Notes: a model not told the origin generated them from the letters alone. DNA of 64,000 bases from an uncultured bacterium (GCA_964568455.1 CAZMPJ010000001.1:233691-297690), one strand, 5' to 3'. Counted from the first letter of the stretch, positions 1 through 64,000 are shown. A program made the numbers and translations.

Positions 1-1
1 A

Positions 2-814
2 AAAGCTTTTACTAAAAAGTATTCCCAGCCAGCTTTTTCTAGTGTAGCTGAGTTAATGGAAAAAGCAAAACCAGAGGTTGTTGCTGTTGCTGTGCCAACA
101 AAGCTTCATTCGAAGGTCTTTTCACAAGTTATAACTGCTAAGCCCAAAGCGATTATTTGTGAAAAACCAATTGCAGCTGATTTAGATTCGGCTAAAAAAA
201 TGACGCAGGCAGCAGACTGTCCGGTCTTGGTAAATTATCCTCGCCGTTTTGAGCCGGGAGCTAAAGGATTAAGAGAATTAATAAAGTCAGACTTGTTTGG
301 AGAAATCTATAAGGGAGTTGTTTTTTATAGCAAGGGAATATTAAACAATGGCTCGCATTATATTGACCTTTTATTGTGGTTATTGGGTGAAGTGACAGAG
401 ATTAAAGTTTTAGCTAATGGCAGAAAGATTAATGATTATGATTCAGAGCCTGATGTAATGATCAGGTTTGGTAAGGCTGCCGTCTATTTCCTAGCTTGTC
501 AAGAAGAGAGTTTTTCTGTAATCGACCTAGAATTGATTGGAACTAAGGGTAAAATTGATTATAAGAATTTTGGCGCTACAATTAAATACCAAACTACTCA
601 GCCTGATCCTGTCTATCCAGGATATACCATTTTAGCTGGCAACGAGAAATCAATAAAAACAGATCTTAACCGTTCTCAGTGGTATGTAGCACAAGATTTA
701 GCTGACTATTTGACTGGAAAAACAACTGATCTTGTTTCTTCGATGCCAAGTGCCTTAAAAACCATGGAAGTAATAGATGAAATATTTAAACAAAGAAAAA
801 AAGGAGTTAGTTGA
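2..814 (+). CDS. Gfo/Idh/MocA family oxidoreductase (5' truncated by window edge)
   Basis: Frame is open from position 2 (KAFTKKYSQPAFSSVAELM...); motifs AVPTKLH, CEKPIA, NYPRRF, NNGSHYID. Confidence 0.9.
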   Translation, partial: KAFTKKYSQPAFSSVAELMEKAKPEVVAVAVPTKLHSKVFSQVITAKPKAIICEKPIAADLDSAKKMTQAADCPVLVNYPRRFEPGAKGLRELIKSDLFGEIYKGVVFYSKGILNNGSHYIDLLLWLLGEVTEIKVLANGRKINDYDSEPDVMIRFGKAAVYFLACQEESFSVIDLELIGTKGKIDYKNFGATIKYQTTQPDPVYPGYTILAGNEKSIKTDLNRSQWYVAQDLADYLTGKTTDLVSSMPSALKTMEVIDEIFKQRKKGVS

Positions 815-2094
815 TGAAAGAAAAATTAGCTTTGTTTGGTGGACCAAAAACAATTGACCAGGAATTACCACTTTATAATTCGATTGGCCAGGAAGAAGTG
901 GCGGCTGCCAAAGCAGTTATTGAAACTGGGGTGCTTTCTAGATTTTTAGGTTGTTGGGAACCGGATTTTTTTGGTGGTGACAAAGTTAAGGAGTTTGAGG
1001 AAAAATGGGCCAAAGATTTTAAAGTTAAACATGCGATTTCCGTTAACTCAAATACTTCTGGTTTAATGGCTGCAATCGGTGCGATTGGAATTGAGCCGGG
1101 TGACGAAGTGATTGTTAGCCCTTGGACAATGTCAGCTTCGGCTACGGCAATATTAGTTTGGAACGCGATTCCTGTTTTTGCTGATATTGAACCAGAAACC
1201 TTTAACCTTGACCCAAAATCTATTGAGAAAAATATCACTCCATATACTAAGGCTATAATGGTGACAGATATTTTTGGTCAAGCTGCCCAATTAGATGAGA
1301 TTATGGCAATTGCTAAAAAACATAATTTAAAAGTGATAGAAGACAGCGCTCAGGCTCCGGGAGCCATTTATAAGGGCAAAGCTGTTGGGACTATTGCCGA
1401 CATTGGGGTATACAGTCTGAACTATCATAAACATATTCATACTGGTGAAGGTGGGATGTGTGTGACAAATGATGAGAAATTGGCCGAAAGAATGCAATTA
1501 ATTCGCAACCATGCGGAAGTGGCGGCCGAGGGTAAGGGAGTGACTGATTTTACTAATTTGTTGGGTTTTAACTTCCGTTTAACTGAGCCGCAAGCTGCCA
1601 TAGGGATTGAACAGTTGAAAAAGTTAGAAAAACTGATCAAAGGACGAATTGCGGTGGCTGATAAATTAACTGCTGGCTTAAAAGGTTTAAAGGGATTAAG
1701 ACTTCCTGTTGTGATGGATGATTGTTTTCATGTTTATTATGTCTATCCTTTAATTCTTGATTTGGCCGAATTAAAAGTTGATCGGAAGAAGATTGTTGAA
1801 GCTTTAACCGCTGAGGGAGTTCCAAATATTGGACAGGGCTATCAACTTCTTTATCAGTTACCTCTATATCAAAAAAGAATTGCTTATGGAAAAAGCGGTT
1901 TTCCTTGGACTGGTGGGATTTACAAAGGCAAGGTTAGCTATGCTAAAGGTATTTGTCCGGTTGCAGAACAACTTCATTTTTCGTCTTACATGGGCTTAGA
2001 CCTCTGTGTCAATAATTATCAGTCTGCGGAAATTGATTTAGTAATCAAGGCGTTTAAGAAAGTTTGGGCCAATCTGGAGGAGTTAAAAGCTTGA
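814..2094 (+). CDS. DegT/DnrJ/EryC1/StrS PLP-dependent sugar aminotransferase
   Basis: IEDSAQAPG, YSLNYHKHIHTGEGG (catalytic Lys present); ATG 814 after GGAG, ORF track starts at TTG 811. Confidence 0.92.
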   Translation: MKEKLALFGGPKTIDQELPLYNSIGQEEVAAAKAVIETGVLSRFLGCWEPDFFGGDKVKEFEEKWAKDFKVKHAISVNSNTSGLMAAIGAIGIEPGDEVIVSPWTMSASATAILVWNAIPVFADIEPETFNLDPKSIEKNITPYTKAIMVTDIFGQAAQLDEIMAIAKKHNLKVIEDSAQAPGAIYKGKAVGTIADIGVYSLNYHKHIHTGEGGMCVTNDEKLAERMQLIRNHAEVAAEGKGVTDFTNLLGFNFRLTEPQAAIGIEQLKKLEKLIKGRIAVADKLTAGLKGLKGLRLPVVMDDCFHVYYVYPLILDLAELKVDRKKIVEALTAEGVPNIGQGYQLLYQLPLYQKRIAYGKSGFPWTGGIYKGKVSYAKGICPVAEQLHFSSYMGLDLCVNNYQSAEIDLVIKAFKKVWANLEELKA

Positions 2095-3533
2095 GAATTT
2101 TGTTTATTAATTCATTTGATGATGTTCAATCAACTGATAAGCCATTGCGAACTCTTGAGCAAATCAGTTTTGGAATTTCATATATTTCTGCTTTGCTAAA
2201 AAAACATGGGCATAATACGAAATTACTTATTTTAAGTCGAATCATGGGAGATAAGAACAAAAAGAAAATTGAACTTTGTTGCTTAGAATTTCAACCAGAT
2301 CTAATCTGTTTCACTACTGTAGCCAGTGAATATGAGTTTATGTCGGAGATGGCCAGCTTTATCAAGTTTTCTTATCCTAATATTTATCTTTTGATTGGTG
2401 GACCACATGTTTCTTTAAATCCAGAAGGTGTTCTAGTGGATAGCTTTGATGCTGTGTGTGTGGGCGAGGGGGAATTTCCCGTGCTTGAATTAGTAAAGCA
2501 ACTTGAGTCAGGGAAAAGACCTTCTTTGATTGCAAATCTTTGGTTGAAAGATAATGGAGAGACAGAAAAAAATCCAACTCGACCGTATTTGCAAGACTTA
2601 GACAGTTTGCCTTTTGCTGACCGTGAAATTTGGCTAGATCAGATAGAAAAGGATATCCCAATTACTCGATTGCCTGTTTTGGTGGGACGAGGTTGTCCTT
2701 TTCAGTGTACTTATTGTTGTAACCATGCTTTGAGACGTTTGGCAGAGGGTAATTATGTCAGATATCGTTCACCAGCCAATATTGTGGCGGAGATTAAAGA
2801 GCTTAAAACCAAGTTCCCAAATCTTAAAGAAATTTATTTGGAAGTAGAAACTATGGCGCAAAACAAAGCTTGGGCAATTGAATTGTGTCACGCTTTAGAA
2901 GGTCTAGAGCTTTCATTTGGGACCAATATAAGAATTACGCCCAAAGCTGACCTTAAAGAACTATTTGCTGCTTTTAAGAAAGCTAACTTTCGCTTTATTA
3001 ATATTGGCCTGGAATCAGGTAGTGCTAGATTGCATCAGGAAGTTCTAAAAAGAAATTATTCTAATCAGGATATTATTGAGGCTGTTCGCCTAGCCAAGCA
3101 AAATGGTTTGAAAGTTTGTTTCTATAACATGATTGGTTTTCCTACTGAAACTCTGGAAGATTTTCAAGAAACAGTTCGGATAAATCGAGAATGTTTGCCG
3201 GACTGGCATTTTACCTCAATCTTTTTTCCTTATCCTGGTACAGATTTATATCGCTTAACCAAAAGTCAGGGATTGCTGACAGGAAAAATTGATAGTCAGC
3301 TAGAAAGAAGAAAGGCAATTCTTGACCTGCCAACTTTTCCCAAGCGATTGATCCAAAAAAGTTATGACTGGTTTGATTATTATGTATATAAGGGGCAAAA
3401 GCCACTCTACAAGATTATCCTGAGGATGGTTGGATTAAAATTGAAAGCAAACTATGTTTCTGGCTATCTTTATCGTCAATTAATCAGGTTGCCGATTTTG
3501 CAGCAACTTAAATTGTATTTGAGGGAATATTAA
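2091..3533 (+). CDS. Cobalamin-binding radical SAM protein (class B methyltransferase-like)
   Basis: B12 domain (IGGPHVS, VGEGE) and GRGCPFQCTYC CxxxCxxC motif, IGLESGS, GFPTET; TTG 2091 follows GGAGGAG and overlaps the upstream stop. Confidence 0.88.
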   Translation: MRILFINSFDDVQSTDKPLRTLEQISFGISYISALLKKHGHNTKLLILSRIMGDKNKKKIELCCLEFQPDLICFTTVASEYEFMSEMASFIKFSYPNIYLLIGGPHVSLNPEGVLVDSFDAVCVGEGEFPVLELVKQLESGKRPSLIANLWLKDNGETEKNPTRPYLQDLDSLPFADREIWLDQIEKDIPITRLPVLVGRGCPFQCTYCCNHALRRLAEGNYVRYRSPANIVAEIKELKTKFPNLKEIYLEVETMAQNKAWAIELCHALEGLELSFGTNIRITPKADLKELFAAFKKANFRFINIGLESGSARLHQEVLKRNYSNQDIIEAVRLAKQNGLKVCFYNMIGFPTETLEDFQETVRINRECLPDWHFTSIFFPYPGTDLYRLTKSQGLLTGKIDSQLERRKAILDLPTFPKRLIQKSYDWFDYYVYKGQKPLYKIILRMVGLKLKANYVSGYLYRQLIRLPILQQLKLYLREY

Positions 3534-3534
3534 G

Positions 3535-4479
3535 ATGAAATGTTTAATTGTTAGCCATGATGCTGGAGGGGCAGAAATTGTTTCTGCTTGGGTTAGGCGT
3601 CATCCAGAAAACAACTATTTGTTTGTTTTAGAAGGCCCGGCTAAAGAAATATTTAATAAGAAGATTAAAAACATAAAAAATATGAGCAGAGAAAATTTTA
3701 AAGCTTTAATAAAGCAAGTTGACTTAGTGCTGACTGGAACGGGTTGGGGCTCTGATTTAGAGAAAGTTGCCATGAAAATAGCGAAGTCTCAAGAAAAGCA
3801 GTGTGTTTCTTTTGTTGACCATTGGACAAATTATCCAGAACGGTTTAAAGATAATGATAAATGGATTCTGCCAAATGAGTTGTGGGTTGGTGATGAAAAA
3901 GCCTTAAAGGAAGCTCAGAAAACCTTGCCGAAAGAATTAAAACTCCACTTAGAACCTAACCCATATTTTGAGGATATTAAGCAAGAGATTGATAATCTGC
4001 AAGTTAAAAACAAAAAGAATGATTTTCTCAATATATTATATATTTGTGAGCCTATTTATGAGCATGCGAAAAAAAAGTTTGGTGATGGTTATTATTTCGG
4101 AGTTACAGAAAAGGAAATTATGGATAAGTTTCTAGCTGCTTTACCAGGGAAAATTCCTAGCAATAAACCTTGGCAGCTGCGCTTGCGCAAACATCCTAGC
4201 GAGTTGCCAGACAAAAACAAGTATCTTGATTCGTTAAAAAAGTGTCCGGGCTTGCCAATTGAATTTAGTAGTAACACCTCGTTAGTAGAAGATTGTGCTT
4301 GGGCTGATTGTATTGTTGGCGGTGATAGCATGGGGCTAGTAATTGGAGACAAGGTTGGGAAAGAAGTCCTTACTGTTTTGCCGCAAGGTAAACTTACTTT
4401 TTCGTTGCCGTTTGAAGGAATAAAATCATTTTTTCAGCCTGCCTGCCGGCAGGCAAGGGAGGAAAAACTAAATGGCTAA
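3535..4479 (+). CDS. Hypothetical protein, GT-B-like putative sugar transferase (paralog of 31756..32799)
   Basis: HDAGGA, VDHWTNY, NPYFE, LRKHPSE motifs shared with the 31756 ORF. Confidence 0.55.
   Translation: MKCLIVSHDAGGAEIVSAWVRRHPENNYLFVLEGPAKEIFNKKIKNIKNMSRENFKALIKQVDLVLTGTGWGSDLEKVAMKIAKSQEKQCVSFVDHWTNYPERFKDNDKWILPNELWVGDEKALKEAQKTLPKELKLHLEPNPYFEDIKQEIDNLQVKNKKNDFLNILYICEPIYEHAKKKFGDGYYFGVTEKEIMDKFLAALPGKIPSNKPWQLRLRKHPSELPDKNKYLDSLKKCPGLPIEFSSNTSLVEDCAWADCIVGGDSMGLVIGDKVGKEVLTVLPQGKLTFSLPFEGIKSFFQPACRQAREEKLNG
4438..4458. repeat. GC-rich REP-like palindrome CCTGCCTGCCGGCAGGCAAGG (encodes PACRQA)
   Basis: Perfect 16-bp palindrome TGCCTGCCGGCAGGCA at 4440-4455 in an AT-rich context. 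Confidence 0.7.
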
Positions 4480-5449
4480 TTACACGTTTAATAAATGTGA
4501 GGATAAGGAGCTTTGGGATAATTTTGTAGAAGCTTCTCCCCAAGGTACGATATTTTCTAAAACTGCTTATCTTGATTGTCTAAACGAAAAGTATTCTATT
4601 TATTTAGTCAAAAAAGGAGATCATTTGGCTGGTGGTACGGTAATTTTAGAAGATGAGCATCAGAAACCGCTTGCAGCACCGTATCCCTTTACTCCTTATC
4701 AGGGAGTTTTATGTCGATCGCTTGACCGTGATGTTGTTTATGATAAAAATGAAGAAGAATATGATGTTTCGGAAGTGATTATTAATCATTTAATCGAAAT
4801 TTATGGTTCTGTTTCTTTAATGCATTCACCCTGGTTAAATGATGTGCGGCCTTTTTTGTGGAAAAATTATCATACTCCGGAGCAAGGTAAATTTGATGTT
4901 TCAGTCTGGTATTCAGCTATTGTTGATTTTAAAAATCTTAGTTTTGATGAATATCTGATGAAGACTCGTAAATCGCGCAGACGTGAGTATGCTAAACGAG
5001 ACAAGTGTGTAATTGAAGAGTCAGATAATGTTGAATTGTTATGTGAATTACAGGCTAAGACCTTGGCGCGGCAAAATGTTCAAATGGCAGAATCAGTTAA
5101 GCAACTAGCTATAAATATTTCCAAAGGGGCTTTGGCCAAGCAGTTTGGTCGGGTTACTGTTTGCAAGATTGATGGAGTTATAGTTTCTGCTTATCTGCTG
5201 ATATATGACAGTAAGCGTGGCTATGCTGTACTCAATGGCAATGATCCGGAATTTCGATCTTCTGGTAGCGGGACAATTATTACTTTGGATAATATGTCAT
5301 ATGTAATGAATGAAAAGAAATTAACTCAATACGATTTTTTAGGTGCTAATTCGCCTGCCAGGGGAGATTATAAGATTAGCTACAATTCTCAATTGTTACC
5401 GCATTTTCTGACTAATTTTAAAGCAGAAAATTTAGGGAGGCGCGCTTGA
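4472..5449 (+). CDS. GNAT/FemAB-like (Acetyltransf_6) protein
   Basis: WDNFVEASPQGTIF N-terminus, RKSRRREY, YDFLGAN, YKISYN C-terminal pattern. Confidence 0.75.
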   Translation: MANYTFNKCEDKELWDNFVEASPQGTIFSKTAYLDCLNEKYSIYLVKKGDHLAGGTVILEDEHQKPLAAPYPFTPYQGVLCRSLDRDVVYDKNEEEYDVSEVIINHLIEIYGSVSLMHSPWLNDVRPFLWKNYHTPEQGKFDVSVWYSAIVDFKNLSFDEYLMKTRKSRRREYAKRDKCVIEESDNVELLCELQAKTLARQNVQMAESVKQLAINISKGALAKQFGRVTVCKIDGVIVSAYLLIYDSKRGYAVLNGNDPEFRSSGSGTIITLDNMSYVMNEKKLTQYDFLGANSPARGDYKISYNSQLLPHFLTNFKAENLGRRA

Positions 5450-6537
5450 AAACTGTTGCTCTAACAAAAGATAAATACAAAGACTGGGACAAATTCTGTC
5501 TAGAATCTGATGATGCCTGGTTTGTGCATACTTCCAAATGGCTAGAAATGAACTATCAATATAGTAAGGAAAGATACTGTTCAAAGAGTTTAAGCTTTTT
5601 TGTGGAAGATGATTCGGGTGTTTTAGCTGTAGTGCCTTTGTTTTTGGAAAAACGCAGTGAGCTAGGAGATGAAAATCATTATGAGTTTTCTTATGGTGGC
5701 CGCCGCTATGGTATAACTCCGGCTTTACGCAATGATCTTAGTGAACAGCGCCGGGAAAAAGTAATTAAGTATATTTTTGAGCATCTTGACGGTTTAGCCT
5801 TGGAAAATAATGTTACTCGTAGTTGCTTTCGCATTACGATGCTGGCACCGAAAAAACCAAAGTTTAACTGGATGATGAAGTACGGCTATTTTGATGCCCC
5901 AGTTAACACGCAGTTAATCGATCTTACTTTGCCGCTTGATCAGTTATGGAGCGCTTTAAGAAAAGGGCATAAATACGATGTTAACCGCGGCAAGAAGTTT
6001 TATCAAATTCACGTTTTTAGTAAAGAGAATCCTGATAAAGAAGCCTTTGAACAATATCGGCTTTTACATCACAAGGCTTCTGGCCGAGTTACTCGAGGCA
6101 GAGAGACATTTGATTTAATGTATGATTGGCTGGTTTCTGGCGAAGGCGTGCTGTTTGGTGTTAGTAAAGATGATAAGTTTGTCGGGTTTTCTTATGTTAA
6201 TGTTTACAAAGAAACTGCTTATTATAGCTCGGCTAGTGATGATCCAGAGTTTGTAACTAAAATCCCGATCTCTCATGTTATCCAGTGGGAGATAATTGCC
6301 TGGCTAAAACAAAACGGATATAAAACTTATGAAATAGGCTTGCAGCAATTTGGTCCCCAGTTTTTTGATGTGCCATCACCCAAGCATTTACAAATTTCTC
6401 TTTTTAAGCGAGGTTTTGGCGGCCGGACTGCACCAATTTTTCATGGGATTAAATATTACAATGAAGAATATATGAAAAAAGAACTGGAGCATAATCTCCA
6501 GCAAATTATTAAGGAGCATAGTCGTGGATTGGACTGA
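5446..6537 (+). CDS. GNAT/FemAB-like protein
   Basis: WDKFC, IDLT..DQLWSALRKGHKYDV, QWEIIAWLK, FKRGFGG typical of FemAB-related proteins. Confidence 0.8.
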   Translation: MKTVALTKDKYKDWDKFCLESDDAWFVHTSKWLEMNYQYSKERYCSKSLSFFVEDDSGVLAVVPLFLEKRSELGDENHYEFSYGGRRYGITPALRNDLSEQRREKVIKYIFEHLDGLALENNVTRSCFRITMLAPKKPKFNWMMKYGYFDAPVNTQLIDLTLPLDQLWSALRKGHKYDVNRGKKFYQIHVFSKENPDKEAFEQYRLLHHKASGRVTRGRETFDLMYDWLVSGEGVLFGVSKDDKFVGFSYVNVYKETAYYSSASDDPEFVTKIPISHVIQWEIIAWLKQNGYKTYEIGLQQFGPQFFDVPSPKHLQISLFKRGFGGRTAPIFHGIKYYNEEYMKKELEHNLQQIIKEHSRGLD

Positions 6538-8188
6538 TAAATATAATCAAAAAGAAACAGCCAAAAAAGCCAATCAATTGATTGACGATATCATCAAAGA
6601 ATTGCATCAAGCTGGATTGGCAATTTATCGGGATTTCAGCTTATGGGAATTTACTTTTTTGGTTCGTTTTCCGCTTCACGTTGGTGTAAACCTCTTTATT
6701 GAAAAAATGATGCGGCAAGCTCATTGTCCAAAAAAATATCCACAGGTTGCGGGTGAGCAGCACCATTTTAAAGATACACAGGAAGCGGTGGTGGTTTACT
6801 ACTATGATTTTTACTTGAATTATAAATTGCTTAATGATTTGGCCGATGTTTTTCAGTCGCCAGACATAGCTCAGACTCAAGCCACATCTTTACCGCGGGA
6901 AAATAAGTTGGTTTATAAAAATAAGCTTACTCCCGGGGCTATAAAATGGCGCATCACGAAGTTTTTGGCTAACTTACGGGTGAGACTAGAAAAACCGTCC
7001 ATTGTTGGTGAATATTCAAAATGGATGAAAGAGTTTTTGCCAAAATCACAAATTTTCCATTTTGATTTTGAAGGTCAAAGCCACAAAGCAGATGCTCAAA
7101 TCAGACAAAAAATCCGCGCTTGCTGTGAACGTGTTTTTTCGAGCAAGATTGACGGTTTCTTAACTTCTTTAACGGAAAAGCAGAAAACATTACTAGTCGC
7201 GCGTTTGGCGGAATTTGTTGATTATATTTTACCGATTGCTGTGGTAGAGGGATTAGCCGAACGGCACAAACATTACCAGAAACTTATAAGAAACTGGCCA
7301 ATTAAACAATTACATTCGTTTGTGGGTTTTGTTTCAAATGAAAATTGTAAACTCTTTGGTATTTTGGCTAAAAGGAAAGGGGCAGTCTTAGTTGCGCAGG
7401 AACATGGAGCAGCTATTCCTCACTGGGTTTATAAATTTGTTAAAAACGAATTAGTTTTTGTTGATTATTATATCTTTTGGGGTAAAAAGAATTGTAATTG
7501 GTTAAAAGGCGAAGAAAAACTTGATAATCTTAAAATTGTAAATGCTGGCAGTGTTTTTCTAAATAACATAAAGAAATGGAAAAAAAGACCAATTAATCCG
7601 ACAGCCTTTACGGTTTTATATCCTTCGGGGCCATTGCTTGATTTTATGACGGATATTGAAGATCCCACTCCAGAGAAAAGTTTGCAGCTTAGAATGCAAA
7701 TATTAACCATGCTTAAACAATTATTAGCTAAGTATCCAGGAATGAAAGTATGGTATAAGCCATTTCCTGGTACTTACACCAATGATCCAATTAAAAAAAT
7801 CATGGCTAAGGAAATTGCCGAGAACAGAGTTCAATTGGTAAAAGAAAAGCCAGCTGCTCTTTATTATCAGGCAGACATTGTACTTTGGGATACTATTAGT
7901 ACTGGTTTTGCTGAGTGTGTACAATCTGGCGTGCCGACTTTGGTTTTTCATTCTCAGGATGAATATAAGCGGGCTGCTTTATTAGGTCAGAATATAGCTG
8001 ATGATCTGAAGCAAGGTGAGATAGCTTTCTATTCAAAGGAAGCTGGTTTGAAATCTTTTGAGCGAATCTTAAGTGATTCTGCTGCTTTTATGGCTGAGGG
8101 AAGTGAAGCAATCAAACGCTTTAAAGAGTCAGTGGCTTATCCGGTTACAGGGTCTGAATTTAAAAAAGAAATAAGGATTATCCAATGA
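6524..8188 (+). CDS. Putative transferase, LIC12162-like surface-carbohydrate protein
   Basis: AQEHG and YIFWG motifs, C-terminal STGFAECV..GVPT; resemblance recalled, not searched. Confidence 0.5.
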   Translation: MDWTDKYNQKETAKKANQLIDDIIKELHQAGLAIYRDFSLWEFTFLVRFPLHVGVNLFIEKMMRQAHCPKKYPQVAGEQHHFKDTQEAVVVYYYDFYLNYKLLNDLADVFQSPDIAQTQATSLPRENKLVYKNKLTPGAIKWRITKFLANLRVRLEKPSIVGEYSKWMKEFLPKSQIFHFDFEGQSHKADAQIRQKIRACCERVFSSKIDGFLTSLTEKQKTLLVARLAEFVDYILPIAVVEGLAERHKHYQKLIRNWPIKQLHSFVGFVSNENCKLFGILAKRKGAVLVAQEHGAAIPHWVYKFVKNELVFVDYYIFWGKKNCNWLKGEEKLDNLKIVNAGSVFLNNIKKWKKRPINPTAFTVLYPSGPLLDFMTDIEDPTPEKSLQLRMQILTMLKQLLAKYPGMKVWYKPFPGTYTNDPIKKIMAKEIAENRVQLVKEKPAALYYQADIVLWDTISTGFAECVQSGVPTLVFHSQDEYKRAALLGQNIADDLKQGEIAFYSKEAGLKSFERILSDSAAFMAEGSEAIKRFKESVAYPVTGSEFKKEIRIIQ

Positions 8189-9141
8189 AAAAAAACAACA
8201 AAATAATTGGTTTGTGGAGAACAATTAATCCGGAGCATAAACTTCTATCAGACAAAGCGGCTTTTCCTTTAAAATATGTTTTTCCTAGTGGACGTCAGGC
8301 TTTAAGTGCGGCAATTTCAGCTGTTAACTTGGGCCGTTCTGCTCGTGTAGCAGTGCCTGAGTGGAGCTCACATTGTGTTGTTAGTGCGGTGGCACGCTAT
8401 GCCATGCCTATTCCTCTGAATGAAGTTATAGCTAATAAAATAAAAGTTGATGGGGTTTTGCTTTATGAACAATGGGGCTGGTCGTTTAGTAAAGAAGTCA
8501 AAGCAGAGTTAGGTAATTATTTTAAAGATTCAGTTTTTATTCTCGATGCAGTTGATTCTGCTGGTTTTAGTCCAGAAGAAAAGAAACGCGGTAAAGATTT
8601 TATCCATTTAACTAGTTTGTCGAAACTTTTGGGTTTATCTGGTGGGGGAATTGTTAGAGTTAATGGCCATTATCTTGAGTTTAAGGCTACAGCTCAATCA
8701 AAACAGTTATTAGACAAGATCAAAACTGATTTGCCAAGCTTAATTATGAAGCAGGATATTGAGGCTTTGGATGAAAAGCTAGAAAAATGGTTGCAACAAA
8801 ACGATTTACTGGCAGCAATTGAGCAGGAGCGAATGATACGGCAACAAAACCTAACAGATTTGTTAAATAATTCTTTAACTGAGAACTGGCCGGCTTGGAT
8901 GCGCCAGGCTGTTGCTAGTGGGGCTGGCCCTGGTATTGCACCGCTATTTCGCGGTGTGGCTAAAGAAAAATTAGTTGTTATTCAAAATGCGCTATTAAAT
9001 AATCAAAATATTGAAACCAGCATCTATAATTTTAATTGGTCAGGTAATCCACTAAAACCACAATATGAACCTTGTTTAGCCTTTCCAGTGCATGGATTAG
9101 TCTCAAATCCAGTTGCTATCTTGAAAAGGATAATAAAATAG
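8185..9141 (+). CDS. Divergent DegT-like putative PLP-dependent enzyme
   Basis: PSGRQAL, VPEWSSHCV, ILDAVDS, TSLSKLLGLSGGG, C-terminal FPVH; only 318 aa. Confidence 0.6.
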   Translation: MKKNNKIIGLWRTINPEHKLLSDKAAFPLKYVFPSGRQALSAAISAVNLGRSARVAVPEWSSHCVVSAVARYAMPIPLNEVIANKIKVDGVLLYEQWGWSFSKEVKAELGNYFKDSVFILDAVDSAGFSPEEKKRGKDFIHLTSLSKLLGLSGGGIVRVNGHYLEFKATAQSKQLLDKIKTDLPSLIMKQDIEALDEKLEKWLQQNDLLAAIEQERMIRQQNLTDLLNNSLTENWPAWMRQAVASGAGPGIAPLFRGVAKEKLVVIQNALLNNQNIETSIYNFNWSGNPLKPQYEPCLAFPVHGLVSNPVAILKRIIK

Positions 9142-9142
9142 T

Positions 9143-10939
9143 ATGGGCAGAGACACTTTAGTAATTTTAGAAACTATTGATGAGGCAAAGTTGTTGTCAG
9201 CTGAGCTGAACAATAGTCGAGTTCTTTGTTTTCACCCTAATATTCAAGTTTATTTAAAAGATAGAAAAGTTGAAGTGATAGATACTCACCAGTTTATTTC
9301 TTTCCCTGATTTAATGGATAAAGATAATGATTTGGCCAAAGATTTCCAGTCTGTTCCTGGGCAACTTCCAGAAACATATTTTATTGATACTTTTTTGCAT
9401 TATTTGTGTATGATCCGAAGGCATTTCCTTTTTAATATTGAAGTGTTATCAAATTGTTTTAAGTCAGGTCAATATAAAGAGGTGGTTGTTTGCGAGCATG
9501 AGGAGATTAAAACAGGTTCTCCTTGGGTTGAGGATGAACAGCTCTATCTGGCGGGTATAGTTAAACAACTGTGTCAAAAACAGAGAATAAGTTATCGAGG
9601 GATTAAGGCTTCAAAGACTAAGCAGCAAACTAAAAAGCCCACCATAAGTTGGCTTGATAAAGTGCTTAATCGAGTTCGTTATTTAGTTTTAAAAATAATT
9701 GCTAAAAGATTAGCTAAGCAACAAACTTTGTTAGTACCTGGTTTTGGTTTTAACTTGGGCGCCTTATGTCAAGAGCTGCAAAATATGAACCCGCAGCTAA
9801 AGATCATGAGGATTTCTTTGGGTTACCGTGGGGCGCTGACTTTTGCTTTAAACTCTGCTGGATTGTACGATGATAGCTTAGCCAGGAGATATCTAGAGAC
9901 TTGTGTAAAAACATTAGAGAGCCAGAAACTTGTTTATCAGGGAGTTGATTTTGGCCAACCACTAATTAATAAGGTTAAAAACGATCTTTTGTCTTATATG
10001 TTGGATTTTCGTTTTAAGGCTTATGGTTTAGGTTTAGCCTTGAAGGAATTTAAACCGAGTTTTATTCTATCGCAAATGGATTTTGGCATTAATAATGCTT
10101 TGGGTTATTTTGCTAAACAATTAAATATCCCATCAGTTCTAATTAGCCATGGGTCTCATGTTGTCGGAGGAGATAATAAATATGCTCAATGCGAAAATAC
10201 AATTATGGCTAAAATGATTATGGTTGGTGATTATAATTATTGTGCTGTGCAGTCACCTTATGCCAGAGAATTGGCTCTCAAATTAATTGATGATCCTCAA
10301 AGAGTTGTTAATGTAAAGCCTGTTCTGTGGGGTAAAAGGATTATCAAGAAACAACGAGATAAAGCTATTCCTTTGACGTTGGTTCATGCTGGCAGTTTTA
10401 AATTAAGGCATAACCGCTGGTATATCTATGGGACTTCAGATGAGTTTTTGCAAGAATTGCGGGATTTATCTAAAGTGGTAGCTACTTTACCAGGGCTCAA
10501 GTTGATTCTTCGGGTGAGGCCGGACATTTACGAGTTATCTCTTAAAACAGTGGCTGAGCTAGTGCCGCTGGCGGATAATATTACTATTAAATCAGATGGT
10601 TCTTTTCAAGACATTTTAAAAGAGACAGATTTGTTAATTAGCTATTCTTCCACTACAATTGAAGAGGCACTTAATAATAAAATTCCGGTTCTACAATATG
10701 GTGGAGAAGGTAGATATTGTCATATTCCTTGTCAACCATTTTCTCGGGTCAACGAGGTTAACAAGGCTGTTTCTTGGGCGCGCAACAAAGAAGAATTAAA
10801 AGCTTATCTAACCGCTCTAGTAGAGCAAAAAGATATTTTTTCCGTGCCAGACCAGGAATTTGCTAAGCATGTTTTTGCTGATGACCAGGCAGTTGATTTT
10901 AGTGCCTGGTTTTCTAATTTAATAAAAAGTGAGGGGTAA
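9143..10939 (+). CDS. Hypothetical GT-B-like capsule/surface-glycan protein
   Basis: IPSVLISHG, LRVRP, LLISYSSTTIEEAL..KIPV pattern of CDP-glycerol/capsule transferase-like folds. Confidence 0.5.
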   Translation: MGRDTLVILETIDEAKLLSAELNNSRVLCFHPNIQVYLKDRKVEVIDTHQFISFPDLMDKDNDLAKDFQSVPGQLPETYFIDTFLHYLCMIRRHFLFNIEVLSNCFKSGQYKEVVVCEHEEIKTGSPWVEDEQLYLAGIVKQLCQKQRISYRGIKASKTKQQTKKPTISWLDKVLNRVRYLVLKIIAKRLAKQQTLLVPGFGFNLGALCQELQNMNPQLKIMRISLGYRGALTFALNSAGLYDDSLARRYLETCVKTLESQKLVYQGVDFGQPLINKVKNDLLSYMLDFRFKAYGLGLALKEFKPSFILSQMDFGINNALGYFAKQLNIPSVLISHGSHVVGGDNKYAQCENTIMAKMIMVGDYNYCAVQSPYARELALKLIDDPQRVVNVKPVLWGKRIIKKQRDKAIPLTLVHAGSFKLRHNRWYIYGTSDEFLQELRDLSKVVATLPGLKLILRVRPDIYELSLKTVAELVPLADNITIKSDGSFQDILKETDLLISYSSTTIEEALNNKIPVLQYGGEGRYCHIPCQPFSRVNEVNKAVSWARNKEELKAYLTALVEQKDIFSVPDQEFAKHVFADDQAVDFSAWFSNLIKSEG

Positions 10940-10942
10940 GTA

Positions 10943-12094
10943 ATGAAAAAAATGAATGTTTTAGTTGTTGGCGCAGGAATGTATGTTTGCGGTAAGGGAA
11001 CAGATGGCTTTGGCACTATATTGCCGGCGCTTTATCAAGCTGTTAAAGAAGATCTGGTTAATAAAATATTTATTACTGCTACCAGCGCTAAAACCTTAAG
11101 AATACTTAAGACTAAGATTAAACAGCTAAATAAAATGTTTCGAATTTGTCCTGTGATTGAATGCTATGCTGGTGCCAAAGCTTATAAGAAAATTTCAGCT
11201 GATACTGCTATTGTTTCAGTGCCAGACCATCTTCACACAGAGATTGCAGCCAATCTTCTTGCTAGAGGAATTCATTGCTTAGTCGTCAAGCCGTTAGCTC
11301 CGACCTTGGCTGAAGTTAAAAAATTAATTGCATTGCAGCAAAAGAAAAATGTTTACGGCGCGGTTGAATTTCACAAACGTTATGATTTATCCAATCTAAA
11401 ACTGCGGGATACAATTAGACAAGGTTTAATCGGAGACCCGCTTTACTTTATTATTGAATACAGCCAGCGCAAAAGTATTCCTCTGAAACAGTTTAGCCAA
11501 TGGGTAAAACACACTAATATTTTTCAATATTTAGGCATTCATTATGTTGATGTTATCCATTTTGCCACTGGAGCAAGGCCGCTGCGAGCTATGGCTATCG
11601 GCCAAAAAAACTTTTTGGCGAAACAGGGCTGTGATACCTACGATTCTATCGAGGCTATAATTGAATGGCAATTGCCCTCAGGTAAGAAATTTAGCAGCAG
11701 TTTTCATACCAGCTGGGTTGATCCGGAAAACACTTCGGCTATGTCAAATCAACGGATCAAGGTGATAGGGACCAAGGGTAGATATGAGGCTGACCAAAAA
11801 AATCGTGGAATTCGTATTGTTTCTGATCAAAATGGGATTGAAGAACCTAATCCATATTTCTCATCCTTTTTTGGTGAACCGGCTACTGATGAATTTACTT
11901 TTAAAGGATATGGCAATGAAAGTATTAATCGATTTTTGCTAGATGTTAGCCAGGTTATGACAGGCAAGATTAAGGTTAAAAGCCTAGAAGCTCAGCGACC
12001 GACCTTTAAACAATCAATTATTCCTACGGCAGTGGTTGAGGCAGTTAATAAAAGCTTACAGAGCGGTAATAAGTGGGTGAAGGTTGAAAGATAA
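10943..12094 (+). CDS. Gfo/Idh/MocA family oxidoreductase
   Basis: VVGAGMY, VPDHLH, VVKPL, EFHKRYD, GIHYVD. Confidence 0.88.
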   Translation: MKKMNVLVVGAGMYVCGKGTDGFGTILPALYQAVKEDLVNKIFITATSAKTLRILKTKIKQLNKMFRICPVIECYAGAKAYKKISADTAIVSVPDHLHTEIAANLLARGIHCLVVKPLAPTLAEVKKLIALQQKKNVYGAVEFHKRYDLSNLKLRDTIRQGLIGDPLYFIIEYSQRKSIPLKQFSQWVKHTNIFQYLGIHYVDVIHFATGARPLRAMAIGQKNFLAKQGCDTYDSIEAIIEWQLPSGKKFSSSFHTSWVDPENTSAMSNQRIKVIGTKGRYEADQKNRGIRIVSDQNGIEEPNPYFSSFFGEPATDEFTFKGYGNESINRFLLDVSQVMTGKIKVKSLEAQRPTFKQSIIPTAVVEAVNKSLQSGNKWVKVER

Positions 12095-12696
12095 TGGTGA
12101 CAGCGAAAAGCATAACTAAATATTTGCTCAATTATAAGAATTATTTTAATTTGGAGAAAATTTATCTTTTTGAGCAAGAGATAACGGATAAAAAACAATT
12201 TGATATTAAGGCCAAAGCTGACCAGGGAAGTCTAATCGTTTTTAACAACCGTGAGGAGTTAGATAACTCCAACTATGATCTTAGCCAGTTTGCTTTTTTA
12301 AGATCGATTTTGAATAAGGACCAATTATGGCAGGGCGGAGTTTTATTCTTATACACAGTTAATGGCAAACCGGCTCACCTTAGTTGGGTAGCGCTGAAAA
12401 ATTTTGCAGCTTATTCTGACCCTTATTTTATGAGTTCCAACCAAAAAGCCGCTGGGTATATTGGTCCATGTTATACTTTAGAGCAATTTCGTGGTTTAGG
12501 AATTTATCCGCATGTTTTAAATCAAGTCTGCCAATATTTAAGAAAACATGGTAAAGCAAAGGTCCAAATCTTAACCAGGCAGAGCCATCCAGCTTCGGTT
12601 AGGGGTATTGAAAAAGCTGGGGTCCCTTTAATTGCGGATGTGATTTGCCTGAGAATACTATTTCGCAATTTCTACTGGCTAAAGAGGAGAAAATAG
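12094..12696 (+). CDS. GNAT family N-acetyltransferase
   Basis: CYTLEQFRGLGIY acetyl-CoA motif A, ASVRGIEKAG. Confidence 0.75.
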   Translation: MVTAKSITKYLLNYKNYFNLEKIYLFEQEITDKKQFDIKAKADQGSLIVFNNREELDNSNYDLSQFAFLRSILNKDQLWQGGVLFLYTVNGKPAHLSWVALKNFAAYSDPYFMSSNQKAAGYIGPCYTLEQFRGLGIYPHVLNQVCQYLRKHGKAKVQILTRQSHPASVRGIEKAGVPLIADVICLRILFRNFYWLKRRK

Positions 12697-13776
12697 ATGG
12701 GTTATAAACTAAAAAAACACTTGCAGCAAATTATTCGTAAAAGGGCAGGAATACACCAGGCGCCAGAAACCACTCTTTATTTAAACCGAAATGAACGAAC
12801 TATTCCTTTTGATCCTCAAACTAAAAAGCTCTTGTTAGAAAGATTAAGTAAGATTAACCTGAATCTTTATCCTGATATGGAAAAAATCTATCAAAAGCTG
12901 GCACAATGGTTAAACTTGTCAGCAGAAGAAATTTTTATTACCGAAGGAGTTTCCGGTGCGGTTAAAGCTTTGTTGGAGACTATTCCTGACCAAAAAAATA
13001 ATATTGTTTTTCCTTTCCCAACTTTTGCCTTGTATCCGGTATATTGTGACATGTTTCAACTTGAACACCGAAAAATTGGCTATATTAATGATTATCAGCT
13101 TGATGTAGCTGGTTTGCTAAAAGCAATTGACCAAGAAACTGCAATTGTTTTTTTGCCTAATCCCAATGTGCCAATTGAAGGAACCTTAGGCTTAGAACAA
13201 GTTGAGAAAATTGCTAAGCATTGTGCCGAGCAGAATGCCTTATTGGTTTTGGATGAAGTTTATTATCCCTATGGTGGACCGACTGCGATTGAATTTATAA
13301 AAAAATATGACAATGTTTTGGTGATGAGATCCTTTTCCAAGGCTTTTGGTTTAGCCGGGATTAGGGTTGGCTATTTAGCTGGTAACAAGAAAATAATTGA
13401 TTATATATCTAAAATGCGGACGGGATATGAAACCAATAGTGTGTCAGCTGAAATTGCAGCCTTTTTTATTGATAATTTTTCTGTGGTTGAGAATTATATA
13501 AAACAAGTTAAAGAAGGCTTAGCTTATCTTAAAGCACAATTTGACGAACTAGGCTTAGAATATAATGGTGGTAATGCTTCCAATTTTATATATTTGAATC
13601 TAAAAAGCAAAAGTTTAACACAGAAGATTGTTCAAGAATTAAAAGAAAAAGATATCTTGGTCCGTGGTCCTTGGCCAACCCCCTTTGATCAGGGATTTTC
13701 TATTTCTGCCGGGCCTAAAGAACAAATGGTCAAATTAATTGAAGAATTTAAGGTTTTATGGAGAAAACATGGATAG
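12697..13776 (+). CDS. Class I/II PLP aminotransferase, histidinol-phosphate aminotransferase-like
   Basis: LNRNE, PNPNVP, DEVY, RSFSKAFGLAGIRVG. Confidence 0.88.
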   Translation: MGYKLKKHLQQIIRKRAGIHQAPETTLYLNRNERTIPFDPQTKKLLLERLSKINLNLYPDMEKIYQKLAQWLNLSAEEIFITEGVSGAVKALLETIPDQKNNIVFPFPTFALYPVYCDMFQLEHRKIGYINDYQLDVAGLLKAIDQETAIVFLPNPNVPIEGTLGLEQVEKIAKHCAEQNALLVLDEVYYPYGGPTAIEFIKKYDNVLVMRSFSKAFGLAGIRVGYLAGNKKIIDYISKMRTGYETNSVSAEIAAFFIDNFSVVENYIKQVKEGLAYLKAQFDELGLEYNGGNASNFIYLNLKSKSLTQKIVQELKEKDILVRGPWPTPFDQGFSISAGPKEQMVKLIEEFKVLWRKHG

Positions 13777-14875
13777 CGATGTTGTCATAATAGGAGCGGG
13801 CGTAATTGGGTTAGCCATTGCTAATGAGCTTTCTAGCCAAGGGAATTCTGTTGTCTTGCTAGAAAAAGAAGATCGCTATGGAACCGGGATTTCTTCTCGC
13901 AATACTGAAACAATTCATGCGGGGATTTATTATCAAACAGGCTCGCTTAAGGCAACCTTGTGTCTTGATGGTAAGAAGCTGCTCTATGAACATTGCAAAA
14001 AGCATAAGGTTAAGTTTAACCGCACTGGTAAAATATTTGTTGCGGTTACCGATAAAGAAATACCACGTCTAAAACAAACAATTAAACAAGCAGAGGCTAA
14101 TGGTTTGACTGATTTAAAGATGCTTGATCAGCAAGAAATGAAAAAGCTTGAGCCAGAAGTTAGCGCTGTTGCTGGCGTTCTTTCTCCTTCCAGCGGAATT
14201 GTTGATTCGCATGGTTTAATGAAATCATTGTTTAATTTAGGACAAGCCAGTGGAGTGATTTTTGCGGCTTCGTCGCCTGTTTTAGGAGCTAAGCCGATTA
14301 AAGATGGTTGGCAAGTTAAGGTGGGCGGGCCGGAACCAACGGAAATTTCCAGTCGTTTGGTAATTAACGCTGCGGGGTTGTATGCAACTGCTTTGAGTCA
14401 AAATATTTTTCCTGATAGAGCTGTGCCGAAATTTTTTCCAACTAAGGGAAGCTATGTTTGGTTGTCAGGTAAATCGCCGGTTAAGCATCTGATTTATCCC
14501 TCAATTATGCCAGGCATGGTTGAGCCTAGGGTTGATGCCGCGCCTGACTTAAATGGAGAATTGCGCTTTGGTCCTAATGTGGAGGAAACAAAAAATTTGG
14601 AAGATTTTGATCTTGATCCCCAGTTAGTAGAAAAAATGGTTGCAGGGATTAAGCGTTATTTGCCTAATATTGATATTTCTCGACTTAATCCTGACTGTGC
14701 GGGTATTCGTCCAAAGCTTTACGGTCCAGGTGATCCGGTTCAAGACTTTCAGTTTGATTGGGCAAAGGAGCCTGGTTGGCTTGATCTCTGGGGGATGGAA
14801 TCTCCTGGTTTGACTGCTTCTCTGGCTATTGCTAAGCATGTTGCTAAAATGATTAAAGAAAGGGGAACTCTATGA
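13769..14875 (+). CDS. FAD-dependent oxidoreductase, L-2-hydroxyglutarate oxidase (LhgO)-like
   Basis: GAGVIG, SSRNTETIHAGIYY, SGIVDSH, AGIRPK, GMESPGLTASLAIA; ATG 13769 after GGAG. Confidence 0.85.
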   Translation: MDSDVVIIGAGVIGLAIANELSSQGNSVVLLEKEDRYGTGISSRNTETIHAGIYYQTGSLKATLCLDGKKLLYEHCKKHKVKFNRTGKIFVAVTDKEIPRLKQTIKQAEANGLTDLKMLDQQEMKKLEPEVSAVAGVLSPSSGIVDSHGLMKSLFNLGQASGVIFAASSPVLGAKPIKDGWQVKVGGPEPTEISSRLVINAAGLYATALSQNIFPDRAVPKFFPTKGSYVWLSGKSPVKHLIYPSIMPGMVEPRVDAAPDLNGELRFGPNVEETKNLEDFDLDPQLVEKMVAGIKRYLPNIDISRLNPDCAGIRPKLYGPGDPVQDFQFDWAKEPGWLDLWGMESPGLTASLAIAKHVAKMIKERGTL

Positions 14876-15573
14876 AGAAAACAGCTATGATCCCGGCTAA
14901 AAAATCTAGCCAAAGACTACCATCGAAAAATCTAGCTTTATTGGATGGTAAGCCATTGATTTATTATGCCATTAATGCGGCAAAGGAGTCGGGTATTTTT
15001 GATCGTGTTGTGCTCAATTCTGATGACCAGCAGTTTAAAGTCTTGGCAGACCGTTATGGTATTGATTTTTATCTTCGGCCGGAAAGTTTGGGCAGCAGTA
15101 CTACCAAGACAGACGAGGTAGTATATGACTTCATGCTTAATAATCCTGGAGAGATAACCGCCTGGATTAGTCCGATTGCTCCTTTGCAAGCTGGTGAAGA
15201 AGTTAAAAGAGTAATTGAATATTTTTGCGAGCAGAAGCTTGACAGCTTAATCACGGTGAAAGAAGAAAAAGTTCATTGCTTGCTGGGTGAAAAGCCAATC
15301 AATTATAATGAAGAAGAAATCTTTGCTCAAACTCAGGATTTAACACCAATTTTTCGTCAGGTTTATTCGGTCATGATGTGGAGAAATAAAACCTTTATTG
15401 AATCAATGAAAAAACGCGGCCATGCAGTTCTCTGCGGTAAGGTTGGCTACTATCCGGTTAGTAAAGAATCCTCATTAATTATTAAAACAGAAGAAGACTT
15501 GCGTTTGATAGAATATATTATGACAGGCAAGAAAGTAAAAAAAAGGTATAATATGGAGTACGAAAAATTATGA
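14872..15573 (+). CDS. Acylneuraminate cytidylyltransferase family protein
   Basis: [25 protein letters not shown]. Confidence 0.85.
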
Positions 15574-16079
15574 GATTAATTGCTAGACTAATTATTGGTT
15601 TAATTAAATATTGTCCGTTTGTTTGGGCTAGACGACTTAGGAATTTTTGTTATCGTAAGCTATTTAAAAGTTCTGGCCTTAGGATTAACATTTGTGATGG
15701 AGTAACGATAATAAATCCTGGCAATGTTACTCTTGGTGACCGGGTTTCAATTCATGAGTACTCATATATAGAAGCAACCGGAGCAATTAAAATAGGGGAT
15801 TATGTTGCTATGGCTAGTGGAGCGACGCTGGTGAGTGAAGGGCATAACTTTGATCGTAAGGATGTTCTAATTAAAGAACAAGGGGTAATCAAGCAACCGA
15901 TTGTTATTGGTAATGATGTTTGGCTAGGGGCCAATGTTACGGTTTTAGGCAATGTTACCATTGGTGATGGTTCAGTCATTGGGGCGGGATCCGTGGTAAC
16001 CAAAGATATCCCTGCTTATGCGGTGGCAGTTGGAGTTCCGTGTAAAGTAATTAAATATAGAGGGAATAAGTCTAAATAA
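15570..16079 (+). CDS. Left-handed beta-helix (hexapeptide) acyltransferase
   Basis: [30 protein letters not shown]. Confidence 0.9.
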
Positions 16080-16080
16080 A

Positions 16081-17457
16081 ATGAGCAAAAAAAATATTTC
16101 TATAATTATTCGTTCCTATAATGAAGAAAAATGGATTGGGGCTTGTCTGGAAGCAATTTTTAAACAAGCGTATAAAGATTTCGAAGTTATTTTAATTGAC
16201 AATAATAGTTCTGACCAAACAGTAAAAAAAGCTGAGAAGTATCCGGTAAAAATAATTAAGATTGATAAATTTTTGCCGGGCCAGGCAATTAATATTGGGA
16301 TCCGTGCTTCGCAGGGAAAATATATTGTTTGCCTATCTGCTCATTGTATCCCAGTTAACACCGAGTGGCTAGGTAATTTGTTGGCTAATTTTAGCGACGA
16401 TAAAGTGGCTGGTGTTTATGGCAGGCAGGAGCCTATGTCTTTCACTTCTGACACTGACAAGAGGGATTTGCTGACGGTTTTTGGTTTAGACAAGAAAATC
16501 CAAACCAAGGATAGTTTTTTCCATAATGCCAATAGTATGATTCGTCGAGATATTTGGGATAAGATTCCTTTTGATGAAAAAATTACTAATATTGAAGACC
16601 GCTTATGGGCTAAGGAAATTGTTAAAGCTGGTTATAAATTAATTTATGAACCGGAGGCCAGTGTTTATCATCACCATGGTATTCATCAGAATCAAAATCA
16701 AGAACGATGTACTAATGTGGTAAAAATTTTAGAAAATCTTGGGAAAGAAGATGGTTATGAATTCCAACATCTGGATTTAAAAGAATTAAATGTCATTGCT
16801 ATTATTCCAGTGAGAGGCCAAGTGCTTAAGCTTAATAATAAGCCTTTGTTGGAATATTCGATTGCCAGTGCCAAAGCCTGTCCTTTTATAAAAAAAGTTA
16901 TTGTCTCTACTGATTCAAAAGAATTGGCAGAAATCGCGAAAAAGGCTGGGGCAGAAGTACCTTTTTTACGTGACCCATCCTTGTCAAAAGAGGATGTGGA
17001 TATTGAGCATGTTTATCAATATACTCTTAAGGAGTTAGAGAAAAAAGGGGTTATTGCTGATATTATAGTGACGTTGGAGAGCACTTTTCCATTTCGTCCT
17101 AAGGGATTTATTGATCAATTGATTTTACGCTTGGTTAAAGAGGGCTTAGATAGTGTTATTGCTGCTAAACCAGAATTTCGGGCTTGCTGGATTAATAATC
17201 AAGGTGAGTTAAAGCGGGTTGATGCGGGGTTTGTTCCACGAAAGTTTAAAGAACCAATGTATCTGGGAGTCCAAAGTTTGGGTTGTGCTACTCATCCGAT
17301 TTTTTTGCGAGCCGGACATTTATTAGGAGAAAAAGTTGGTATTATTGAAGTGAATGATCCCTACAGTTTAGTTGAGGTTAGAGACGAATTAGGCATTCAT
17401 TTTGCCGAGAAATTAATTAAGGATTGGAAGCAATCTATTGGAGAGACAAAAAAATGA
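16081..17457 (+). CDS. Fusion: GT2 glycosyltransferase + C-terminal cytidylyltransferase-like domain
   Basis: IIRSYNEE, IDNNSSD, EDRLWA (GT2); then KPLLEYSI, VSTDS, GAEVPFLR, TFPFR (NeuA-like). Confidence 0.85.
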   Translation: MSKKNISIIIRSYNEEKWIGACLEAIFKQAYKDFEVILIDNNSSDQTVKKAEKYPVKIIKIDKFLPGQAINIGIRASQGKYIVCLSAHCIPVNTEWLGNLLANFSDDKVAGVYGRQEPMSFTSDTDKRDLLTVFGLDKKIQTKDSFFHNANSMIRRDIWDKIPFDEKITNIEDRLWAKEIVKAGYKLIYEPEASVYHHHGIHQNQNQERCTNVVKILENLGKEDGYEFQHLDLKELNVIAIIPVRGQVLKLNNKPLLEYSIASAKACPFIKKVIVSTDSKELAEIAKKAGAEVPFLRDPSLSKEDVDIEHVYQYTLKELEKKGVIADIIVTLESTFPFRPKGFIDQLILRLVKEGLDSVIAAKPEFRACWINNQGELKRVDAGFVPRKFKEPMYLGVQSLGCATHPIFLRAGHLLGEKVGIIEVNDPYSLVEVRDELGIHFAEKLIKDWKQSIGETKK

Positions 17458-18488
17458 GCATAATTAATGTACCAGCTGAAACAATTAGAAAAATGTTTCA
17501 TTCTGTTTTAGATAATATTGGAGTAAGAAAAGATGTGGCCGAGCATTTAATAGAAGGAATTATTCAGGCTTCTTTGCGAGGGGTAGATTCTCATGGCATT
17601 CGCTTATTCCCCCATTATTTAAAGGGATTTGAGGGTGGCCGGCTAAATAAAAACCCAAAGTATTCTTTTTCACAAACAGCAGCCTCAACCGGGAAACTGG
17701 ATGCTGATCATGCACCTGGACACGCAGCTGGAATGGATGCAATGTTAAAAGCTATCAAGCTGGCTAAAGAGTCTGGGATAGGAGCGGTAACGGTTTATAA
17801 TTCTAGCCATTTTGGTGCTGCAGCTTATTACGCTTTAGAAGCGGCAAAACAAGACATGATTGGCTTGAGTTTTACAAATGCCACTGCTCATGTAATTCCT
17901 TATGGAGGTAAGCGCCCGTTTTTAGGCAATAATCCTGTTTGCTTTGTTGCTCCTTGTGAAGGAGAGGGTCCCTTTTGTCTGGATATGGCGACAACACCTA
18001 CAACTTTTAATAAACTGAACATGTTTAAGGAACGAGGCGAGCCCATTCCTGCTGGCTGGGCAGCTGATGAAGATGGCAGAGAAACTCAAGATCCAGATAA
18101 AGCCAAGCATCTTTTTCCTATTGGGCTTTATAAGGGTTTTGGTCTTAGTATGATGGTTGAAATTCTATGTGGTTTGTTGACTGGTGCGCCATTGGGGCCA
18201 AAAATAAGCCATATGTTTGGCACTCCCATGTCGGAAAAGAGATTGTTGGGGCACTTTTTTGCTGCGATTAGAATTGATTGTTTTGAGGACTTGAAAACAT
18301 TTAAAACCCGCCTAAAGAAAATGATGGATGAATTGCGAAATGAGCCGATATTTGATCCTCGCAATCCGATTATGGTACCTGGTGACCCGGAAAAGAAAAA
18401 TTATCAAATGCGTTCTAAAAATGGTATTCCAGTTCCTTCTGAGATGATGGATAGCTTTAAGCAAATAGTTGCAAAATATAGTGCTTGA
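17454..18488 (+). CDS. Ldh_2 family L-2-hydroxyacid/malate/sulfolactate dehydrogenase-like
   Basis: RGVDSHG, SSHFGAAAYY, GNNP, LDMAT, YKGFGL, VPGDPE; ATG 17454 after GGAG. Confidence 0.88.
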   Translation: MSIINVPAETIRKMFHSVLDNIGVRKDVAEHLIEGIIQASLRGVDSHGIRLFPHYLKGFEGGRLNKNPKYSFSQTAASTGKLDADHAPGHAAGMDAMLKAIKLAKESGIGAVTVYNSSHFGAAAYYALEAAKQDMIGLSFTNATAHVIPYGGKRPFLGNNPVCFVAPCEGEGPFCLDMATTPTTFNKLNMFKERGEPIPAGWAADEDGRETQDPDKAKHLFPIGLYKGFGLSMMVEILCGLLTGAPLGPKISHMFGTPMSEKRLLGHFFAAIRIDCFEDLKTFKTRLKKMMDELRNEPIFDPRNPIMVPGDPEKKNYQMRSKNGIPVPSEMMDSFKQIVAKYSA

Positions 18489-18499
18489 TGCTTTTTCTT

Positions 18500-18557
18500 T
18501 TGGTTACTTTTGGCTAGACTTGGCTAATTTAGATAGGCTCTTGACAGATTTTGCCTA
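18500..18557 (+). repeat. Phased direct repeats TTGG(T/C)TA, 10-bp period
   Basis: TTGGTTA 18500, TTGGCTA 18510, TTGGCTA 18520; degenerate copy TTGCCTA 18551. Confidence 0.7.
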
Positions 18558-18568
18558 AGTGCTATACT
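18541..18568 (+). promoter_or_regulatory. Sigma70-type promoter: -35 TTGACA, extended -10 TGcTATACT
   Basis: TTGACA 18541-18546, 16-bp spacer, TG at 18560-61, TATACT 18563-18568; predicted +1 about 18575. Confidence 0.8.
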
Positions 18569-18574
18569 TTTTAT

Positions 18575-18799
18575 ATGGTAATTGATGAAAATGAAATCTA
18601 TACCCCCCAAGAAACTATTTCCATTCTTAAAATATCTGATTCTACGTTTCGGAGATTGATTAGGAAGGGTGTGCTTAAAGCCGCTAAGATTGGTGGACAG
18701 TATCGGGTTTTGGGAAAGCATATTCTTCAGCTTGTAAGTCCGGATTTACCTGGGAAAGTTAAAAAGGCTTATAAGAAGGTTATAAATAAGCTTGATTAA
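18575..18799 (+). CDS. Small excisionase/MerR-like (HTH_17, BldC-like) DNA-binding protein, probably leaderless
   Basis: YTPQETISILKISDSTFRRLIRKGVLKAAKIGGQYRV; ATG 18575 has no SD and coincides with predicted TSS. Confidence 0.85.
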   Translation: MVIDENEIYTPQETISILKISDSTFRRLIRKGVLKAAKIGGQYRVLGKHILQLVSPDLPGKVKKAYKKVINKLD

Positions 18800-19727
18800 G
18801 TATAAGCAAGAACTGCTGGTTACTGGAGGGACAGGATTAGTTGGTAATGCTTTAAAAAAACTATGTCCGGATGCTATTTTCCTCAATTCAAAAAATTATG
18901 ATTTATCTAAAGAAGATCAGGTTCAGGCGATGTTTGAAAAATTTACTCCTAAAAAAGTTATTCATTTAGCAGCCAGAGTGGGAGGGATTCTTGATAATAT
19001 GAATCATCAGGCTGATTTTTTTGACCAGAATATTCTAATGAATGCCTATGTTTTGCAATATGCGCGTAAATTTCAGGTAGAGCGTTTAATTGCGTTTGGT
19101 AGTAATTGTGCTTATCCCGATGTTGTTGATAATTATCCCATGCAAGAGGAACAATTATATGCTGGCCCTCCAGCCATAACAAATTTTTCTTATGCTATGA
19201 CTAAACGAGCTCTCTTGACGCAAATACAAGCTTATCGTACCCAACACAATTGTGATTTTTTTGCGATTATTCCTTGTAGTTTATATGGGCCAAATGATAA
19301 GTTTAGTGAGAAAAACAGCCACTTTATTCCTGCGCTCATCAAAAAAATTCATACGGCAAAACTTAGAGGAGATAAAGTTATTAAGCTTATGGGGTCAGGG
19401 AAACCTTTGCGGCAATATTTGTATTCTGAAGATTTGGCTAGAATTATTTTGCTGCTTTTAGAAAAACATAAGGACGGGGACTTCATTAATGTGGCTCCCA
19501 AGGAAAACATCTCTATCAAAGAAATAGCTCAGATCGCTTTAAGGGCAATAGAGGCAGAGGATCTGGAGATAGAGTTTGATCCCATGTCTCTGGACGGACA
19601 ATTTAGAAAAGATTTAAGTGCGGATAAACTTCTTGGCATTATTGGTGATTTTAAAGCTACTTCTCTAGAGGATGGAATTAGAAAAACTTATCAATGGTAT
19701 TTTAAGAATGCATATGCCCAAAATTGA
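18792..19727 (+). CDS. GDP-L-fucose synthase (Fcl/WcaG) family epimerase/reductase
   Basis: GGTGLVG, HLAARVGG, SNCAYP, YAMTK, SHFIPALI, GSGKPLRQY. Confidence 0.88.
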   Translation: MIKYKQELLVTGGTGLVGNALKKLCPDAIFLNSKNYDLSKEDQVQAMFEKFTPKKVIHLAARVGGILDNMNHQADFFDQNILMNAYVLQYARKFQVERLIAFGSNCAYPDVVDNYPMQEEQLYAGPPAITNFSYAMTKRALLTQIQAYRTQHNCDFFAIIPCSLYGPNDKFSEKNSHFIPALIKKIHTAKLRGDKVIKLMGSGKPLRQYLYSEDLARIILLLLEKHKDGDFINVAPKENISIKEIAQIALRAIEAEDLEIEFDPMSLDGQFRKDLSADKLLGIIGDFKATSLEDGIRKTYQWYFKNAYAQN

Positions 19728-20535
19728 AGTTGAACTAAAAAATAAAGCTAAATGGGTGCGTACACAATCCATGGAGATGTGTGTTGCTGGTGGAGGTCAT
19801 TTAGTATCTGCTTTTTCTTGTACTGATCTTTTGGTGGCTCTTTATTATGGTGAAATCCTTTGTCTGAACCCTAAAAATTCTGAGTGGGAAGATCGAGACC
19901 GGTTTATACTAAGCAAGGGCCATGCTACTTCGGCATTATATGCAATTTTGGCAGATTTAGGGTATTTTTCTATTAAGGATTTACAAGATTATTGTAAATT
20001 CGGCAGTAAATTGGGTTCGCATCCTGACAAGGTTCTTCCTGGTATTGAAGCTACTTCAGGATCCTTGGGACATGGTTTGGGTATTGCAGCCGGAATGGCT
20101 TTAGCAGCAAAATTAGATCAAAAAGATTACCGGTCAGTTGTACTTATGGGTGATGGAGAGTGTTCTGAGGGTGAGGTTTGGGAATCTGCGCTATTTGCGG
20201 CTAGACACCAACTTAACAATCTTGTTGGTATTATTGATCGCAATCAAATATGCGTTACGGATTTTACTAAAGATTGTATTTGTTTAGATCCTTTAGCAGA
20301 AAAATGGTTATCGTTTGGTTGGGATGTTGCTGAAATTGATGGCCATTCTTATGTTGAAATTCTGAAAGCTTTTAGTGATTTTCGTAATCGAAATAGCAAA
20401 AAACCTTTGATGATCATTGCCCATACTGTTAAGGGTAAAGGGGTCTCTTTTATGGAAAATAAACCCATGTGGCATACTAAAGTGCCGGCTGGCGAGCAAA
20501 TTGCATTGGCCAGGAAGGAATTGGCTTGTGAATAA
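19714..20535 (+). CDS. Transketolase, N-terminal (ThDP-binding) subunit
   Basis: DRFILSKGH, GSLGHG, GDGECSEG, KGKGVSFME, WH. Confidence 0.92.
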   Translation: MPKIEVELKNKAKWVRTQSMEMCVAGGGHLVSAFSCTDLLVALYYGEILCLNPKNSEWEDRDRFILSKGHATSALYAILADLGYFSIKDLQDYCKFGSKLGSHPDKVLPGIEATSGSLGHGLGIAAGMALAAKLDQKDYRSVVLMGDGECSEGEVWESALFAARHQLNNLVGIIDRNQICVTDFTKDCICLDPLAEKWLSFGWDVAEIDGHSYVEILKAFSDFRNRNSKKPLMIIAHTVKGKGVSFMENKPMWHTKVPAGEQIALARKELACE

Positions 20536-21472
20536 CACAGCAATTTCTAAACAGCATATGCGTGATGCTTTTTTTGACCGACTTTATACTATTGCCAAAC
20601 AAGATAAGCGGGTAATTCTTCTGGTTGATGATTTTGGTGCGCCCAGTCTTGATAAATTCAGGCAGGATTTGGTTGACCAATATTACAATATAGGTATTTC
20701 AGAGCAAAGCATGGTTAGCGTTGCGGCAGGGTTGGCGCTTAGCAATAAAATTGTTTATATGTATGCAATTGCTCCATTTGTTACCTTACGCTGTTTTGAA
20801 CAAATTAAAATTGATTTGTGTTTAATGAATCTTCCTGTTACTGCGGTGGGAGTTGGTGCCGGGTTTGCTTATGATACTGCTGGGCCTACTCATCATGCTG
20901 TAGAAGATATCGCGGTGATGCGTATTTTGCCAAATATGAATGTGTTTAGTCCGGCTGATTCAATTGCTGCTGCTGCACTGGCAGAACACTCCTATAAAAT
21001 GCCTGGACCTAAATATATCCGTTTGGATCGAGGGAAAACCCCTCTTTATTATCAAAACCAAGAAGTTGATTTTAACCGAGGTTTATCAGTTGTCAAATCC
21101 GGACGAGATCTTTACATCATTGCTACCGGTTTGATGGTTGGTAGGGCCCTTGAGGTTGCAAGAGAATTAGCTCAGCATTCGATAGATGCTGGAGTAATAG
21201 ATGTTTTTTGCTTAAAGCCGTTTAACCATACTTCTTTCTTAAAATCTATTGAAAAGGTAAAAAAGATAGTTACTCTTGAAGAGCATCTTGTGAGTGGAGG
21301 GCTTGGAAGTATTATTGCTGAAGTTCTATTGGATCATCAGGCAGAGAAACGCTTAAAACGATTGGCTATTGCTGATGAACAGTGTTTTTCTTATGGGGAT
21401 CGAGGTTCCTTGCAGGCTGCTTGCGGGTTAGATGTTGATACCATTATTAAGCAAATAATTTCATGGAATTAA
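20528..21472 (+). CDS. Transketolase, C-terminal subunit
   Basis: GISEQ, RCFEQIK, GPTHH, YIRL, EEH..GGLGS; GTG 20528 after GGAAGGA. Confidence 0.92.
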   Translation: MNNTAISKQHMRDAFFDRLYTIAKQDKRVILLVDDFGAPSLDKFRQDLVDQYYNIGISEQSMVSVAAGLALSNKIVYMYAIAPFVTLRCFEQIKIDLCLMNLPVTAVGVGAGFAYDTAGPTHHAVEDIAVMRILPNMNVFSPADSIAAAALAEHSYKMPGPKYIRLDRGKTPLYYQNQEVDFNRGLSVVKSGRDLYIIATGLMVGRALEVARELAQHSIDAGVIDVFCLKPFNHTSFLKSIEKVKKIVTLEEHLVSGGLGSIIAEVLLDHQAEKRLKRLAIADEQCFSYGDRGSLQAACGLDVDTIIKQIISWN

Positions 21473-21485
21473 AGGAGAACTTAAA

Positions 21486-22418
21486 ATGAAAATTCTAGTA
21501 ACTGGTGGAGCTGGCTATATTGGTGCTGTTATGGTGCCCGAGTTATTATTGGCAGGATACGAAGTTGTGGTTCTTGATAGTTTTATGTATAACCAAAGTT
21601 CATTGTTGGATTGTTGTCATAACCATAATTTAACAATTATTCGTGGCGATGTGAGAGATAAAGATTTAATTGCCCGGGTGATGAAAGATGTTGATGTGGT
21701 TTTTCCGTTAGCCTGTCTAACAGGAGCACCTCTTTGCAAAAAGGATCCAGTGGCGGCAGAAACAGTAATTTTAGATGCACTCAGGATTATGCTTAAAGAG
21801 CGTAGTCCAAATCAAAGAATCATTTTTCCAACAACTAATAGTGGGTACGGAGTAGGTGAAAAAGGTAAATTTTGCACAGAAGAAACACCGCTTAGACCTG
21901 TTTCTCTGTATGGTAAATTAAAAGTAGAAGCAGAAAAAATGTTGCTTGACTCTGGAAACGCGATAACCTTAAGGCTGGCCACGGCTTTTGGTATTAGTCC
22001 TAGGATGAGATTGGATCTTTTGGTTAATGATTTTACTTACCGAGCAGTTTTTGACCGCTTTTTGGTTTTATTTGAAGCTCATTTTGATCGCAACTATGCT
22101 CATGTTCGCGATATTAGCCGAGCATTTATCCACTCGCTTAACAATTTCGATAAAATGAAGAACCAGCCTTATAACATTGGTCTAAGTGAGGCTAATCTTA
22201 GCAAATGGAAGCTTTGCGAAGAAATCAAAAAGCAAGTCCCAGAATTCTATTTTGTCGAGTCGGAGATTGGCGAAGACCCTGATAAGAGGGACTATATCGT
22301 AAGCAATGAAAAGATTGAGAAAACTGGTTTTAAAACGCAGGTTTCTCTTCAAGATGGGATTGCTGAGCTAGTGAAGGGGTATCAAGTTATCAAAAGGAAT
22401 CAATATGCAAATGTCTAA
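21486..22418 (+). CDS. SDR, Cj1427/WcaG-like GDP-heptose C4 dehydrogenase
   Basis: GGAGYIG, GAPLCK, TNSGYG, YGKLK, RLATAFGISPRMRLDLLVNDFTYRA, GEDPDKRDY match the recalled C. jejuni Cj1427 pattern. Confidence 0.8.
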   Translation: MKILVTGGAGYIGAVMVPELLLAGYEVVVLDSFMYNQSSLLDCCHNHNLTIIRGDVRDKDLIARVMKDVDVVFPLACLTGAPLCKKDPVAAETVILDALRIMLKERSPNQRIIFPTTNSGYGVGEKGKFCTEETPLRPVSLYGKLKVEAEKMLLDSGNAITLRLATAFGISPRMRLDLLVNDFTYRAVFDRFLVLFEAHFDRNYAHVRDISRAFIHSLNNFDKMKNQPYNIGLSEANLSKWKLCEEIKKQVPEFYFVESEIGEDPDKRDYIVSNEKIEKTGFKTQVSLQDGIAELVKGYQVIKRNQYANV

Positions 22419-22437
22419 TTTTGGGAGGTGTTTTTAG

Positions 22438-23430
22438 ATGATCATTACCAGGACCCCTTTTCGAATCTCATTTTTTGGAGGTGGAACAGATTATCCTGTT
22501 TGGTATGATGAGAATGGTGGAGCGGTTATTTCTGCTTCAATTAACAAGTATTGTTTTATTACCTGTCGGTATTTGCCTCCTTTCTTTGATTATAAATATC
22601 GTATTGTTTATTCAAAAAGGGAAGAAGTTAATTTACTTACTGAGATTGATCATCCTTCAGTCAGAGAATGTTTGGGTTTTATGAATTTAGAACGGGGGAT
22701 CGAAATCCATCACGATGGCGATTTGCCTGCCCGCACCGGCCTTGGTTCAAGTTCTTCATTTACAGTAGGTTTATTACACGCTTTGCACGCTTTAAAAGGT
22801 TGCATGGTTAGCAAGAGACAATTGGCACTTGATGCCATCCATGTTGAACAGGAAAAAATAAGGGAAAATGTTGGCTCGCAAGACCAAACGGTGGCGGCTT
22901 TTGGCGGGTTTAATAAAATAACCTTTGCCAAGGATAATAATATTTTAGTTCAACCTGTGATTATGGGTCCGGATAGGCTTGAAAATTTTCAAAATCATTT
23001 AATGTTGTTTTTTACTGGGTTTTCTAGAACTGCGTCAGAAATTGCGGAGGAACAGATTAAGCAAACACCCAATAAAAAAACAGAACTAAGGACTATGCAT
23101 GCTATGGTTGATGAAGCTGTGACTATTTTAAGTTCAAGCCGGGATCTTGATGAATTTGGCAAGCTGCTTCATGAAACGTGGAAAATAAAACGCAGTTTAA
23201 CTTCAAAAATATCCAACCCAAATATTGATCGGATTTATGAAACAGCTATTAAGGCTGGTGCTATTGGAGGTAAGCTTTTAGGAGCTGGGGGGGGAGGATT
23301 TATTTTGTTTTTTGTTAGGCCCGAGAATCAGGCTGGCGTTAAAAAGGCGCTAAAGCCTTTATTGCATGTGCCCTTCAAATTTGAAGGCTTAGGTAGTCAA
23401 ATAATTTATTATGGCCCTGAGAATCATTAA
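22438..23430 (+). CDS. hddA: D-glycero-D-manno-heptose 7-phosphate kinase (GHMP kinase)
   Basis: TPFRISFFGGGTD, GLGSSSS, GSQDQ, GGKLLGAGGGG. Confidence 0.85.
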   Translation: MIITRTPFRISFFGGGTDYPVWYDENGGAVISASINKYCFITCRYLPPFFDYKYRIVYSKREEVNLLTEIDHPSVRECLGFMNLERGIEIHHDGDLPARTGLGSSSSFTVGLLHALHALKGCMVSKRQLALDAIHVEQEKIRENVGSQDQTVAAFGGFNKITFAKDNNILVQPVIMGPDRLENFQNHLMLFFTGFSRTASEIAEEQIKQTPNKKTELRTMHAMVDEAVTILSSSRDLDEFGKLLHETWKIKRSLTSKISNPNIDRIYETAIKAGAIGGKLLGAGGGGFILFFVRPENQAGVKKALKPLLHVPFKFEGLGSQIIYYGPENH

Positions 23431-23435
23431 ATAAA

Positions 23436-24653
23436 ATGGATAATGTAAAAAAACAATTAAAAGTTCCTTTTGGTACCATGTCTGTAACTGACGGTGCGAA
23501 AAAACTGGTAACTGAGGTTATGGCATCAGGCAGGCTGACCAGCGGGAAATATGTGCGAGAGTTGGAGCAACAATATGCAGCGCTGATTGGTACAAAAGAG
23601 GCGGTTGCTCTGAGTAGTGGGACTGATGCGGATGTTTTAGCCTTAGCGGTTCTTTATGATTATGGTGCTAAACGAGGGGATGAGATTATAATTCCTTCCC
23701 TCTCTTTTGTGGCTACAGGCAATGCTGTTTTGCACGCTGGATTCACTCCCGTTTTTGTTGATGTTGAGATGGATACTTTAAATATTAACCCAGATAAAAT
23801 TGAAGAGGTGATCACTGATAAGACTAGGGCGATAATGCCGGTTCATCTTATGGGTAAGCCGGCTAAGATGGACAGGATAATGCACATTGCCAAGAAACAT
23901 AAGCTTTATGTAATTGAAGATGCGGCAGAGGCTCATGGGAGTAAATACCAAGGTAAAAATATTGGTTCAATTGGAGATATGGCAGCTTATAGTCTCTATG
24001 CGGCTCACATGATCTCTTCAGTTGAAGGTGGGATGGTAACCACGAATAATTCTGCTTTTGCTGAAATATTGAGATCGCTGCGTTCTCACGGCCGTTCCTG
24101 TTCTTGCCGGCAGTGTGTTGCTAATACTAGTACCCAGAGATGTGCTAAACGCTTTAAGAATGGCATTGATATTCGTTTTGTTTTCGAGCGCATTGGTTAT
24201 TCCTGTAAAATGAATGAGTTGGAAGCGGCAGTTGGCTTGGGAAATATGGAAGATTGGCCTAAGTATCTTAAACAAAGAAGAGCTAACTTGCTTTACTTGC
24301 TTGAACGTTTTGATAAATTTGCTCCACTTTTAACCAGCATTAAGGAGGAGCCTGGAGAATTTATTGGGCCACATGCTTTTCCCGTTATTCTTAGTTCGGA
24401 GGCCAAGTTTACTCGTGATCAATTTGTGGAATATTTAGGTCAACATGGCATTGATACCAGAAATTTATTTTGGTCCATGCCAACCCAATGTTCGGGGTTT
24501 AATTTTTTAGGATATAAACTAGGGCAGTTTCCTGTTGCGGAATACATTGGCCATAACGGGTTACATATTGGCTTGCATCAGGATTTGAATACTGACCAAA
24601 TGCAGTATTTTCTGGATGTAACAGAGGATTTCCTTAGGCAGCACAAAAAATGA
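23436..24653 (+). CDS. DegT-fold His-type sugar 3-dehydratase (RfbH/E1- or ColD-like)
   Basis: SLYAAHMISSVEGG (His at the Lys position), Cys cluster HGRSCSCRQC...C. Confidence 0.75.
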   Translation: MDNVKKQLKVPFGTMSVTDGAKKLVTEVMASGRLTSGKYVRELEQQYAALIGTKEAVALSSGTDADVLALAVLYDYGAKRGDEIIIPSLSFVATGNAVLHAGFTPVFVDVEMDTLNINPDKIEEVITDKTRAIMPVHLMGKPAKMDRIMHIAKKHKLYVIEDAAEAHGSKYQGKNIGSIGDMAAYSLYAAHMISSVEGGMVTTNNSAFAEILRSLRSHGRSCSCRQCVANTSTQRCAKRFKNGIDIRFVFERIGYSCKMNELEAAVGLGNMEDWPKYLKQRRANLLYLLERFDKFAPLLTSIKEEPGEFIGPHAFPVILSSEAKFTRDQFVEYLGQHGIDTRNLFWSMPTQCSGFNFLGYKLGQFPVAEYIGHNGLHIGLHQDLNTDQMQYFLDVTEDFLRQHKK

Positions 24654-25609
24654 ATAGTAAATCAATTAAAAAAAGAATTTTAGTTACCGGTGGCACGGCC
24701 ACTGTTGGTGATGCTATGCAGAATCTGGTCTCGGATTATCCTGAGTACGAATTTTTCTTTGTCGGATCAAAAGATTGTAATCTATTGGATCTGTCTGCTG
24801 TTAAATCCTTTTTGGTAAAAAATAGGATTGATTCAATAATCCATCTGGCAGCGATTAGCGGAGGGATAGAGCTAAGCATAAAACATCCAGCGACTCTATT
24901 AAGAGATAATATTCTAATGAATATTAATGTGCTGGAGGCTGCTAGATTATGCGAGATAAAAAAGGTTGTTATGACTCTTTCTACCGGAATGTACCCGACC
25001 AAGGTAGCTTATCCGATTAAAGAAGAATATATTCATGATGGTGAACCTCATCCGTCTAATTACAGCTATGCTTTTGCTAAAAGATTAGTCGAGCCGATGA
25101 TCAGAGCTTATCGGACTGAATATAATCTTTCGGTTGTTGGTGTTGTGCCAAATGGTATTTTAGGGCCTCGTAGTAATTTTAATACAAAATCCTCCACGAT
25201 GGTACCTGCCTTGATCAGGCGTTTTTACGAAAACAAAGATAAACAATCCAAGATCACAATTTGGGGGGATGGGTCTCCCTTGAGAGAAATTACTTCTGCT
25301 AAGGATATTGCCCGTGCTTGTCTCTGGTGTCTTGATAATTATGATGATCCCCAAATATTGCATATTGGGACAATAGAAGAATTTTCAGTTAAAGAATTTG
25401 CTCATTTAGTTGCCGATATATTGGGAATAGACAAAGAAAGACTTGAATTTGACACTTCAAAACCGAAAGGTCAGCTTAGAAAAAACACAGATAATTCAAG
25501 GTTTACTGAATTATCTAAATTTAAATATACACCAATTAAAGAAGCCTTAAAAGAAACAATAGAATACTTTTGTAAATATTATAAGGAAAAGGGGAAATTA
25601 CGGCTTTAA
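24650..25609 (+). CDS. GDP-L-fucose synthase family epimerase/reductase (second copy)
   Basis: HLAAISGG, YAFAKR, VPALIRRF, WGDGSPLRE, KPKGQ. Confidence 0.85.
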   Translation: MNSKSIKKRILVTGGTATVGDAMQNLVSDYPEYEFFFVGSKDCNLLDLSAVKSFLVKNRIDSIIHLAAISGGIELSIKHPATLLRDNILMNINVLEAARLCEIKKVVMTLSTGMYPTKVAYPIKEEYIHDGEPHPSNYSYAFAKRLVEPMIRAYRTEYNLSVVGVVPNGILGPRSNFNTKSSTMVPALIRRFYENKDKQSKITIWGDGSPLREITSAKDIARACLWCLDNYDDPQILHIGTIEEFSVKEFAHLVADILGIDKERLEFDTSKPKGQLRKNTDNSRFTELSKFKYTPIKEALKETIEYFCKYYKEKGKLRL

Positions 25610-25623
25610 ATTGAGTTCATAAT

Positions 25624-26616
25624 ATGAAATATAGACAACTTGGAAAGACGGGAATAAAGATTTCTGAAATAGGTTTTGGTGCTTGGGGAATTGGTGGTGT
25701 ATCAACCGGGGCTTCTTCATATGGCGAAACGGATGATAACGAATCAAAAAGAGCCTTGCGCCGAGCTTATGAGTTGGGAGTTACTTTTTATGACACTTCG
25801 GATGTTTATGGTTATGGGCACAGTGAAACTTTAATTGGTGAAGAGTTGCATGGGGTGAGGGATAAAATAGTTATTGCTTCCAAAGTAGGATTTCTTGAAC
25901 ACAAAGGGCCGCTTGATCTTTCTTCTCAGCACATAAAAAAATCAATTGAGGAGAGCTTGAAGAGGCTTAGAACAGATTATCTTGATCTTTATCAGTTACA
26001 TAGTCCGCCGATTAATTTAATCGAGAAAGATGAATCCATTATTTCAACACTTCAGTTATTAAAGCGGCAGGGAAAAATTCGTGCTTATGGTATTTCACTG
26101 GCTTTGCCTAATGATGGCGAGAAAGCAATAAAACTTGGTTTTGAATCTGTCCAGGTTAATTTTAATTTGCTAGACATGCGGGCAATTGAAAATGGTTTAT
26201 TTGATTTGTGTGTTAAAAATGAGGTAGGCCTGATTGCTAGAACCCCGCTTTGTTTTGGTTTTTTGACTGGTAAATATAATGCTGCTACACAGTTTGCCTT
26301 AAATGATCACCGTAGTACCTGGTCTGTTGAACAAAGGAAATGCTGGGCCAATGCTTATAAGCTTTTCCTCAAGGCAATTATGGCAAAAGAAAAACAAACT
26401 GCAGTTGATATCGCTTTAAAATATTGCTTGTCGTATCAAGCTGTTTCGACCGTTATTCCAGGGATGCTGCATCCCTCTGAGGTTGAGGAGGATGTAGTTG
26501 CCAGTGCTTTAAAACCGTTTACTGAACAGGAATTGCATGAGCTTGAACAAATTTACCGGCAGAACACATTTTTTCTTGGTAAAAACACTTATGTTATAGA
26601 GGATAAGGTTGAATGA
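25624..26616 (+). CDS. Aldo/keto reductase
   Basis: IGFGAWGIGG, DTSDVYG, SLKRLRTDYLDLYQLH, GKIRAYG. Confidence 0.92.
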   Translation: MKYRQLGKTGIKISEIGFGAWGIGGVSTGASSYGETDDNESKRALRRAYELGVTFYDTSDVYGYGHSETLIGEELHGVRDKIVIASKVGFLEHKGPLDLSSQHIKKSIEESLKRLRTDYLDLYQLHSPPINLIEKDESIISTLQLLKRQGKIRAYGISLALPNDGEKAIKLGFESVQVNFNLLDMRAIENGLFDLCVKNEVGLIARTPLCFGFLTGKYNAATQFALNDHRSTWSVEQRKCWANAYKLFLKAIMAKEKQTAVDIALKYCLSYQAVSTVIPGMLHPSEVEEDVVASALKPFTEQELHELEQIYRQNTFFLGKNTYVIEDKVE

Positions 26617-27665
26617 TTACCATTACAGTAACCACAAAAGATCGTTCTGATTATTTAATTAGATTGCTCAATTATTATGCGGAAGTAGAATATAAACATT
26701 GGATATTTATTGCTGACTCCAGCAATGAACATCATCTCAAGAAAACTAAAGAAGCAATTGCCAGGTTGGAAGGCAAGTTAAAGATTGTCCATCGCGAATA
26801 TCCGGGCAAGATTAATGCGGAGTGTCATAAATATCTAAGCGATTTAATAACTACGCCCTATGTAGCTTTTATTGGGGATGATGATTTTCTTATTCCTAAC
26901 AGTCTTGAAAAGTGCGTGGGTTTTTTGGAGAAAAATCCCCAATATTCATCAGCTCATGGGGCAGCTGTTCTCTTTTCTGCTTATCCGGATGGTCCTTATG
27001 GAGAAATGAGGGGGGTTAGGCAGTATTCTCTTCGAGAAAATAATGCGGAAAAGGCTTCTTTACGGTTGAGTGAATATTTGAATAATTATTTTGTGGTAAT
27101 GTTTGCGGTTCATCGAAGAAAGACGTGGCAGGCAATGTTTAAATATGGCCTTGCGATTAAAGATAAAAGTTTTGCTGATGAGCTTTTGCCTTGTTCTTTA
27201 TCTCTGGTTTATGGAAAAGCAAAAAAACTCGATTGTTTCTATATGCTTAGGCAGGGACATGAGCGGCGCTATTTGTTGCCAACTTGGTTTGATTGGATTA
27301 CCAATCCTAAATGGTTTCTTTCCTATGATATTTTTAGAAAGTCTTTGGCGGAAGGATTGGTAAAGCAAGAGGGGGTTTTACAGGAAGAAGCAAACAAGAT
27401 CGTTGAGCAGGCTTTTTTTGGCTTTTTACGCCGATACCTTATTAGAAAAATTGATCAACCAATAAAGAATCCGGTTCTTAAAATTAGACAAAAGCTTAAG
27501 GAGATAGTTAAGCTTTTACCGGGGATTAGACGATTTTGGAATTTTATTAAGGATTTACGACCTAGAGCAGCTGACGACCTTTCACTTCCCGCTTTATTAA
27601 ATCCAAAATCCAAGTATCATGACGACTTTATGCCGGTTTATCGAATTATTGAGGGGTCGAAATGA
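26613..27665 (+). CDS. GT2-like glycosyltransferase (TIGR00180-type)
   Basis: TKDRSDYLIRLLNYY, IADSS, GDDDF, FAVHR. Confidence 0.75.
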   Translation: MITITVTTKDRSDYLIRLLNYYAEVEYKHWIFIADSSNEHHLKKTKEAIARLEGKLKIVHREYPGKINAECHKYLSDLITTPYVAFIGDDDFLIPNSLEKCVGFLEKNPQYSSAHGAAVLFSAYPDGPYGEMRGVRQYSLRENNAEKASLRLSEYLNNYFVVMFAVHRRKTWQAMFKYGLAIKDKSFADELLPCSLSLVYGKAKKLDCFYMLRQGHERRYLLPTWFDWITNPKWFLSYDIFRKSLAEGLVKQEGVLQEEANKIVEQAFFGFLRRYLIRKIDQPIKNPVLKIRQKLKEIVKLLPGIRRFWNFIKDLRPRAADDLSLPALLNPKSKYHDDFMPVYRIIEGSK

Positions 27666-30046
27666 AAAGAAAAGCAGTAATTCTAGGGGCTGGACCAGTT
27701 GGTTTGATCATTGCATGGAAGTTGTTGGAAAACAATTGGTCAGTAGAGATTTTTGAAAAAGAAGATCAAATAGGCGGCACCTGTAAAACATGGCGCTGGC
27801 AAGATTTTCTTGTTGATACAGGACCACATATTTATCATACTCCGGATCAAGAATTAGCTAAATTTTGGGAATCTGAATTTGGCGATATTATGATCCAGGG
27901 TGATTTTTGGTGCAAAAATGTCAAAGGTGACGATTTTAATGAATTTTGGGATTATCCTTTATCCTGGGAAAGTATTGCTCGCTATCCAAAACAACTCAAA
28001 GAGCAGGTGCTCGGAGAATTAAAAAGTCTGACTTCAGAAGAAAAAGCTAAAGCAAAAAATTATACTGAATACATGGATGCCCAGGTGGGTCCCACTTTGA
28101 GAAAGATGTTTTTTGAGAAATATCCTGAGAAAATATGGGGCATAGCTACTGAGGATATGACGCCAGAGTGGGCGCCTAAGAGAATTGAATTTAGACAGAA
28201 AGTAACTCCTTTTTATCATAATCAGTGGAATGCGGTTGGTAAATTTGGAACTGGTTGTGTTTTTGATCGCATAAAAGAAAAGATTTTGAAACTGGGAGGA
28301 AAAATTAATACTGGCCATGAGGTTTCCGGTATATCTTTTACTGGAAACAGAATAAAGCAAATAGATTTTTCTAATAAAAAGAATATTAAAGTAGCAGAAA
28401 AAGATACTATTATTTCGAGTTTGCCAATAACTATTTTATCGGATCTTTTAGGCTATAAGAGTAAGTTGGAATTTCGCGCTTTGCGCACGGTTTATTTAGC
28501 CTATAATAAAAAAACTGTTTTGCCGGAAGATATCCATTGGTTTTATTATGATTCTGATAAAACCTATTTCCATCGTATTACAGAGCCCAAAAAACTCTCT
28601 CCTTTTGTTGCTCCGGCAGACAAGACCTATTTAACTGCAGAAATAACTTGCAGCAAAGGGGATTCTATATATAAGATGGATTCAGCTGAACTGGCCGAAC
28701 GAGTGGCAGAGCAAGTAGAGGTTGTTGGTTTGGCAAAAAGATCCTTGCTTTTGGCTAACGATACTCATCGAGAAGATTATGTTTATCCTCTTCAAAGAGA
28801 AGGTTACCAAGAAGAGTTAGCAAAAACTCGTTCCGCTATTAGTAAGTTTCAACAGCTTTACTCTTTAGGTACAGGTGGAGAGTTTCATTATTCTGATATT
28901 CAAATTGTTTTCCATAAGGCATTTGATTTAGTGGATATTCTTTGTGGCAAAGATTCTGCTTATGCTCAGGTGATCAGGCAGACGCCAAGTTGTGAGTTAA
29001 ATAGTTCTGTTGTTATTGGCAAAAGAAAGATAGGCGAGGGGGATCGCCCGTATATTATTGCTGAAGCTGGTTTGAATCATAATGGTAGTGTTGCCCTGGC
29101 TAAAAAATTGATAGACGCGTCAAAAGAAGCTGGTTGTGATGCGGTGAAATTTCAAACTTTTACGGCCTCCAGTCGTATTTCTAAAAAAATTAAAGCTGTA
29201 AAATATGCTGAGACAATAATCGGAACAGAGGAAACTCTTTATGATATGTTTGATCGATTGGCTTTAAGTTTTGAACAACAAAAAGAAATTTTTAATTATG
29301 CCCGCAAAAAAGATATCGAAATTTTTTCTACCCCATTTGATTTTGAAGGGGTCGATTTTTTGGAGTCACTAGGTGTTAATGTCTATAAAATTGCTTCGAT
29401 GGATATTGTGAATTTGCCGCTTATCCAATATGTTGCCCAAAAAGGCAAGCCGATCATTCTTTCTACTGGCATGTCTACCCTTGGCCAGATTGAGGAAGCC
29501 GTAAACGTTGTTAAGCAGACAGGCAATCCTAATCTAATGCTCTTGCACTGCAATTCTTCTTATCCAGCTGCGCCGGAAGAAATGAACTTAAATGTGATCA
29601 AGACTTTAAAAACATGTTTTAATATTCCTATTGGTTTGTCTGATCATACTTTTGGCTTGTTTGTTTCACAGGTGGCTATTGCCATTGGAGCTAACATAAT
29701 AGAGCGACATTTTACTTTAGATAGAACAATGGAAGGGCCAGATCATATTTTGTCTTCTGAGCCGGCTGAACTTGCTAATTTGGTTAAAATGGCAAAAAAC
29801 ATCCCTTTAATTTTAGGTGATGGAGTTAAAAAAATTCAACCGAATGAATATGATACACTTAATACACAAAGAAAAAGTTTATATGCAGCTAATAATATAG
29901 AAAAAGGGCAAATAATTGGCAAAGAAATGATCGTGATTAAAGGGCCGGGCGGTGGTATTTTACCTAAACATTTGAACATTGTTATTGGTAGAAAAGCTGC
30001 CAAAAGAATTGAGATGGACCATCCAATAACCTGGGAAGTTATTTAA
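27662..30046 (+). CDS. Fusion: FAD-dependent (UDP-galactopyranose-mutase-like) domain + N-acetylneuraminate synthase (NeuB family, with SAF domain)
   Basis: GAGPVG, DTGPHIYHT, YPEKIWG; from about aa 445 IAEAGLNHNG, KFQT, STGMS, HCNSSYP, SDHT, ERHFTL, RKSL. Confidence 0.88.
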   Translation: MKRKAVILGAGPVGLIIAWKLLENNWSVEIFEKEDQIGGTCKTWRWQDFLVDTGPHIYHTPDQELAKFWESEFGDIMIQGDFWCKNVKGDDFNEFWDYPLSWESIARYPKQLKEQVLGELKSLTSEEKAKAKNYTEYMDAQVGPTLRKMFFEKYPEKIWGIATEDMTPEWAPKRIEFRQKVTPFYHNQWNAVGKFGTGCVFDRIKEKILKLGGKINTGHEVSGISFTGNRIKQIDFSNKKNIKVAEKDTIISSLPITILSDLLGYKSKLEFRALRTVYLAYNKKTVLPEDIHWFYYDSDKTYFHRITEPKKLSPFVAPADKTYLTAEITCSKGDSIYKMDSAELAERVAEQVEVVGLAKRSLLLANDTHREDYVYPLQREGYQEELAKTRSAISKFQQLYSLGTGGEFHYSDIQIVFHKAFDLVDILCGKDSAYAQVIRQTPSCELNSSVVIGKRKIGEGDRPYIIAEAGLNHNGSVALAKKLIDASKEAGCDAVKFQTFTASSRISKKIKAVKYAETIIGTEETLYDMFDRLALSFEQQKEIFNYARKKDIEIFSTPFDFEGVDFLESLGVNVYKIASMDIVNLPLIQYVAQKGKPIILSTGMSTLGQIEEAVNVVKQTGNPNLMLLHCNSSYPAAPEEMNLNVIKTLKTCFNIPIGLSDHTFGLFVSQVAIAIGANIIERHFTLDRTMEGPDHILSSEPAELANLVKMAKNIPLILGDGVKKIQPNEYDTLNTQRKSLYAANNIEKGQIIGKEMIVIKGPGGGILPKHLNIVIGRKAAKRIEMDHPITWEVI

Positions 30047-31020
30047 TGATAAAGATTAACCCCGGATTAAAAGAAAGATTTGAATCTTACCTAAAAAAAA
30101 TAGTGAAAGGCGATGAGGCCTCATGTTTCACTATTTCTAATACTACTAAAAAGACAGAAACATTTTATTTTACACCTATCCGTACTTTTGAAAATATGCA
30201 AATCTGTGGTGTTGTAGTGAATAATACTCAAGAGGCCAAACAATTTGCGGCACTGGCAGATGGTAAATTCGATTATATTGCTGTGGATAGCGAGAAGAAA
30301 ATAGAACCCGAACGCTATGTTAATCCTGGTGATTCTGGAAATCTAGAGGGTGAAATATTAGATTTAGTCAAGAAAAGCCAGGTGATAAATTTTAAAGCTA
30401 ATGATGTGACGGTGGATGCGGTTGACGTTTTTATTAGTAATTGGGTTATGGGAGTGCCTAAACGAAAAATAGCTATTATCGGTTTGGGCAATATAGGTTT
30501 TAAATTAGCGTTAAAATTAATTGAACGAGGGTGCTGGGTTAATATTTACAGAAGAGACCAAAAGAAATTGCAAATTCAGGCTGAAACAATTAATATAACT
30601 AAACCTAAAGGAACTTTAGCAAAAGCGTGGCCTTGTAAAAATTTAGCAGAATGTTTAAAAAATGTCCATGTGGTTGTTGCCACAGCAGATACTTCAAATA
30701 TTATCTCTTCTGAAGATCTTAAAAATACGGTGCCTAATCCTCTTTTGATAGATTGCGGTAAAGCGTGTTTTACTGATCAAGTTTGTCTTGATATGCCTGT
30801 TTATCGCACTGATGCAGGGATGGCCTTGTTGTACCAATTAAAAATGGTTGTGGCTTCTCGACAGCACTTATATCCAAAGTTTGGGCGCAAAATGGTTGAT
30901 GGCAAAAGGTATGTTTGCGGTTTAAGTGGTGTGAAGGGAGATATTGTTTTACACGATTTAAAAGATATTAGCTCTTTTATTGGTATTTGTGATGGTAAGG
31001 GAGGATTGCTTCCGCAATGA
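30046..31020 (+). CDS. Hypothetical protein with NAD(P)-binding Rossmann domain
   Basis: IAIIGLGNIG in the central region. Confidence 0.6.
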   Translation: MIKINPGLKERFESYLKKIVKGDEASCFTISNTTKKTETFYFTPIRTFENMQICGVVVNNTQEAKQFAALADGKFDYIAVDSEKKIEPERYVNPGDSGNLEGEILDLVKKSQVINFKANDVTVDAVDVFISNWVMGVPKRKIAIIGLGNIGFKLALKLIERGCWVNIYRRDQKKLQIQAETINITKPKGTLAKAWPCKNLAECLKNVHVVVATADTSNIISSEDLKNTVPNPLLIDCGKACFTDQVCLDMPVYRTDAGMALLYQLKMVVASRQHLYPKFGRKMVDGKRYVCGLSGVKGDIVLHDLKDISSFIGICDGKGGLLPQ

Positions 31021-31769
31021 ATAAACAAGTTGATGTTATTGTCGAGGCCAGGATGTCTTCTACTCGTTTGCCGGGCAAGGTTTTATTGCCTGCCTGCGGC
31101 AAACCAATGCTAGAGCTTATGATTGAAAGATTGCGCTTAATTCCAGAACTAACTAATATTATTGTTGCTACAACGACAAATCCAAAAGATGATTGTTTGG
31201 TTGAATTGGCGAAAAGATTAAAGGTTGGTTTTTTCCGAGGCAGCGAAGATGATGTTCTGGGTAGGGTAGTTAAGGCTGCTCAGAATTTTAAAACTGATAT
31301 TATTGTGGAAATAACAGGGGATGATCCCTTACTTGATCCTGAGCTATCTTCAAAGGTAATAAAAACTCTGCTCAATAATTCTGCGGATTATGATTATGTG
31401 GCCAATGATGTTGAGTGGACTTTCCCGATTGGTTTTAATACAAGGGCTTTTTCAAGAAAAGTGCTTGAGCAGGTTGAAGCAAAAACCAATCATCCTACGG
31501 ATAGGGAACATGTGGTTAATTATATTGTTAAACATCCTCAGGAATTTCGTATTTTTAATATTGTTGCCGAGGGGCTATATAAGCGCCCGGAAATACGGCT
31601 TACCCTTGATACAGAACAGGATTATCTGGTAATGAAAGCTGTTTTTGAGGCATTGTACCCTAAGGATCGAGCTTTTAGCGCAAAAGACATTATTGATTTT
31701 CTTGATGCTAATCCTAAAATTAAAAATACAAATCAAATGGTTGAGCAAAGGACATATGAGTATAACTAA
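31017..31769 (+). CDS. SpsF-like cytidylyltransferase
   Basis: EARMSSTRLPGKV, RGSEDDVL, ITGDDP, REHV, RLTLDT. Confidence 0.88.
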   Translation: MNKQVDVIVEARMSSTRLPGKVLLPACGKPMLELMIERLRLIPELTNIIVATTTNPKDDCLVELAKRLKVGFFRGSEDDVLGRVVKAAQNFKTDIIVEITGDDPLLDPELSSKVIKTLLNNSADYDYVANDVEWTFPIGFNTRAFSRKVLEQVEAKTNHPTDREHVVNYIVKHPQEFRIFNIVAEGLYKRPEIRLTLDTEQDYLVMKAVFEALYPKDRAFSAKDIIDFLDANPKIKNTNQMVEQRTYEYN

Positions 31770-32799
31770 TATAAGAATATTAGCTGTTTGTAATCATCCG
31801 GGTGGAGTAAATGCTATTTTACCGGTTATTGAGTTGTTTAAGGAAAAATGCCTTGTTATTACAACTTCACGTAACGCTGGTTTATTGCGTGATTTAGACA
31901 TAAGGCATAAAGTATTATCTGAACAGGTAACAGAGTCTTGTGCCGAAGAAATATTAGTTGCATATCAGCCTGATCTGATATTGCTTGGAACGTCTGAGCC
32001 AGAAGATCCGAAAATTGGTAGGCTGGAAGCAATTTTTACTTCAACTGCTAGGAAACTTAAAATGTCCAGTGTTTCAGTCCTTGACTCATGGATTAACGCT
32101 AGAGATCGATATAGTTTATCTTCAGCCGGCTTATTGGATGCTTTGCCTGACTTAATTTGTGTGATGGACGATCAAAGCAGGCAAAAACTGGACTCTCTTG
32201 GCTTCCCGCTTGAACGCTTGACCGTAACTGGCAACCCTCACTTTGATAGGTTATCAGAAATCAGACAAAAAATGGCAAAAGTTGATAAGGTCTCAATAAG
32301 AAAGAATCTTGGCATTGCAATGACCGAGAAAGTAATCTTGTTTCTTTCTCAGCCCTTGATAGAGGACCGGCGCACAAATCTTGGATTTAATGAGATTGAA
32401 GTGCTAAAGGATATTGCGCTTGCCAGTCCGACTGCGCTGATTCTTGTTAAGCCGCATCCGCGAGAAAGTGCCAGTAAATATAAATCTGTCGAGAACGACA
32501 GGATCAAGATAGTAAATCTAGAAATAGATATATATCAGTTGGGCCTGGCCGCGGATGTTGTTGTGGGGATGTTTACAATGCTTTTGTATGAATATTCCTT
32601 ACTTGGGTTTAGGACAATTAGTTATCAGCCTGGTAATACGAAAATTGATTTGGGTTATGAAATTAAGATTGTTAATAGTCGTAAACAGCTTGCGGCTTCA
32701 CTGAGAAAATGCCAAAAAAACAATTCTCAGTTTTCTTTTCCTGCCGAAGCAACAGATAAAATTGTGCAGTTTATAGGACAGATGGGAGCAAGCAGATGA
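31756..32799 (+). CDS. Hypothetical GT-B-like putative sugar transferase (paralog of 3535..4479)
   Basis: HPGGVN, LDSW, PDLICVMD, TGNPHFD, FLSQP, KPHPRE; ATG 31756 after AAGG. Confidence 0.6.
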   Translation: MSITNIRILAVCNHPGGVNAILPVIELFKEKCLVITTSRNAGLLRDLDIRHKVLSEQVTESCAEEILVAYQPDLILLGTSEPEDPKIGRLEAIFTSTARKLKMSSVSVLDSWINARDRYSLSSAGLLDALPDLICVMDDQSRQKLDSLGFPLERLTVTGNPHFDRLSEIRQKMAKVDKVSIRKNLGIAMTEKVILFLSQPLIEDRRTNLGFNEIEVLKDIALASPTALILVKPHPRESASKYKSVENDRIKIVNLEIDIYQLGLAADVVVGMFTMLLYEYSLLGFRTISYQPGNTKIDLGYEIKIVNSRKQLAASLRKCQKNNSQFSFPAEATDKIVQFIGQMGASR

Positions 32800-33689
32800 A
32801 TAATTACCTTCATATTTTAGAATTGCAAAAAAAGAAACTTGATTTTGGCCAGGAGTACAATAGGAGGCTAAATCGGCTAATTTGTGGTTATCATGCTACC
32901 CAATCTTTTTTTAGGAATCTAGTAAAGTCCGACGATAATGTTGCAGATATTGGCTGTTATTATGGGCAATGGACATATCCTTTACTGTCTATGGCAAAAG
33001 AAGTTAGTTTTATTGATTGCTTTGATAATAAATTTCCATATTTACAAAAACTATTACCTCCTCAAACCAGGAATGCTAGTCTAATCAAACACGATTTTGC
33101 AGTTGGGGAACTAGGCCAAGCAAATGACAAGTTTGATTTAATTATTTGCTTGGGCACATTAGAATATGTTGATCCGTCCAATTTAGAGCGATATTGTCAG
33201 AATATGTTAGCTTCTCTAAAAGCAGGCGGGTATTTGTTGGTCGATATGCGAGAATTTGATAAATTTTGGGCTTACAGGAGATTTATTTTAACTCTTGATA
33301 AGACTTTATTAGTGCTTTATCCTGCACGCCCTAGATCAATGCAACTTCCGATACCCTCGTTCTTCGGCAGGGCGCGCATATTATTGGCCTATCTTAAGGA
33401 AGCCTTGCGTGATACGTTGGTTTATTTTCTCAAAGAATATTTGAGCGAAAAAATGCTGCAACGTTTTAAAACATTGTTGAAAAAAAGGAAAGGAATAGGT
33501 GTGGTGGGCTTGAAGCAAATTCTAAAAAAACAGGGGTTAGTGGAAACCACGCTTGATGACATGGTTGACATGGAAACTTATGAAATGTGTCGTAATCTTG
33601 AAGGATATAATTTGACTAACACTTTTGTGGGGAACTATTTCTGGTTAGCTTTATATAAGAAACCAAAAGGGGAGATCGAAGATGACTAA
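32796..33689 (+). CDS. Class I SAM-dependent methyltransferase
   Basis: VADIGCYYG, FDLIICLGTLEY, LKAGGYL. Confidence 0.8.
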   Translation: MNNYLHILELQKKKLDFGQEYNRRLNRLICGYHATQSFFRNLVKSDDNVADIGCYYGQWTYPLLSMAKEVSFIDCFDNKFPYLQKLLPPQTRNASLIKHDFAVGELGQANDKFDLIICLGTLEYVDPSNLERYCQNMLASLKAGGYLLVDMREFDKFWAYRRFILTLDKTLLVLYPARPRSMQLPIPSFFGRARILLAYLKEALRDTLVYFLKEYLSEKMLQRFKTLLKKRKGIGVVGLKQILKKQGLVETTLDDMVDMETYEMCRNLEGYNLTNTFVGNYFWLALYKKPKGEIEDD

Positions 33690-35022
33690 AACCCCTGCAA
33701 TCTTAGGCGGACAGCCAACCTTTTCTGAGCCTTTTGTCCCATATTTGACAATCGGTCAAGAAGAGAAAGATGCTGTAATACGGGTTATGGAATCAGGTAG
33801 CCTTTCTGGTTTTATTGGGGCGTGGGTGCCACAGTTTTATGGTGGAGAAATGGTAAAGGAATTGGAAAAAAATTGGTGTAAAAGGTTTAAGAAGAAGCAT
33901 GCTATTGCCGTAAACTCGGCAACTTCAGGATTGTATGCAGCAGTAGGTGCCCTGGGAATTGAACCTGGCGATGAGGTTATTGTTACGCCAACTACCATGA
34001 CGGCTACGGTTACCGGTATCATCGTTTATCAAGGAATTCCTGTTTTTGCTGATATCTGTCCGCATACTTTTTGTCTTGATCCTGCCAAAGTAGAAAAGCT
34101 CATCACTGAACGTACAAAAGCCATTATCGCAGTTAATATTTATGGTGAGTCGGCTAATTGGATAGCCCTACGTGAAATTGCAAAAAAACATAACCTTAAA
34201 CTAATTGAAGATGCGGCGCAATCAATTGGTGGAATGTTTAATGACAAAGATAGTGGCACTTATGGTGATATTGGAATATATAGTTTAAATCGTCATAAGC
34301 ACATTCACTGCGGAGAAGGTGGAGTTTGTGTTACAGATGATGATGAGTTAGCAGAGAGATTAAGGCTCATTAGAAATCACGGGGAAGCGGTGGTTGAGGG
34401 TATGGGGACACAAAACATAACTAATATTATTGGTTTTAATTATCGCATGACTGAATTGGAAGCGGCGGTAGCCAACGAGCAGCTTAAAAAGTTGGACGCT
34501 CTTGTGGATAAACGAATCGAAGTGTGTAATGCGATTATTAAGGCTTTAAAACCATTTGATGGTATTATTTCTCCTGTTGAGTCCCCACTTAAAGATCCAA
34601 AATCTAGGCCGGGTCTTTGTCGGCCGGCCGACTATACTGTAAAACATATCTATTATTACCTTTGTTTTAAACTGGAAAAGGAAAAGCTTGGTATTTCCAG
34701 AAAAACCTTGGTTGAAGCGCTAAAAGCCGAGGGGGTTCCTATGGGTGAGGGTGGGTATTCCCCACTTTATCTACAACCGATGTTCCAAAAGAAAATTGCT
34801 TTTGGGAGCAAGGGGTATCCATTTACAGCTCCATATTACGGAAAATCAATAAATTACAATCGTGGACTTTGTCCTATTGCTGAAAAAATGTGGTTTGAAG
34901 AGCTTTTTTATTTTCCGAGCCAATCTTGGGTGCCAAGTCCAGAGGAAAGCGCTCGGTTTGCTGAGGCACTGAAGAAAATTTTAAAATTTAGAAAAGAAAT
35001 TGAGGCTAAAATTGGCAAGTAA
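33682..35022 (+). CDS. DegT family aminotransferase (paralog of 814..2094)
   Basis: EDAAQS, YSLNRHKHIHCGEGG, LIRNHGE. Confidence 0.92.
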   Translation: MTKTPAILGGQPTFSEPFVPYLTIGQEEKDAVIRVMESGSLSGFIGAWVPQFYGGEMVKELEKNWCKRFKKKHAIAVNSATSGLYAAVGALGIEPGDEVIVTPTTMTATVTGIIVYQGIPVFADICPHTFCLDPAKVEKLITERTKAIIAVNIYGESANWIALREIAKKHNLKLIEDAAQSIGGMFNDKDSGTYGDIGIYSLNRHKHIHCGEGGVCVTDDDELAERLRLIRNHGEAVVEGMGTQNITNIIGFNYRMTELEAAVANEQLKKLDALVDKRIEVCNAIIKALKPFDGIISPVESPLKDPKSRPGLCRPADYTVKHIYYYLCFKLEKEKLGISRKTLVEALKAEGVPMGEGGYSPLYLQPMFQKKIAFGSKGYPFTAPYYGKSINYNRGLCPIAEKMWFEELFYFPSQSWVPSPEESARFAEALKKILKFRKEIEAKIGK

Positions 35023-36022
35023 AAAAACCATTAAAGTTGGAATTGTTGCTTTGGGTAGAGCAGGTTGGGATATTCATGTTGCTGCCCTTAGATCTGATAA
35101 AAAGTATGAGATTGTTGCTGTTTGTGATTCTTTAAATAAAAGAATCGTACAGGCTGAGGCAGAATTAGGTTGTGTGGGTTACAAAGAATATTCTTCATTT
35201 TTGGAACATCCTAGTTTGGAATTGGTTGTGATTGCTTCTCCTACTAAAGAGCATTTTTGGATGACTAAAGAAGCTTTGCGTAAAGGTAAAAATGTAGTTT
35301 TAGAAAAGCCACTAGCTGGTACGGTTGGGGAAATAAATGAATTAAATAAAATTGCCAAACAGACCGGCCAAATTTTATGTCCTTTTTATAATTTTCGTTT
35401 TAAGCCTGATTTTCTGCTTATTAAGTCAATTTTGGCGCAGGGATTAATTGGCAAACCGTTTCTATTTAAACGTCAGGTGGGCTATTTTAATCGCAGAAAT
35501 GATTGGCAATCCAAATCTGATGAGTTGGGTGGAATTTTAAATGCAGCTACCATTCATGCTGTGGACCAGGTTATTCAGCTGTCAGGAAGTTCTCCTTCTG
35601 AAATCTGGAGTGATGTGCGTCGGATAGTAGCTAAAGGAGATGCTCCTGATCATTCAAAGATTATTATTAATTTTTCTGGAGGTTGTGTTGCTGATGTTGA
35701 AGTATCCTGGGTAGAAGCGTTGCCTGGTTGTGATTGGCTGATCTATGGTTCTCGAGGGGCCATTAGACAATATGATAAAAGCTTAAAAGTAAAATGGTTT
35801 ACTGAAGATGCAGTTGACAAAGGTGTTGCCGTTGATCGTTCCTATTATTCTGGAGAAAAAATAGATTGGCAAGAGAAAACTTATAAAATCAAAGAAGGCG
35901 GTACAAAGGATTACTATACTATTTTAGCTAACGCTCTCAAGGGTAAAGAAGCTTTGCCAGTTACAATGGAGAGTGCAATTGCTGCAATGGTGGTGTTAGA
36001 GCGGAGTCAAGGAAAAAACTAA
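35012..36022 (+). CDS. Gfo/Idh/MocA family oxidoreductase
   Basis: LGRAG, SPTKEH, LEKP, GGILN; TTG 35012 after GAGG (ORF track start 35000). Confidence 0.88.
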   Translation: MASKKTIKVGIVALGRAGWDIHVAALRSDKKYEIVAVCDSLNKRIVQAEAELGCVGYKEYSSFLEHPSLELVVIASPTKEHFWMTKEALRKGKNVVLEKPLAGTVGEINELNKIAKQTGQILCPFYNFRFKPDFLLIKSILAQGLIGKPFLFKRQVGYFNRRNDWQSKSDELGGILNAATIHAVDQVIQLSGSSPSEIWSDVRRIVAKGDAPDHSKIIINFSGGCVADVEVSWVEALPGCDWLIYGSRGAIRQYDKSLKVKWFTEDAVDKGVAVDRSYYSGEKIDWQEKTYKIKEGGTKDYYTILANALKGKEALPVTMESAIAAMVVLERSQGKN

Positions 36023-37369
36023 ATGGCTAAAAAAAGACTATTATTATGTTGGGGAAACCCATATATGTTTCATGAAGTAATTGTTCCACTGATTACATCT
36101 TTGGCAAAAGAATACAAGCTTTTTATTGTTTTACAAGATTTTTATATGCCGCATGAGCTGCTTGAGCTTTTAAAGCTTTGGCAAAGAGATGGTTTGATAG
36201 AGGGTTATTTGATTGCGCCTAATAACGATCATGTTTTTAAGATGCATTGGTTTATGCGAAAAAAACGAAGATTTTTGCGTAGTTTTAAGTTTGATGTTTT
36301 TCTTTCCGGTTCCATGATGCAGGTTTTTGAGCGATATTTGTTAGATTGTATTATTCCACGGAATTGTGTTCGTGTATGCTTCTGGCCACAAATAACTTAT
36401 TTAATGGAAAATAAACCATTAGCAGAAAAGTTACTGAATGACATTGAGAAAAAATCGGTAACAGCTGAAAGTAAAATAAGTGCAACGACGTCTAGTAATA
36501 TTTTTAGACGGATTTTATCAAAAATTAAGAGCGGTGATTCGTCTATTGATTTAATAAGTAAGGCTGCCGCTTTGGTCAAGTATCGTTTTTTAAGAGTTTA
36601 TCGGAAAAAAATAATCAATTACTATCTTAATCGTTATCTTTTGCCGATGTTGTTTTTAGGAAAAAGTTTCTCCTTAGGTAAATACGATCTCTTAACGCAA
36701 TTAGGATCTGGAGATAAAAATTTTGATGCAGTAGTTTTTTGTGATGAAATTGAGGTAAAAGCATATGCTAAATTATACAATAGTAAAAATATTTATATTG
36801 CCCAATATTCAGCGCAGGAAAATTGTCGATGTAAGTTTGATGATAGAAAAAACAAATCCGTGATTTTGTCTCCACTTAGTGGGATTATTGGTCGTGACTA
36901 TCTTACCGAAGAACTTTTAGTTGCTTTTCATAGGGATTTTAAAATAGTATTGCGAGAATCTGGCGCAAAAAGTGTACATTTAAGGCTTCATCCGCGTGAA
37001 ACAGGAAACTGGCCATATCAATTAAGAGATTATCTTAAAAATCGAGCGATTGAAGCAGAAGTGGTTGCTTGTGATAAGCCTTTGCGTGAAGTTGTGTGTG
37101 ATTATTTGGGGGTGGCGGGTTTTGCTTCTTGTTCTCTGAGAGATGCAAGTTTTTTCTGTGATGATATTTTTATTGTTGGTTTTGAAAGGGTTTCAAAAAA
37201 ACGTTATACGGATCCTAAATTTATTTATGGTAAAGGCGAAGGTTTGGGCTGGATTAATGACGATGGTAATTATGACCCAAAGATATTTCAGCGCAGAATA
37301 AATGTGACGAATAAGCACAAAGACTTCCCCTTAGTTTTACGTGAGATAATAAAGGAGAAAATGTTGTGA
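36023..37369 (+). CDS. Hypothetical protein (possible GT-B-like transferase)
   Basis: 448 aa ORF in operon; LRLHPRE motif. Confidence 0.45.
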   Translation: MAKKRLLLCWGNPYMFHEVIVPLITSLAKEYKLFIVLQDFYMPHELLELLKLWQRDGLIEGYLIAPNNDHVFKMHWFMRKKRRFLRSFKFDVFLSGSMMQVFERYLLDCIIPRNCVRVCFWPQITYLMENKPLAEKLLNDIEKKSVTAESKISATTSSNIFRRILSKIKSGDSSIDLISKAAALVKYRFLRVYRKKIINYYLNRYLLPMLFLGKSFSLGKYDLLTQLGSGDKNFDAVVFCDEIEVKAYAKLYNSKNIYIAQYSAQENCRCKFDDRKNKSVILSPLSGIIGRDYLTEELLVAFHRDFKIVLRESGAKSVHLRLHPRETGNWPYQLRDYLKNRAIEAEVVACDKPLREVVCDYLGVAGFASCSLRDASFFCDDIFIVGFERVSKKRYTDPKFIYGKGEGLGWINDDGNYDPKIFQRRINVTNKHKDFPLVLREIIKEKML

Positions 37370-39201
37370 GATTGTTTTCAAATAAAATAAGACACTTAAA
37401 ATTTCTGGTTAATTACTGGCCATTGGGGTTGCTGATCTTATTTTCTGGCATTATTGCTGGATTAATGGAAAGCTTTACTATCAGCCTTTTCCTGCCTTTG
37501 CTTCAAGGTATCAATGAAGGAGGGGGAGGGCTTGTTCCTCCACCATTTAATTATTTGACCAAGCTGTTTCATGGCATGAATATGTTACACCGCCTTCAAT
37601 TAATCGCAATTATTTTAGTGTCATCAATAGTAATCAAGAATATTATGCTTTACGTGAAAAATATTTGTAGTTATAAATCACAAATTATTATCAGCCGCCA
37701 GTTAAGACTGTTAGGGTTTAAACAAATGATGCGTGTTGGTATGGGATATTATAACAATCAGAAGTCGGGAGATATGCATACGATAGTAGGAATTTATGCC
37801 CACAATATTAGCATATCTTTAAATAGATTTATTCAACTTGTTCATTTGCCTTTTACGGTGTTTTTTATTTTAATGATGCTTTTTCTCTTATCTTGGCAAG
37901 TAACATTAATTGCTTTGTTCCTGACGCTAATATTGCTTTTTGTTTTGCGTGGCTTATTAAAAAAGCTTGACAAAATAAGCCGGCAATTAAGCCCTGCCAT
38001 TAAAAACTTTAACAGCACTTTGTTGGATTTTATTTCTGGGATGAAAGTTGTACGCTTGTTTAATTGTGAACAAAAGGCTGAGGATGGCTTTGAAAAGGTG
38101 GTTGATCAGTATAATGATGTTTTTTTTAAAATAGGAAAACTCCAGGTATTGGTGGGACCAATCACCGAGATTTTAGGTGGAATTATTGTCGGAATAATAA
38201 TTATTGTCGGTTCTTTTATTTTAACTAATTATACAAATTATGGCTTGGAAGTTCTTTTGGTTTTTCTTCTGGCTTTTACCCGAATGATGAATCCAATAAA
38301 TGTGATAAATAAAACTAGAGCTTCATTTCTTGGAGACTTACCCTATTATAGAGACTTTTTTAATTTTCTTGAAGATAACGATAAGGCGCTGTTGGTGAAT
38401 GGTAAAAAGGTTTTTGATGGATTAAACAAGGGACTTGAGTTACGCAATGTTAATTTTGCCTATAATCCTCAAGAAAGAATAATTCTTAACAATGCTTCTT
38501 TTTATATACCAAAAGGCAAGAAGCTTGGGGTGGTAGGGCCTTCTGGGGCAGGAAAATCTACCTTGACGGAACTCTTTTTACGTTTCTATGATCCTCAATC
38601 TGGTGCAATTCTAGTGGATGATTGTGATTTGCGCGATCTTGAAATATCTTCTTGGCGCAAAAAAATAGGAGTTGTTTCTCAAGACGTTTTTCTTTTTAAC
38701 GATACTGTAAGGGCTAACATTGCTTATGCTAAGCCCGAAGCTACACAAGAGGAAATAGATGTGGCAGCACGAAAAGCTTTTGCCTATGACTTTATCCAAG
38801 AGCTACCACAGGGATATGATACTTTGTTGGGGGAACGAGGCGTTTTATTATCTGGCGGCCAACGGCAGAGAATAGCGATTGCCCGGGCGATATTAGTAAA
38901 TCCAGAGATATTCATCTTTGATGAGGCGACTTCCTCGCTTGATACTACAGCGGAAAAAATTGTTCAGCAAGCTTTAGATGAGATTGGCAAAGGAAAAACT
39001 GTTATTACAATTGCTCATAGACTATCAACTATTTTTGATTCTGATTTGATTGTTGTAATAGATGCTGGCCAGATTGTTGAACAGGGGACTCACGTGGAAC
39101 TTATGCAAAAACAAGATCTCTATTATAGTTTGGTAAAACTACAAACAATTGAGGGGCAGGTTCAGGAAAAAGAGGATAAATTAATAAAAACCCATGACTA
39201 A
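37366..39201 (+). CDS. ABC exporter permease/ATP-binding (PglK/MsbA-like glycan flippase)
   Basis: TM region, then GPSGAGKST, LSGGQRQR, DEATS, IAHR. Confidence 0.9.
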   Translation: MRLFSNKIRHLKFLVNYWPLGLLILFSGIIAGLMESFTISLFLPLLQGINEGGGGLVPPPFNYLTKLFHGMNMLHRLQLIAIILVSSIVIKNIMLYVKNICSYKSQIIISRQLRLLGFKQMMRVGMGYYNNQKSGDMHTIVGIYAHNISISLNRFIQLVHLPFTVFFILMMLFLLSWQVTLIALFLTLILLFVLRGLLKKLDKISRQLSPAIKNFNSTLLDFISGMKVVRLFNCEQKAEDGFEKVVDQYNDVFFKIGKLQVLVGPITEILGGIIVGIIIIVGSFILTNYTNYGLEVLLVFLLAFTRMMNPINVINKTRASFLGDLPYYRDFFNFLEDNDKALLVNGKKVFDGLNKGLELRNVNFAYNPQERIILNNASFYIPKGKKLGVVGPSGAGKSTLTELFLRFYDPQSGAILVDDCDLRDLEISSWRKKIGVVSQDVFLFNDTVRANIAYAKPEATQEEIDVAARKAFAYDFIQELPQGYDTLLGERGVLLSGGQRQRIAIARAILVNPEIFIFDEATSSLDTTAEKIVQQALDEIGKGKTVITIAHRLSTIFDSDLIVVIDAGQIVEQGTHVELMQKQDLYYSLVKLQTIEGQVQEKEDKLIKTHD

Positions 39202-40144
39202 AAATCGCGTAATATTATTTGGTTCCAGCTATATGGCAGAAGAATATCTCAAGGTTCTTAAGGTCTTGGATTGTCAAGTAACGGTTATTGGCCGTAATAA
39301 AGAGAAAGCCGAGAAGTTAGCCCAAAAATATGGAGCAATTGGTTTGGATGATGGGGTAAAGGCTTTAATAAAAATTGATGCTTCTAAGGTTGATTTAGTA
39401 GTCATTGCTTCTGCTATTGAATCACTTAAAGAGATAAGTTGCGCTTGTTTAGAAAAGGGATTTAAAAATATACTAGTTGAAAAACCAGGCGCTCTTAATA
39501 TGTCTGAGCTTGAAGAAGTTAAGAAAAGGATTGATAAAGGCGTTAATCTTCGCTTAGCCTATAATCGGAGGTTTTATAATTCAGTGCTAGTTCTAAAGCA
39601 AAGAATTAAAGCAGATGGTGGGCCAGTTGCCGCTTTTTTTGATTTCACTGACCGAGAAAAAGATATCCTGGGGTCAAAAAAATCAGCCCAAGTTGTTAAA
39701 CATTGGGGATTGGCAAATTCAACTCATGTGATAGACACAGCTTTTGCTTTGATTAGCCAGCCAGTTGAATTAACTGTATTGAGATCAGGACATTGGGACA
39801 AACATCCTAGTGGCAATGTTTTTGTTGGTTGCGGTAAAACTAAGCAATGCTTATTCAGCTATTTTTCCAGCTGGTCAGGTGGAGGCAGATGGAATATTGA
39901 AGTTGCCACTCCAGCAGGGCGCTATAAACTTTCTCCTTTGGAAGAATTGCAGTTTTGCCAAAAGAACCAATTTGGTTGGGAGAAGATTGACTTACCAGAT
40001 GATGACGATCAGAAGTATAAACCTGGCTTATATAAAATGGTTAAAAGCGTTTTGTTCGGTGAATCTAAAGATATCTTGCCAGGAATTGAACAACAAATTG
40101 AGCTGGCCAAGTCAGTTAATAGGATATTTGGTTATGAAAAATAA
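39194..40144 (+). CDS. Gfo/Idh/MocA family oxidoreductase
   Basis: GSSYMA, LVEKPG, AYNRRFY, NSTHVID. Confidence 0.85.
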   Translation: MTKNRVILFGSSYMAEEYLKVLKVLDCQVTVIGRNKEKAEKLAQKYGAIGLDDGVKALIKIDASKVDLVVIASAIESLKEISCACLEKGFKNILVEKPGALNMSELEEVKKRIDKGVNLRLAYNRRFYNSVLVLKQRIKADGGPVAAFFDFTDREKDILGSKKSAQVVKHWGLANSTHVIDTAFALISQPVELTVLRSGHWDKHPSGNVFVGCGKTKQCLFSYFSSWSGGGRWNIEVATPAGRYKLSPLEELQFCQKNQFGWEKIDLPDDDDQKYKPGLYKMVKSVLFGESKDILPGIEQQIELAKSVNRIFGYEK

Positions 40145-41081
40145 TATTGTAATCATTGGTACTGGCAACATGGGCAAGCGGCATTTACAAGCTTGTGCCA
40201 AATCATCAGATGAGCTGGAAGTTATTTGTTTTGATAGTAATAATGCGGCGCTGCAATCAGTTCCAGAGTTTTGTCAGAAAAACAACATAAAAACAGCGCA
40301 GTTAATCCTGGCTAAAAGTTTGACGGAAGTATTGTCTTTTATCAAAGATAAGACAATTGTTATTGTAGCGACAACTGCCCAGAGTCGGCAGACGATCTTG
40401 GCTGAAGTGATCAAACGGAAACCGCTGTGCGTTATTGCAGAGAAACCTTTGACCCAAACATTATCTGAATACGAGTCGGTTAGGGCTTTAGCTTCAGCTA
40501 TGACTGTGCCTGTTTATATTAATTTTACTAGGCACCTCTATGATTTTTATCAAGAGATTAAAGCTCAGCTGGCAGGGATAAAAGATAAGTCAATGACGGC
40601 TGTTTTTCCTAATGGTATTGCTTTGATTGGGATCCATATGTTTGAACTAATGACCTGGTTATTTAATGTAACCCAATATCGGCTGGTTGAATCAAAGGTT
40701 GAAGAAGTGTTTGAAACAAAGAGAACTGGCTATAAAGATGTTTACGGCGAACTTGTCCTGGAAATTGATGGCCAAGCTCGTTGTGTTTTTTCTTCCTCTG
40801 AACAGCCGGAGCAATGTTATGCTGAAATTATTGCAGATAATAGGAGGTATAAAGTGCTGGAAAGAGCTGGGCAGCTAGAAATTACAGATCAAGCAGGTAA
40901 CCAGAAAATTAAAAATATTAAGATCCCTTATACTAGCCAAGTCTTAGGTCTGGTTATTAATGATATAATTAAAGAAGGTGTAACTCAACGACTGCCTGAC
41001 ATTGATCAGAGCTATCTAGCACACAAAATCTTGTTCGATTATTTAGCTGCTAATGATTTAGCGGAGGTTAATATCACTTGA
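40134..41081 (+). CDS. Gfo/Idh/MocA family oxidoreductase
   Basis: IGTGNMGKRH, AEKP, IHMFE; ATG 40134. Confidence 0.85.
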   Translation: MKNNIVIIGTGNMGKRHLQACAKSSDELEVICFDSNNAALQSVPEFCQKNNIKTAQLILAKSLTEVLSFIKDKTIVIVATTAQSRQTILAEVIKRKPLCVIAEKPLTQTLSEYESVRALASAMTVPVYINFTRHLYDFYQEIKAQLAGIKDKSMTAVFPNGIALIGIHMFELMTWLFNVTQYRLVESKVEEVFETKRTGYKDVYGELVLEIDGQARCVFSSSEQPEQCYAEIIADNRRYKVLERAGQLEITDQAGNQKIKNIKIPYTSQVLGLVINDIIKEGVTQRLPDIDQSYLAHKILFDYLAANDLAEVNIT

Positions 41082-42073
41082 ATAAACCTGTCTTTATTAT
41101 TGCTGAGGCTGGCGTCAACCATAATGGTGAGCTTAAATTAGCGAAAAAATTAGTAGACGCAGCTAAGAAGGCTGGGGCTGACGCTGTAAAATTCCAAGCT
41201 TTTAAGGCGGATGAGTTAGTTACGAAATCTGCGCCGGCTGCCAAATATCAAAGGGCGCGCTCACAATATGAAATGTTGAAGAAATTGGAGTTATCCGAAA
41301 AGCAGTTTAAGCAGTTGTCTGCTTATTGCCGGAAGAAAAAAATAATTTTTTTAGCCACACCATTTAGCTTGCGGGCTGCAATTTTTCTTAATCGTTTGTC
41401 GATCAAGATTTTTAAAATTAGTTCTGGTGATTTGACCGACTTGCCGTTCCTGGCTGACATAGCGCACTTTAAAAAGCCGATCATTTTATCGACTGGGATG
41501 GCTGATTTGGCCGAAGTAAAAGAGGCGGTCAAAACTATTCTTACTGCCGGTAACAAATCCTTGGCTTTGCTCCATTGCACTTCAAATTATCCAACAAAAT
41601 ATGAGGATGTAAATTTAAAAGGCATGGCAACATTGAAAAGGACTTTTGATCTGATAGTTGGTTATTCAGACCATACCCCTGGTATTGAAATTGCTCTAGC
41701 TGCGGTAGCCAACGGGGCAAAAATTATTGAAAAACATTTTACCTTGGATAAGAAACTGCCGGGACCAGACCATCAAGCCTCGCTTGAACCAAAAGAATTT
41801 GTAGCTATGGTTAAAGGGATTCGCCATATTGAGCAGTCATTAGGCGATGGCATTAAAAAGGCAAGAAAATCAGAAATTGAGGTGCGCAAGATTGCTCGAA
41901 AAAGTTTGGTGGCGGTTGCTGATATTGCTAAGGGGGTAAGGATTAGTAGGCAGATGCTGACTGCGAAGCGACCGGGAACAGGGATTGCTCCGAAATACTT
42001 GAAAAAAATTATTGGGCAAAGAACTAAGAAAAAAATTAGCGCGGGGAAAGTTTTAGTTTGGAGTATGTTTTAA
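41078..42073 (+). CDS. neuB: Nonulosonate (legionaminate/N-acetylneuraminate) synthase
   Basis: IAEAGVNHNG, KFQ, STGMA, HCTSNYP, GYSDHT, EKHFTL, KRPGTG. Confidence 0.93.
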   Translation: MNKPVFIIAEAGVNHNGELKLAKKLVDAAKKAGADAVKFQAFKADELVTKSAPAAKYQRARSQYEMLKKLELSEKQFKQLSAYCRKKKIIFLATPFSLRAAIFLNRLSIKIFKISSGDLTDLPFLADIAHFKKPIILSTGMADLAEVKEAVKTILTAGNKSLALLHCTSNYPTKYEDVNLKGMATLKRTFDLIVGYSDHTPGIEIALAAVANGAKIIEKHFTLDKKLPGPDHQASLEPKEFVAMVKGIRHIEQSLGDGIKKARKSEIEVRKIARKSLVAVADIAKGVRISRQMLTAKRPGTGIAPKYLKKIIGQRTKKKISAGKVLVWSMF

Positions 42074-43212
42074 TGAAAAGAAAAATTTGTGTTATTACGG
42101 GGACTAGGGCAGATTATGGAATTCTGCAACCAGTCATGCAAGCAATCAAAGACTCAAACAAACTTCAACTACAGGTTGTGGCCACTGGCATGCATTTAAT
42201 GAAAGAGTTTGGTTATACAATTAAGGAGATAAAATTTAGAATATCAGCTAAGGTTAATATTTCCTACCAGGAAGATTCTAATTTGGCCATGGCTGATTCT
42301 CTTGGCCGCGCGGTTAGTCGACTGGCCAAGGCTTTTAGCCAACTAAAACCAGCTGTCGTGATTGTGATGGGTGATCGAGCAGAAATGTTTGCTGCAGCTA
42401 TAGCAGCCAATTATCTAAACATTCCCGTTGCTCATATTCACGGTGGAGAATTATCTGGGCATATCGATGGAGTAGTGCGACATGCCATTACAAAACTAGC
42501 ACACATTCATTTTCCAGCAACCGATAATTCAAAAAAGCGAATCTTGGCTTTAGGCGAAGAACCTTGGCGAGTTCAAACTGTTGGCGCACCAGCACTAGAC
42601 ACGATTCTTAATCAACAATTACCTGATCGACTGACTTTATATCGTAAGTATGGCCTTACCTCTACAGAACCTTTTATTCTTATGGCCCAACATTCCGTGA
42701 CTGGCGAAGAACACATTGCTGGTCAGCAAATCGCAAAAACATTAAGAGCGATCAAACGCTTAAAAATTAGAGCCATTATTATTTATCCTAATGCCGATGC
42801 CGGCGGAAGGGCAATGATTAAAGAAATTAAAAAGTTTGACTATTTATCGACTGTCAAATCTTTTGTTAGTTTGCCGAACAAAGATTATCTCGGCTTGATG
42901 AAGTTAGCTACTGTTCAAATAGGTAATTCTAGTAGCGGTCTAATTGAAGCTCCTTCTTTTGGTTTGCCGGTGGTTAATATTGGCCGGCGGCAAATGGGGC
43001 GAGAGCGAGGGGTTAATGTAATAGATGTTGATAATGACCAACAAAAAATATTAGCAGCATTGAGAAAAGCTATTGGTAATAGAAAATTTAGGCAAAAGGT
43101 GAAATTAACTAAAAATCATTATGGTGATGGCCAAGCAAGCCAACGGATTGTTGCCTGTTTGGCTAAAATAAAAATTAATGATGATCTGCTTAATAAGCAG
43201 ATGACCTATTAG
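42073..43212 (+). CDS. neuC: Hydrolysing NDP-HexNAc 2-epimerase (NeuC/LegG)
   Basis: TGTRADYG, GMHL, GDRAE, HIHGGE, GNSSSG, YGDG. Confidence 0.92.
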   Translation: MKRKICVITGTRADYGILQPVMQAIKDSNKLQLQVVATGMHLMKEFGYTIKEIKFRISAKVNISYQEDSNLAMADSLGRAVSRLAKAFSQLKPAVVIVMGDRAEMFAAAIAANYLNIPVAHIHGGELSGHIDGVVRHAITKLAHIHFPATDNSKKRILALGEEPWRVQTVGAPALDTILNQQLPDRLTLYRKYGLTSTEPFILMAQHSVTGEEHIAGQQIAKTLRAIKRLKIRAIIIYPNADAGGRAMIKEIKKFDYLSTVKSFVSLPNKDYLGLMKLATVQIGNSSSGLIEAPSFGLPVVNIGRRQMGRERGVNVIDVDNDQQKILAALRKAIGNRKFRQKVKLTKNHYGDGQASQRIVACLAKIKINDDLLNKQMTY

Positions 43213-43221
43213 GAGTAAACG

Positions 43222-43626
43222 ATGCATAAACGATTTGCAGATTGGCAATGTCCGGAGATTAAAGAGGGTCAGCTAACAAAATATAATTGGTTGGTCCAGA
43301 ATAAACAAGGATTAAAGTTAGAAAAAAATACTGATATTGGGGCCTTTACTTATATAAATGCAAAATATGGGGTCAAGATTGAAGAGAATGTACAGATTGG
43401 CTCTCACTGTTCAATCTATTCTGTTTCAACCATAGATAAAAAAACAGGTGAAATTATTCTAAAGAAAAATTGCTGTGTAGGTAGTCACAGCGTTATCATG
43501 CCTGGCGTTACAGTGGGCGAGAACTCTGTTATTGGAGCGTTCTCTTTTGTTAATCAAGATATTCCAGCTGATTGTGTGGCAGTTGGGGTCCCGGCCAAAA
43601 TCATTAAAAAGAAGGGGAACAAATGA
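43222..43626 (+). CDS. Short hexapeptide-repeat acyltransferase
   Basis: IGSHCSI, GVTVGENSVIGA, GVPAK. Confidence 0.85.
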   Translation: MHKRFADWQCPEIKEGQLTKYNWLVQNKQGLKLEKNTDIGAFTYINAKYGVKIEENVQIGSHCSIYSVSTIDKKTGEIILKKNCCVGSHSVIMPGVTVGENSVIGAFSFVNQDIPADCVAVGVPAKIIKKKGNK

Positions 43627-44750
43627 AGATACCCTTATCCAATCCAGATATTAGTCAAAAGGAGATTGAGGCTGTTTTAGAGGTGTTAAAGACCCCGAAC
43701 TTAAGCTTGGGACCAAAATTAGGCGAGTTTGAATCAAACTTTGCCGCTTATGTTGGGACGCGGCATGCGATTGCTGTTAACAGCGGGACCAGTGGTTTGC
43801 ATTTGTGTGTTAAAGCTATGGGCTTGAGTGATGGTGATGAAGTAATTACCACGCCGTTTAGTTTTATTGCTTCAGCTAATTGTATTCTATTTGAAAGGGC
43901 CAAGCCTGTTTTTGTCGATATTCGACAAGATACACTGAATATTGATGAAGCAAAAATTGAGGCCAAGATTACTAAAAAAACAAAGGCGATTTTGCCGGTC
44001 CATATTTTTGGTTATCCAAGTGAGATGGAAAAAATCCAGAAAATCGCTGATAAACATGGCTTAAAGGTGATTGAAGACTCTTGTGAAGCAATCGGAGCAA
44101 AACTTAATAAAAAGATGTCTGGTTCCTTTGGTAATGCGGCTGTCTTTGCTTTTTATCCTAATAAGCAGATGACAACTGGCGAAGGCGGGATGCTTGTTAC
44201 GGATGATGACGAGTTGGCCAGATTGGCACGGAGCATGAGGAATCAGGGTCGGGATGAGGGGATGGGTTGGTTAGCCCATAATCGGCTTGGTTACAATTAC
44301 CGGTTAAGCGATATTAATTGTGCTTTAGGTATTGCCCAATTGAGCAGGATTTCGGAGATATTAGCCAAACGAGAAAAAGTTGCCGGCATTTATAATAATA
44401 TGTTGGCTGGAGTTAAAGAATTAATTTTGCCGCCACTTGATACTAATCAGATTAAGAGGAGCTGGTTTGTTTATGTGGTTCAATTAAGCAAAGAATATTC
44501 TCAAAGTCAAAGAGATGCTGTAGTAAAAAAGCTTAGAGCAGCTGGGATAGGTTGTAATGTATATTTTCCACCAATCCATTTGCAGCCTTTTTATCAAAAA
44601 TCTTTTGGGTTTAAAAAAGGGGATTTCCCGGTTACAGAACAAGTGTCTGAACGAGCGATTGCTTTGCCGTTTTATAATAATCTGAAAAAAGAGCAAATTG
44701 ACTGTGTAATAAAAAATTTAATAACTAGTATTAAGGAGGTAAAGGTATGA
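43623..44750 (+). CDS. DegT family sugar aminotransferase
   Basis: NSGTSGLH, EDSCEA, FYPNKQMTTGEGG, GYNYRL. Confidence 0.93.
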   Translation: MKIPLSNPDISQKEIEAVLEVLKTPNLSLGPKLGEFESNFAAYVGTRHAIAVNSGTSGLHLCVKAMGLSDGDEVITTPFSFIASANCILFERAKPVFVDIRQDTLNIDEAKIEAKITKKTKAILPVHIFGYPSEMEKIQKIADKHGLKVIEDSCEAIGAKLNKKMSGSFGNAAVFAFYPNKQMTTGEGGMLVTDDDELARLARSMRNQGRDEGMGWLAHNRLGYNYRLSDINCALGIAQLSRISEILAKREKVAGIYNNMLAGVKELILPPLDTNQIKRSWFVYVVQLSKEYSQSQRDAVVKKLRAAGIGCNVYFPPIHLQPFYQKSFGFKKGDFPVTEQVSERAIALPFYNNLKKEQIDCVIKNLITSIKEVKV

Positions 44751-45748
44751 AAAATTATTTTAAAGGAAAAAGAGTCTTAGTAACCGGAGGTACTGGTTCC
44801 ATTGGTAGCGAAATTGTCAGGCAGGTAGAAAAATTTGAGCCGGATGTTATTAGAGTTTACAGTAATGATGAAGACGCCCAGTTTAGTCATTCACAAGGGC
44901 GTCCACGCAAAGGTTGTGTGCGCTTTTTATACGGAGATATCAGAGAAGAAGAGCGTTTAAGCTGGGCCATGGAAGGCATTGATATTGTTTTTCATGCTGC
45001 GGCCTTAAAACATGTTCCTGCTTGTGAGTATGATCCTTTTGAAGCTGTTAAAACCAATGTTATCGGCACTCAAAATGTTATTAAAGAAGCTTTAGCCCAC
45101 AATGTTGAGAAGGTCATTAACATCAGCACAGATAAGGCTGCCAATCCCATCAATGTTTTGGGTGCAACCAAGCTCTTGGCTGAACGAATTACTATCTCAG
45201 CCAATCATTATCGTGGAAATAAAAGAACAATCTTTTCCAGCGTTCGGTTTGGCAATGTGTTGGCTTCAAGGGGTTCGGTTGTTCCGGTTTTTAAGAATCA
45301 GATTGAAAACGGGGAATCAGTTACAGTAACTGATCCTGAAATGACTAGGTATATTATGAGTATTTCTCAGGCGGTTGGATTAATTTTGAAATCGGCAGTT
45401 GCTGCTAAGGGCGGCGAAATTTTTATCTTAAAAATGCCGGCTGTCAAAATTGGAGCGTTAGCGGAAGCAATGGTTGAAATGTTTGTTCCAAAAGATGGAG
45501 TTAAATCACCAGTTGAAAAGATCAAGCAAATTGGCCTAAGACAAGGGGAAAAGTTTCATGAAGAGCTGATGACTCATATCGAATTATTAAATGCAGTTGA
45601 AAATGATGGTATGTATATTGTTACTCCTAGCTTGATGGATAAGGTTAGAGGCAAAGAAATTATTCCGGAACATAATTCTTCGCATGCAAAAATATTATCC
45701 AAACAAGAAATAAAGAAGATATTAAAAGAGGTTATTGTAACGACATGA
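44747..45748 (+). CDS. UDP-GlcNAc 4,6-dehydratase family (Polysacc_synt_2)
   Basis: GGTGSIG, HAAALKHVP, STDKA, RFGNV..SRGSV, GEKFHEE. Confidence 0.92.
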   Translation: MKNYFKGKRVLVTGGTGSIGSEIVRQVEKFEPDVIRVYSNDEDAQFSHSQGRPRKGCVRFLYGDIREEERLSWAMEGIDIVFHAAALKHVPACEYDPFEAVKTNVIGTQNVIKEALAHNVEKVINISTDKAANPINVLGATKLLAERITISANHYRGNKRTIFSSVRFGNVLASRGSVVPVFKNQIENGESVTVTDPEMTRYIMSISQAVGLILKSAVAAKGGEIFILKMPAVKIGALAEAMVEMFVPKDGVKSPVEKIKQIGLRQGEKFHEELMTHIELLNAVENDGMYIVTPSLMDKVRGKEIIPEHNSSHAKILSKQEIKKILKEVIVTT

Positions 45749-46692
45749 AGCTTGCGGAGAAAACACCCTTAATTGATAATGTTGTGTTTGTTAATGGCTT
45801 AACCAGGTCAGGAAAATTCTTTTTTAGTAAGATTGTCTGTGGTTTTGATAAAATGGAGCATTTTCTTTATGTGCCGCAACTTGATCAACTAGCTTTTTTA
45901 GAACGTTTGGGTTCCTTAGACAAAAACACTGCAACTGTGTTATTGCGTTCAATGGTTGATTACCATGCCTTAAATCTGAGATTAGGCAGGGATTTAAATT
46001 TTCGCCGGGATGATGCATCATCATTAGAGAATTCTTATGAAAAAGAACTGTATTTAAAAAGGGCAGCTGCTCCAGTTAATCAGAATATTGTTGGAGAAAT
46101 CAATAGTGATGGGCGCAACTCGGTTTTTTTGCTTCATGAAAGCTTACCGCAAATAGCTTTATTTCTTAATGCATTTCCCAAATTAAAATGGCTTAATATT
46201 AGCAGGCACCCAATTGATCTGGTACATTCCTGGTACCTAAGGGGGTGGGGGCACAGGTTTATTGATGACCCGCTTTCTTTTACTCCTGTTATTGCAACAA
46301 AAGATTCTCCCGTTCCCTGGTATTTTTTTGAGCGACAAGAAGAATATGCTAGCTTGACGCAGATGGATCGGATAATAAAAAGCATTGCTATTTTATTTGA
46401 TCTAGAACAGGCTGCTTATGCCGCCTTACCTGCTAATAAAAAAGAACAGGTCATGTTAGTTAACTATGAAAATCTGCTAGAAAAAACTGAAACAGAAGTA
46501 AAAAGATTGGGAGATTTTTTAAAGGTCAATCCTTCTAAGAACCTACCAAGTATATTAGCTAAAGAAGGTTGTCCAAAAGTGATTCCTGCAGCGGCAAGAA
46601 AAAAAAAGAAACAGACAATTAAGGAGTTGGCCAGCCCAGAAATATTTGAGCTATTAAATTTCTTGGTGTCAGAATATGAAAAAAGAAAATAA
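45745..46692 (+). CDS. Sulfotransferase family protein
   Basis: GLTRSGK (5'-PSB-like), RHPIDLVHSW (3'-PB-like), YENL. Confidence 0.75.
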   Translation: MKLAEKTPLIDNVVFVNGLTRSGKFFFSKIVCGFDKMEHFLYVPQLDQLAFLERLGSLDKNTATVLLRSMVDYHALNLRLGRDLNFRRDDASSLENSYEKELYLKRAAAPVNQNIVGEINSDGRNSVFLLHESLPQIALFLNAFPKLKWLNISRHPIDLVHSWYLRGWGHRFIDDPLSFTPVIATKDSPVPWYFFERQEEYASLTQMDRIIKSIAILFDLEQAAYAALPANKKEQVMLVNYENLLEKTETEVKRLGDFLKVNPSKNLPSILAKEGCPKVIPAAARKKKKQTIKELASPEIFELLNFLVSEYEKRK

Positions 46693-48865
46693 AAAAATAA
46701 AGATATTATGCACGCTAGGGCCATCGTCACTGGATGGTAAAACTATCTCAAAAATGAGTAACTTAGGCGTAGACATATTTCGTCTTAATTTGTCACATAC
46801 AGAGCTTGATCGACTTGAAGAATTAATCTTGTTGATAAAAAAACATACAGCCAAACCAATCTGTCTTGATACTGAGGGAGCACAAGTGCGTACTGGTTAT
46901 GTTAAGGATAATAGAATCTATCTAGAAGATGACAGTCAGGTGGTAATAACTGGGACAAATCTAATTGGCGATAATAAAACGATTTGTTTTAATCCTGAGT
47001 TTGTGCCAGCACTATTGCAACCAGGGGATCAAATCGGGATTGATTTTGAATCGGTTATTCTTCAAATAATTTCTAGCGATCAAAAATCAGCAGTAGCGAG
47101 AGTCGTCTCGGGCGGTTATATCGGGAGCAACAAAGCTGTCACGATTGATCGAGAGATAGAATTACCGGTTGTTTCAAAAAAAGATCAAGCAGCAATCAAG
47201 ATCGGTCGCCGGCATGGCATTAATCATTTTGCTTTATCATTTGCCAGTTGTGGGCAAGATGTGCAGGCTTTTCGCCGTTTGATTGGTGAAAAAAGCAAAT
47301 TGATTGCAAAGATAGAAAATAAAAGAGGGGTAGAAGCGCTAAAGGAAATATTAATTTATGCTGATGCTATTCTAATCGATCGAGGTGACCTTTCCAGGGA
47401 AGAACCGATTGAGAAAATACCCTTTCTGCAAAAATTAATCATTAATCAAGCAAATAAAGAAAAAGTTCCGGTTTATGTGGCAACTAATTTATTGGAATCT
47501 ATGGTTAAGGTAACAATGCCTACCAGGGCAGAAGCTGGCGATGTGATCAATACCTTAATGGATGGGGCTGATGGCTTGGTTCTGGCTGCGGAAACCGCTA
47601 TTGGAGCTTATCCTGTAAATTGCGTGGCAATGATCAGAAAAATGATTAGCCAATATTCTCAGTATTCTCATGGTATTTCTTTGTCAGAACTGCAAAGAAA
47701 AGAATCCTTTTTGTTAAATGAACCTAATGGTGGTCGGTTGGTTAATCAACTGTTTATTAATCAAAAAGGAAACGAATTATCAAAATATAAGTCATTGATG
47801 GTTGATAAAAACGTCTTGCTTGATGCCGAACAGATAGCAATTGGAACTTTTTCACCTGTAACAGGATTTATGAATAAGCAAGAAGTTGACTCTGTACTGC
47901 GTGACCATCGCTTGCCTAGCGGGGTAATCTGGCCGTTGCCTATTCTTTTACAGCTGACTCAGCAGGAGATTCAAGGTTTAAAGATAGGGGAAAAGGTAGT
48001 CTTAACTGATCAAACTACCGGAGAACCCTATGCCATATTAACGATTGAAGACATTTATAATTATGATTTGGATATTATTTGTCGGGAAACTTTTGGCACG
48101 CTTGAGTCCAATCATCCTGGAGTGCAGGTTATAAAAAGTAAGGGAAAATATTTTTTAGGTGGACCAATTAAATTAATCAAACGCTTACCTTCAAAGTTTA
48201 AACAATATGAAATCACCCCTAAGCAAGCAAGAAACATTTTTGAGAATAAGGGTTGGAGCAATGTTGTTGGTTTTCATACCAGAAATGTGATTCATCGGGT
48301 CCATGAATATATACAGTTACTTTCCCTAGAAAATTTTCATTGTGATGGCTTGTTTGTTCACCCAGTAGTTGGCCCTAAAAAAGAGGGTGATTATAAAGCG
48401 GATATGATTTTAAAAAGCTATGAATTAATGTTGAGTAAATATTATCCTAAGGGTAAAGTTGTTTTAGCTGCCTTTCAAAATCATTCCAGATATGCTGGGC
48501 CAAGAGAGGCAGTCTTTACTGCTCTTTGTAGAAAAAATTTCGGTTGTAGCCATTTTATTGTTGGACGAGATCATACTGGAGTTGGCAATTATTATGGACC
48601 AAAAGACAGCCAAAAATTATTTACATCCTTGGGAGATATTGGTATAACCCCGATATTTTTTAATGAATTACATTATTGTAAAAAATGTGACAGTTATGTG
48701 GAACGTTGTTCTCATGATCAAATAAATGTTTTGTCAGTCAGTGGCACGGGGGCACGCCAAATGTTAAAAGCAGGAGATTGTCCCCCAGAATGGTTTATGA
48801 GAAAAGAGATTGCTAGTCTGATTATTGATCAGATTAAGCAGGGGCAGGAGGTATTTGTCAGGTGA
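46676..48865 (+). CDS. Fusion: pyruvate kinase (A/B domains) + sulfate adenylyltransferase (Sat)
   Basis: CTLGPSS, RLNLSH, AKIEN, RGDL, ATNLLESM, PTRAE, DGAD..LAAETA; then FSPVTGFM, GFHTRNVIHRVHE, YAGPREA, HFIVGRDHTG. Confidence 0.9.
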   Translation: MKKENKKIKILCTLGPSSLDGKTISKMSNLGVDIFRLNLSHTELDRLEELILLIKKHTAKPICLDTEGAQVRTGYVKDNRIYLEDDSQVVITGTNLIGDNKTICFNPEFVPALLQPGDQIGIDFESVILQIISSDQKSAVARVVSGGYIGSNKAVTIDREIELPVVSKKDQAAIKIGRRHGINHFALSFASCGQDVQAFRRLIGEKSKLIAKIENKRGVEALKEILIYADAILIDRGDLSREEPIEKIPFLQKLIINQANKEKVPVYVATNLLESMVKVTMPTRAEAGDVINTLMDGADGLVLAAETAIGAYPVNCVAMIRKMISQYSQYSHGISLSELQRKESFLLNEPNGGRLVNQLFINQKGNELSKYKSLMVDKNVLLDAEQIAIGTFSPVTGFMNKQEVDSVLRDHRLPSGVIWPLPILLQLTQQEIQGLKIGEKVVLTDQTTGEPYAILTIEDIYNYDLDIICRETFGTLESNHPGVQVIKSKGKYFLGGPIKLIKRLPSKFKQYEITPKQARNIFENKGWSNVVGFHTRNVIHRVHEYIQLLSLENFHCDGLFVHPVVGPKKEGDYKADMILKSYELMLSKYYPKGKVVLAAFQNHSRYAGPREAVFTALCRKNFGCSHFIVGRDHTGVGNYYGPKDSQKLFTSLGDIGITPIFFNELHYCKKCDSYVERCSHDQINVLSVSGTGARQMLKAGDCPPEWFMRKEIASLIIDQIKQGQEVFVR

Positions 48866-51078
48866 GCAAAGCCTTAATCTTTTGGTTTACAGGTTTATCT
48901 GGTTCGGGTAAAACAACAATTGTTAACCGAATGGTTGAAGGACTGCGGCAACAGAATAAGAAAGTTAAAGTGTTTGACGGGGATGTTGTTCGACGAGAAA
49001 AAAATAATCATTTAACCTTTTCTCCTTCGGATATAAAAGAAAATAACCGGCTTATAGTTGAAATGTGCTTAGAAAACAGAGAGCTTTATGATTATATCTT
49101 TGTGCCGATTATTGCTCCTTTTCAGGAATCAAGAGATTACGCTAGACGAATGCTTGGGCCGTCTTTTTTTCTTGTTTATTGCTCAGCCGATCTTAAGACA
49201 GTTAGCAAGAGAGATCCCAAGGGGCTTTATGCCAAAGTTAAGGCTGGAAAAATAGATAATTTTATTGGTATCCATAAAGAGGTTCCATATCAAGTTCCGG
49301 ATGATGCTGATTTAGTATTGGAGACCGGAAAAGAAGACGTATTAACCTCGATTAATAAAATGACAGCCTTTTTTCAACGTGTTAATGGTCCTTTATTGCA
49401 TGCACTTAATGAGGCAGTTGGTGAACTCACCTTAAAAATAGCTAAGGATATTAAAAACTTGGCTTATTATCAGCAAATAGAACAGCAATTAGGCAGTGAA
49501 AAATTATTAATGTTTTTAAAATTGAATATAGCCATAGAGATCAAACCTTTTATTAAACAGCTTTTGGCCCAGCAAGCCCAGTTGCCAGCGACATTCCTTT
49601 TCCCTTTGAAAAATGATTTTAGTCTGGGGCGTCAGATGATTCGAAGTATGGGGAAAAAAGCAATAGCTTGGGTGGATAAAATTTTGGCCTTAGGTAAATT
49701 TACCATGGATTCAGAAAAAGAACCGACGATTGCGGTTCATTACTCAGAAGGAGTTGACTTTGAAAGACGTTCGGATATTGCTTGGTTTAAAAATAGTGGC
49801 ATAAAGCCCCAACAGCTATTGATTTATTTTGACGGTCTTGACAGTGTTACCAGGCAACCGATCAGTGAAACGGTTTTAGCTCAAATCGAAGCAATGGGTA
49901 TACGTTGGGTGGCGCTAAAACGCGGGGTTGTTTCACGGCATAATAAAAATGTCTGGGCGCCGCCTTTGTTTATTAAAACGAACTATAGAATTAAAAAGCC
50001 CCGAAACCACTTAGAACAATGGATTTACCGACAAGTAAAAAAACTTGTTGCTGAAATAAATTATTGGCAAGCTTTTTATCGAGCCTTTAATGTTAAGTTG
50101 CTCTTACTTCCTGAACAAGGTTCGCCTCCCAATATTGCTCAGGGAATTGCTTTTGACCTGATGAGTAAAAATGCTGGATTCACCTTGGGTAAACAACGCT
50201 CTGATTTGGGAGTTCCTAGACAGGCTCTCGTCGGGCATCATACCAAGGATGTTTATTTTGCCTGGAATAACAGGTCAGCACAATTCTTAAAATCTCCTTA
50301 TAACCTAGTAAGGTCAATGGTTGTTACCGGGAATCAAAATGATCATAATTTTAATGGAGTTAATGAGGAATTAAGAGATGAAAAATTAAAATTACAGAAA
50401 AACGGAGCAAAGTTCATTATTGCTCTGTTTGATACTGGGCAGGGTAACCCGCTGAATCGGACAGTTGCTTCTATGGAAATGGAGGTCTTTTATCGCTCAT
50501 TTATCGAGTGGCTGCTTAAGGATAAATCGCTAGGCTTAGTAATAAAATCTAAGAAGCCTTACGTTATAAATTCGTTGCCAAATATCCCGAGTTTGCTGGC
50601 TCAAGCTGAAGCAACTGGGAGATGCCTACGCTTACCGCATGAGTTTGGCCGGATGCCGACCGATGCTTCAAAAATTTCTGACATAGCGGTAGGCATTGGC
50701 ATTAATTCTGCTGTGACTGAAGCAGTTATTGCTGGCTGCAAAGGGATACATTATTTAAACAGCTTTCCTTGCCAAAATGAATATTACCAATGGGGATTTG
50801 AGCAGTTAGTTTTTAATGATTTGACTAGAATGATCTCAGAGCTTCAGGCTTTTAAAGCTGCACCAGAAGCTAATCCAGGCTTGGGAGATTGGTCTAAATA
50901 TTTGGATAAACTGGATCCGTTTAGGGATGGAGTCGCGGGTGAGCGAATGGGGAAATATATGCACTGGTTATTAGAGAGTTTTACCGACGGGTTGAGCAGG
51001 GAAGATATTTTAAAAAAAGCGAATGAACGTTATGCGGCTGTTTGGGGAAATGATAGAATTGCAGTATTGAGCAATTAA
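48862..51078 (+). CDS. Fusion: adenylyl-sulfate kinase (CysC) + ~560 aa unknown domain
   Basis: WFTGLSGSGKTT, DGDVVR, RDPKGLY, NFIGI; C-terminal part paralogous to 53081..54826. Confidence 0.88.
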   Translation: MSKALIFWFTGLSGSGKTTIVNRMVEGLRQQNKKVKVFDGDVVRREKNNHLTFSPSDIKENNRLIVEMCLENRELYDYIFVPIIAPFQESRDYARRMLGPSFFLVYCSADLKTVSKRDPKGLYAKVKAGKIDNFIGIHKEVPYQVPDDADLVLETGKEDVLTSINKMTAFFQRVNGPLLHALNEAVGELTLKIAKDIKNLAYYQQIEQQLGSEKLLMFLKLNIAIEIKPFIKQLLAQQAQLPATFLFPLKNDFSLGRQMIRSMGKKAIAWVDKILALGKFTMDSEKEPTIAVHYSEGVDFERRSDIAWFKNSGIKPQQLLIYFDGLDSVTRQPISETVLAQIEAMGIRWVALKRGVVSRHNKNVWAPPLFIKTNYRIKKPRNHLEQWIYRQVKKLVAEINYWQAFYRAFNVKLLLLPEQGSPPNIAQGIAFDLMSKNAGFTLGKQRSDLGVPRQALVGHHTKDVYFAWNNRSAQFLKSPYNLVRSMVVTGNQNDHNFNGVNEELRDEKLKLQKNGAKFIIALFDTGQGNPLNRTVASMEMEVFYRSFIEWLLKDKSLGLVIKSKKPYVINSLPNIPSLLAQAEATGRCLRLPHEFGRMPTDASKISDIAVGIGINSAVTEAVIAGCKGIHYLNSFPCQNEYYQWGFEQLVFNDLTRMISELQAFKAAPEANPGLGDWSKYLDKLDPFRDGVAGERMGKYMHWLLESFTDGLSREDILKKANERYAAVWGNDRIAVLSN

Positions 51079-51091
51079 AAGAGGATATATA

Positions 51092-51805
51092 GTGGATGAT
51101 AAAAAACGAAAAATATTAATAACGATTGCTGCTCGTGGCGGCTCCAAAGGAGTAAAAAATAAGAATATTCGGCCCTTATGTGGCTTGCCACTTATTGCTC
51201 ATACAATCAAACAAGCCAAAAAATGGGGACGAGCAGATAAAATTGTTTGTTCAACCGATTCTGAAAATATAGCCATAGTAGCTAAGGAATATGGCGCTGA
51301 AGTGCCATTTGTTCGTCCAAGTGATTTGGCGAATGACACTGCTGGTAAAGTAGCTGTAATTCGGCACGCTTTATTAGAAATGAAAGAGGATTATGATATT
51401 ATTGTTGATCTGGATGTTACGGCGCCTATAAGAAAAATTAGTGATATTGATGGGGCCGTAAATCTGTTTTTAGAAAAGAAGGCTAAGACTGTTTTTAGTG
51501 TTACTTCTGCTCGCCGCAGTCCCTATTTTAATATGGTTGAACAGGCGCAAAGTGGATTTGTTCATCTGGTTAAGAAGCTTAAAACGCCACTGGTTAGGCG
51601 ACAAGACTCGCCTCGGGTTTATGATATGAACGCTTCGATTTATGTTTACGATAGAGACTATCTTTTGGATCCTACAACCAAAGCTGCTATCTCTGACAAG
51701 TCGTTAATCTGGGAAATGGATGAGCTCTCGGCTTTTGATATTGATTGCGAAGCAGATTTTAAATTTGTTGAATTCTTGGTTTCGCAGGGGATGGTAAAGC
51801 TATGA
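51092..51805 (+). CDS. neuA: CMP-nonulosonate synthetase (NeuA/LegF/PtmB family)
   Basis: ARGGSKGVKNKN, STDS, TAPIR, RRQD, DID. Confidence 0.88.
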   Translation: MDDKKRKILITIAARGGSKGVKNKNIRPLCGLPLIAHTIKQAKKWGRADKIVCSTDSENIAIVAKEYGAEVPFVRPSDLANDTAGKVAVIRHALLEMKEDYDIIVDLDVTAPIRKISDIDGAVNLFLEKKAKTVFSVTSARRSPYFNMVEQAQSGFVHLVKKLKTPLVRRQDSPRVYDMNASIYVYDRDYLLDPTTKAAISDKSLIWEMDELSAFDIDCEADFKFVEFLVSQGMVKL

Positions 51806-52539
51806 AGAACTTAAAAAAACAAGTGATCCTTATTAGTGGGGGCTCGGGTTTACTTGGACAAGAGTTTGTTAAGGCTCTAATTGCCAAAAAGGCTATTGTT
51901 GTAAATCTTGATCTTAAGACATCTGGAAACAAAGAAGCAGAATTTATTAAATGTGATATTACTGACAAGAAATCTATTCAAATTGCTTTAAACAAAGTCT
52001 TGGCCTCTCACGGAAAAATTGACGCTCTGGTAAGTTGTGCCTATCCCAAAAACAAAAACTTTGGCAGAAGATATGAAGAGGTAGAGTATAACGACTTTTG
52101 CGAAAATGTTAACCTTCATCTTGGGGGATATTTTCTACTTAGCCAGCAAGTGATTCATCAAATGAAAAAGCAAAAACATGGCCAGATAATCTTTTTAGCC
52201 TCAGTCTATGGAGTTATTGCTCCTAAATTTGAGATATATGAAGGGACTAAAATGACTATGCCAGTGGAATATGCTGTAATTAAGGCAGCTATTATTCATT
52301 TGGCTAAATATTTAGCCGAATACCATAAAAACTATAATATTAAAGTGAATTGTATTTCACCTGGTGGAATCCTTGATAATCAACCCGAGGTGTTTGTTAA
52401 GAATTACCGTGAACATTGTTTATCTAAAGGAATGCTTGATAAGACTGATGTGAATGAAACACTGTTGTCAATATTGTCTGATCCAGACAGTCATAAGAAT
52501 GGAGCCAATATCATTGTTGATGATGGATTTAGCTCATGA
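51802..52539 (+). CDS. SDR oxidoreductase, PtmA (flagellin modification protein A)-like
   Basis: GGSGLLG, HLGGYF, MTMPVEYAVIK, SPGGI, VDDG. Confidence 0.82.
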   Translation: MKNLKKQVILISGGSGLLGQEFVKALIAKKAIVVNLDLKTSGNKEAEFIKCDITDKKSIQIALNKVLASHGKIDALVSCAYPKNKNFGRRYEEVEYNDFCENVNLHLGGYFLLSQQVIHQMKKQKHGQIIFLASVYGVIAPKFEIYEGTKMTMPVEYAVIKAAIIHLAKYLAEYHKNYNIKVNCISPGGILDNQPEVFVKNYREHCLSKGMLDKTDVNETLLSILSDPDSHKNGANIIVDDGFSS

Positions 52540-53084
52540 TTATTATTGAATTTATTAAACGAATAAAATTTTGGTTAAAAGCTGACCGGCTAGGGCCTGA
52601 TATTCCGTTAACATATCACATGCTCTTTTTCCCAAGCTTAATGAGGAGGATTTGCCGGAAAAAGTTCAGACATTTTGGCCAAGGGGCAGATTTTCGACCT
52701 GGAGCGCTGGCCTATGGTTGTTCTAATATTTCAATCGGTGATCGAGTTATAATCAGACCAGGAACAATGTTGTTTGCAGATGTGAGAGAAAACGGAGCAG
52801 GGATAACCATTGAAAATAATGTTTTGATTGGCAGTGGGGTTCACTTCTATTGTGTAAACCATAAATTTAGTGATCCGAATGTTCCGATTATTAATCAAGG
52901 TCATTCTGATTCTAAGCCAGTAGTTCTAAAACAAGGTTGCTGGATTGGTGCCAATGCAATTATTTTGCAGGGGGTCACAGTCGGAAGCAATTCAGTGATT
53001 GGGGCCGGCTGCGTAGTTACCAAGGATGTACCTCCAAAAACTGTGGTAGTTGGTAATCCAGCCAGAGTCATTAAAAAATTATGA
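52536..53084 (+). CDS. Hexapeptide-repeat acyltransferase
   Basis: GCWIGANAIILQGVTVG, GNPAR. Confidence 0.9.
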   Translation: MIIIEFIKRIKFWLKADRLGPDIPLTYHMLFFPSLMRRICRKKFRHFGQGADFRPGALAYGCSNISIGDRVIIRPGTMLFADVRENGAGITIENNVLIGSGVHFYCVNHKFSDPNVPIINQGHSDSKPVVLKQGCWIGANAIILQGVTVGSNSVIGAGCVVTKDVPPKTVVVGNPARVIKKL

Positions 53085-54826
53085 AAACGTTGTCATATGA
53101 TATGAAAACAATGTGGGATGTAAACAATGACACCTTATTATTGGGTATTGGTGCGGTAACGGGTGATTTTGTGCTACGTTTGAGTGAAGAAATTCAAAAA
53201 ACCGCAGCTTGGCAAAAACTGCAAGCTATTTTGCCGAGTGATAAACTGATTGCTTATTTTCAAAGCCGTTTGGGCAAAGAAATTTATCCTTTTGTTTCTC
53301 AAATGATGGTTTTGCGGCAAAAGAAAAGCAAAACACCAATGTGGTTGCCCAAGTCTGGAATTTTTACTCTGTTGCGAGATCTTTGGCCAAAAGATGAGGT
53401 TCCGCTTAAAAATGATTTTAAAAGAGAATTGCAATTCTTGTGGCAAAGGAACCGTGCTGCTTGGGGAACAGGTTTAAAAAGAAAAATTAAATATTGGCGG
53501 AGTTATTTTTTTTCTAAGTCTAAAACAGCTGCTAAAACACCGGTCATCGCTGTCCGTTATTCCGAAGGTTTAGACTTAACCAGAAGGTCAGATATTGCTT
53601 GGTTCCCACAAAGCGGTCTAAAGCCTGAACAAGTCTTAATTTGCTATAGTGGTTCAATCAAAGAAAAACCGCAGGGCATGCCAATGGTTTCATTATCATC
53701 TTGGCGGCCAGCCAAAACTGCTTTTACTTTATTGAAAGAATATCGATTCTGGACTCTAAATAGTTTAGAGCGCTGGGTAAAAGAAATTGCAGAGGACCTT
53801 TTAGCCGAAATTGGCTATTGGTCAGATTTTTACGCTGAATATAATGTCAAACTTTTTCTCTTGCCAGAGATGGGGCAACCAACTAGCATTGCTCAAGGGA
53901 TAGCCTTTGATTTGGTAGGAGGTTTGAGTGTTGGTAAACAGCGCTCAGAAACCGGTTTCCCCCTTAAAACTTATGTCTCTTTCCATACCAAAGACCTGCA
54001 GTTTATCTGGAACAAGAGAATGATTGATTATTTGCACCCGCCAATCAATCAAGTAGCTACTGCAGTTATTGCAGGTTATCTTAATGATGTTATCTTTTCC
54101 CCTGTCAGTCAAGAATTAACTGATCTAAAAAATGAGCTCAATTCTAATGGCGCCAAATTTATTGTGACGTTATATGATACGGGCCATGGTGGCGAGACAT
54201 ATTTTTCTTCTCAAGACTTAGAAGCGTTGTATCGGGTTTTTCTTGATTGGGTTTTAACTGATCCAACCGTTGGCTTGGTCATCAAATCAAAAAAAGATTA
54301 TATTATTGCAACTCTACCTGGGATTCACAAACTATTGGCTCAAGCAGAAAAAACAGGCCGCTGTCTCCGTTTAGGAAATACTTTTGGCCGTTTGGCTTCT
54401 GATGCTTCGAAAATTGCTGATTTTGCAGTTGGCTACACCGTTAGCTCCGCAGTAACAGAAGCGGTGATTGCTGGTTGTCGAGGTATTCATTATCAGAAAG
54501 CATATCCCAAGCAACATGACTATTACAGATGGGGCTTAGATCAGATTGTTTTTAATGATTTAGTTGGAATGATGCGAGAATTAAAAAAATATAAAGCTGA
54601 TCCTACCTCAAATCCAAAACTTGGCAATTGGGCTGAATATCTGGATCAACTGGATCCTTTCCGCGACGGGCGTGGGGGTGAGAGGATGGGAACTTATTTG
54701 CGTTGGTGCTTAGAAGGTTTTTCTGCCGGGCGAGACCGGGAAGCGGTGCTTGAGCAAGCTAATGAAAAATATACCACAGCTTGGGGTAAGGATAAAATTA
54801 TGACATTTAAAGGGGGAAATACATGA
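53081..54826 (+). CDS. Hypothetical protein, stand-alone paralog of the CysC-fused domain
   Basis: YSEG..RRSDIAWF, GKQRS, SAVTEAVIAGCRGIHY, LDPFRDG.GERMG shared with the 48862 ORF. Confidence 0.7.
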   Translation: MKTLSYDMKTMWDVNNDTLLLGIGAVTGDFVLRLSEEIQKTAAWQKLQAILPSDKLIAYFQSRLGKEIYPFVSQMMVLRQKKSKTPMWLPKSGIFTLLRDLWPKDEVPLKNDFKRELQFLWQRNRAAWGTGLKRKIKYWRSYFFSKSKTAAKTPVIAVRYSEGLDLTRRSDIAWFPQSGLKPEQVLICYSGSIKEKPQGMPMVSLSSWRPAKTAFTLLKEYRFWTLNSLERWVKEIAEDLLAEIGYWSDFYAEYNVKLFLLPEMGQPTSIAQGIAFDLVGGLSVGKQRSETGFPLKTYVSFHTKDLQFIWNKRMIDYLHPPINQVATAVIAGYLNDVIFSPVSQELTDLKNELNSNGAKFIVTLYDTGHGGETYFSSQDLEALYRVFLDWVLTDPTVGLVIKSKKDYIIATLPGIHKLLAQAEKTGRCLRLGNTFGRLASDASKIADFAVGYTVSSAVTEAVIAGCRGIHYQKAYPKQHDYYRWGLDQIVFNDLVGMMRELKKYKADPTSNPKLGNWAEYLDQLDPFRDGRGGERMGTYLRWCLEGFSAGRDREAVLEQANEKYTTAWGKDKIMTFKGGNT

Positions 54827-57222
54827 AGGAATTAAAGGAAAAACTAATTTCTTTTTTAAGGATTGAAAATGTTCGTGTTTTTCTATATTTTTGTTTAGCC
54901 GGTTTACTAGCTCATTTAGATAGATTTATCTTAAGATCTTACGCGCTTTTTAAGGTCCATGATACTTTTGATCTGTTTTGGCCATATCAAGTAGTCATGG
55001 CTAAGCGGATTTTATCAGGTCAAATGTTGGGTTGGTTGCCAGATTATGTGGGTGGACTGCCTATCTTTTATATGGATTTTAATTGGCTTTCCCCCTCTGT
55101 GATTCTGAGTGGGGTATTTAATGGTTTCTGGGGATTTGTTGCTGTAACTATGATGCAGTTTCTTTTAGCTGGCTTTGGTGGATATTTGTTTCTAAAACAT
55201 TTTTTTGGTACAGATAAATATGCGAGCTTTTTTGGTGGTTTGTTATGGGCACTTGGCGCTTTTACCTTAACCTATTCGTCAAGAAGTATGGATCTTGTGG
55301 CTATTCCTTTGATTTTTTATTGTACTGATAGGCTTGCTTTTGCCGAGGGTAGAAAAACGAGATTATTATTATTGTTGGGTTTATTTCTGTCTGCAACTAA
55401 TGTGTATTTTGCTAAGGGAGCCCCGTTTATTGCTTTTTTTCAATTGTTATTTATCTTTTTCTCTAACCCAGAATGGAGTAAACGAAAAAAAGTATTGCTT
55501 ACCTATGTCATGGTCTGGATCTCTGTTGTAATCATTAATCTGCCAGTCATAGTTTCTCTGCTTTCTAGCATGAAAGTAGGGCACCGCAGCCTGGCACATT
55601 GGATACCCGAGGGAGGGAAAAGTTTAGGGCAGAGATTGTATTATATATTGATCAATCCTGTGGCAATATCTGAGTCAGTGCTAGGGTTTGTCGGTTCATT
55701 GGTTTTGTTTTATGGGTTCTTTAGCTTCAAAAAATGGCCTAAGCTGCTTAGATTCATGCTTTATTTCTATGCTGTGGGTTTGTTTTACAATGCTTTTATT
55801 GATCAGGCTATCTGGTATCAAACACTTCGGAGTTATCTGCCATTTGCGGAATACCGATTGTCTCGTTTTGTGCTTCCTGTTCCATTTATCTTAGTGATGA
55901 TAGCTGGGGTAAATTTTAAGAACTTTCTTGAGTTTTTACAGGTAAATTTTAAGCGGATTTTTATTTTTGCTACGGCAGTTTTCTTTGTTTTGATTTATTT
56001 TATTATGGACAATTATTATTTCCCCTTAAATGCTAATCATCTTGTTGCTTGTATTTTTTCTTTTGTAGTTTTTGTTGCGGGAATTTACTTACTAAAAAAA
56101 CGCAATGCCAAACAGCTCTGGATAATCTATTTTATCCTAAGCTTGCTTTTTGCTGAGAAGTTTATTGTTATTAACCTGGTGCGGTTAGGTGCAATTCATC
56201 CACCTTCTTTTAAGCATTTTTTTCAATCAGAACTTTACGATAAATTTCGACCAAATAATAAATACGATTACAGAATATCGTATGTTAATTGGCATCCGTC
56301 AGCCGGGCTATATAATAATTATCAGGTGGCGGGAGGATACGCTTCGCAATATTTAAGACGCTACGCAATTTTCTGGGAAACTTTGATAACCGGGGAAGAA
56401 GAAAAAGAAGAATTTGCAGGCTATCCTTATAAAGCTTATTTATTCAATCATTATTCAAAACGCGAAGAAATTCCACCCAAGACCATCAAGAATTTAACTT
56501 TTAACACCGACCTTTTAGCCCTGCATAATGTTCGTTACTTGTTTTTTCTAAACAAGGTTGAGCGACCAGAACGTTGGGACTTAAGCTTAGTCCAGGAAGG
56601 TGGTTGGGTTTATTCTGGCTCTATGCCCAAAACCGAATTAGAACGCAAATGGTTGTTGTTTCTTGATCGTCCCAGACGAGTTACGACATCAATTCAATAT
56701 TATGTTTATGAGCTAGAAAAATATCAGCCTAGAATGTTTGTTCCCAATAGCTTTTTGCTGGTCAATAATGAAAATATGCTCAAAGAACACTTAAGTTCCT
56801 CAAGTGTTTATAAGTTGAAAAACCGAGTTGTCTATAATAGAGAAGATTTAACTGCAGCTCAAATAAAAGAATTATCCTCATTGCCTTATCCTAAAACCAA
56901 GGCAAAACCAGAGATCACTTACTATTCTGATAATAAAATTGTGATATCAGCTAAGGCTCAACAGCGCCAGCAATTGATACTGATGGAAAATTATATGCAC
57001 GAATGGACAGCTACAATAAATGGTAAACCGATTTCTATCTTACCGGCTTATGGAACGTTTCGTGCCGTTATCTTGGAAAAGGGTGAAAACGAAATTGTTT
57101 TTGAATATCGACCGGCTTATCTTGTTGTCTCAATATGGATTTCCGGGATAGGATTTGTTAGTTTTGTGCTTTTGGGAATCTTTTGGTCATTGAAAGGAAC
57201 AGGAAAGGAAGACAATAAATAA
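54823..57222 (+). CDS. YfhO-like / GT-C-fold polytopic membrane protein
   Basis: Many hydrophobic segments, early HD motif, W.PDY.GG.P, C-terminal ENY..W.A.ING....FRAV.L.KGEN...FEY.P. Confidence 0.7.
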   Translation: MKELKEKLISFLRIENVRVFLYFCLAGLLAHLDRFILRSYALFKVHDTFDLFWPYQVVMAKRILSGQMLGWLPDYVGGLPIFYMDFNWLSPSVILSGVFNGFWGFVAVTMMQFLLAGFGGYLFLKHFFGTDKYASFFGGLLWALGAFTLTYSSRSMDLVAIPLIFYCTDRLAFAEGRKTRLLLLLGLFLSATNVYFAKGAPFIAFFQLLFIFFSNPEWSKRKKVLLTYVMVWISVVIINLPVIVSLLSSMKVGHRSLAHWIPEGGKSLGQRLYYILINPVAISESVLGFVGSLVLFYGFFSFKKWPKLLRFMLYFYAVGLFYNAFIDQAIWYQTLRSYLPFAEYRLSRFVLPVPFILVMIAGVNFKNFLEFLQVNFKRIFIFATAVFFVLIYFIMDNYYFPLNANHLVACIFSFVVFVAGIYLLKKRNAKQLWIIYFILSLLFAEKFIVINLVRLGAIHPPSFKHFFQSELYDKFRPNNKYDYRISYVNWHPSAGLYNNYQVAGGYASQYLRRYAIFWETLITGEEEKEEFAGYPYKAYLFNHYSKREEIPPKTIKNLTFNTDLLALHNVRYLFFLNKVERPERWDLSLVQEGGWVYSGSMPKTELERKWLLFLDRPRRVTTSIQYYVYELEKYQPRMFVPNSFLLVNNENMLKEHLSSSSVYKLKNRVVYNREDLTAAQIKELSSLPYPKTKAKPEITYYSDNKIVISAKAQQRQQLILMENYMHEWTATINGKPISILPAYGTFRAVILEKGENEIVFEYRPAYLVVSIWISGIGFVSFVLLGIFWSLKGTGKEDNK

Positions 57223-57992
57223 TGAGAACTCTAATCGTGATCCCGGCCAGGCTTGGCTCCTGGCGCTTTCCAGATAAACCATTAACTTTGATCGAAGGTA
57301 AGCCGATGATAGAACATGTTTACCGGCGATGTTTGTTGGTTAAAGGTGTTGATGAGGTTGTGTTGGCAATTTGCGAAGACAAGGTAAAAGCAGCCTGTGA
57401 ATCATTTGGCGCAAAATATGTAATGACCTCTGATAAACCTCAAACTGCCTTAGATCGAGTAGCCGAAGCTGCCCAAATGTTAAATTATGTTCAAGCTGAC
57501 GATATCGTTTTAAATGTCCAGGGTGATGAACCGGCCGTGCCTCCGATAATGATTGAAATGACGATTGAAAAACTTTTGTCGGACAAGGTTTGTCAATGTT
57601 CTAACCTGGTTGAGGAGATCAAGGAGCCCGAAGATCTAAAAAACCATCATCGGACCAAAGCAGTAATATCGCAAGGAGGGAGACTGATTTACATAACCCG
57701 CCAAGCTATTCCAGCCACAGTTTTTGACATCAAAAAGAGGGCAGTGTTTTATCAACAAACTGGGATTATGGCTTTTCGTGGTGCATTTCTGCAAAAATTT
57801 ACACAACTACCCAGAACCCCTCTTGAATTAATTGAAGGCATTGATATGTTGCGTCTGATTGAACACGATTACCCAATTGCAACCGCTGTTTGTCCGTATT
57901 CAACTCAGCCGGTTGATACGCCGGAAGATATAGCCAAAGTGATCCAAAGATTAAAAAACGATAAATGGTTTAAGAATGGATATAAAAAGTAA
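57222..57992 (+). CDS. kdsB: 3-deoxy-manno-octulosonate cytidylyltransferase family
   Basis: IPARLGSWRFPDKPL, DRVAEA, NVQGDEP, EGIDMLR, VDTPED. Confidence 0.82.
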   Translation: MRTLIVIPARLGSWRFPDKPLTLIEGKPMIEHVYRRCLLVKGVDEVVLAICEDKVKAACESFGAKYVMTSDKPQTALDRVAEAAQMLNYVQADDIVLNVQGDEPAVPPIMIEMTIEKLLSDKVCQCSNLVEEIKEPEDLKNHHRTKAVISQGGRLIYITRQAIPATVFDIKKRAVFYQQTGIMAFRGAFLQKFTQLPRTPLELIEGIDMLRLIEHDYPIATAVCPYSTQPVDTPEDIAKVIQRLKNDKWFKNGYKK

Positions 57993-59937
57993 ATCTAAAA
58001 AGAAAATTTTAATTCTGGTTGACCAACCCAATGATAATTTAGATAAGTGGTTGGCTGGGCCGACGCCTGGAAACAGTCAACTAGATCTGTTGACTTTTGA
58101 CTGTTCGCCGTCTCAGATTAAGACCGGGAGCAAAATTAATATCTTGGAAACCAAAGAGATTTCAGCCCAAGCAGAGCAAGAGGCCCGAGAATTTTATATT
58201 AAGCTGATTAAAGAATTACCTGATTATAAAATTAACGGTCGTTCGGTGGCTGAGCTACTTGCTTGGAAGAAGCGTAACCTCTGGTGGTATTTGGAGATTA
58301 GTGAAAAATCGATCTGGCTAGATCGGACTGTCCATCGATTATATGCGCTCTCTCGTTTAGCTAAGGTTTGTCAGTTAGAGCAATATGATCAGGTACTTAT
58401 TTTTGCTCATGACCGCTTATTAAGCAAGGCAATAGTGGAATATGCTGGCAATAATAAACTTAATTGTTCCGTTATGGTTAAACATAAAAAAGAGGCAGCA
58501 TCTTTTATTATTAAATATGCAGCAGGCACACTTCGCTTATTTATTAAGATGGGGCTGCAATTGGTATTATACAATCTGTTTAGAATTAAAAACGAAAAAG
58601 CAATTGCCGCTAAATCTTTGGCTTTTTTCAGTGTTTATCCCAGCTGGTGGCAAAATCCTTTTTCCGGTGAAGCAAAAGATAAGTTTTTTCAAGACATCCC
58701 TAACCAACTGGCTAAAACAGAGCGAGTTTATGATTTAATCTGGGTCCGTCCGGGCTGGCGCACTTTTTTTAGCCGTCGCCAGGGATTTCGCCAGTTCTTA
58801 AAAGGGAGGCAGGCGATTATCCTTAATCGTTACTTAAAAATAGTTGACTTGTTCAAGCTTTTCAGCCTAAAGCGGTTGGTTTCTTTTACAAAAGTGCTTA
58901 ATTGGTCGGCTAAAGCTGATATAAAATACAAAGGGATTAATATCTCTTTCTTTATCCATCAAGAATTGTCTAGTTCCTTGGCCAGTGTCTCTTTATTTGA
59001 GTGGCTGTTAATGGACAACTCCTTGCGTCGATTTCCACTCGAGCAATTTCGAGCTGTTTTCTTTAGGTTAGAATTTCAACCTTTAGAAAGGGCTCTGCTT
59101 TATAATGCGCCTGGCAGAACAACAACTTTTGGTTTTCAACATTCTGCCTTAAGCAGGAATTTTTTAAATTATGCTTTTGCTGATGGACAATTGGCTGATA
59201 GTAAAATGCCTTTGCCAAATTATATTTTAACCAGTGGCCCCAAAGGTTATTCTTATATGAAAAAAGCGGGTTTTCCTCAAGATAAATTAGTAGTTGTTGG
59301 GGCAATCAGGCAAAGTTATTTGTTTAAACATATGAATCAGCCGCCGGCTAAAGAGGCTTTGCGCCGAAAGTATTCGCTGCCGCTTGATAAAAAAATAGTT
59401 TTTGTAGCGACCACGGCGCTGTTTGACGAAACAATTTCAATGATCCATGATTTGCTGCAGGCTGTTTCTCGGGATCAGGCTCGTTACCATCTAATGATTA
59501 AATGTCATCCTAATGTTAGAGCTTTGCCTAGTTTTGTGCCTAAGATAAAGGAGCTATTTAAGCAGCACGGTGGTAATTATTCTTATGATATATTTATTGA
59601 ACGTAATATCCCACTTCATGATTATTTGCTATTGGCTGATACGGTTCTGTCAACCGGCGGGACAGTTTCACTTGAGTCAATGTTTTTGGGTGGAGCAGAA
59701 ACGATTGTTTATAATTGTCTCTTTCAATTTAACCATAGTCCATTGTTAGATTATCCAGAAGCGGTTGTGATAGCAAAAGATTTAAACTCAATGGCGGCGG
59801 CATTAAATACAGAATGGTCTGAGGTAATGAGGGCAAAACAACAACAGCCGCTTAGCGATATGTTTGGTGATATAACCCAAGACCCGCAGCAAAAATTTAT
59901 CAGTACTATAAAAAATATAACAGGAGGAATAAAATGA
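57976..59937 (+). CDS. Surface carbohydrate biosynthesis protein (TIGR04326-like), putative GT-B
   Basis: LWWYLEISEK, EFQPLERAL, GFQHS, KCHP; family resemblance recalled. Confidence 0.55.
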   Translation: MDIKSKSKKKILILVDQPNDNLDKWLAGPTPGNSQLDLLTFDCSPSQIKTGSKINILETKEISAQAEQEAREFYIKLIKELPDYKINGRSVAELLAWKKRNLWWYLEISEKSIWLDRTVHRLYALSRLAKVCQLEQYDQVLIFAHDRLLSKAIVEYAGNNKLNCSVMVKHKKEAASFIIKYAAGTLRLFIKMGLQLVLYNLFRIKNEKAIAAKSLAFFSVYPSWWQNPFSGEAKDKFFQDIPNQLAKTERVYDLIWVRPGWRTFFSRRQGFRQFLKGRQAIILNRYLKIVDLFKLFSLKRLVSFTKVLNWSAKADIKYKGINISFFIHQELSSSLASVSLFEWLLMDNSLRRFPLEQFRAVFFRLEFQPLERALLYNAPGRTTTFGFQHSALSRNFLNYAFADGQLADSKMPLPNYILTSGPKGYSYMKKAGFPQDKLVVVGAIRQSYLFKHMNQPPAKEALRRKYSLPLDKKIVFVATTALFDETISMIHDLLQAVSRDQARYHLMIKCHPNVRALPSFVPKIKELFKQHGGNYSYDIFIERNIPLHDYLLLADTVLSTGGTVSLESMFLGGAETIVYNCLFQFNHSPLLDYPEAVVIAKDLNSMAAALNTEWSEVMRAKQQQPLSDMFGDITQDPQQKFISTIKNITGGIK

Positions 59938-60674
59938 AGAAAATTATGAAAAAATATGTCAAAATATTAAAACGGCATTTGGGTGTACCTAAGGCGCATA
60001 TCGAGATTGTGGCAGACTTTGTTTTTTCCGAAGCAGTGCCGGGGGATTATTTAGAATTTGGAGTTTTTCGGGGGAGTTCATTTGTAGCAGCCTATAAGAC
60101 GTTAGAGCACTGCCGGCAAGATTGGACTTCAAAAAAAAGGAATGAGTTAGCCTATTCTGATAAGACAAGGGCGGATGGAAATAAACTTGTTCAAAAAAAT
60201 GATCTCCGTTATTTTGCTTTTGACTCTTTTGATGGTTTACCAGAGATTAAGGGAATTGATCAGTCAAGCGCCAGGTTTTCTAGAGGGAGATACGATTGTG
60301 GCCAGGATGTTTTTGTCTCCGTTCTGAAAAAAAATGGTGTGGATTTGAGCAAAGTTGTTTTGGTTCCCGGTTGGTTTGACCAATCCTTGACGGCCGAGGT
60401 AAAAAAACGACATAATTTGCGAGCCGCTTCAGTGGTGATGATCGATTGCGATTTGTATGAGTCTACTAAACCGGTTTTAGAATTTATTACTGATCTTTTG
60501 GTAGACGGCACTATTCTGATCTTTGATGATTGGTTTAGTTTTAAGGGTGACCCGGATAAGGGGGAGCAGAGAGCGACACGAGAATGGTTGAATAAAAATC
60601 CGCAGATCAAACTGCAGGATTATTATCAGGTTGGCTCAACCCAAAAAAGCTTTATTGTTAACCTGAAAAAATAA
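59934..60674 (+). CDS. TylF/MycF/NovP-type O-methyltransferase
   Basis: GDYLEFGV.RG, FDSFDGLP, GWF, IDCDLYES, FDDW, GEQRA. Confidence 0.9.
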   Translation: MKKIMKKYVKILKRHLGVPKAHIEIVADFVFSEAVPGDYLEFGVFRGSSFVAAYKTLEHCRQDWTSKKRNELAYSDKTRADGNKLVQKNDLRYFAFDSFDGLPEIKGIDQSSARFSRGRYDCGQDVFVSVLKKNGVDLSKVVLVPGWFDQSLTAEVKKRHNLRAASVVMIDCDLYESTKPVLEFITDLLVDGTILIFDDWFSFKGDPDKGEQRATREWLNKNPQIKLQDYYQVGSTQKSFIVNLKK

Positions 60675-60690
60675 AAAGCGGAGGATAAAG

Positions 60691-61722
60691 ATGAAGAAAA
60701 AGAAATTTAAAGTGGGGATAGCTGGTTACGGCGTGGTTGGTAAGCGACGTCGTCAGTATATTGATCAGCATCCATGGCTAAAAACAGTGGCGGTTTGTGA
60801 CGAGAAATTTAAAGGCTCAGGCGAAATGCCTGATGGGGTAAGGCATCATAGCAATTATCTTGACCTGCTTAAAGAGCCGCTTGATATTTTACTTGTCAGT
60901 TTACCAAATTATTTAGCGGCAGACGTAACAATTGCTGGCTTAAAGAAGGGTCTCCATGTTTTTTGCGAAAAACCACCGGGCAGAGATATTGGTGATATTA
61001 AACGGGTGGTGGCTGCTGAAAAAAAATGTCCGCAGCTGCGTCTTAAGTATGGTTTTAACCATCGGTATCATGATTCAGTTAAAGAAGCATTAAAAATTAT
61101 CAGGTCTGGCAAATTAGGAGAAATTATTAACCTGCGCGGTGTTTATGGCAAAAGTAAAATTATTCCATTTTCTGGTGGCTGGCGGGCCGAACGTAGTCAA
61201 GCTGGTGGTGGAGTCTTATTGGACCAAGGGATCCACATGGTTGATCTGATGCGCTTGTTTTGCGGTGAGTTTGTTGAGGTGAAAAGTTTTATCTCTAACC
61301 GTTATTGGGGGCATGATGTTGAAGATAATGCCTATGCCTTAATGCGCGATAAACAAGGGCGAGTTGCCATGCTTCATTCCAGCGCTACCCAATGGCAGCA
61401 TCGCTTTATGCTGGAAATATCTTTAACCAAAGGATTTTTGGAATTGCGGGGTATTTTATCCGGCTCAAAAAGTTATGGTCAGGAAAAATTAACTATTGGC
61501 AAAAAAGACGAGGCTGATATTGGTAATACCCAAGAGTCAACTATCACTTTCTTAGAAGATAATTCATGGCGTGATGAGATTAATGAGTTTGCCGACGCTA
61601 TTATTAAAAACAAAAAGATTAGAGTGGGCAACAGTGGCGAGGCTTTAGCTACTATGCAATTGGTCTATAGTATCTATTATGCTGATCCACAATGGCGGTC
61701 TGCTTATAATATTAAAATATAA
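60691..61722 (+). CDS. Gfo/Idh/MocA family oxidoreductase
   Basis: GYGVVG, CEKPPG, GFNHRY, GGGVLLDQGIH. Confidence 0.92.
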   Translation: MKKKKFKVGIAGYGVVGKRRRQYIDQHPWLKTVAVCDEKFKGSGEMPDGVRHHSNYLDLLKEPLDILLVSLPNYLAADVTIAGLKKGLHVFCEKPPGRDIGDIKRVVAAEKKCPQLRLKYGFNHRYHDSVKEALKIIRSGKLGEIINLRGVYGKSKIIPFSGGWRAERSQAGGGVLLDQGIHMVDLMRLFCGEFVEVKSFISNRYWGHDVEDNAYALMRDKQGRVAMLHSSATQWQHRFMLEISLTKGFLELRGILSGSKSYGQEKLTIGKKDEADIGNTQESTITFLEDNSWRDEINEFADAIIKNKKIRVGNSGEALATMQLVYSIYYADPQWRSAYNIKI

Positions 61723-61736
61723 AAAGGAGAGAGTAG

Positions 61737-62363
61737 ATGAATAATTTAGAAAAAATGTTTAATGAAACTGACGATGTTGCCAGTTACAGTAAGGAGTATT
61801 TTAAATATTTAGCGGAGTTAATGACTCAGATTGATACCCAAAAGATTGCGGTTATTGTTGCTGAGTTGATAGACGCTTATGAAAAGGATAATACCATTTT
61901 TATCATTGGCAATGGCGGTTCAGCCGCGACTGCTTCGCACATGGCTAACGACATTGGCTTGGATGTCCTAAAAAAATCAAAATGTCCCAAACCTTTTCGA
62001 GTAATGGCTTTAACAGATAATAATTCGGTGATGACAGCGATTGCTAATGATGATGGCTATGACAATCTCTTTATCAATCAATTGAGAATTCACTACCGGC
62101 CGGGGGATAAGTTAATTGCTATCTCGGCTAGTGGTAACTCCCCTAATGTGGTTGAGACGGTAGAGTGGGTTAAGGCTCGACAAGGCAAAACAATCGGCCT
62201 TTCTGGGTTTGATGGTGGCAAACTGCATCAACGCTGTGATATATCATTATTAGTTAAGACTCCTAAGGGGGAATATGGCCCGGTTGAGGATCTGCATTTG
62301 ATCTTTGACCATTTAATAGCAACTTGGCTGCAATACCATATGAAGAAGAAAGCTCAATCATGA
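61737..62363 (+). CDS. gmhA: SIS-domain phosphoheptose isomerase
   Basis: GNGGSAATASH, TAIANDDGY, ISASGNSPN, GFDGG, VEDLH. Confidence 0.85.
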   Translation: MNNLEKMFNETDDVASYSKEYFKYLAELMTQIDTQKIAVIVAELIDAYEKDNTIFIIGNGGSAATASHMANDIGLDVLKKSKCPKPFRVMALTDNNSVMTAIANDDGYDNLFINQLRIHYRPGDKLIAISASGNSPNVVETVEWVKARQGKTIGLSGFDGGKLHQRCDISLLVKTPKGEYGPVEDLHLIFDHLIATWLQYHMKKKAQS

Positions 62364-63268
62364 AAAAAAATGAGATAAAAGTATTATTAGGGCCGTCTAG
62401 TTATGGTGCATTAGACGATGCCCCTTTAATAAAACTGAAAGCAGCTGGTTTGACTTTGATTGATAATCCGTATAAAAGAAAATTAACCAAACAGGAACTC
62501 TTTAAGCTTTTACCAGGAGTGAAGGGTTTAATTGCCGGACTGGAGCCTCTGGATAGAGAGGTTTTAACCAAGTCGGAGTTGAAAGTTATTTCCCGTTGTG
62601 GGGCGGGCTTGTCTAATGTTGATTTAGAGGCAGCTAAGGAGCTTGGGATAAAAGTTGAATATACTCCGACTGGTCCAACAACCGCGGTTGCGGAATTAAC
62701 AGTTGGCTGCTTATTGTCACTGTTGCGGCAGGTGTCTCAAATGAACAGCTCTTTACACGACGGTAAATGGGACAAAAGGATTGGTAGACAGTTGAGTGGA
62801 TTGACCGTTGCGGTGATTGGTTATGGCAATATTGGTGGTCGAGTAGGTAAACTACTTTCTGCTTTAGGGGCAAAGATTTTAATTGTTGATCCTCGACTCA
62901 AAGAAGCACTTAGTCTAAAAGAGGCACTCAAACAGGCAGATGTTATTACTCTTCATTGTAGCGGAGAAGAATGTTTATTGGGTGAACCAGAATTTGCCTT
63001 AATGAAGCAAGGGGTTTTTCTCTTGAATGCTGCTCGGGGAAGCCTGGTAGATGAACAGGCGTTGCTTAATAGTCTCAACAGTGGCCAGGTTGCTGGAGCC
63101 TGGTTTGATACTTTTAGCGTAGAACCGTATCATGGAGAGTTGTGTAAGTATCAGCAAGTTTTATTAACCCCGCATGTTGGATCTTATACCCTTGAAGGGA
63201 GAAGATCTATGGAATTGGAGACAGCAGATAATTTAATTAAGCATTTTAAAAGAGGGAAAATAAAGTGA
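62360..63268 (+). CDS. D-isomer 2-hydroxyacid (phosphoglycerate-type) dehydrogenase, no ACT domain
   Basis: SRCGAG.SNVD, AVAE, GYGNIG, NAARG.LVDE, TPHVGSYT; ATG 62360. Confidence 0.88.
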   Translation: MKKNEIKVLLGPSSYGALDDAPLIKLKAAGLTLIDNPYKRKLTKQELFKLLPGVKGLIAGLEPLDREVLTKSELKVISRCGAGLSNVDLEAAKELGIKVEYTPTGPTTAVAELTVGCLLSLLRQVSQMNSSLHDGKWDKRIGRQLSGLTVAVIGYGNIGGRVGKLLSALGAKILIVDPRLKEALSLKEALKQADVITLHCSGEECLLGEPEFALMKQGVFLLNAARGSLVDEQALLNSLNSGQVAGAWFDTFSVEPYHGELCKYQQVLLTPHVGSYTLEGRRSMELETADNLIKHFKRGKIK

Positions 63269-63999
63269 AAAAACTTTTAACCTTAGTTGAGCAGATCGTC
63301 AAAGAAGCGGTTAAAGAAATTATGCCGGATCTTGCTGGAGCGCGGCAAATTGATCTTGATTTAAACCATGATATTAAAATTAAAGCAGATAAAATTCTTG
63401 AAACTTTTATTCTCAAGCGGCTGACCCAAGAAACTAAATATCCAATCCTTGCTGAAGAGAGTGGCTTGAGCCAAGGAGATGTTCTTGGAGAGGGAAATTA
63501 TTGGATTGTTGATCCTTTAGATGGCAGTCTAAATTTTTCGCGGGCTATCCCTCTTTGTTGTATTTCTATTGCCCTATGGAAAAATAATCAGCCGGTCTTA
63601 GGCGTAATTTATGATTTTAACCGCCAGGAATTGTTCAGCGCCTTAGTTGGTACGGGGGCTTGGCTCAATGGTAAACCAATCAAGGTCAGTGCTACGGCGG
63701 AAAAAACAAAAGCTATCCTAACTACTGGTTTTCCTGCTGGAACAGATTATTCTAATCAAGCATTAAAACAATTTGTTGACGATGTTAAAGAGTTTAAGAA
63801 AGTGCGTTTATTGGGTACAGCAGCCCTTTCCCTGGCTTATGTTGCTTGTGGCCGGGCTGATTATTATTGGGAAGAGGGTATCAAGCTTTGGGATGTGGCG
63901 GCTGGCTTATGCTTGGTCAAGGCTGCTGGTGGGGTATATAAAATTTCGAAAATAAGAGATAATTATGCCTTAGATGTTAAAGCAGCAAACTCAAAATTA
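63265..63999 (+). CDS. Inositol monophosphatase (SuhB-like) family, 3' truncated; absent from ORF track
   Basis: Hand translation from GTG 63265: ILAEES, WIVDPLDGSLNF, GTAALSLAYVACG, WDVAAG; no stop before window end. Confidence 0.88.
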   Translation, partial: MKKLLTLVEQIVKEAVKEIMPDLAGARQIDLDLNHDIKIKADKILETFILKRLTQETKYPILAEESGLSQGDVLGEGNYWIVDPLDGSLNFSRAIPLCCISIALWKNNQPVLGVIYDFNRQELFSALVGTGAWLNGKPIKVSATAEKTKAILTTGFPAGTDYSNQALKQFVDDVKEFKKVRLLGTAALSLAYVACGRADYYWEEGIKLWDVAAGLCLVKAAGGVYKISKIRDNYALDVKAANSKL

Positions 64000-64000
64000 A

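Follow-up and report, generated by a model that had tools for sequence, protein, structure and literature searches.

Known systems for sulfate activation and the locus described here

Sulfate activation is thermodynamically unfavourable, and ADP, the product of APS kinase, slows that enzyme down. In rhizobia, extra sulfate-activation genes adjoin a sulfotransferase gene in a glycoconjugate locus (NodP and NodQ with NodH); NodPQ is a CysDN-type, GTPase-coupled sulfurylase and has no pyruvate kinase (PK). In the bifunctional PAPS synthases (Aquifex aeolicus, structure 2GKS; fungal ATP sulfurylase; human PAPSS1 and PAPSS2) consecutive steps of the PAPS pathway are coupled physically or by fusion, and in diatoms, haptophytes and Phytophthora APS kinase and ATP sulfurylase are fused to a pyrophosphatase, so that a by-product remover is attached to the sulfate activator. 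The accessible portions of PMC4220642 and PMC3734648 hypothesise that the fused pyrophosphatase pulls an unfavourable reaction, and PK is not among the ATP sulfurylase architectures given in that portion of the former, a 2014 review. In-vitro PAPS synthesis with PK/PEP regeneration combines sulfurylase, APS kinase, PK and PEP, and there ADP removal prevents inhibition of the APS kinase (PMC9885120, accessible portion).

The window analysed here is a 64,000-nucleotide stretch of DNA from an uncultured bacterium. In it a gene joining PK to a Sat-type ATP sulfurylase lies in a sugar-coat gene cluster (the 64-kb island), with the following features:

45745..46692, + strand: putative PAPS-dependent sulfotransferase (315 aa; weak Sulfotransfer_1 match)
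46676..48865, + strand: PK-PUA-Sat fusion protein (729 aa, ATG start; ORF call with Pfam/NCBIfam)
46691..47626, + strand: pyruvate kinase A/B barrel module without the C-terminal domain (aa 6-317, PF00224)
47627..47719, + strand: variable inter-domain linker (aa 318-348; low pairwise identity)
47720..48826, + strand: Sat-type ATP sulfurylase (PUA_2 aa 349-503, catalytic domain aa 510-717; Pfam)
48862..49386, + strand: APS kinase domain (aa 1-175 of a 738-aa ORF; GTGA overlap)
49387..51078, + strand: C-terminal domain without a family match, fused to the APS kinase (563 aa)
63265..63999, + strand: inositol-monophosphatase-family gene (3' end beyond the window; only PF00459 match in the genome)

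Like the bifunctional PAPS synthases, this locus couples consecutive steps of the PAPS pathway, and it shares their Sat core (2gks aligns with aa 370-718 of the fusion protein, E 1.2e-69); unlike them, it encodes the APS kinase in a separate, overlapping gene and has gained a PK module. The pyrophosphatase triple fusions, which are eukaryotic, remove PPi at the Sat step, whereas the PK-Sat fusions, which are bacterial and archaeal, would remove the ADP of the kinase reaction, at the expense of PEP as an extra source of energy. The enzyme set is that of the in-vitro system, but the latter mixes unrelated enzymes in the laboratory, whereas PK-Sat is natural and comes as one polypeptide or cassette. 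As with NodPQ/NodH, sulfate-activation genes lie beside a sulfotransferase gene in a glycoconjugate locus, except that the window's set is the only one in its genome. Our literature search found no study of the PK-Sat fusion family.

Structure and authenticity of the fusion gene

The 729-aa protein matches the PK barrel over nearly the whole profile (PF00224, positions 2-328 of 328, E 2.5e-70, 237.6 bits), followed by PUA_2 (PF14306, aa 349-503, E 1.4e-41) and ATP-sulfurylase (PF01747, aa 510-717, E 6.7e-79); the PK C-terminal domain PK_C (PF02887) was not found in it by Pfam. Two NCBIfam sulfurylase models score above their cut-offs (sulfate adenylyltransferase NF003166, 434.6 against 387 bits; TIGR00339, 363.4 against 322.95 bits), and the PK model TIGR01064 falls below its own (281 against 306.4 bits) because the protein covers no more than positions 1-347 of the 476 in the profile. 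The ORF overlaps the sulfotransferase ORF by 17 nt (46676-46692) and the APS kinase ORF by 4 nt (GTGA, 48862-48865), where GGAGG precedes the GTG start, and the APS kinase is predicted to be translationally coupled to the fusion gene through this overlap. ORF calling and Pfam thus bear out an earlier note on this DNA, which had described a PK catalytic core and a full Sat domain in one ORF overlapping both neighbours.

That note had also raised the concern that the fusion is an assembly error near 47660. Contigs of three further runs (X5, X6 and X7), none of them flagged as a possible source of the window, bridge the PK/Sat junction near 47651-47723 with zero differences; they span 47511-47888 or more, with neither differences nor indels. 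All 120 of the best homologues listed carry PF00224, PF14306 and PF01747 (50-63% identity), both halves are covered in 79 of the 80 best genome loci (the remaining one is truncated where its contig ends), and relatives turn up in at least 506 species genomes. The linker has a mean pairwise identity of 0.31 and one invariant column in 31, and it ends in a motif, L347-x-x-P350-H-G-G, that is conserved among the fusions. An assembly or frameshift artefact is therefore refuted.

Neighbouring genes

The 315-aa upstream ORF passes Sulfotransfer_1 weakly (PF00685, E 2.4e-6, 27.6 bits against a gathering cut-off of 22) and stays under the cut-off of PF13469 (23.8 against 27 bits). Pfam detects no other sulfotransferase in the genome, which has this one PF00685 match and no PF13469 match above the cut-off. 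The ORF shares with six homologues (seven sequences) the motifs GxTRSGK and R(H/N)PxDxxxSWY, which we take to be 5'-PSB-like and 3'-PB-like, and in loci L005, L010 and L036 a homologue immediately precedes PK-Sat.

The downstream ORF (48862-51078, + strand, 738 aa, GTG start) begins with the genome's only PF01583 match (APS_kinase, aa 4-153, E 1.8e-38, 132.4 bits; TIGR00455 scores 138.7 bits, exactly its cut-off). It has the P-loop, DGD and KGLY motifs, and G11, G16, K17, D39, G40, R44, D118, K120, G121 and Y123 are invariant among 30 sequences. The end near 49380 previously given for this ORF has to be corrected, as it runs on to 51078 through a 563-aa domain with no Pfam or PDB match. Apart from the window genome's own, the 58 homologues of this domain stand alone as proteins about 600-690 aa long; weak matches to TIGR04417 (PFTS-motif polysaccharide protein; best E 6.2e-10) occur in 12 of 26 family members, and contigs of four runs bridge its junction with the APS kinase.

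The sulfurylase and pyruvate kinase modules

The Sat module, the only PF01747 match in the genome, has as its closest solved structure the Methanothermococcus thermolithotrophicus ATP sulfurylase (8a8d, E 3.2e-102). Of the motifs that we take to be the active-site QxRN, HxxH and GRDHAG, the second (H540, H543) is present and the third occurs as GRDH(T)G; in the first, Q is replaced by an invariant H534 in the fusions, while 8a8d, 1v47 and 2gks all have Q.

The PK module aligns to the solved PK 7z4r, and R36, N38, S40, H41, D65, G68, R72, K212, E214, D238, T270 and E306 are invariant in the 27-28 fusions aligned, with K153 nearly so; following the PK literature, we presume that these residues serve PEP/substrate, Mg2+/metal, monovalent-cation and nucleotide binding. 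The ligand residues of the motifs RxNxSH, DTxGxxxR, KIE, RGD, AT..LESM and ET are present, and the module looks catalytically competent. Constraint on it (mean pairwise identity 0.55; 68 of 312 columns invariant) is comparable to that on the Sat module (0.65; 54 of 208).

Alongside these invariant catalytic residues, non-canonical changes are fixed near the active site. The module has T/E/Q for the canonical T/K/E at rabbit positions 113/114/117, DRGDLS for ARGDLG, ATNLLESM for ATQMLESM and LAAETA for LSGETA; E67, Q70, D235, S240, A304 and A305 are invariant where 7z4r has K, E, A, G, S and G. Its T66/E67/Q70/T73 at rabbit positions 113/114/117/120 fits neither the K+-dependent signature (T113/K114/E117, with T at 120) nor the K+-independent one (L113/Q114/K117, with L/I/V at 120) as given in the accessible portions of PMC8835810 and PMC4284704. 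Given these invariant departures and the NCBIfam score below cut-off, a changed specificity or cation dependence is possible.

A more radical view is that the module has a changed substrate (GDP, AMP, PAP, or APS as an ADP analogue) or transfers sulfuryl groups. Pyruvate kinase is said to carry out sulfuryl transfer with sulfoenolpyruvate (Peliska and O'Leary, 1989), and the anomalous cation signature, the six residues that depart from 7z4r and the invariant H534 of the Sat part could all be read in this way. On the other hand, an ordinary APS kinase goes with the PK, whether as a neighbour, as a fusion partner or from another place in the genome (36 of 39 cases, below), so that the standard PAPS route is complete without new chemistry, and the sulfotransferases nearby come from PAPS-dependent families; we regard the idea as improbable. 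Retuned chemistry could take the form of action on the nucleotide in the APS kinase dead-end complex, of phosphoryl transfer to APS, PAP or AMP, or of enolpyruvate sulfuryl transfer. If the clade were indeed not an ordinary ADP kinase, with the PK substitutions and the Sat Q-to-H change as marks of such retuning, which we doubt, PEP and not PPi hydrolysis would be the main driver of a variant sulfate activation in PPi-conserving microbes.

Compared with canonical PK (PF00224 plus PF02887), then, the module retains the full A/B barrel and catalytic residues, and differs in its missing C domain, T/E/Q signature, equivalog score below cut-off and phylogenetic position. Eighty fusion PKs form a clade separate from 21 housekeeping PKs (SH-aLRT 100), which spans many phyla and stands apart from the hosts' own PKs. 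A higher-scoring housekeeping PK is also present in 23 of the 32 fusion genomes examined and in the window's genome, where it is 34% identical to the fusion module; the latter thus appears to be an extra, specialised PK. The remaining nine genomes, which are all small MAGs, yielded no PK besides the fusion, which may there serve glycolysis as well. These nine, and the housekeeping PKs without a C domain that exist in the lineage of the window's genome, would suit a glycolytic PK that was fused to Sat by chance and has no specific link to sulfation. Such an origin is nevertheless very hard to credit, since the fusion PKs form one clade over many phyla, a separate housekeeping enzyme is kept in 23 genomes, clade members sit in sulfation cassettes even when unfused, and the fusion is absent from all 30 relatives of the window's genome. 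The module had also been termed allostery-free: its C domain is indeed absent, but this is no special trait, as the window genome's housekeeping PK lacks it too and a profile search found no PF02887 anywhere in that genome.

Distribution and partners of the pyruvate kinase clade

The fusion is carried by bacteria and archaea, including many uncultured phyla and PPi-conserving anaerobes. Among the cultured carriers are Methyloversatilis universalis FAM5, Sinorhizobium saheli LMG 7837, several Mesorhizobium strains and Ensifer adhaerens; its occurrence in cultured Mesorhizobium, Sinorhizobium saheli and Ensifer may be compared with that of rhizobial NodPQ. Among the 80 genome loci an APS kinase gene is present in 41 (directly downstream in 34) and a sulfotransferase gene in at least 40; at least 62 have one of the two or both, and in at least 15, neither was detected with the seed sequences. 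Thirty-six of the 39 genomes without an APS kinase gene at the locus have one elsewhere. The sulfotransferases that adjoin PK-clade genes belong to PAPS-dependent families.

The fusion with Sat is not the only form of this PK clade, as we find here: its members are also joined to APS kinase alone, take part in triple fusions, or stand free upstream of APS kinase. Two of 150 representatives (P0203 and P0302) have PK-APS kinase fusions without Sat and three (P0281, P0291 and P0297) have PK-Sat-APS kinase, while P0084 has the order APS kinase-PK-Sat; in these last four relatives, unlike in the window, Sat and APS kinase share one chain. Stand-alone PKs of the clade were used to retrieve 80 metagenome loci, and in 28 of these the PK is free-standing. 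An HMM search of the 28 (E<=1, 227,396 nt) detected no Sat in any of them; its control recovered 49 of 52. An APS kinase gene lies 29-207 nt downstream in 17 of the 28; five further loci have too little downstream DNA to judge, and it is absent from five that have enough. These cassettes include TauE-sulfotransferase-PK-APS kinase. The PK-APS kinase fusions, the triple fusions and the free-standing PKs upstream of APS kinase without a sulfurylase suggest that the partner of the clade is APS kinase, which catalyses the one step that yields ADP.

These arrangements also bear on whether the PK module might be a regulatory or scaffolding domain, which binds PEP or ADP as a gauge of energy state or sets the oligomeric state of Sat, without turnover. 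An APS-kinase-like C-terminal domain sets the oligomeric state of fungal ATP sulfurylase, and the missing canonical allosteric domain, the fixed residues near the active site and the PK equivalog score under its cut-off agree with such a role. Some relatives join the PK module to degenerate Sat-like remnants or a CBS-like domain, so domains in the family can change roles. But the PEP, Mg2+ and nucleotide residues are all invariant, including K212, E214, D238 and T270, where binding by itself would need fewer, and the free-standing copies adjoin APS kinase with no Sat to regulate; we think a non-catalytic role unlikely.

A possible role in PAPS synthesis

We therefore favour, as the probable function, a two-enzyme sulfate-activating module in which PEP serves to clear ADP and replenish ATP as PAPS is made. 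We read each catalytic step, and any contact between the fusion protein and the APS kinase, from the architecture, distribution, conservation and context of an authentic fusion. The Sat part would convert ATP and sulfate to APS, the coupled APS kinase would convert APS to PAPS and ADP, and the N-terminal PK module would use PEP to turn this ADP back into ATP, for a net reaction of sulfate + ATP + PEP -> PAPS + PPi + pyruvate. Recycling of ADP from PEP is the simplest reading because APS kinase makes the only ADP. The conserved PAPS-making partners and intact residues thus speak for the PEP-driven ATP recycling proposed earlier, but not for its being self-contained or running on catalytic ADP, since by established stoichiometry each PAPS keeps one adenylate and only the kinase-step nucleotide is recycled. 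Several observations sit uneasily with this reading: most members fuse PK to Sat, which makes no ADP, and not to APS kinase; invariant non-canonical residues lie near the PK active site and the TIGR01064 score is below cut-off; the fusion is the sole PK in nine of 32 genomes; and in at least 15 of 80 loci neither an APS kinase nor a sulfotransferase was detected, and five stand-alone-PK loci lack an APS kinase.

The PAPS would pass to the adjacent sulfotransferase, with some glycan or sugar precursor of the 64-kb island as acceptor, and probably also to the PAPS reductase (CysH) encoded on contig 7 with a sulfate permease and a sulfite reductase. Because these are the genome's only Sat and APS kinase and the two reductases are present, the pair probably also feeds assimilation, and the dedication to glycan sulfation claimed earlier finds no support. 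Nor does the coupling to nonulosonate synthesis: only 12 of 80 fusion loci have a NeuB homologue, which in no case lies within two genes of the fusion, and PK and NeuB would be competitors for PEP, not coupled partners. The genome has a membrane H+-PPase, and a search covering family I and the membrane type found no soluble family-I pyrophosphatase, so PPi hydrolysis may pull less here. The inositol-monophosphatase-family gene (best NCBIfam match FBPase/IMPase, 133 bits against a cut-off of 264; CysQ TIGR01331, 90 against 229) is a possible, uncertain PAP phosphatase.

The clade's motifs D[TS]EGAQ, LIDRGDLS, ATNLLESM and LAAETA make a handy genomic marker for sulfation cassettes, and the cultured carriers make the idea of PEP-driven PAPS synthesis directly testable. 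If it is true, these proteins could provide compact biocatalysts for enzymatic sulfation, for example of heparin- and chondroitin-type products, and a natural version of the PK/PEP trick, widespread and evidently under selection, would reveal the way in which microbes keep their sulfated surface glycans supplied with PAPS.

Overlapping genes in a glycan-biosynthesis island

The window is an island of glycan-biosynthesis genes on a single strand, at least 64 kb long. It contains two genes for NeuB, five for cytidylyltransferases (not counting the one at 51092) and four for DegT aminotransferases (not counting the one at 43623), together with epimerases, dehydratases, an ABC exporter and numerous ORFs that belong to no family (the run from 3535 to 12696 has no Pfam family at E ≤ 1e-12). 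Two further fusions are present, a 794-aa NeuB with an N-terminal flavin amine-oxidase-like domain (27662-30046) and a 458-aa GT2 glycosyltransferase-cytidylyltransferase (16081-17457). Three consecutive genes in this island overlap one another:

45745-46692, ORF of 315 aa, putative sulfotransferase
46676-48865, ORF of 729 aa, fusion of pyruvate kinase (PK) and Sat-type ATP sulfurylase (PK-Sat)
48862-51078, ORF of 738 aa with a GTG start, APS kinase (APSK) plus an extra domain

The overlaps are 17 nt and then 4 nt (GTGA), and GGAGG precedes the GTG start of the third gene. The 315-aa protein passes the Pfam gathering score of Sulfotransfer_1 only narrowly, and it has the motifs GxTRSGK and R(H/N)PxDxxxSWY in common with six homologues. 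Promoter and terminator sites between 44500 and 52000 do not exceed those in shuffled sequence (14 versus 21.7 expected; 9 versus 5.7 ± 2.2). There is no compositional sign of recent transfer (GC 0.380 versus 0.384 for the genome; tetranucleotide distance at the 45th percentile), and the composition of the cassette is thus typical even though the fusion, like its Sat part, is absent from all 30 relatives searched (15 of the same family and 15 of the same order).

The 729-aa protein is a genuine and widespread fusion

Pfam divides the 729-aa protein into three domains:

aa 6-317, pyruvate-kinase barrel (E 2.5e-70, full profile)
aa 349-503, PUA_2
aa 510-717, ATP-sulfurylase (E 6.7e-79)

It finds no PK_C domain. 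The C-terminal half scores above the NCBIfam cut-off for sulfate adenylyltransferase (434.6 versus 387 bits), and the N-terminal half falls under that for the PK equivalog (281 versus 306.4 bits) because one third of the profile is absent. Among solved sulfurylases the nearest match is the Methanothermococcus thermolithotrophicus enzyme (8a8d, E 3.2e-102). At the first position of the sulfurylase QxRN motif the fusion family has an invariant histidine (FHTRN; H534, window 48275-48277), where three solved sulfurylases that we aligned have glutamine. Databases name the fusion protein either "sulfate adenylyltransferase" or "pyruvate kinase".

The earlier note had allowed that the fusion might be an assembly error near 47660. 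This can be rejected from homologue architecture, genome loci and bridging contigs alike. The same three domains are found in all 120 of the best homologues listed (50-63% identity). Scanning one genome per species yielded at least 592 pattern matches and at least 506 confirmed relatives, and in the best 80 of these loci both halves are covered in 79, the remaining one ending at a contig end. The PK/Sat junction is spanned without differences by contigs from three runs, none of which is flagged as the source, and the gene junction and the junction between the APS kinase and its extra domain are likewise spanned without differences by three to four runs; these contigs are of low depth and come from two studies only. 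As labelled, its carriers are Omnitrophota, Deltaproteobacteria, Planctomycetota, Chloroflexota, Elusimicrobia, Nitrospina, Acidobacteria, Actinomycetes, CPR bacteria and one Woesearchaeote; cultured carriers include Mesorhizobium, Sinorhizobium saheli (LMG 7837) and Methyloversatilis (M. universalis FAM5). Ensifer megaplasmids also carry it, and two full-length plasmid matches are without annotation in PLSDB.

The pyruvate kinase module

Across 27 aligned fusions the PK module has 68 invariant columns of 312 (mean pairwise identity 0.55) and the sulfurylase domain 54 of 208 (0.65), with one of 31 (0.31) in the linker between them. R36, N38, S40, H41, D65, R72, K212, E214, D238, T270 and E306 are invariant, the housekeeping PK included, and line up with the motifs of a solved PK; we take them to be the residues that bind PEP, metal and nucleotide. 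Beside this conservation, a purely regulatory or scaffold role for the PK module appears unlikely. The fusion PKs also have fixed departures from the canonical sequence: ldtEgAQvr instead of ldtKgPEir, DRGDLS instead of ARGDLG, ATNLLESM instead of ATQMLESM and LAAETA instead of LSGETA. These active-site changes suggest a changed substrate or chemistry, a reading that we nevertheless regard as improbable; a search of the full-text literature for sulfoenolpyruvate found nothing related. According to published accounts (PMC8835810, PMC4284704, PMC4374775), PKs that depend on K+ are recognised by T/K/E/T at rabbit positions 113/114/117/120, and those independent of it by L/Q/K/(L,I,V). The fusion PK has T/E/Q/T, which fits neither signature, and the housekeeping PK of the same genome has L/Q/R/T.

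In a quick LG+G4 tree one branch (SH-aLRT 100) separates 80 fusion PKs from 21 housekeeping PKs of the same genomes. A separate, higher-scoring PK is kept in 23 of the 32 fusion genomes examined, and in the other nine, all small MAGs, the fusion is the only PK found. That the module is merely a glycolytic PK, as those nine genomes might be taken to indicate, is therefore very unlikely.

The absence of a C-terminal domain had been read earlier as making the fusion specially "allostery-free". The second PK of the window's genome, which adjoins triose-phosphate isomerase (C1:462556-463509; L001:1438-2454, minus strand), is 338 aa long and has no C domain either; PK_C is found nowhere in this genome, and PK frames are about 340 aa in several relatives, so the trait belongs to the lineage and not to the fusion.

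Neighbours of the fusion in 80 genome loci

By tblastn, APS kinase is present in 41 of the 80 genome loci, in 34 of them directly downstream or overlapping, and each of the 33 adjacent APS kinases with a called ORF stands alone, at 170-210 aa. Sulfotransferase homologues occur in at least 40 of the 80, and in 28 loci they are no more than one gene away. By ORF search, at least 62 loci have an APS kinase or a sulfotransferase, and 65 do when the tblastn hits are added. Of the 38 loci with no nearby APS kinase, 22 have a sulfotransferase no more than two genes away, according to a Pfam scan of 136 of their 142 ORFs (six very long ones were dropped). We also considered that the PK might stand in for a missing APS kinase; this was rejected, as 36 of the 39 genomes whose locus has no APS kinase have one elsewhere (the remaining three are MAGs of 1.2-2.8 Mb).

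A proposed coupling to nonulosonate synthesis does not hold as a general link: NeuB occurs in 12 of the 80 loci, always more than two genes away, and CMP-sugar synthetase is present in 16 and rarely adjacent. Other genes recur beside the cassettes. A transporter of the Na+/H+-exchanger (CPA) family accompanies PK-Sat/APSK in 11 of the 80 loci (within two genes in 10; L031, L049, L060, L064, L069 and others), and TauE-family permeases are recurrent; both are candidate sulfate carriers. Sulfatase/AlkP-family genes adjoin PK-Sat in L025, L029, L059 and L061.

Other architectures and free-standing PK cassettes

With just the PK module as query, an exhaustive search returned 15,299 hits (E ≤ 1e-3), and the best 150 representatives were classified with local domain HMMs. 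PK-Sat accounts for 85 of these, PK-Sat-APSK for three (P0281, P0291, P0297) and PK-APSK without Sat for two (P0203, P0302), both with fusion-clade motifs; the other 60 have no further domain by the two HMMs. P0084 is APSK-PK-Sat. Pfam shows P0326 (1151 aa) to be Phosphodiest(AlkP)-PK-Sat and P0305 (786 aa) Phosphodiest-PK; this type-I phosphodiesterase/nucleotide-pyrophosphatase domain might serve to hydrolyse a by-product or might be a transferase. Seven representatives (P0183, P0201, P0210, P0213, P0225, P0247, P0284) end in a short C-terminal remnant similar to the sulfurylase core, with neither the PUA domain nor the HxxH and GRDH motifs, and P0187 has a CBS-like pair in place of the remnant.

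Thirty-three of 149 representatives are 315-380 aa long, most of them with fusion-clade motifs, and in a further tree 29 of 30 such short PKs fall inside the fusion-type clade, mixed among the fusions. A metagenome scan with ten short PKs as query gave 598 pattern matches and 590 relatives, of which the best 80 were kept. The PK is fused to Sat in 47 of these loci and free-standing in 28, with a stop 1-32 residues past the PK domain; four are cut by contig ends and one is apparently split. Could the free-standing cassettes hide a sulfurylase? This was rejected, since the Sat HMM detects none in the 28 loci (E ≤ 1, 227,396 nt) and is positive in 49 of the other 52, and in five loci of 16-17 kb the scanned ORFs gave no CysD/CysN-type Pfam hit. 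APS kinase lies 29-207 nt downstream of the free-standing PK in 17 of the 28 (L107-L113, L120, L138, L144, L147, L161, L162, L167, L173, L176, L178) and about 1.4 kb upstream in L125; five loci have less than 350 nt of downstream DNA and five have no APS kinase.

By Pfam, these cassettes sit in nonulosonate-type glycan loci. Their orders include TauE-sulfotransferase-PK-APSK (L144, L173), sulfotransferase-PK-APSK-TauE (L120), sulfotransferase-PK (L132, L185) and unannotated ORF-PK-APSK (L108, L113). A conserved 430-442-aa protein always directly precedes the PK-APSK pair in L107, L108, L111 and L113 (L107 and L111 by local phmmer), and a different protein of 422-426 aa recurs in L120 and L144; neither has Sat similarity or a Pfam family. 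From the cassette and fusion data together, the constant companion of the fusion clade is the PAPS pathway, and where a single neighbouring enzyme remains it is APS kinase.

An unannotated domain on the APS kinase

The APS-kinase gene had been drawn as ending at 49380. The kinase is confined to the first ~175 residues of the 738-aa ORF, so this position is right as a domain boundary and wrong as a gene end; the ORF runs on to 51078. The remaining 563 residues form an unannotated family. Pfam and PDB profile searches with them gave nothing, comparison with a TagF-like protein gave an hhalign probability of 0.3, and a weak relation to TIGR04417 (PFTS-motif polysaccharide protein) is all that hints at an annotation. 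Its 58 homologues, named "hypothetical" and about 600-690 aa long, stand alone; fusion to the kinase is confined to the window's own genome, where a paralogue (581 aa, 47% identical) lies 2 kb downstream at 53081-54826. In L005, the closest relative, the order is sulfotransferase, PK-Sat, APSK and a member of this family, as in the window, and in L010 the member is displaced downstream by one gene. A link between this family and sulfation is therefore possible; its members could, for instance, be transferases using PAPS or the sulfated sugar.

Sulfate activation in the carrier genome

The window's genome (1.62 Mb, 97.65% complete) has its sole sulfurylase domain in the fusion and its sole APS kinase in the next gene. 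Contig 7 carries a PAPS reductase above the equivalog cut-off, between an Rrf2/CymR-like regulator and a CysP-like permease, with a sulfite reductase 10 kb beyond, and the genome has one detectable sulfotransferase. Most likely, therefore, all PAPS used in assimilation and by that sulfotransferase comes from the pair in the window. The earlier proposal that the unit powers glycan sulfation is not supported as a dedicated role, since the pair probably feeds assimilation as well. The sole inositol-phosphatase-family gene lies at the window's end, and its assignment as CysQ fails by score. No family-I soluble pyrophosphatase was found in the genome, which has a membrane H+/Na+-pyrophosphatase (C5:28669-30588, 889 bits). 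This combination is suggestive of a metabolism that conserves PPi, and sulfate activation may then be drawn forward less strongly by PPi hydrolysis.

Probable ADP recycling in PAPS synthesis

In the pathway, APS kinase is the only ADP-making step. The fusion-type PK clade would convert this ADP and PEP to ATP and pyruvate in vivo, beside APS kinase and sulfurylase, giving a predicted net reaction of sulfate + ATP + PEP to PAPS + PPi + pyruvate. One adenylate would be consumed per PAPS, so that ADP is not merely catalytic, as it had been called. In a published enzyme cascade (PMC9885120), the PAPS peak was "practically missing" and ADP accumulated when the PK/PEP system was left out. We infer the catalytic steps and any protein contact, and consider it probable, as the best-supported reading, that the fusion PK clade recycles ADP from PEP beside the kinase and the sulfurylase.

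The sulfurylase architectures given in the review PMC4220642 are ATPS alone, APK-ATPS, APK-ATPS-PPiase, ATPS-APK and ATPS-APR, none with a PK, and we found no description of a PK-sulfurylase fusion in openly searchable full text. The nearest analogue in logic is the diatom PPiase fusion.
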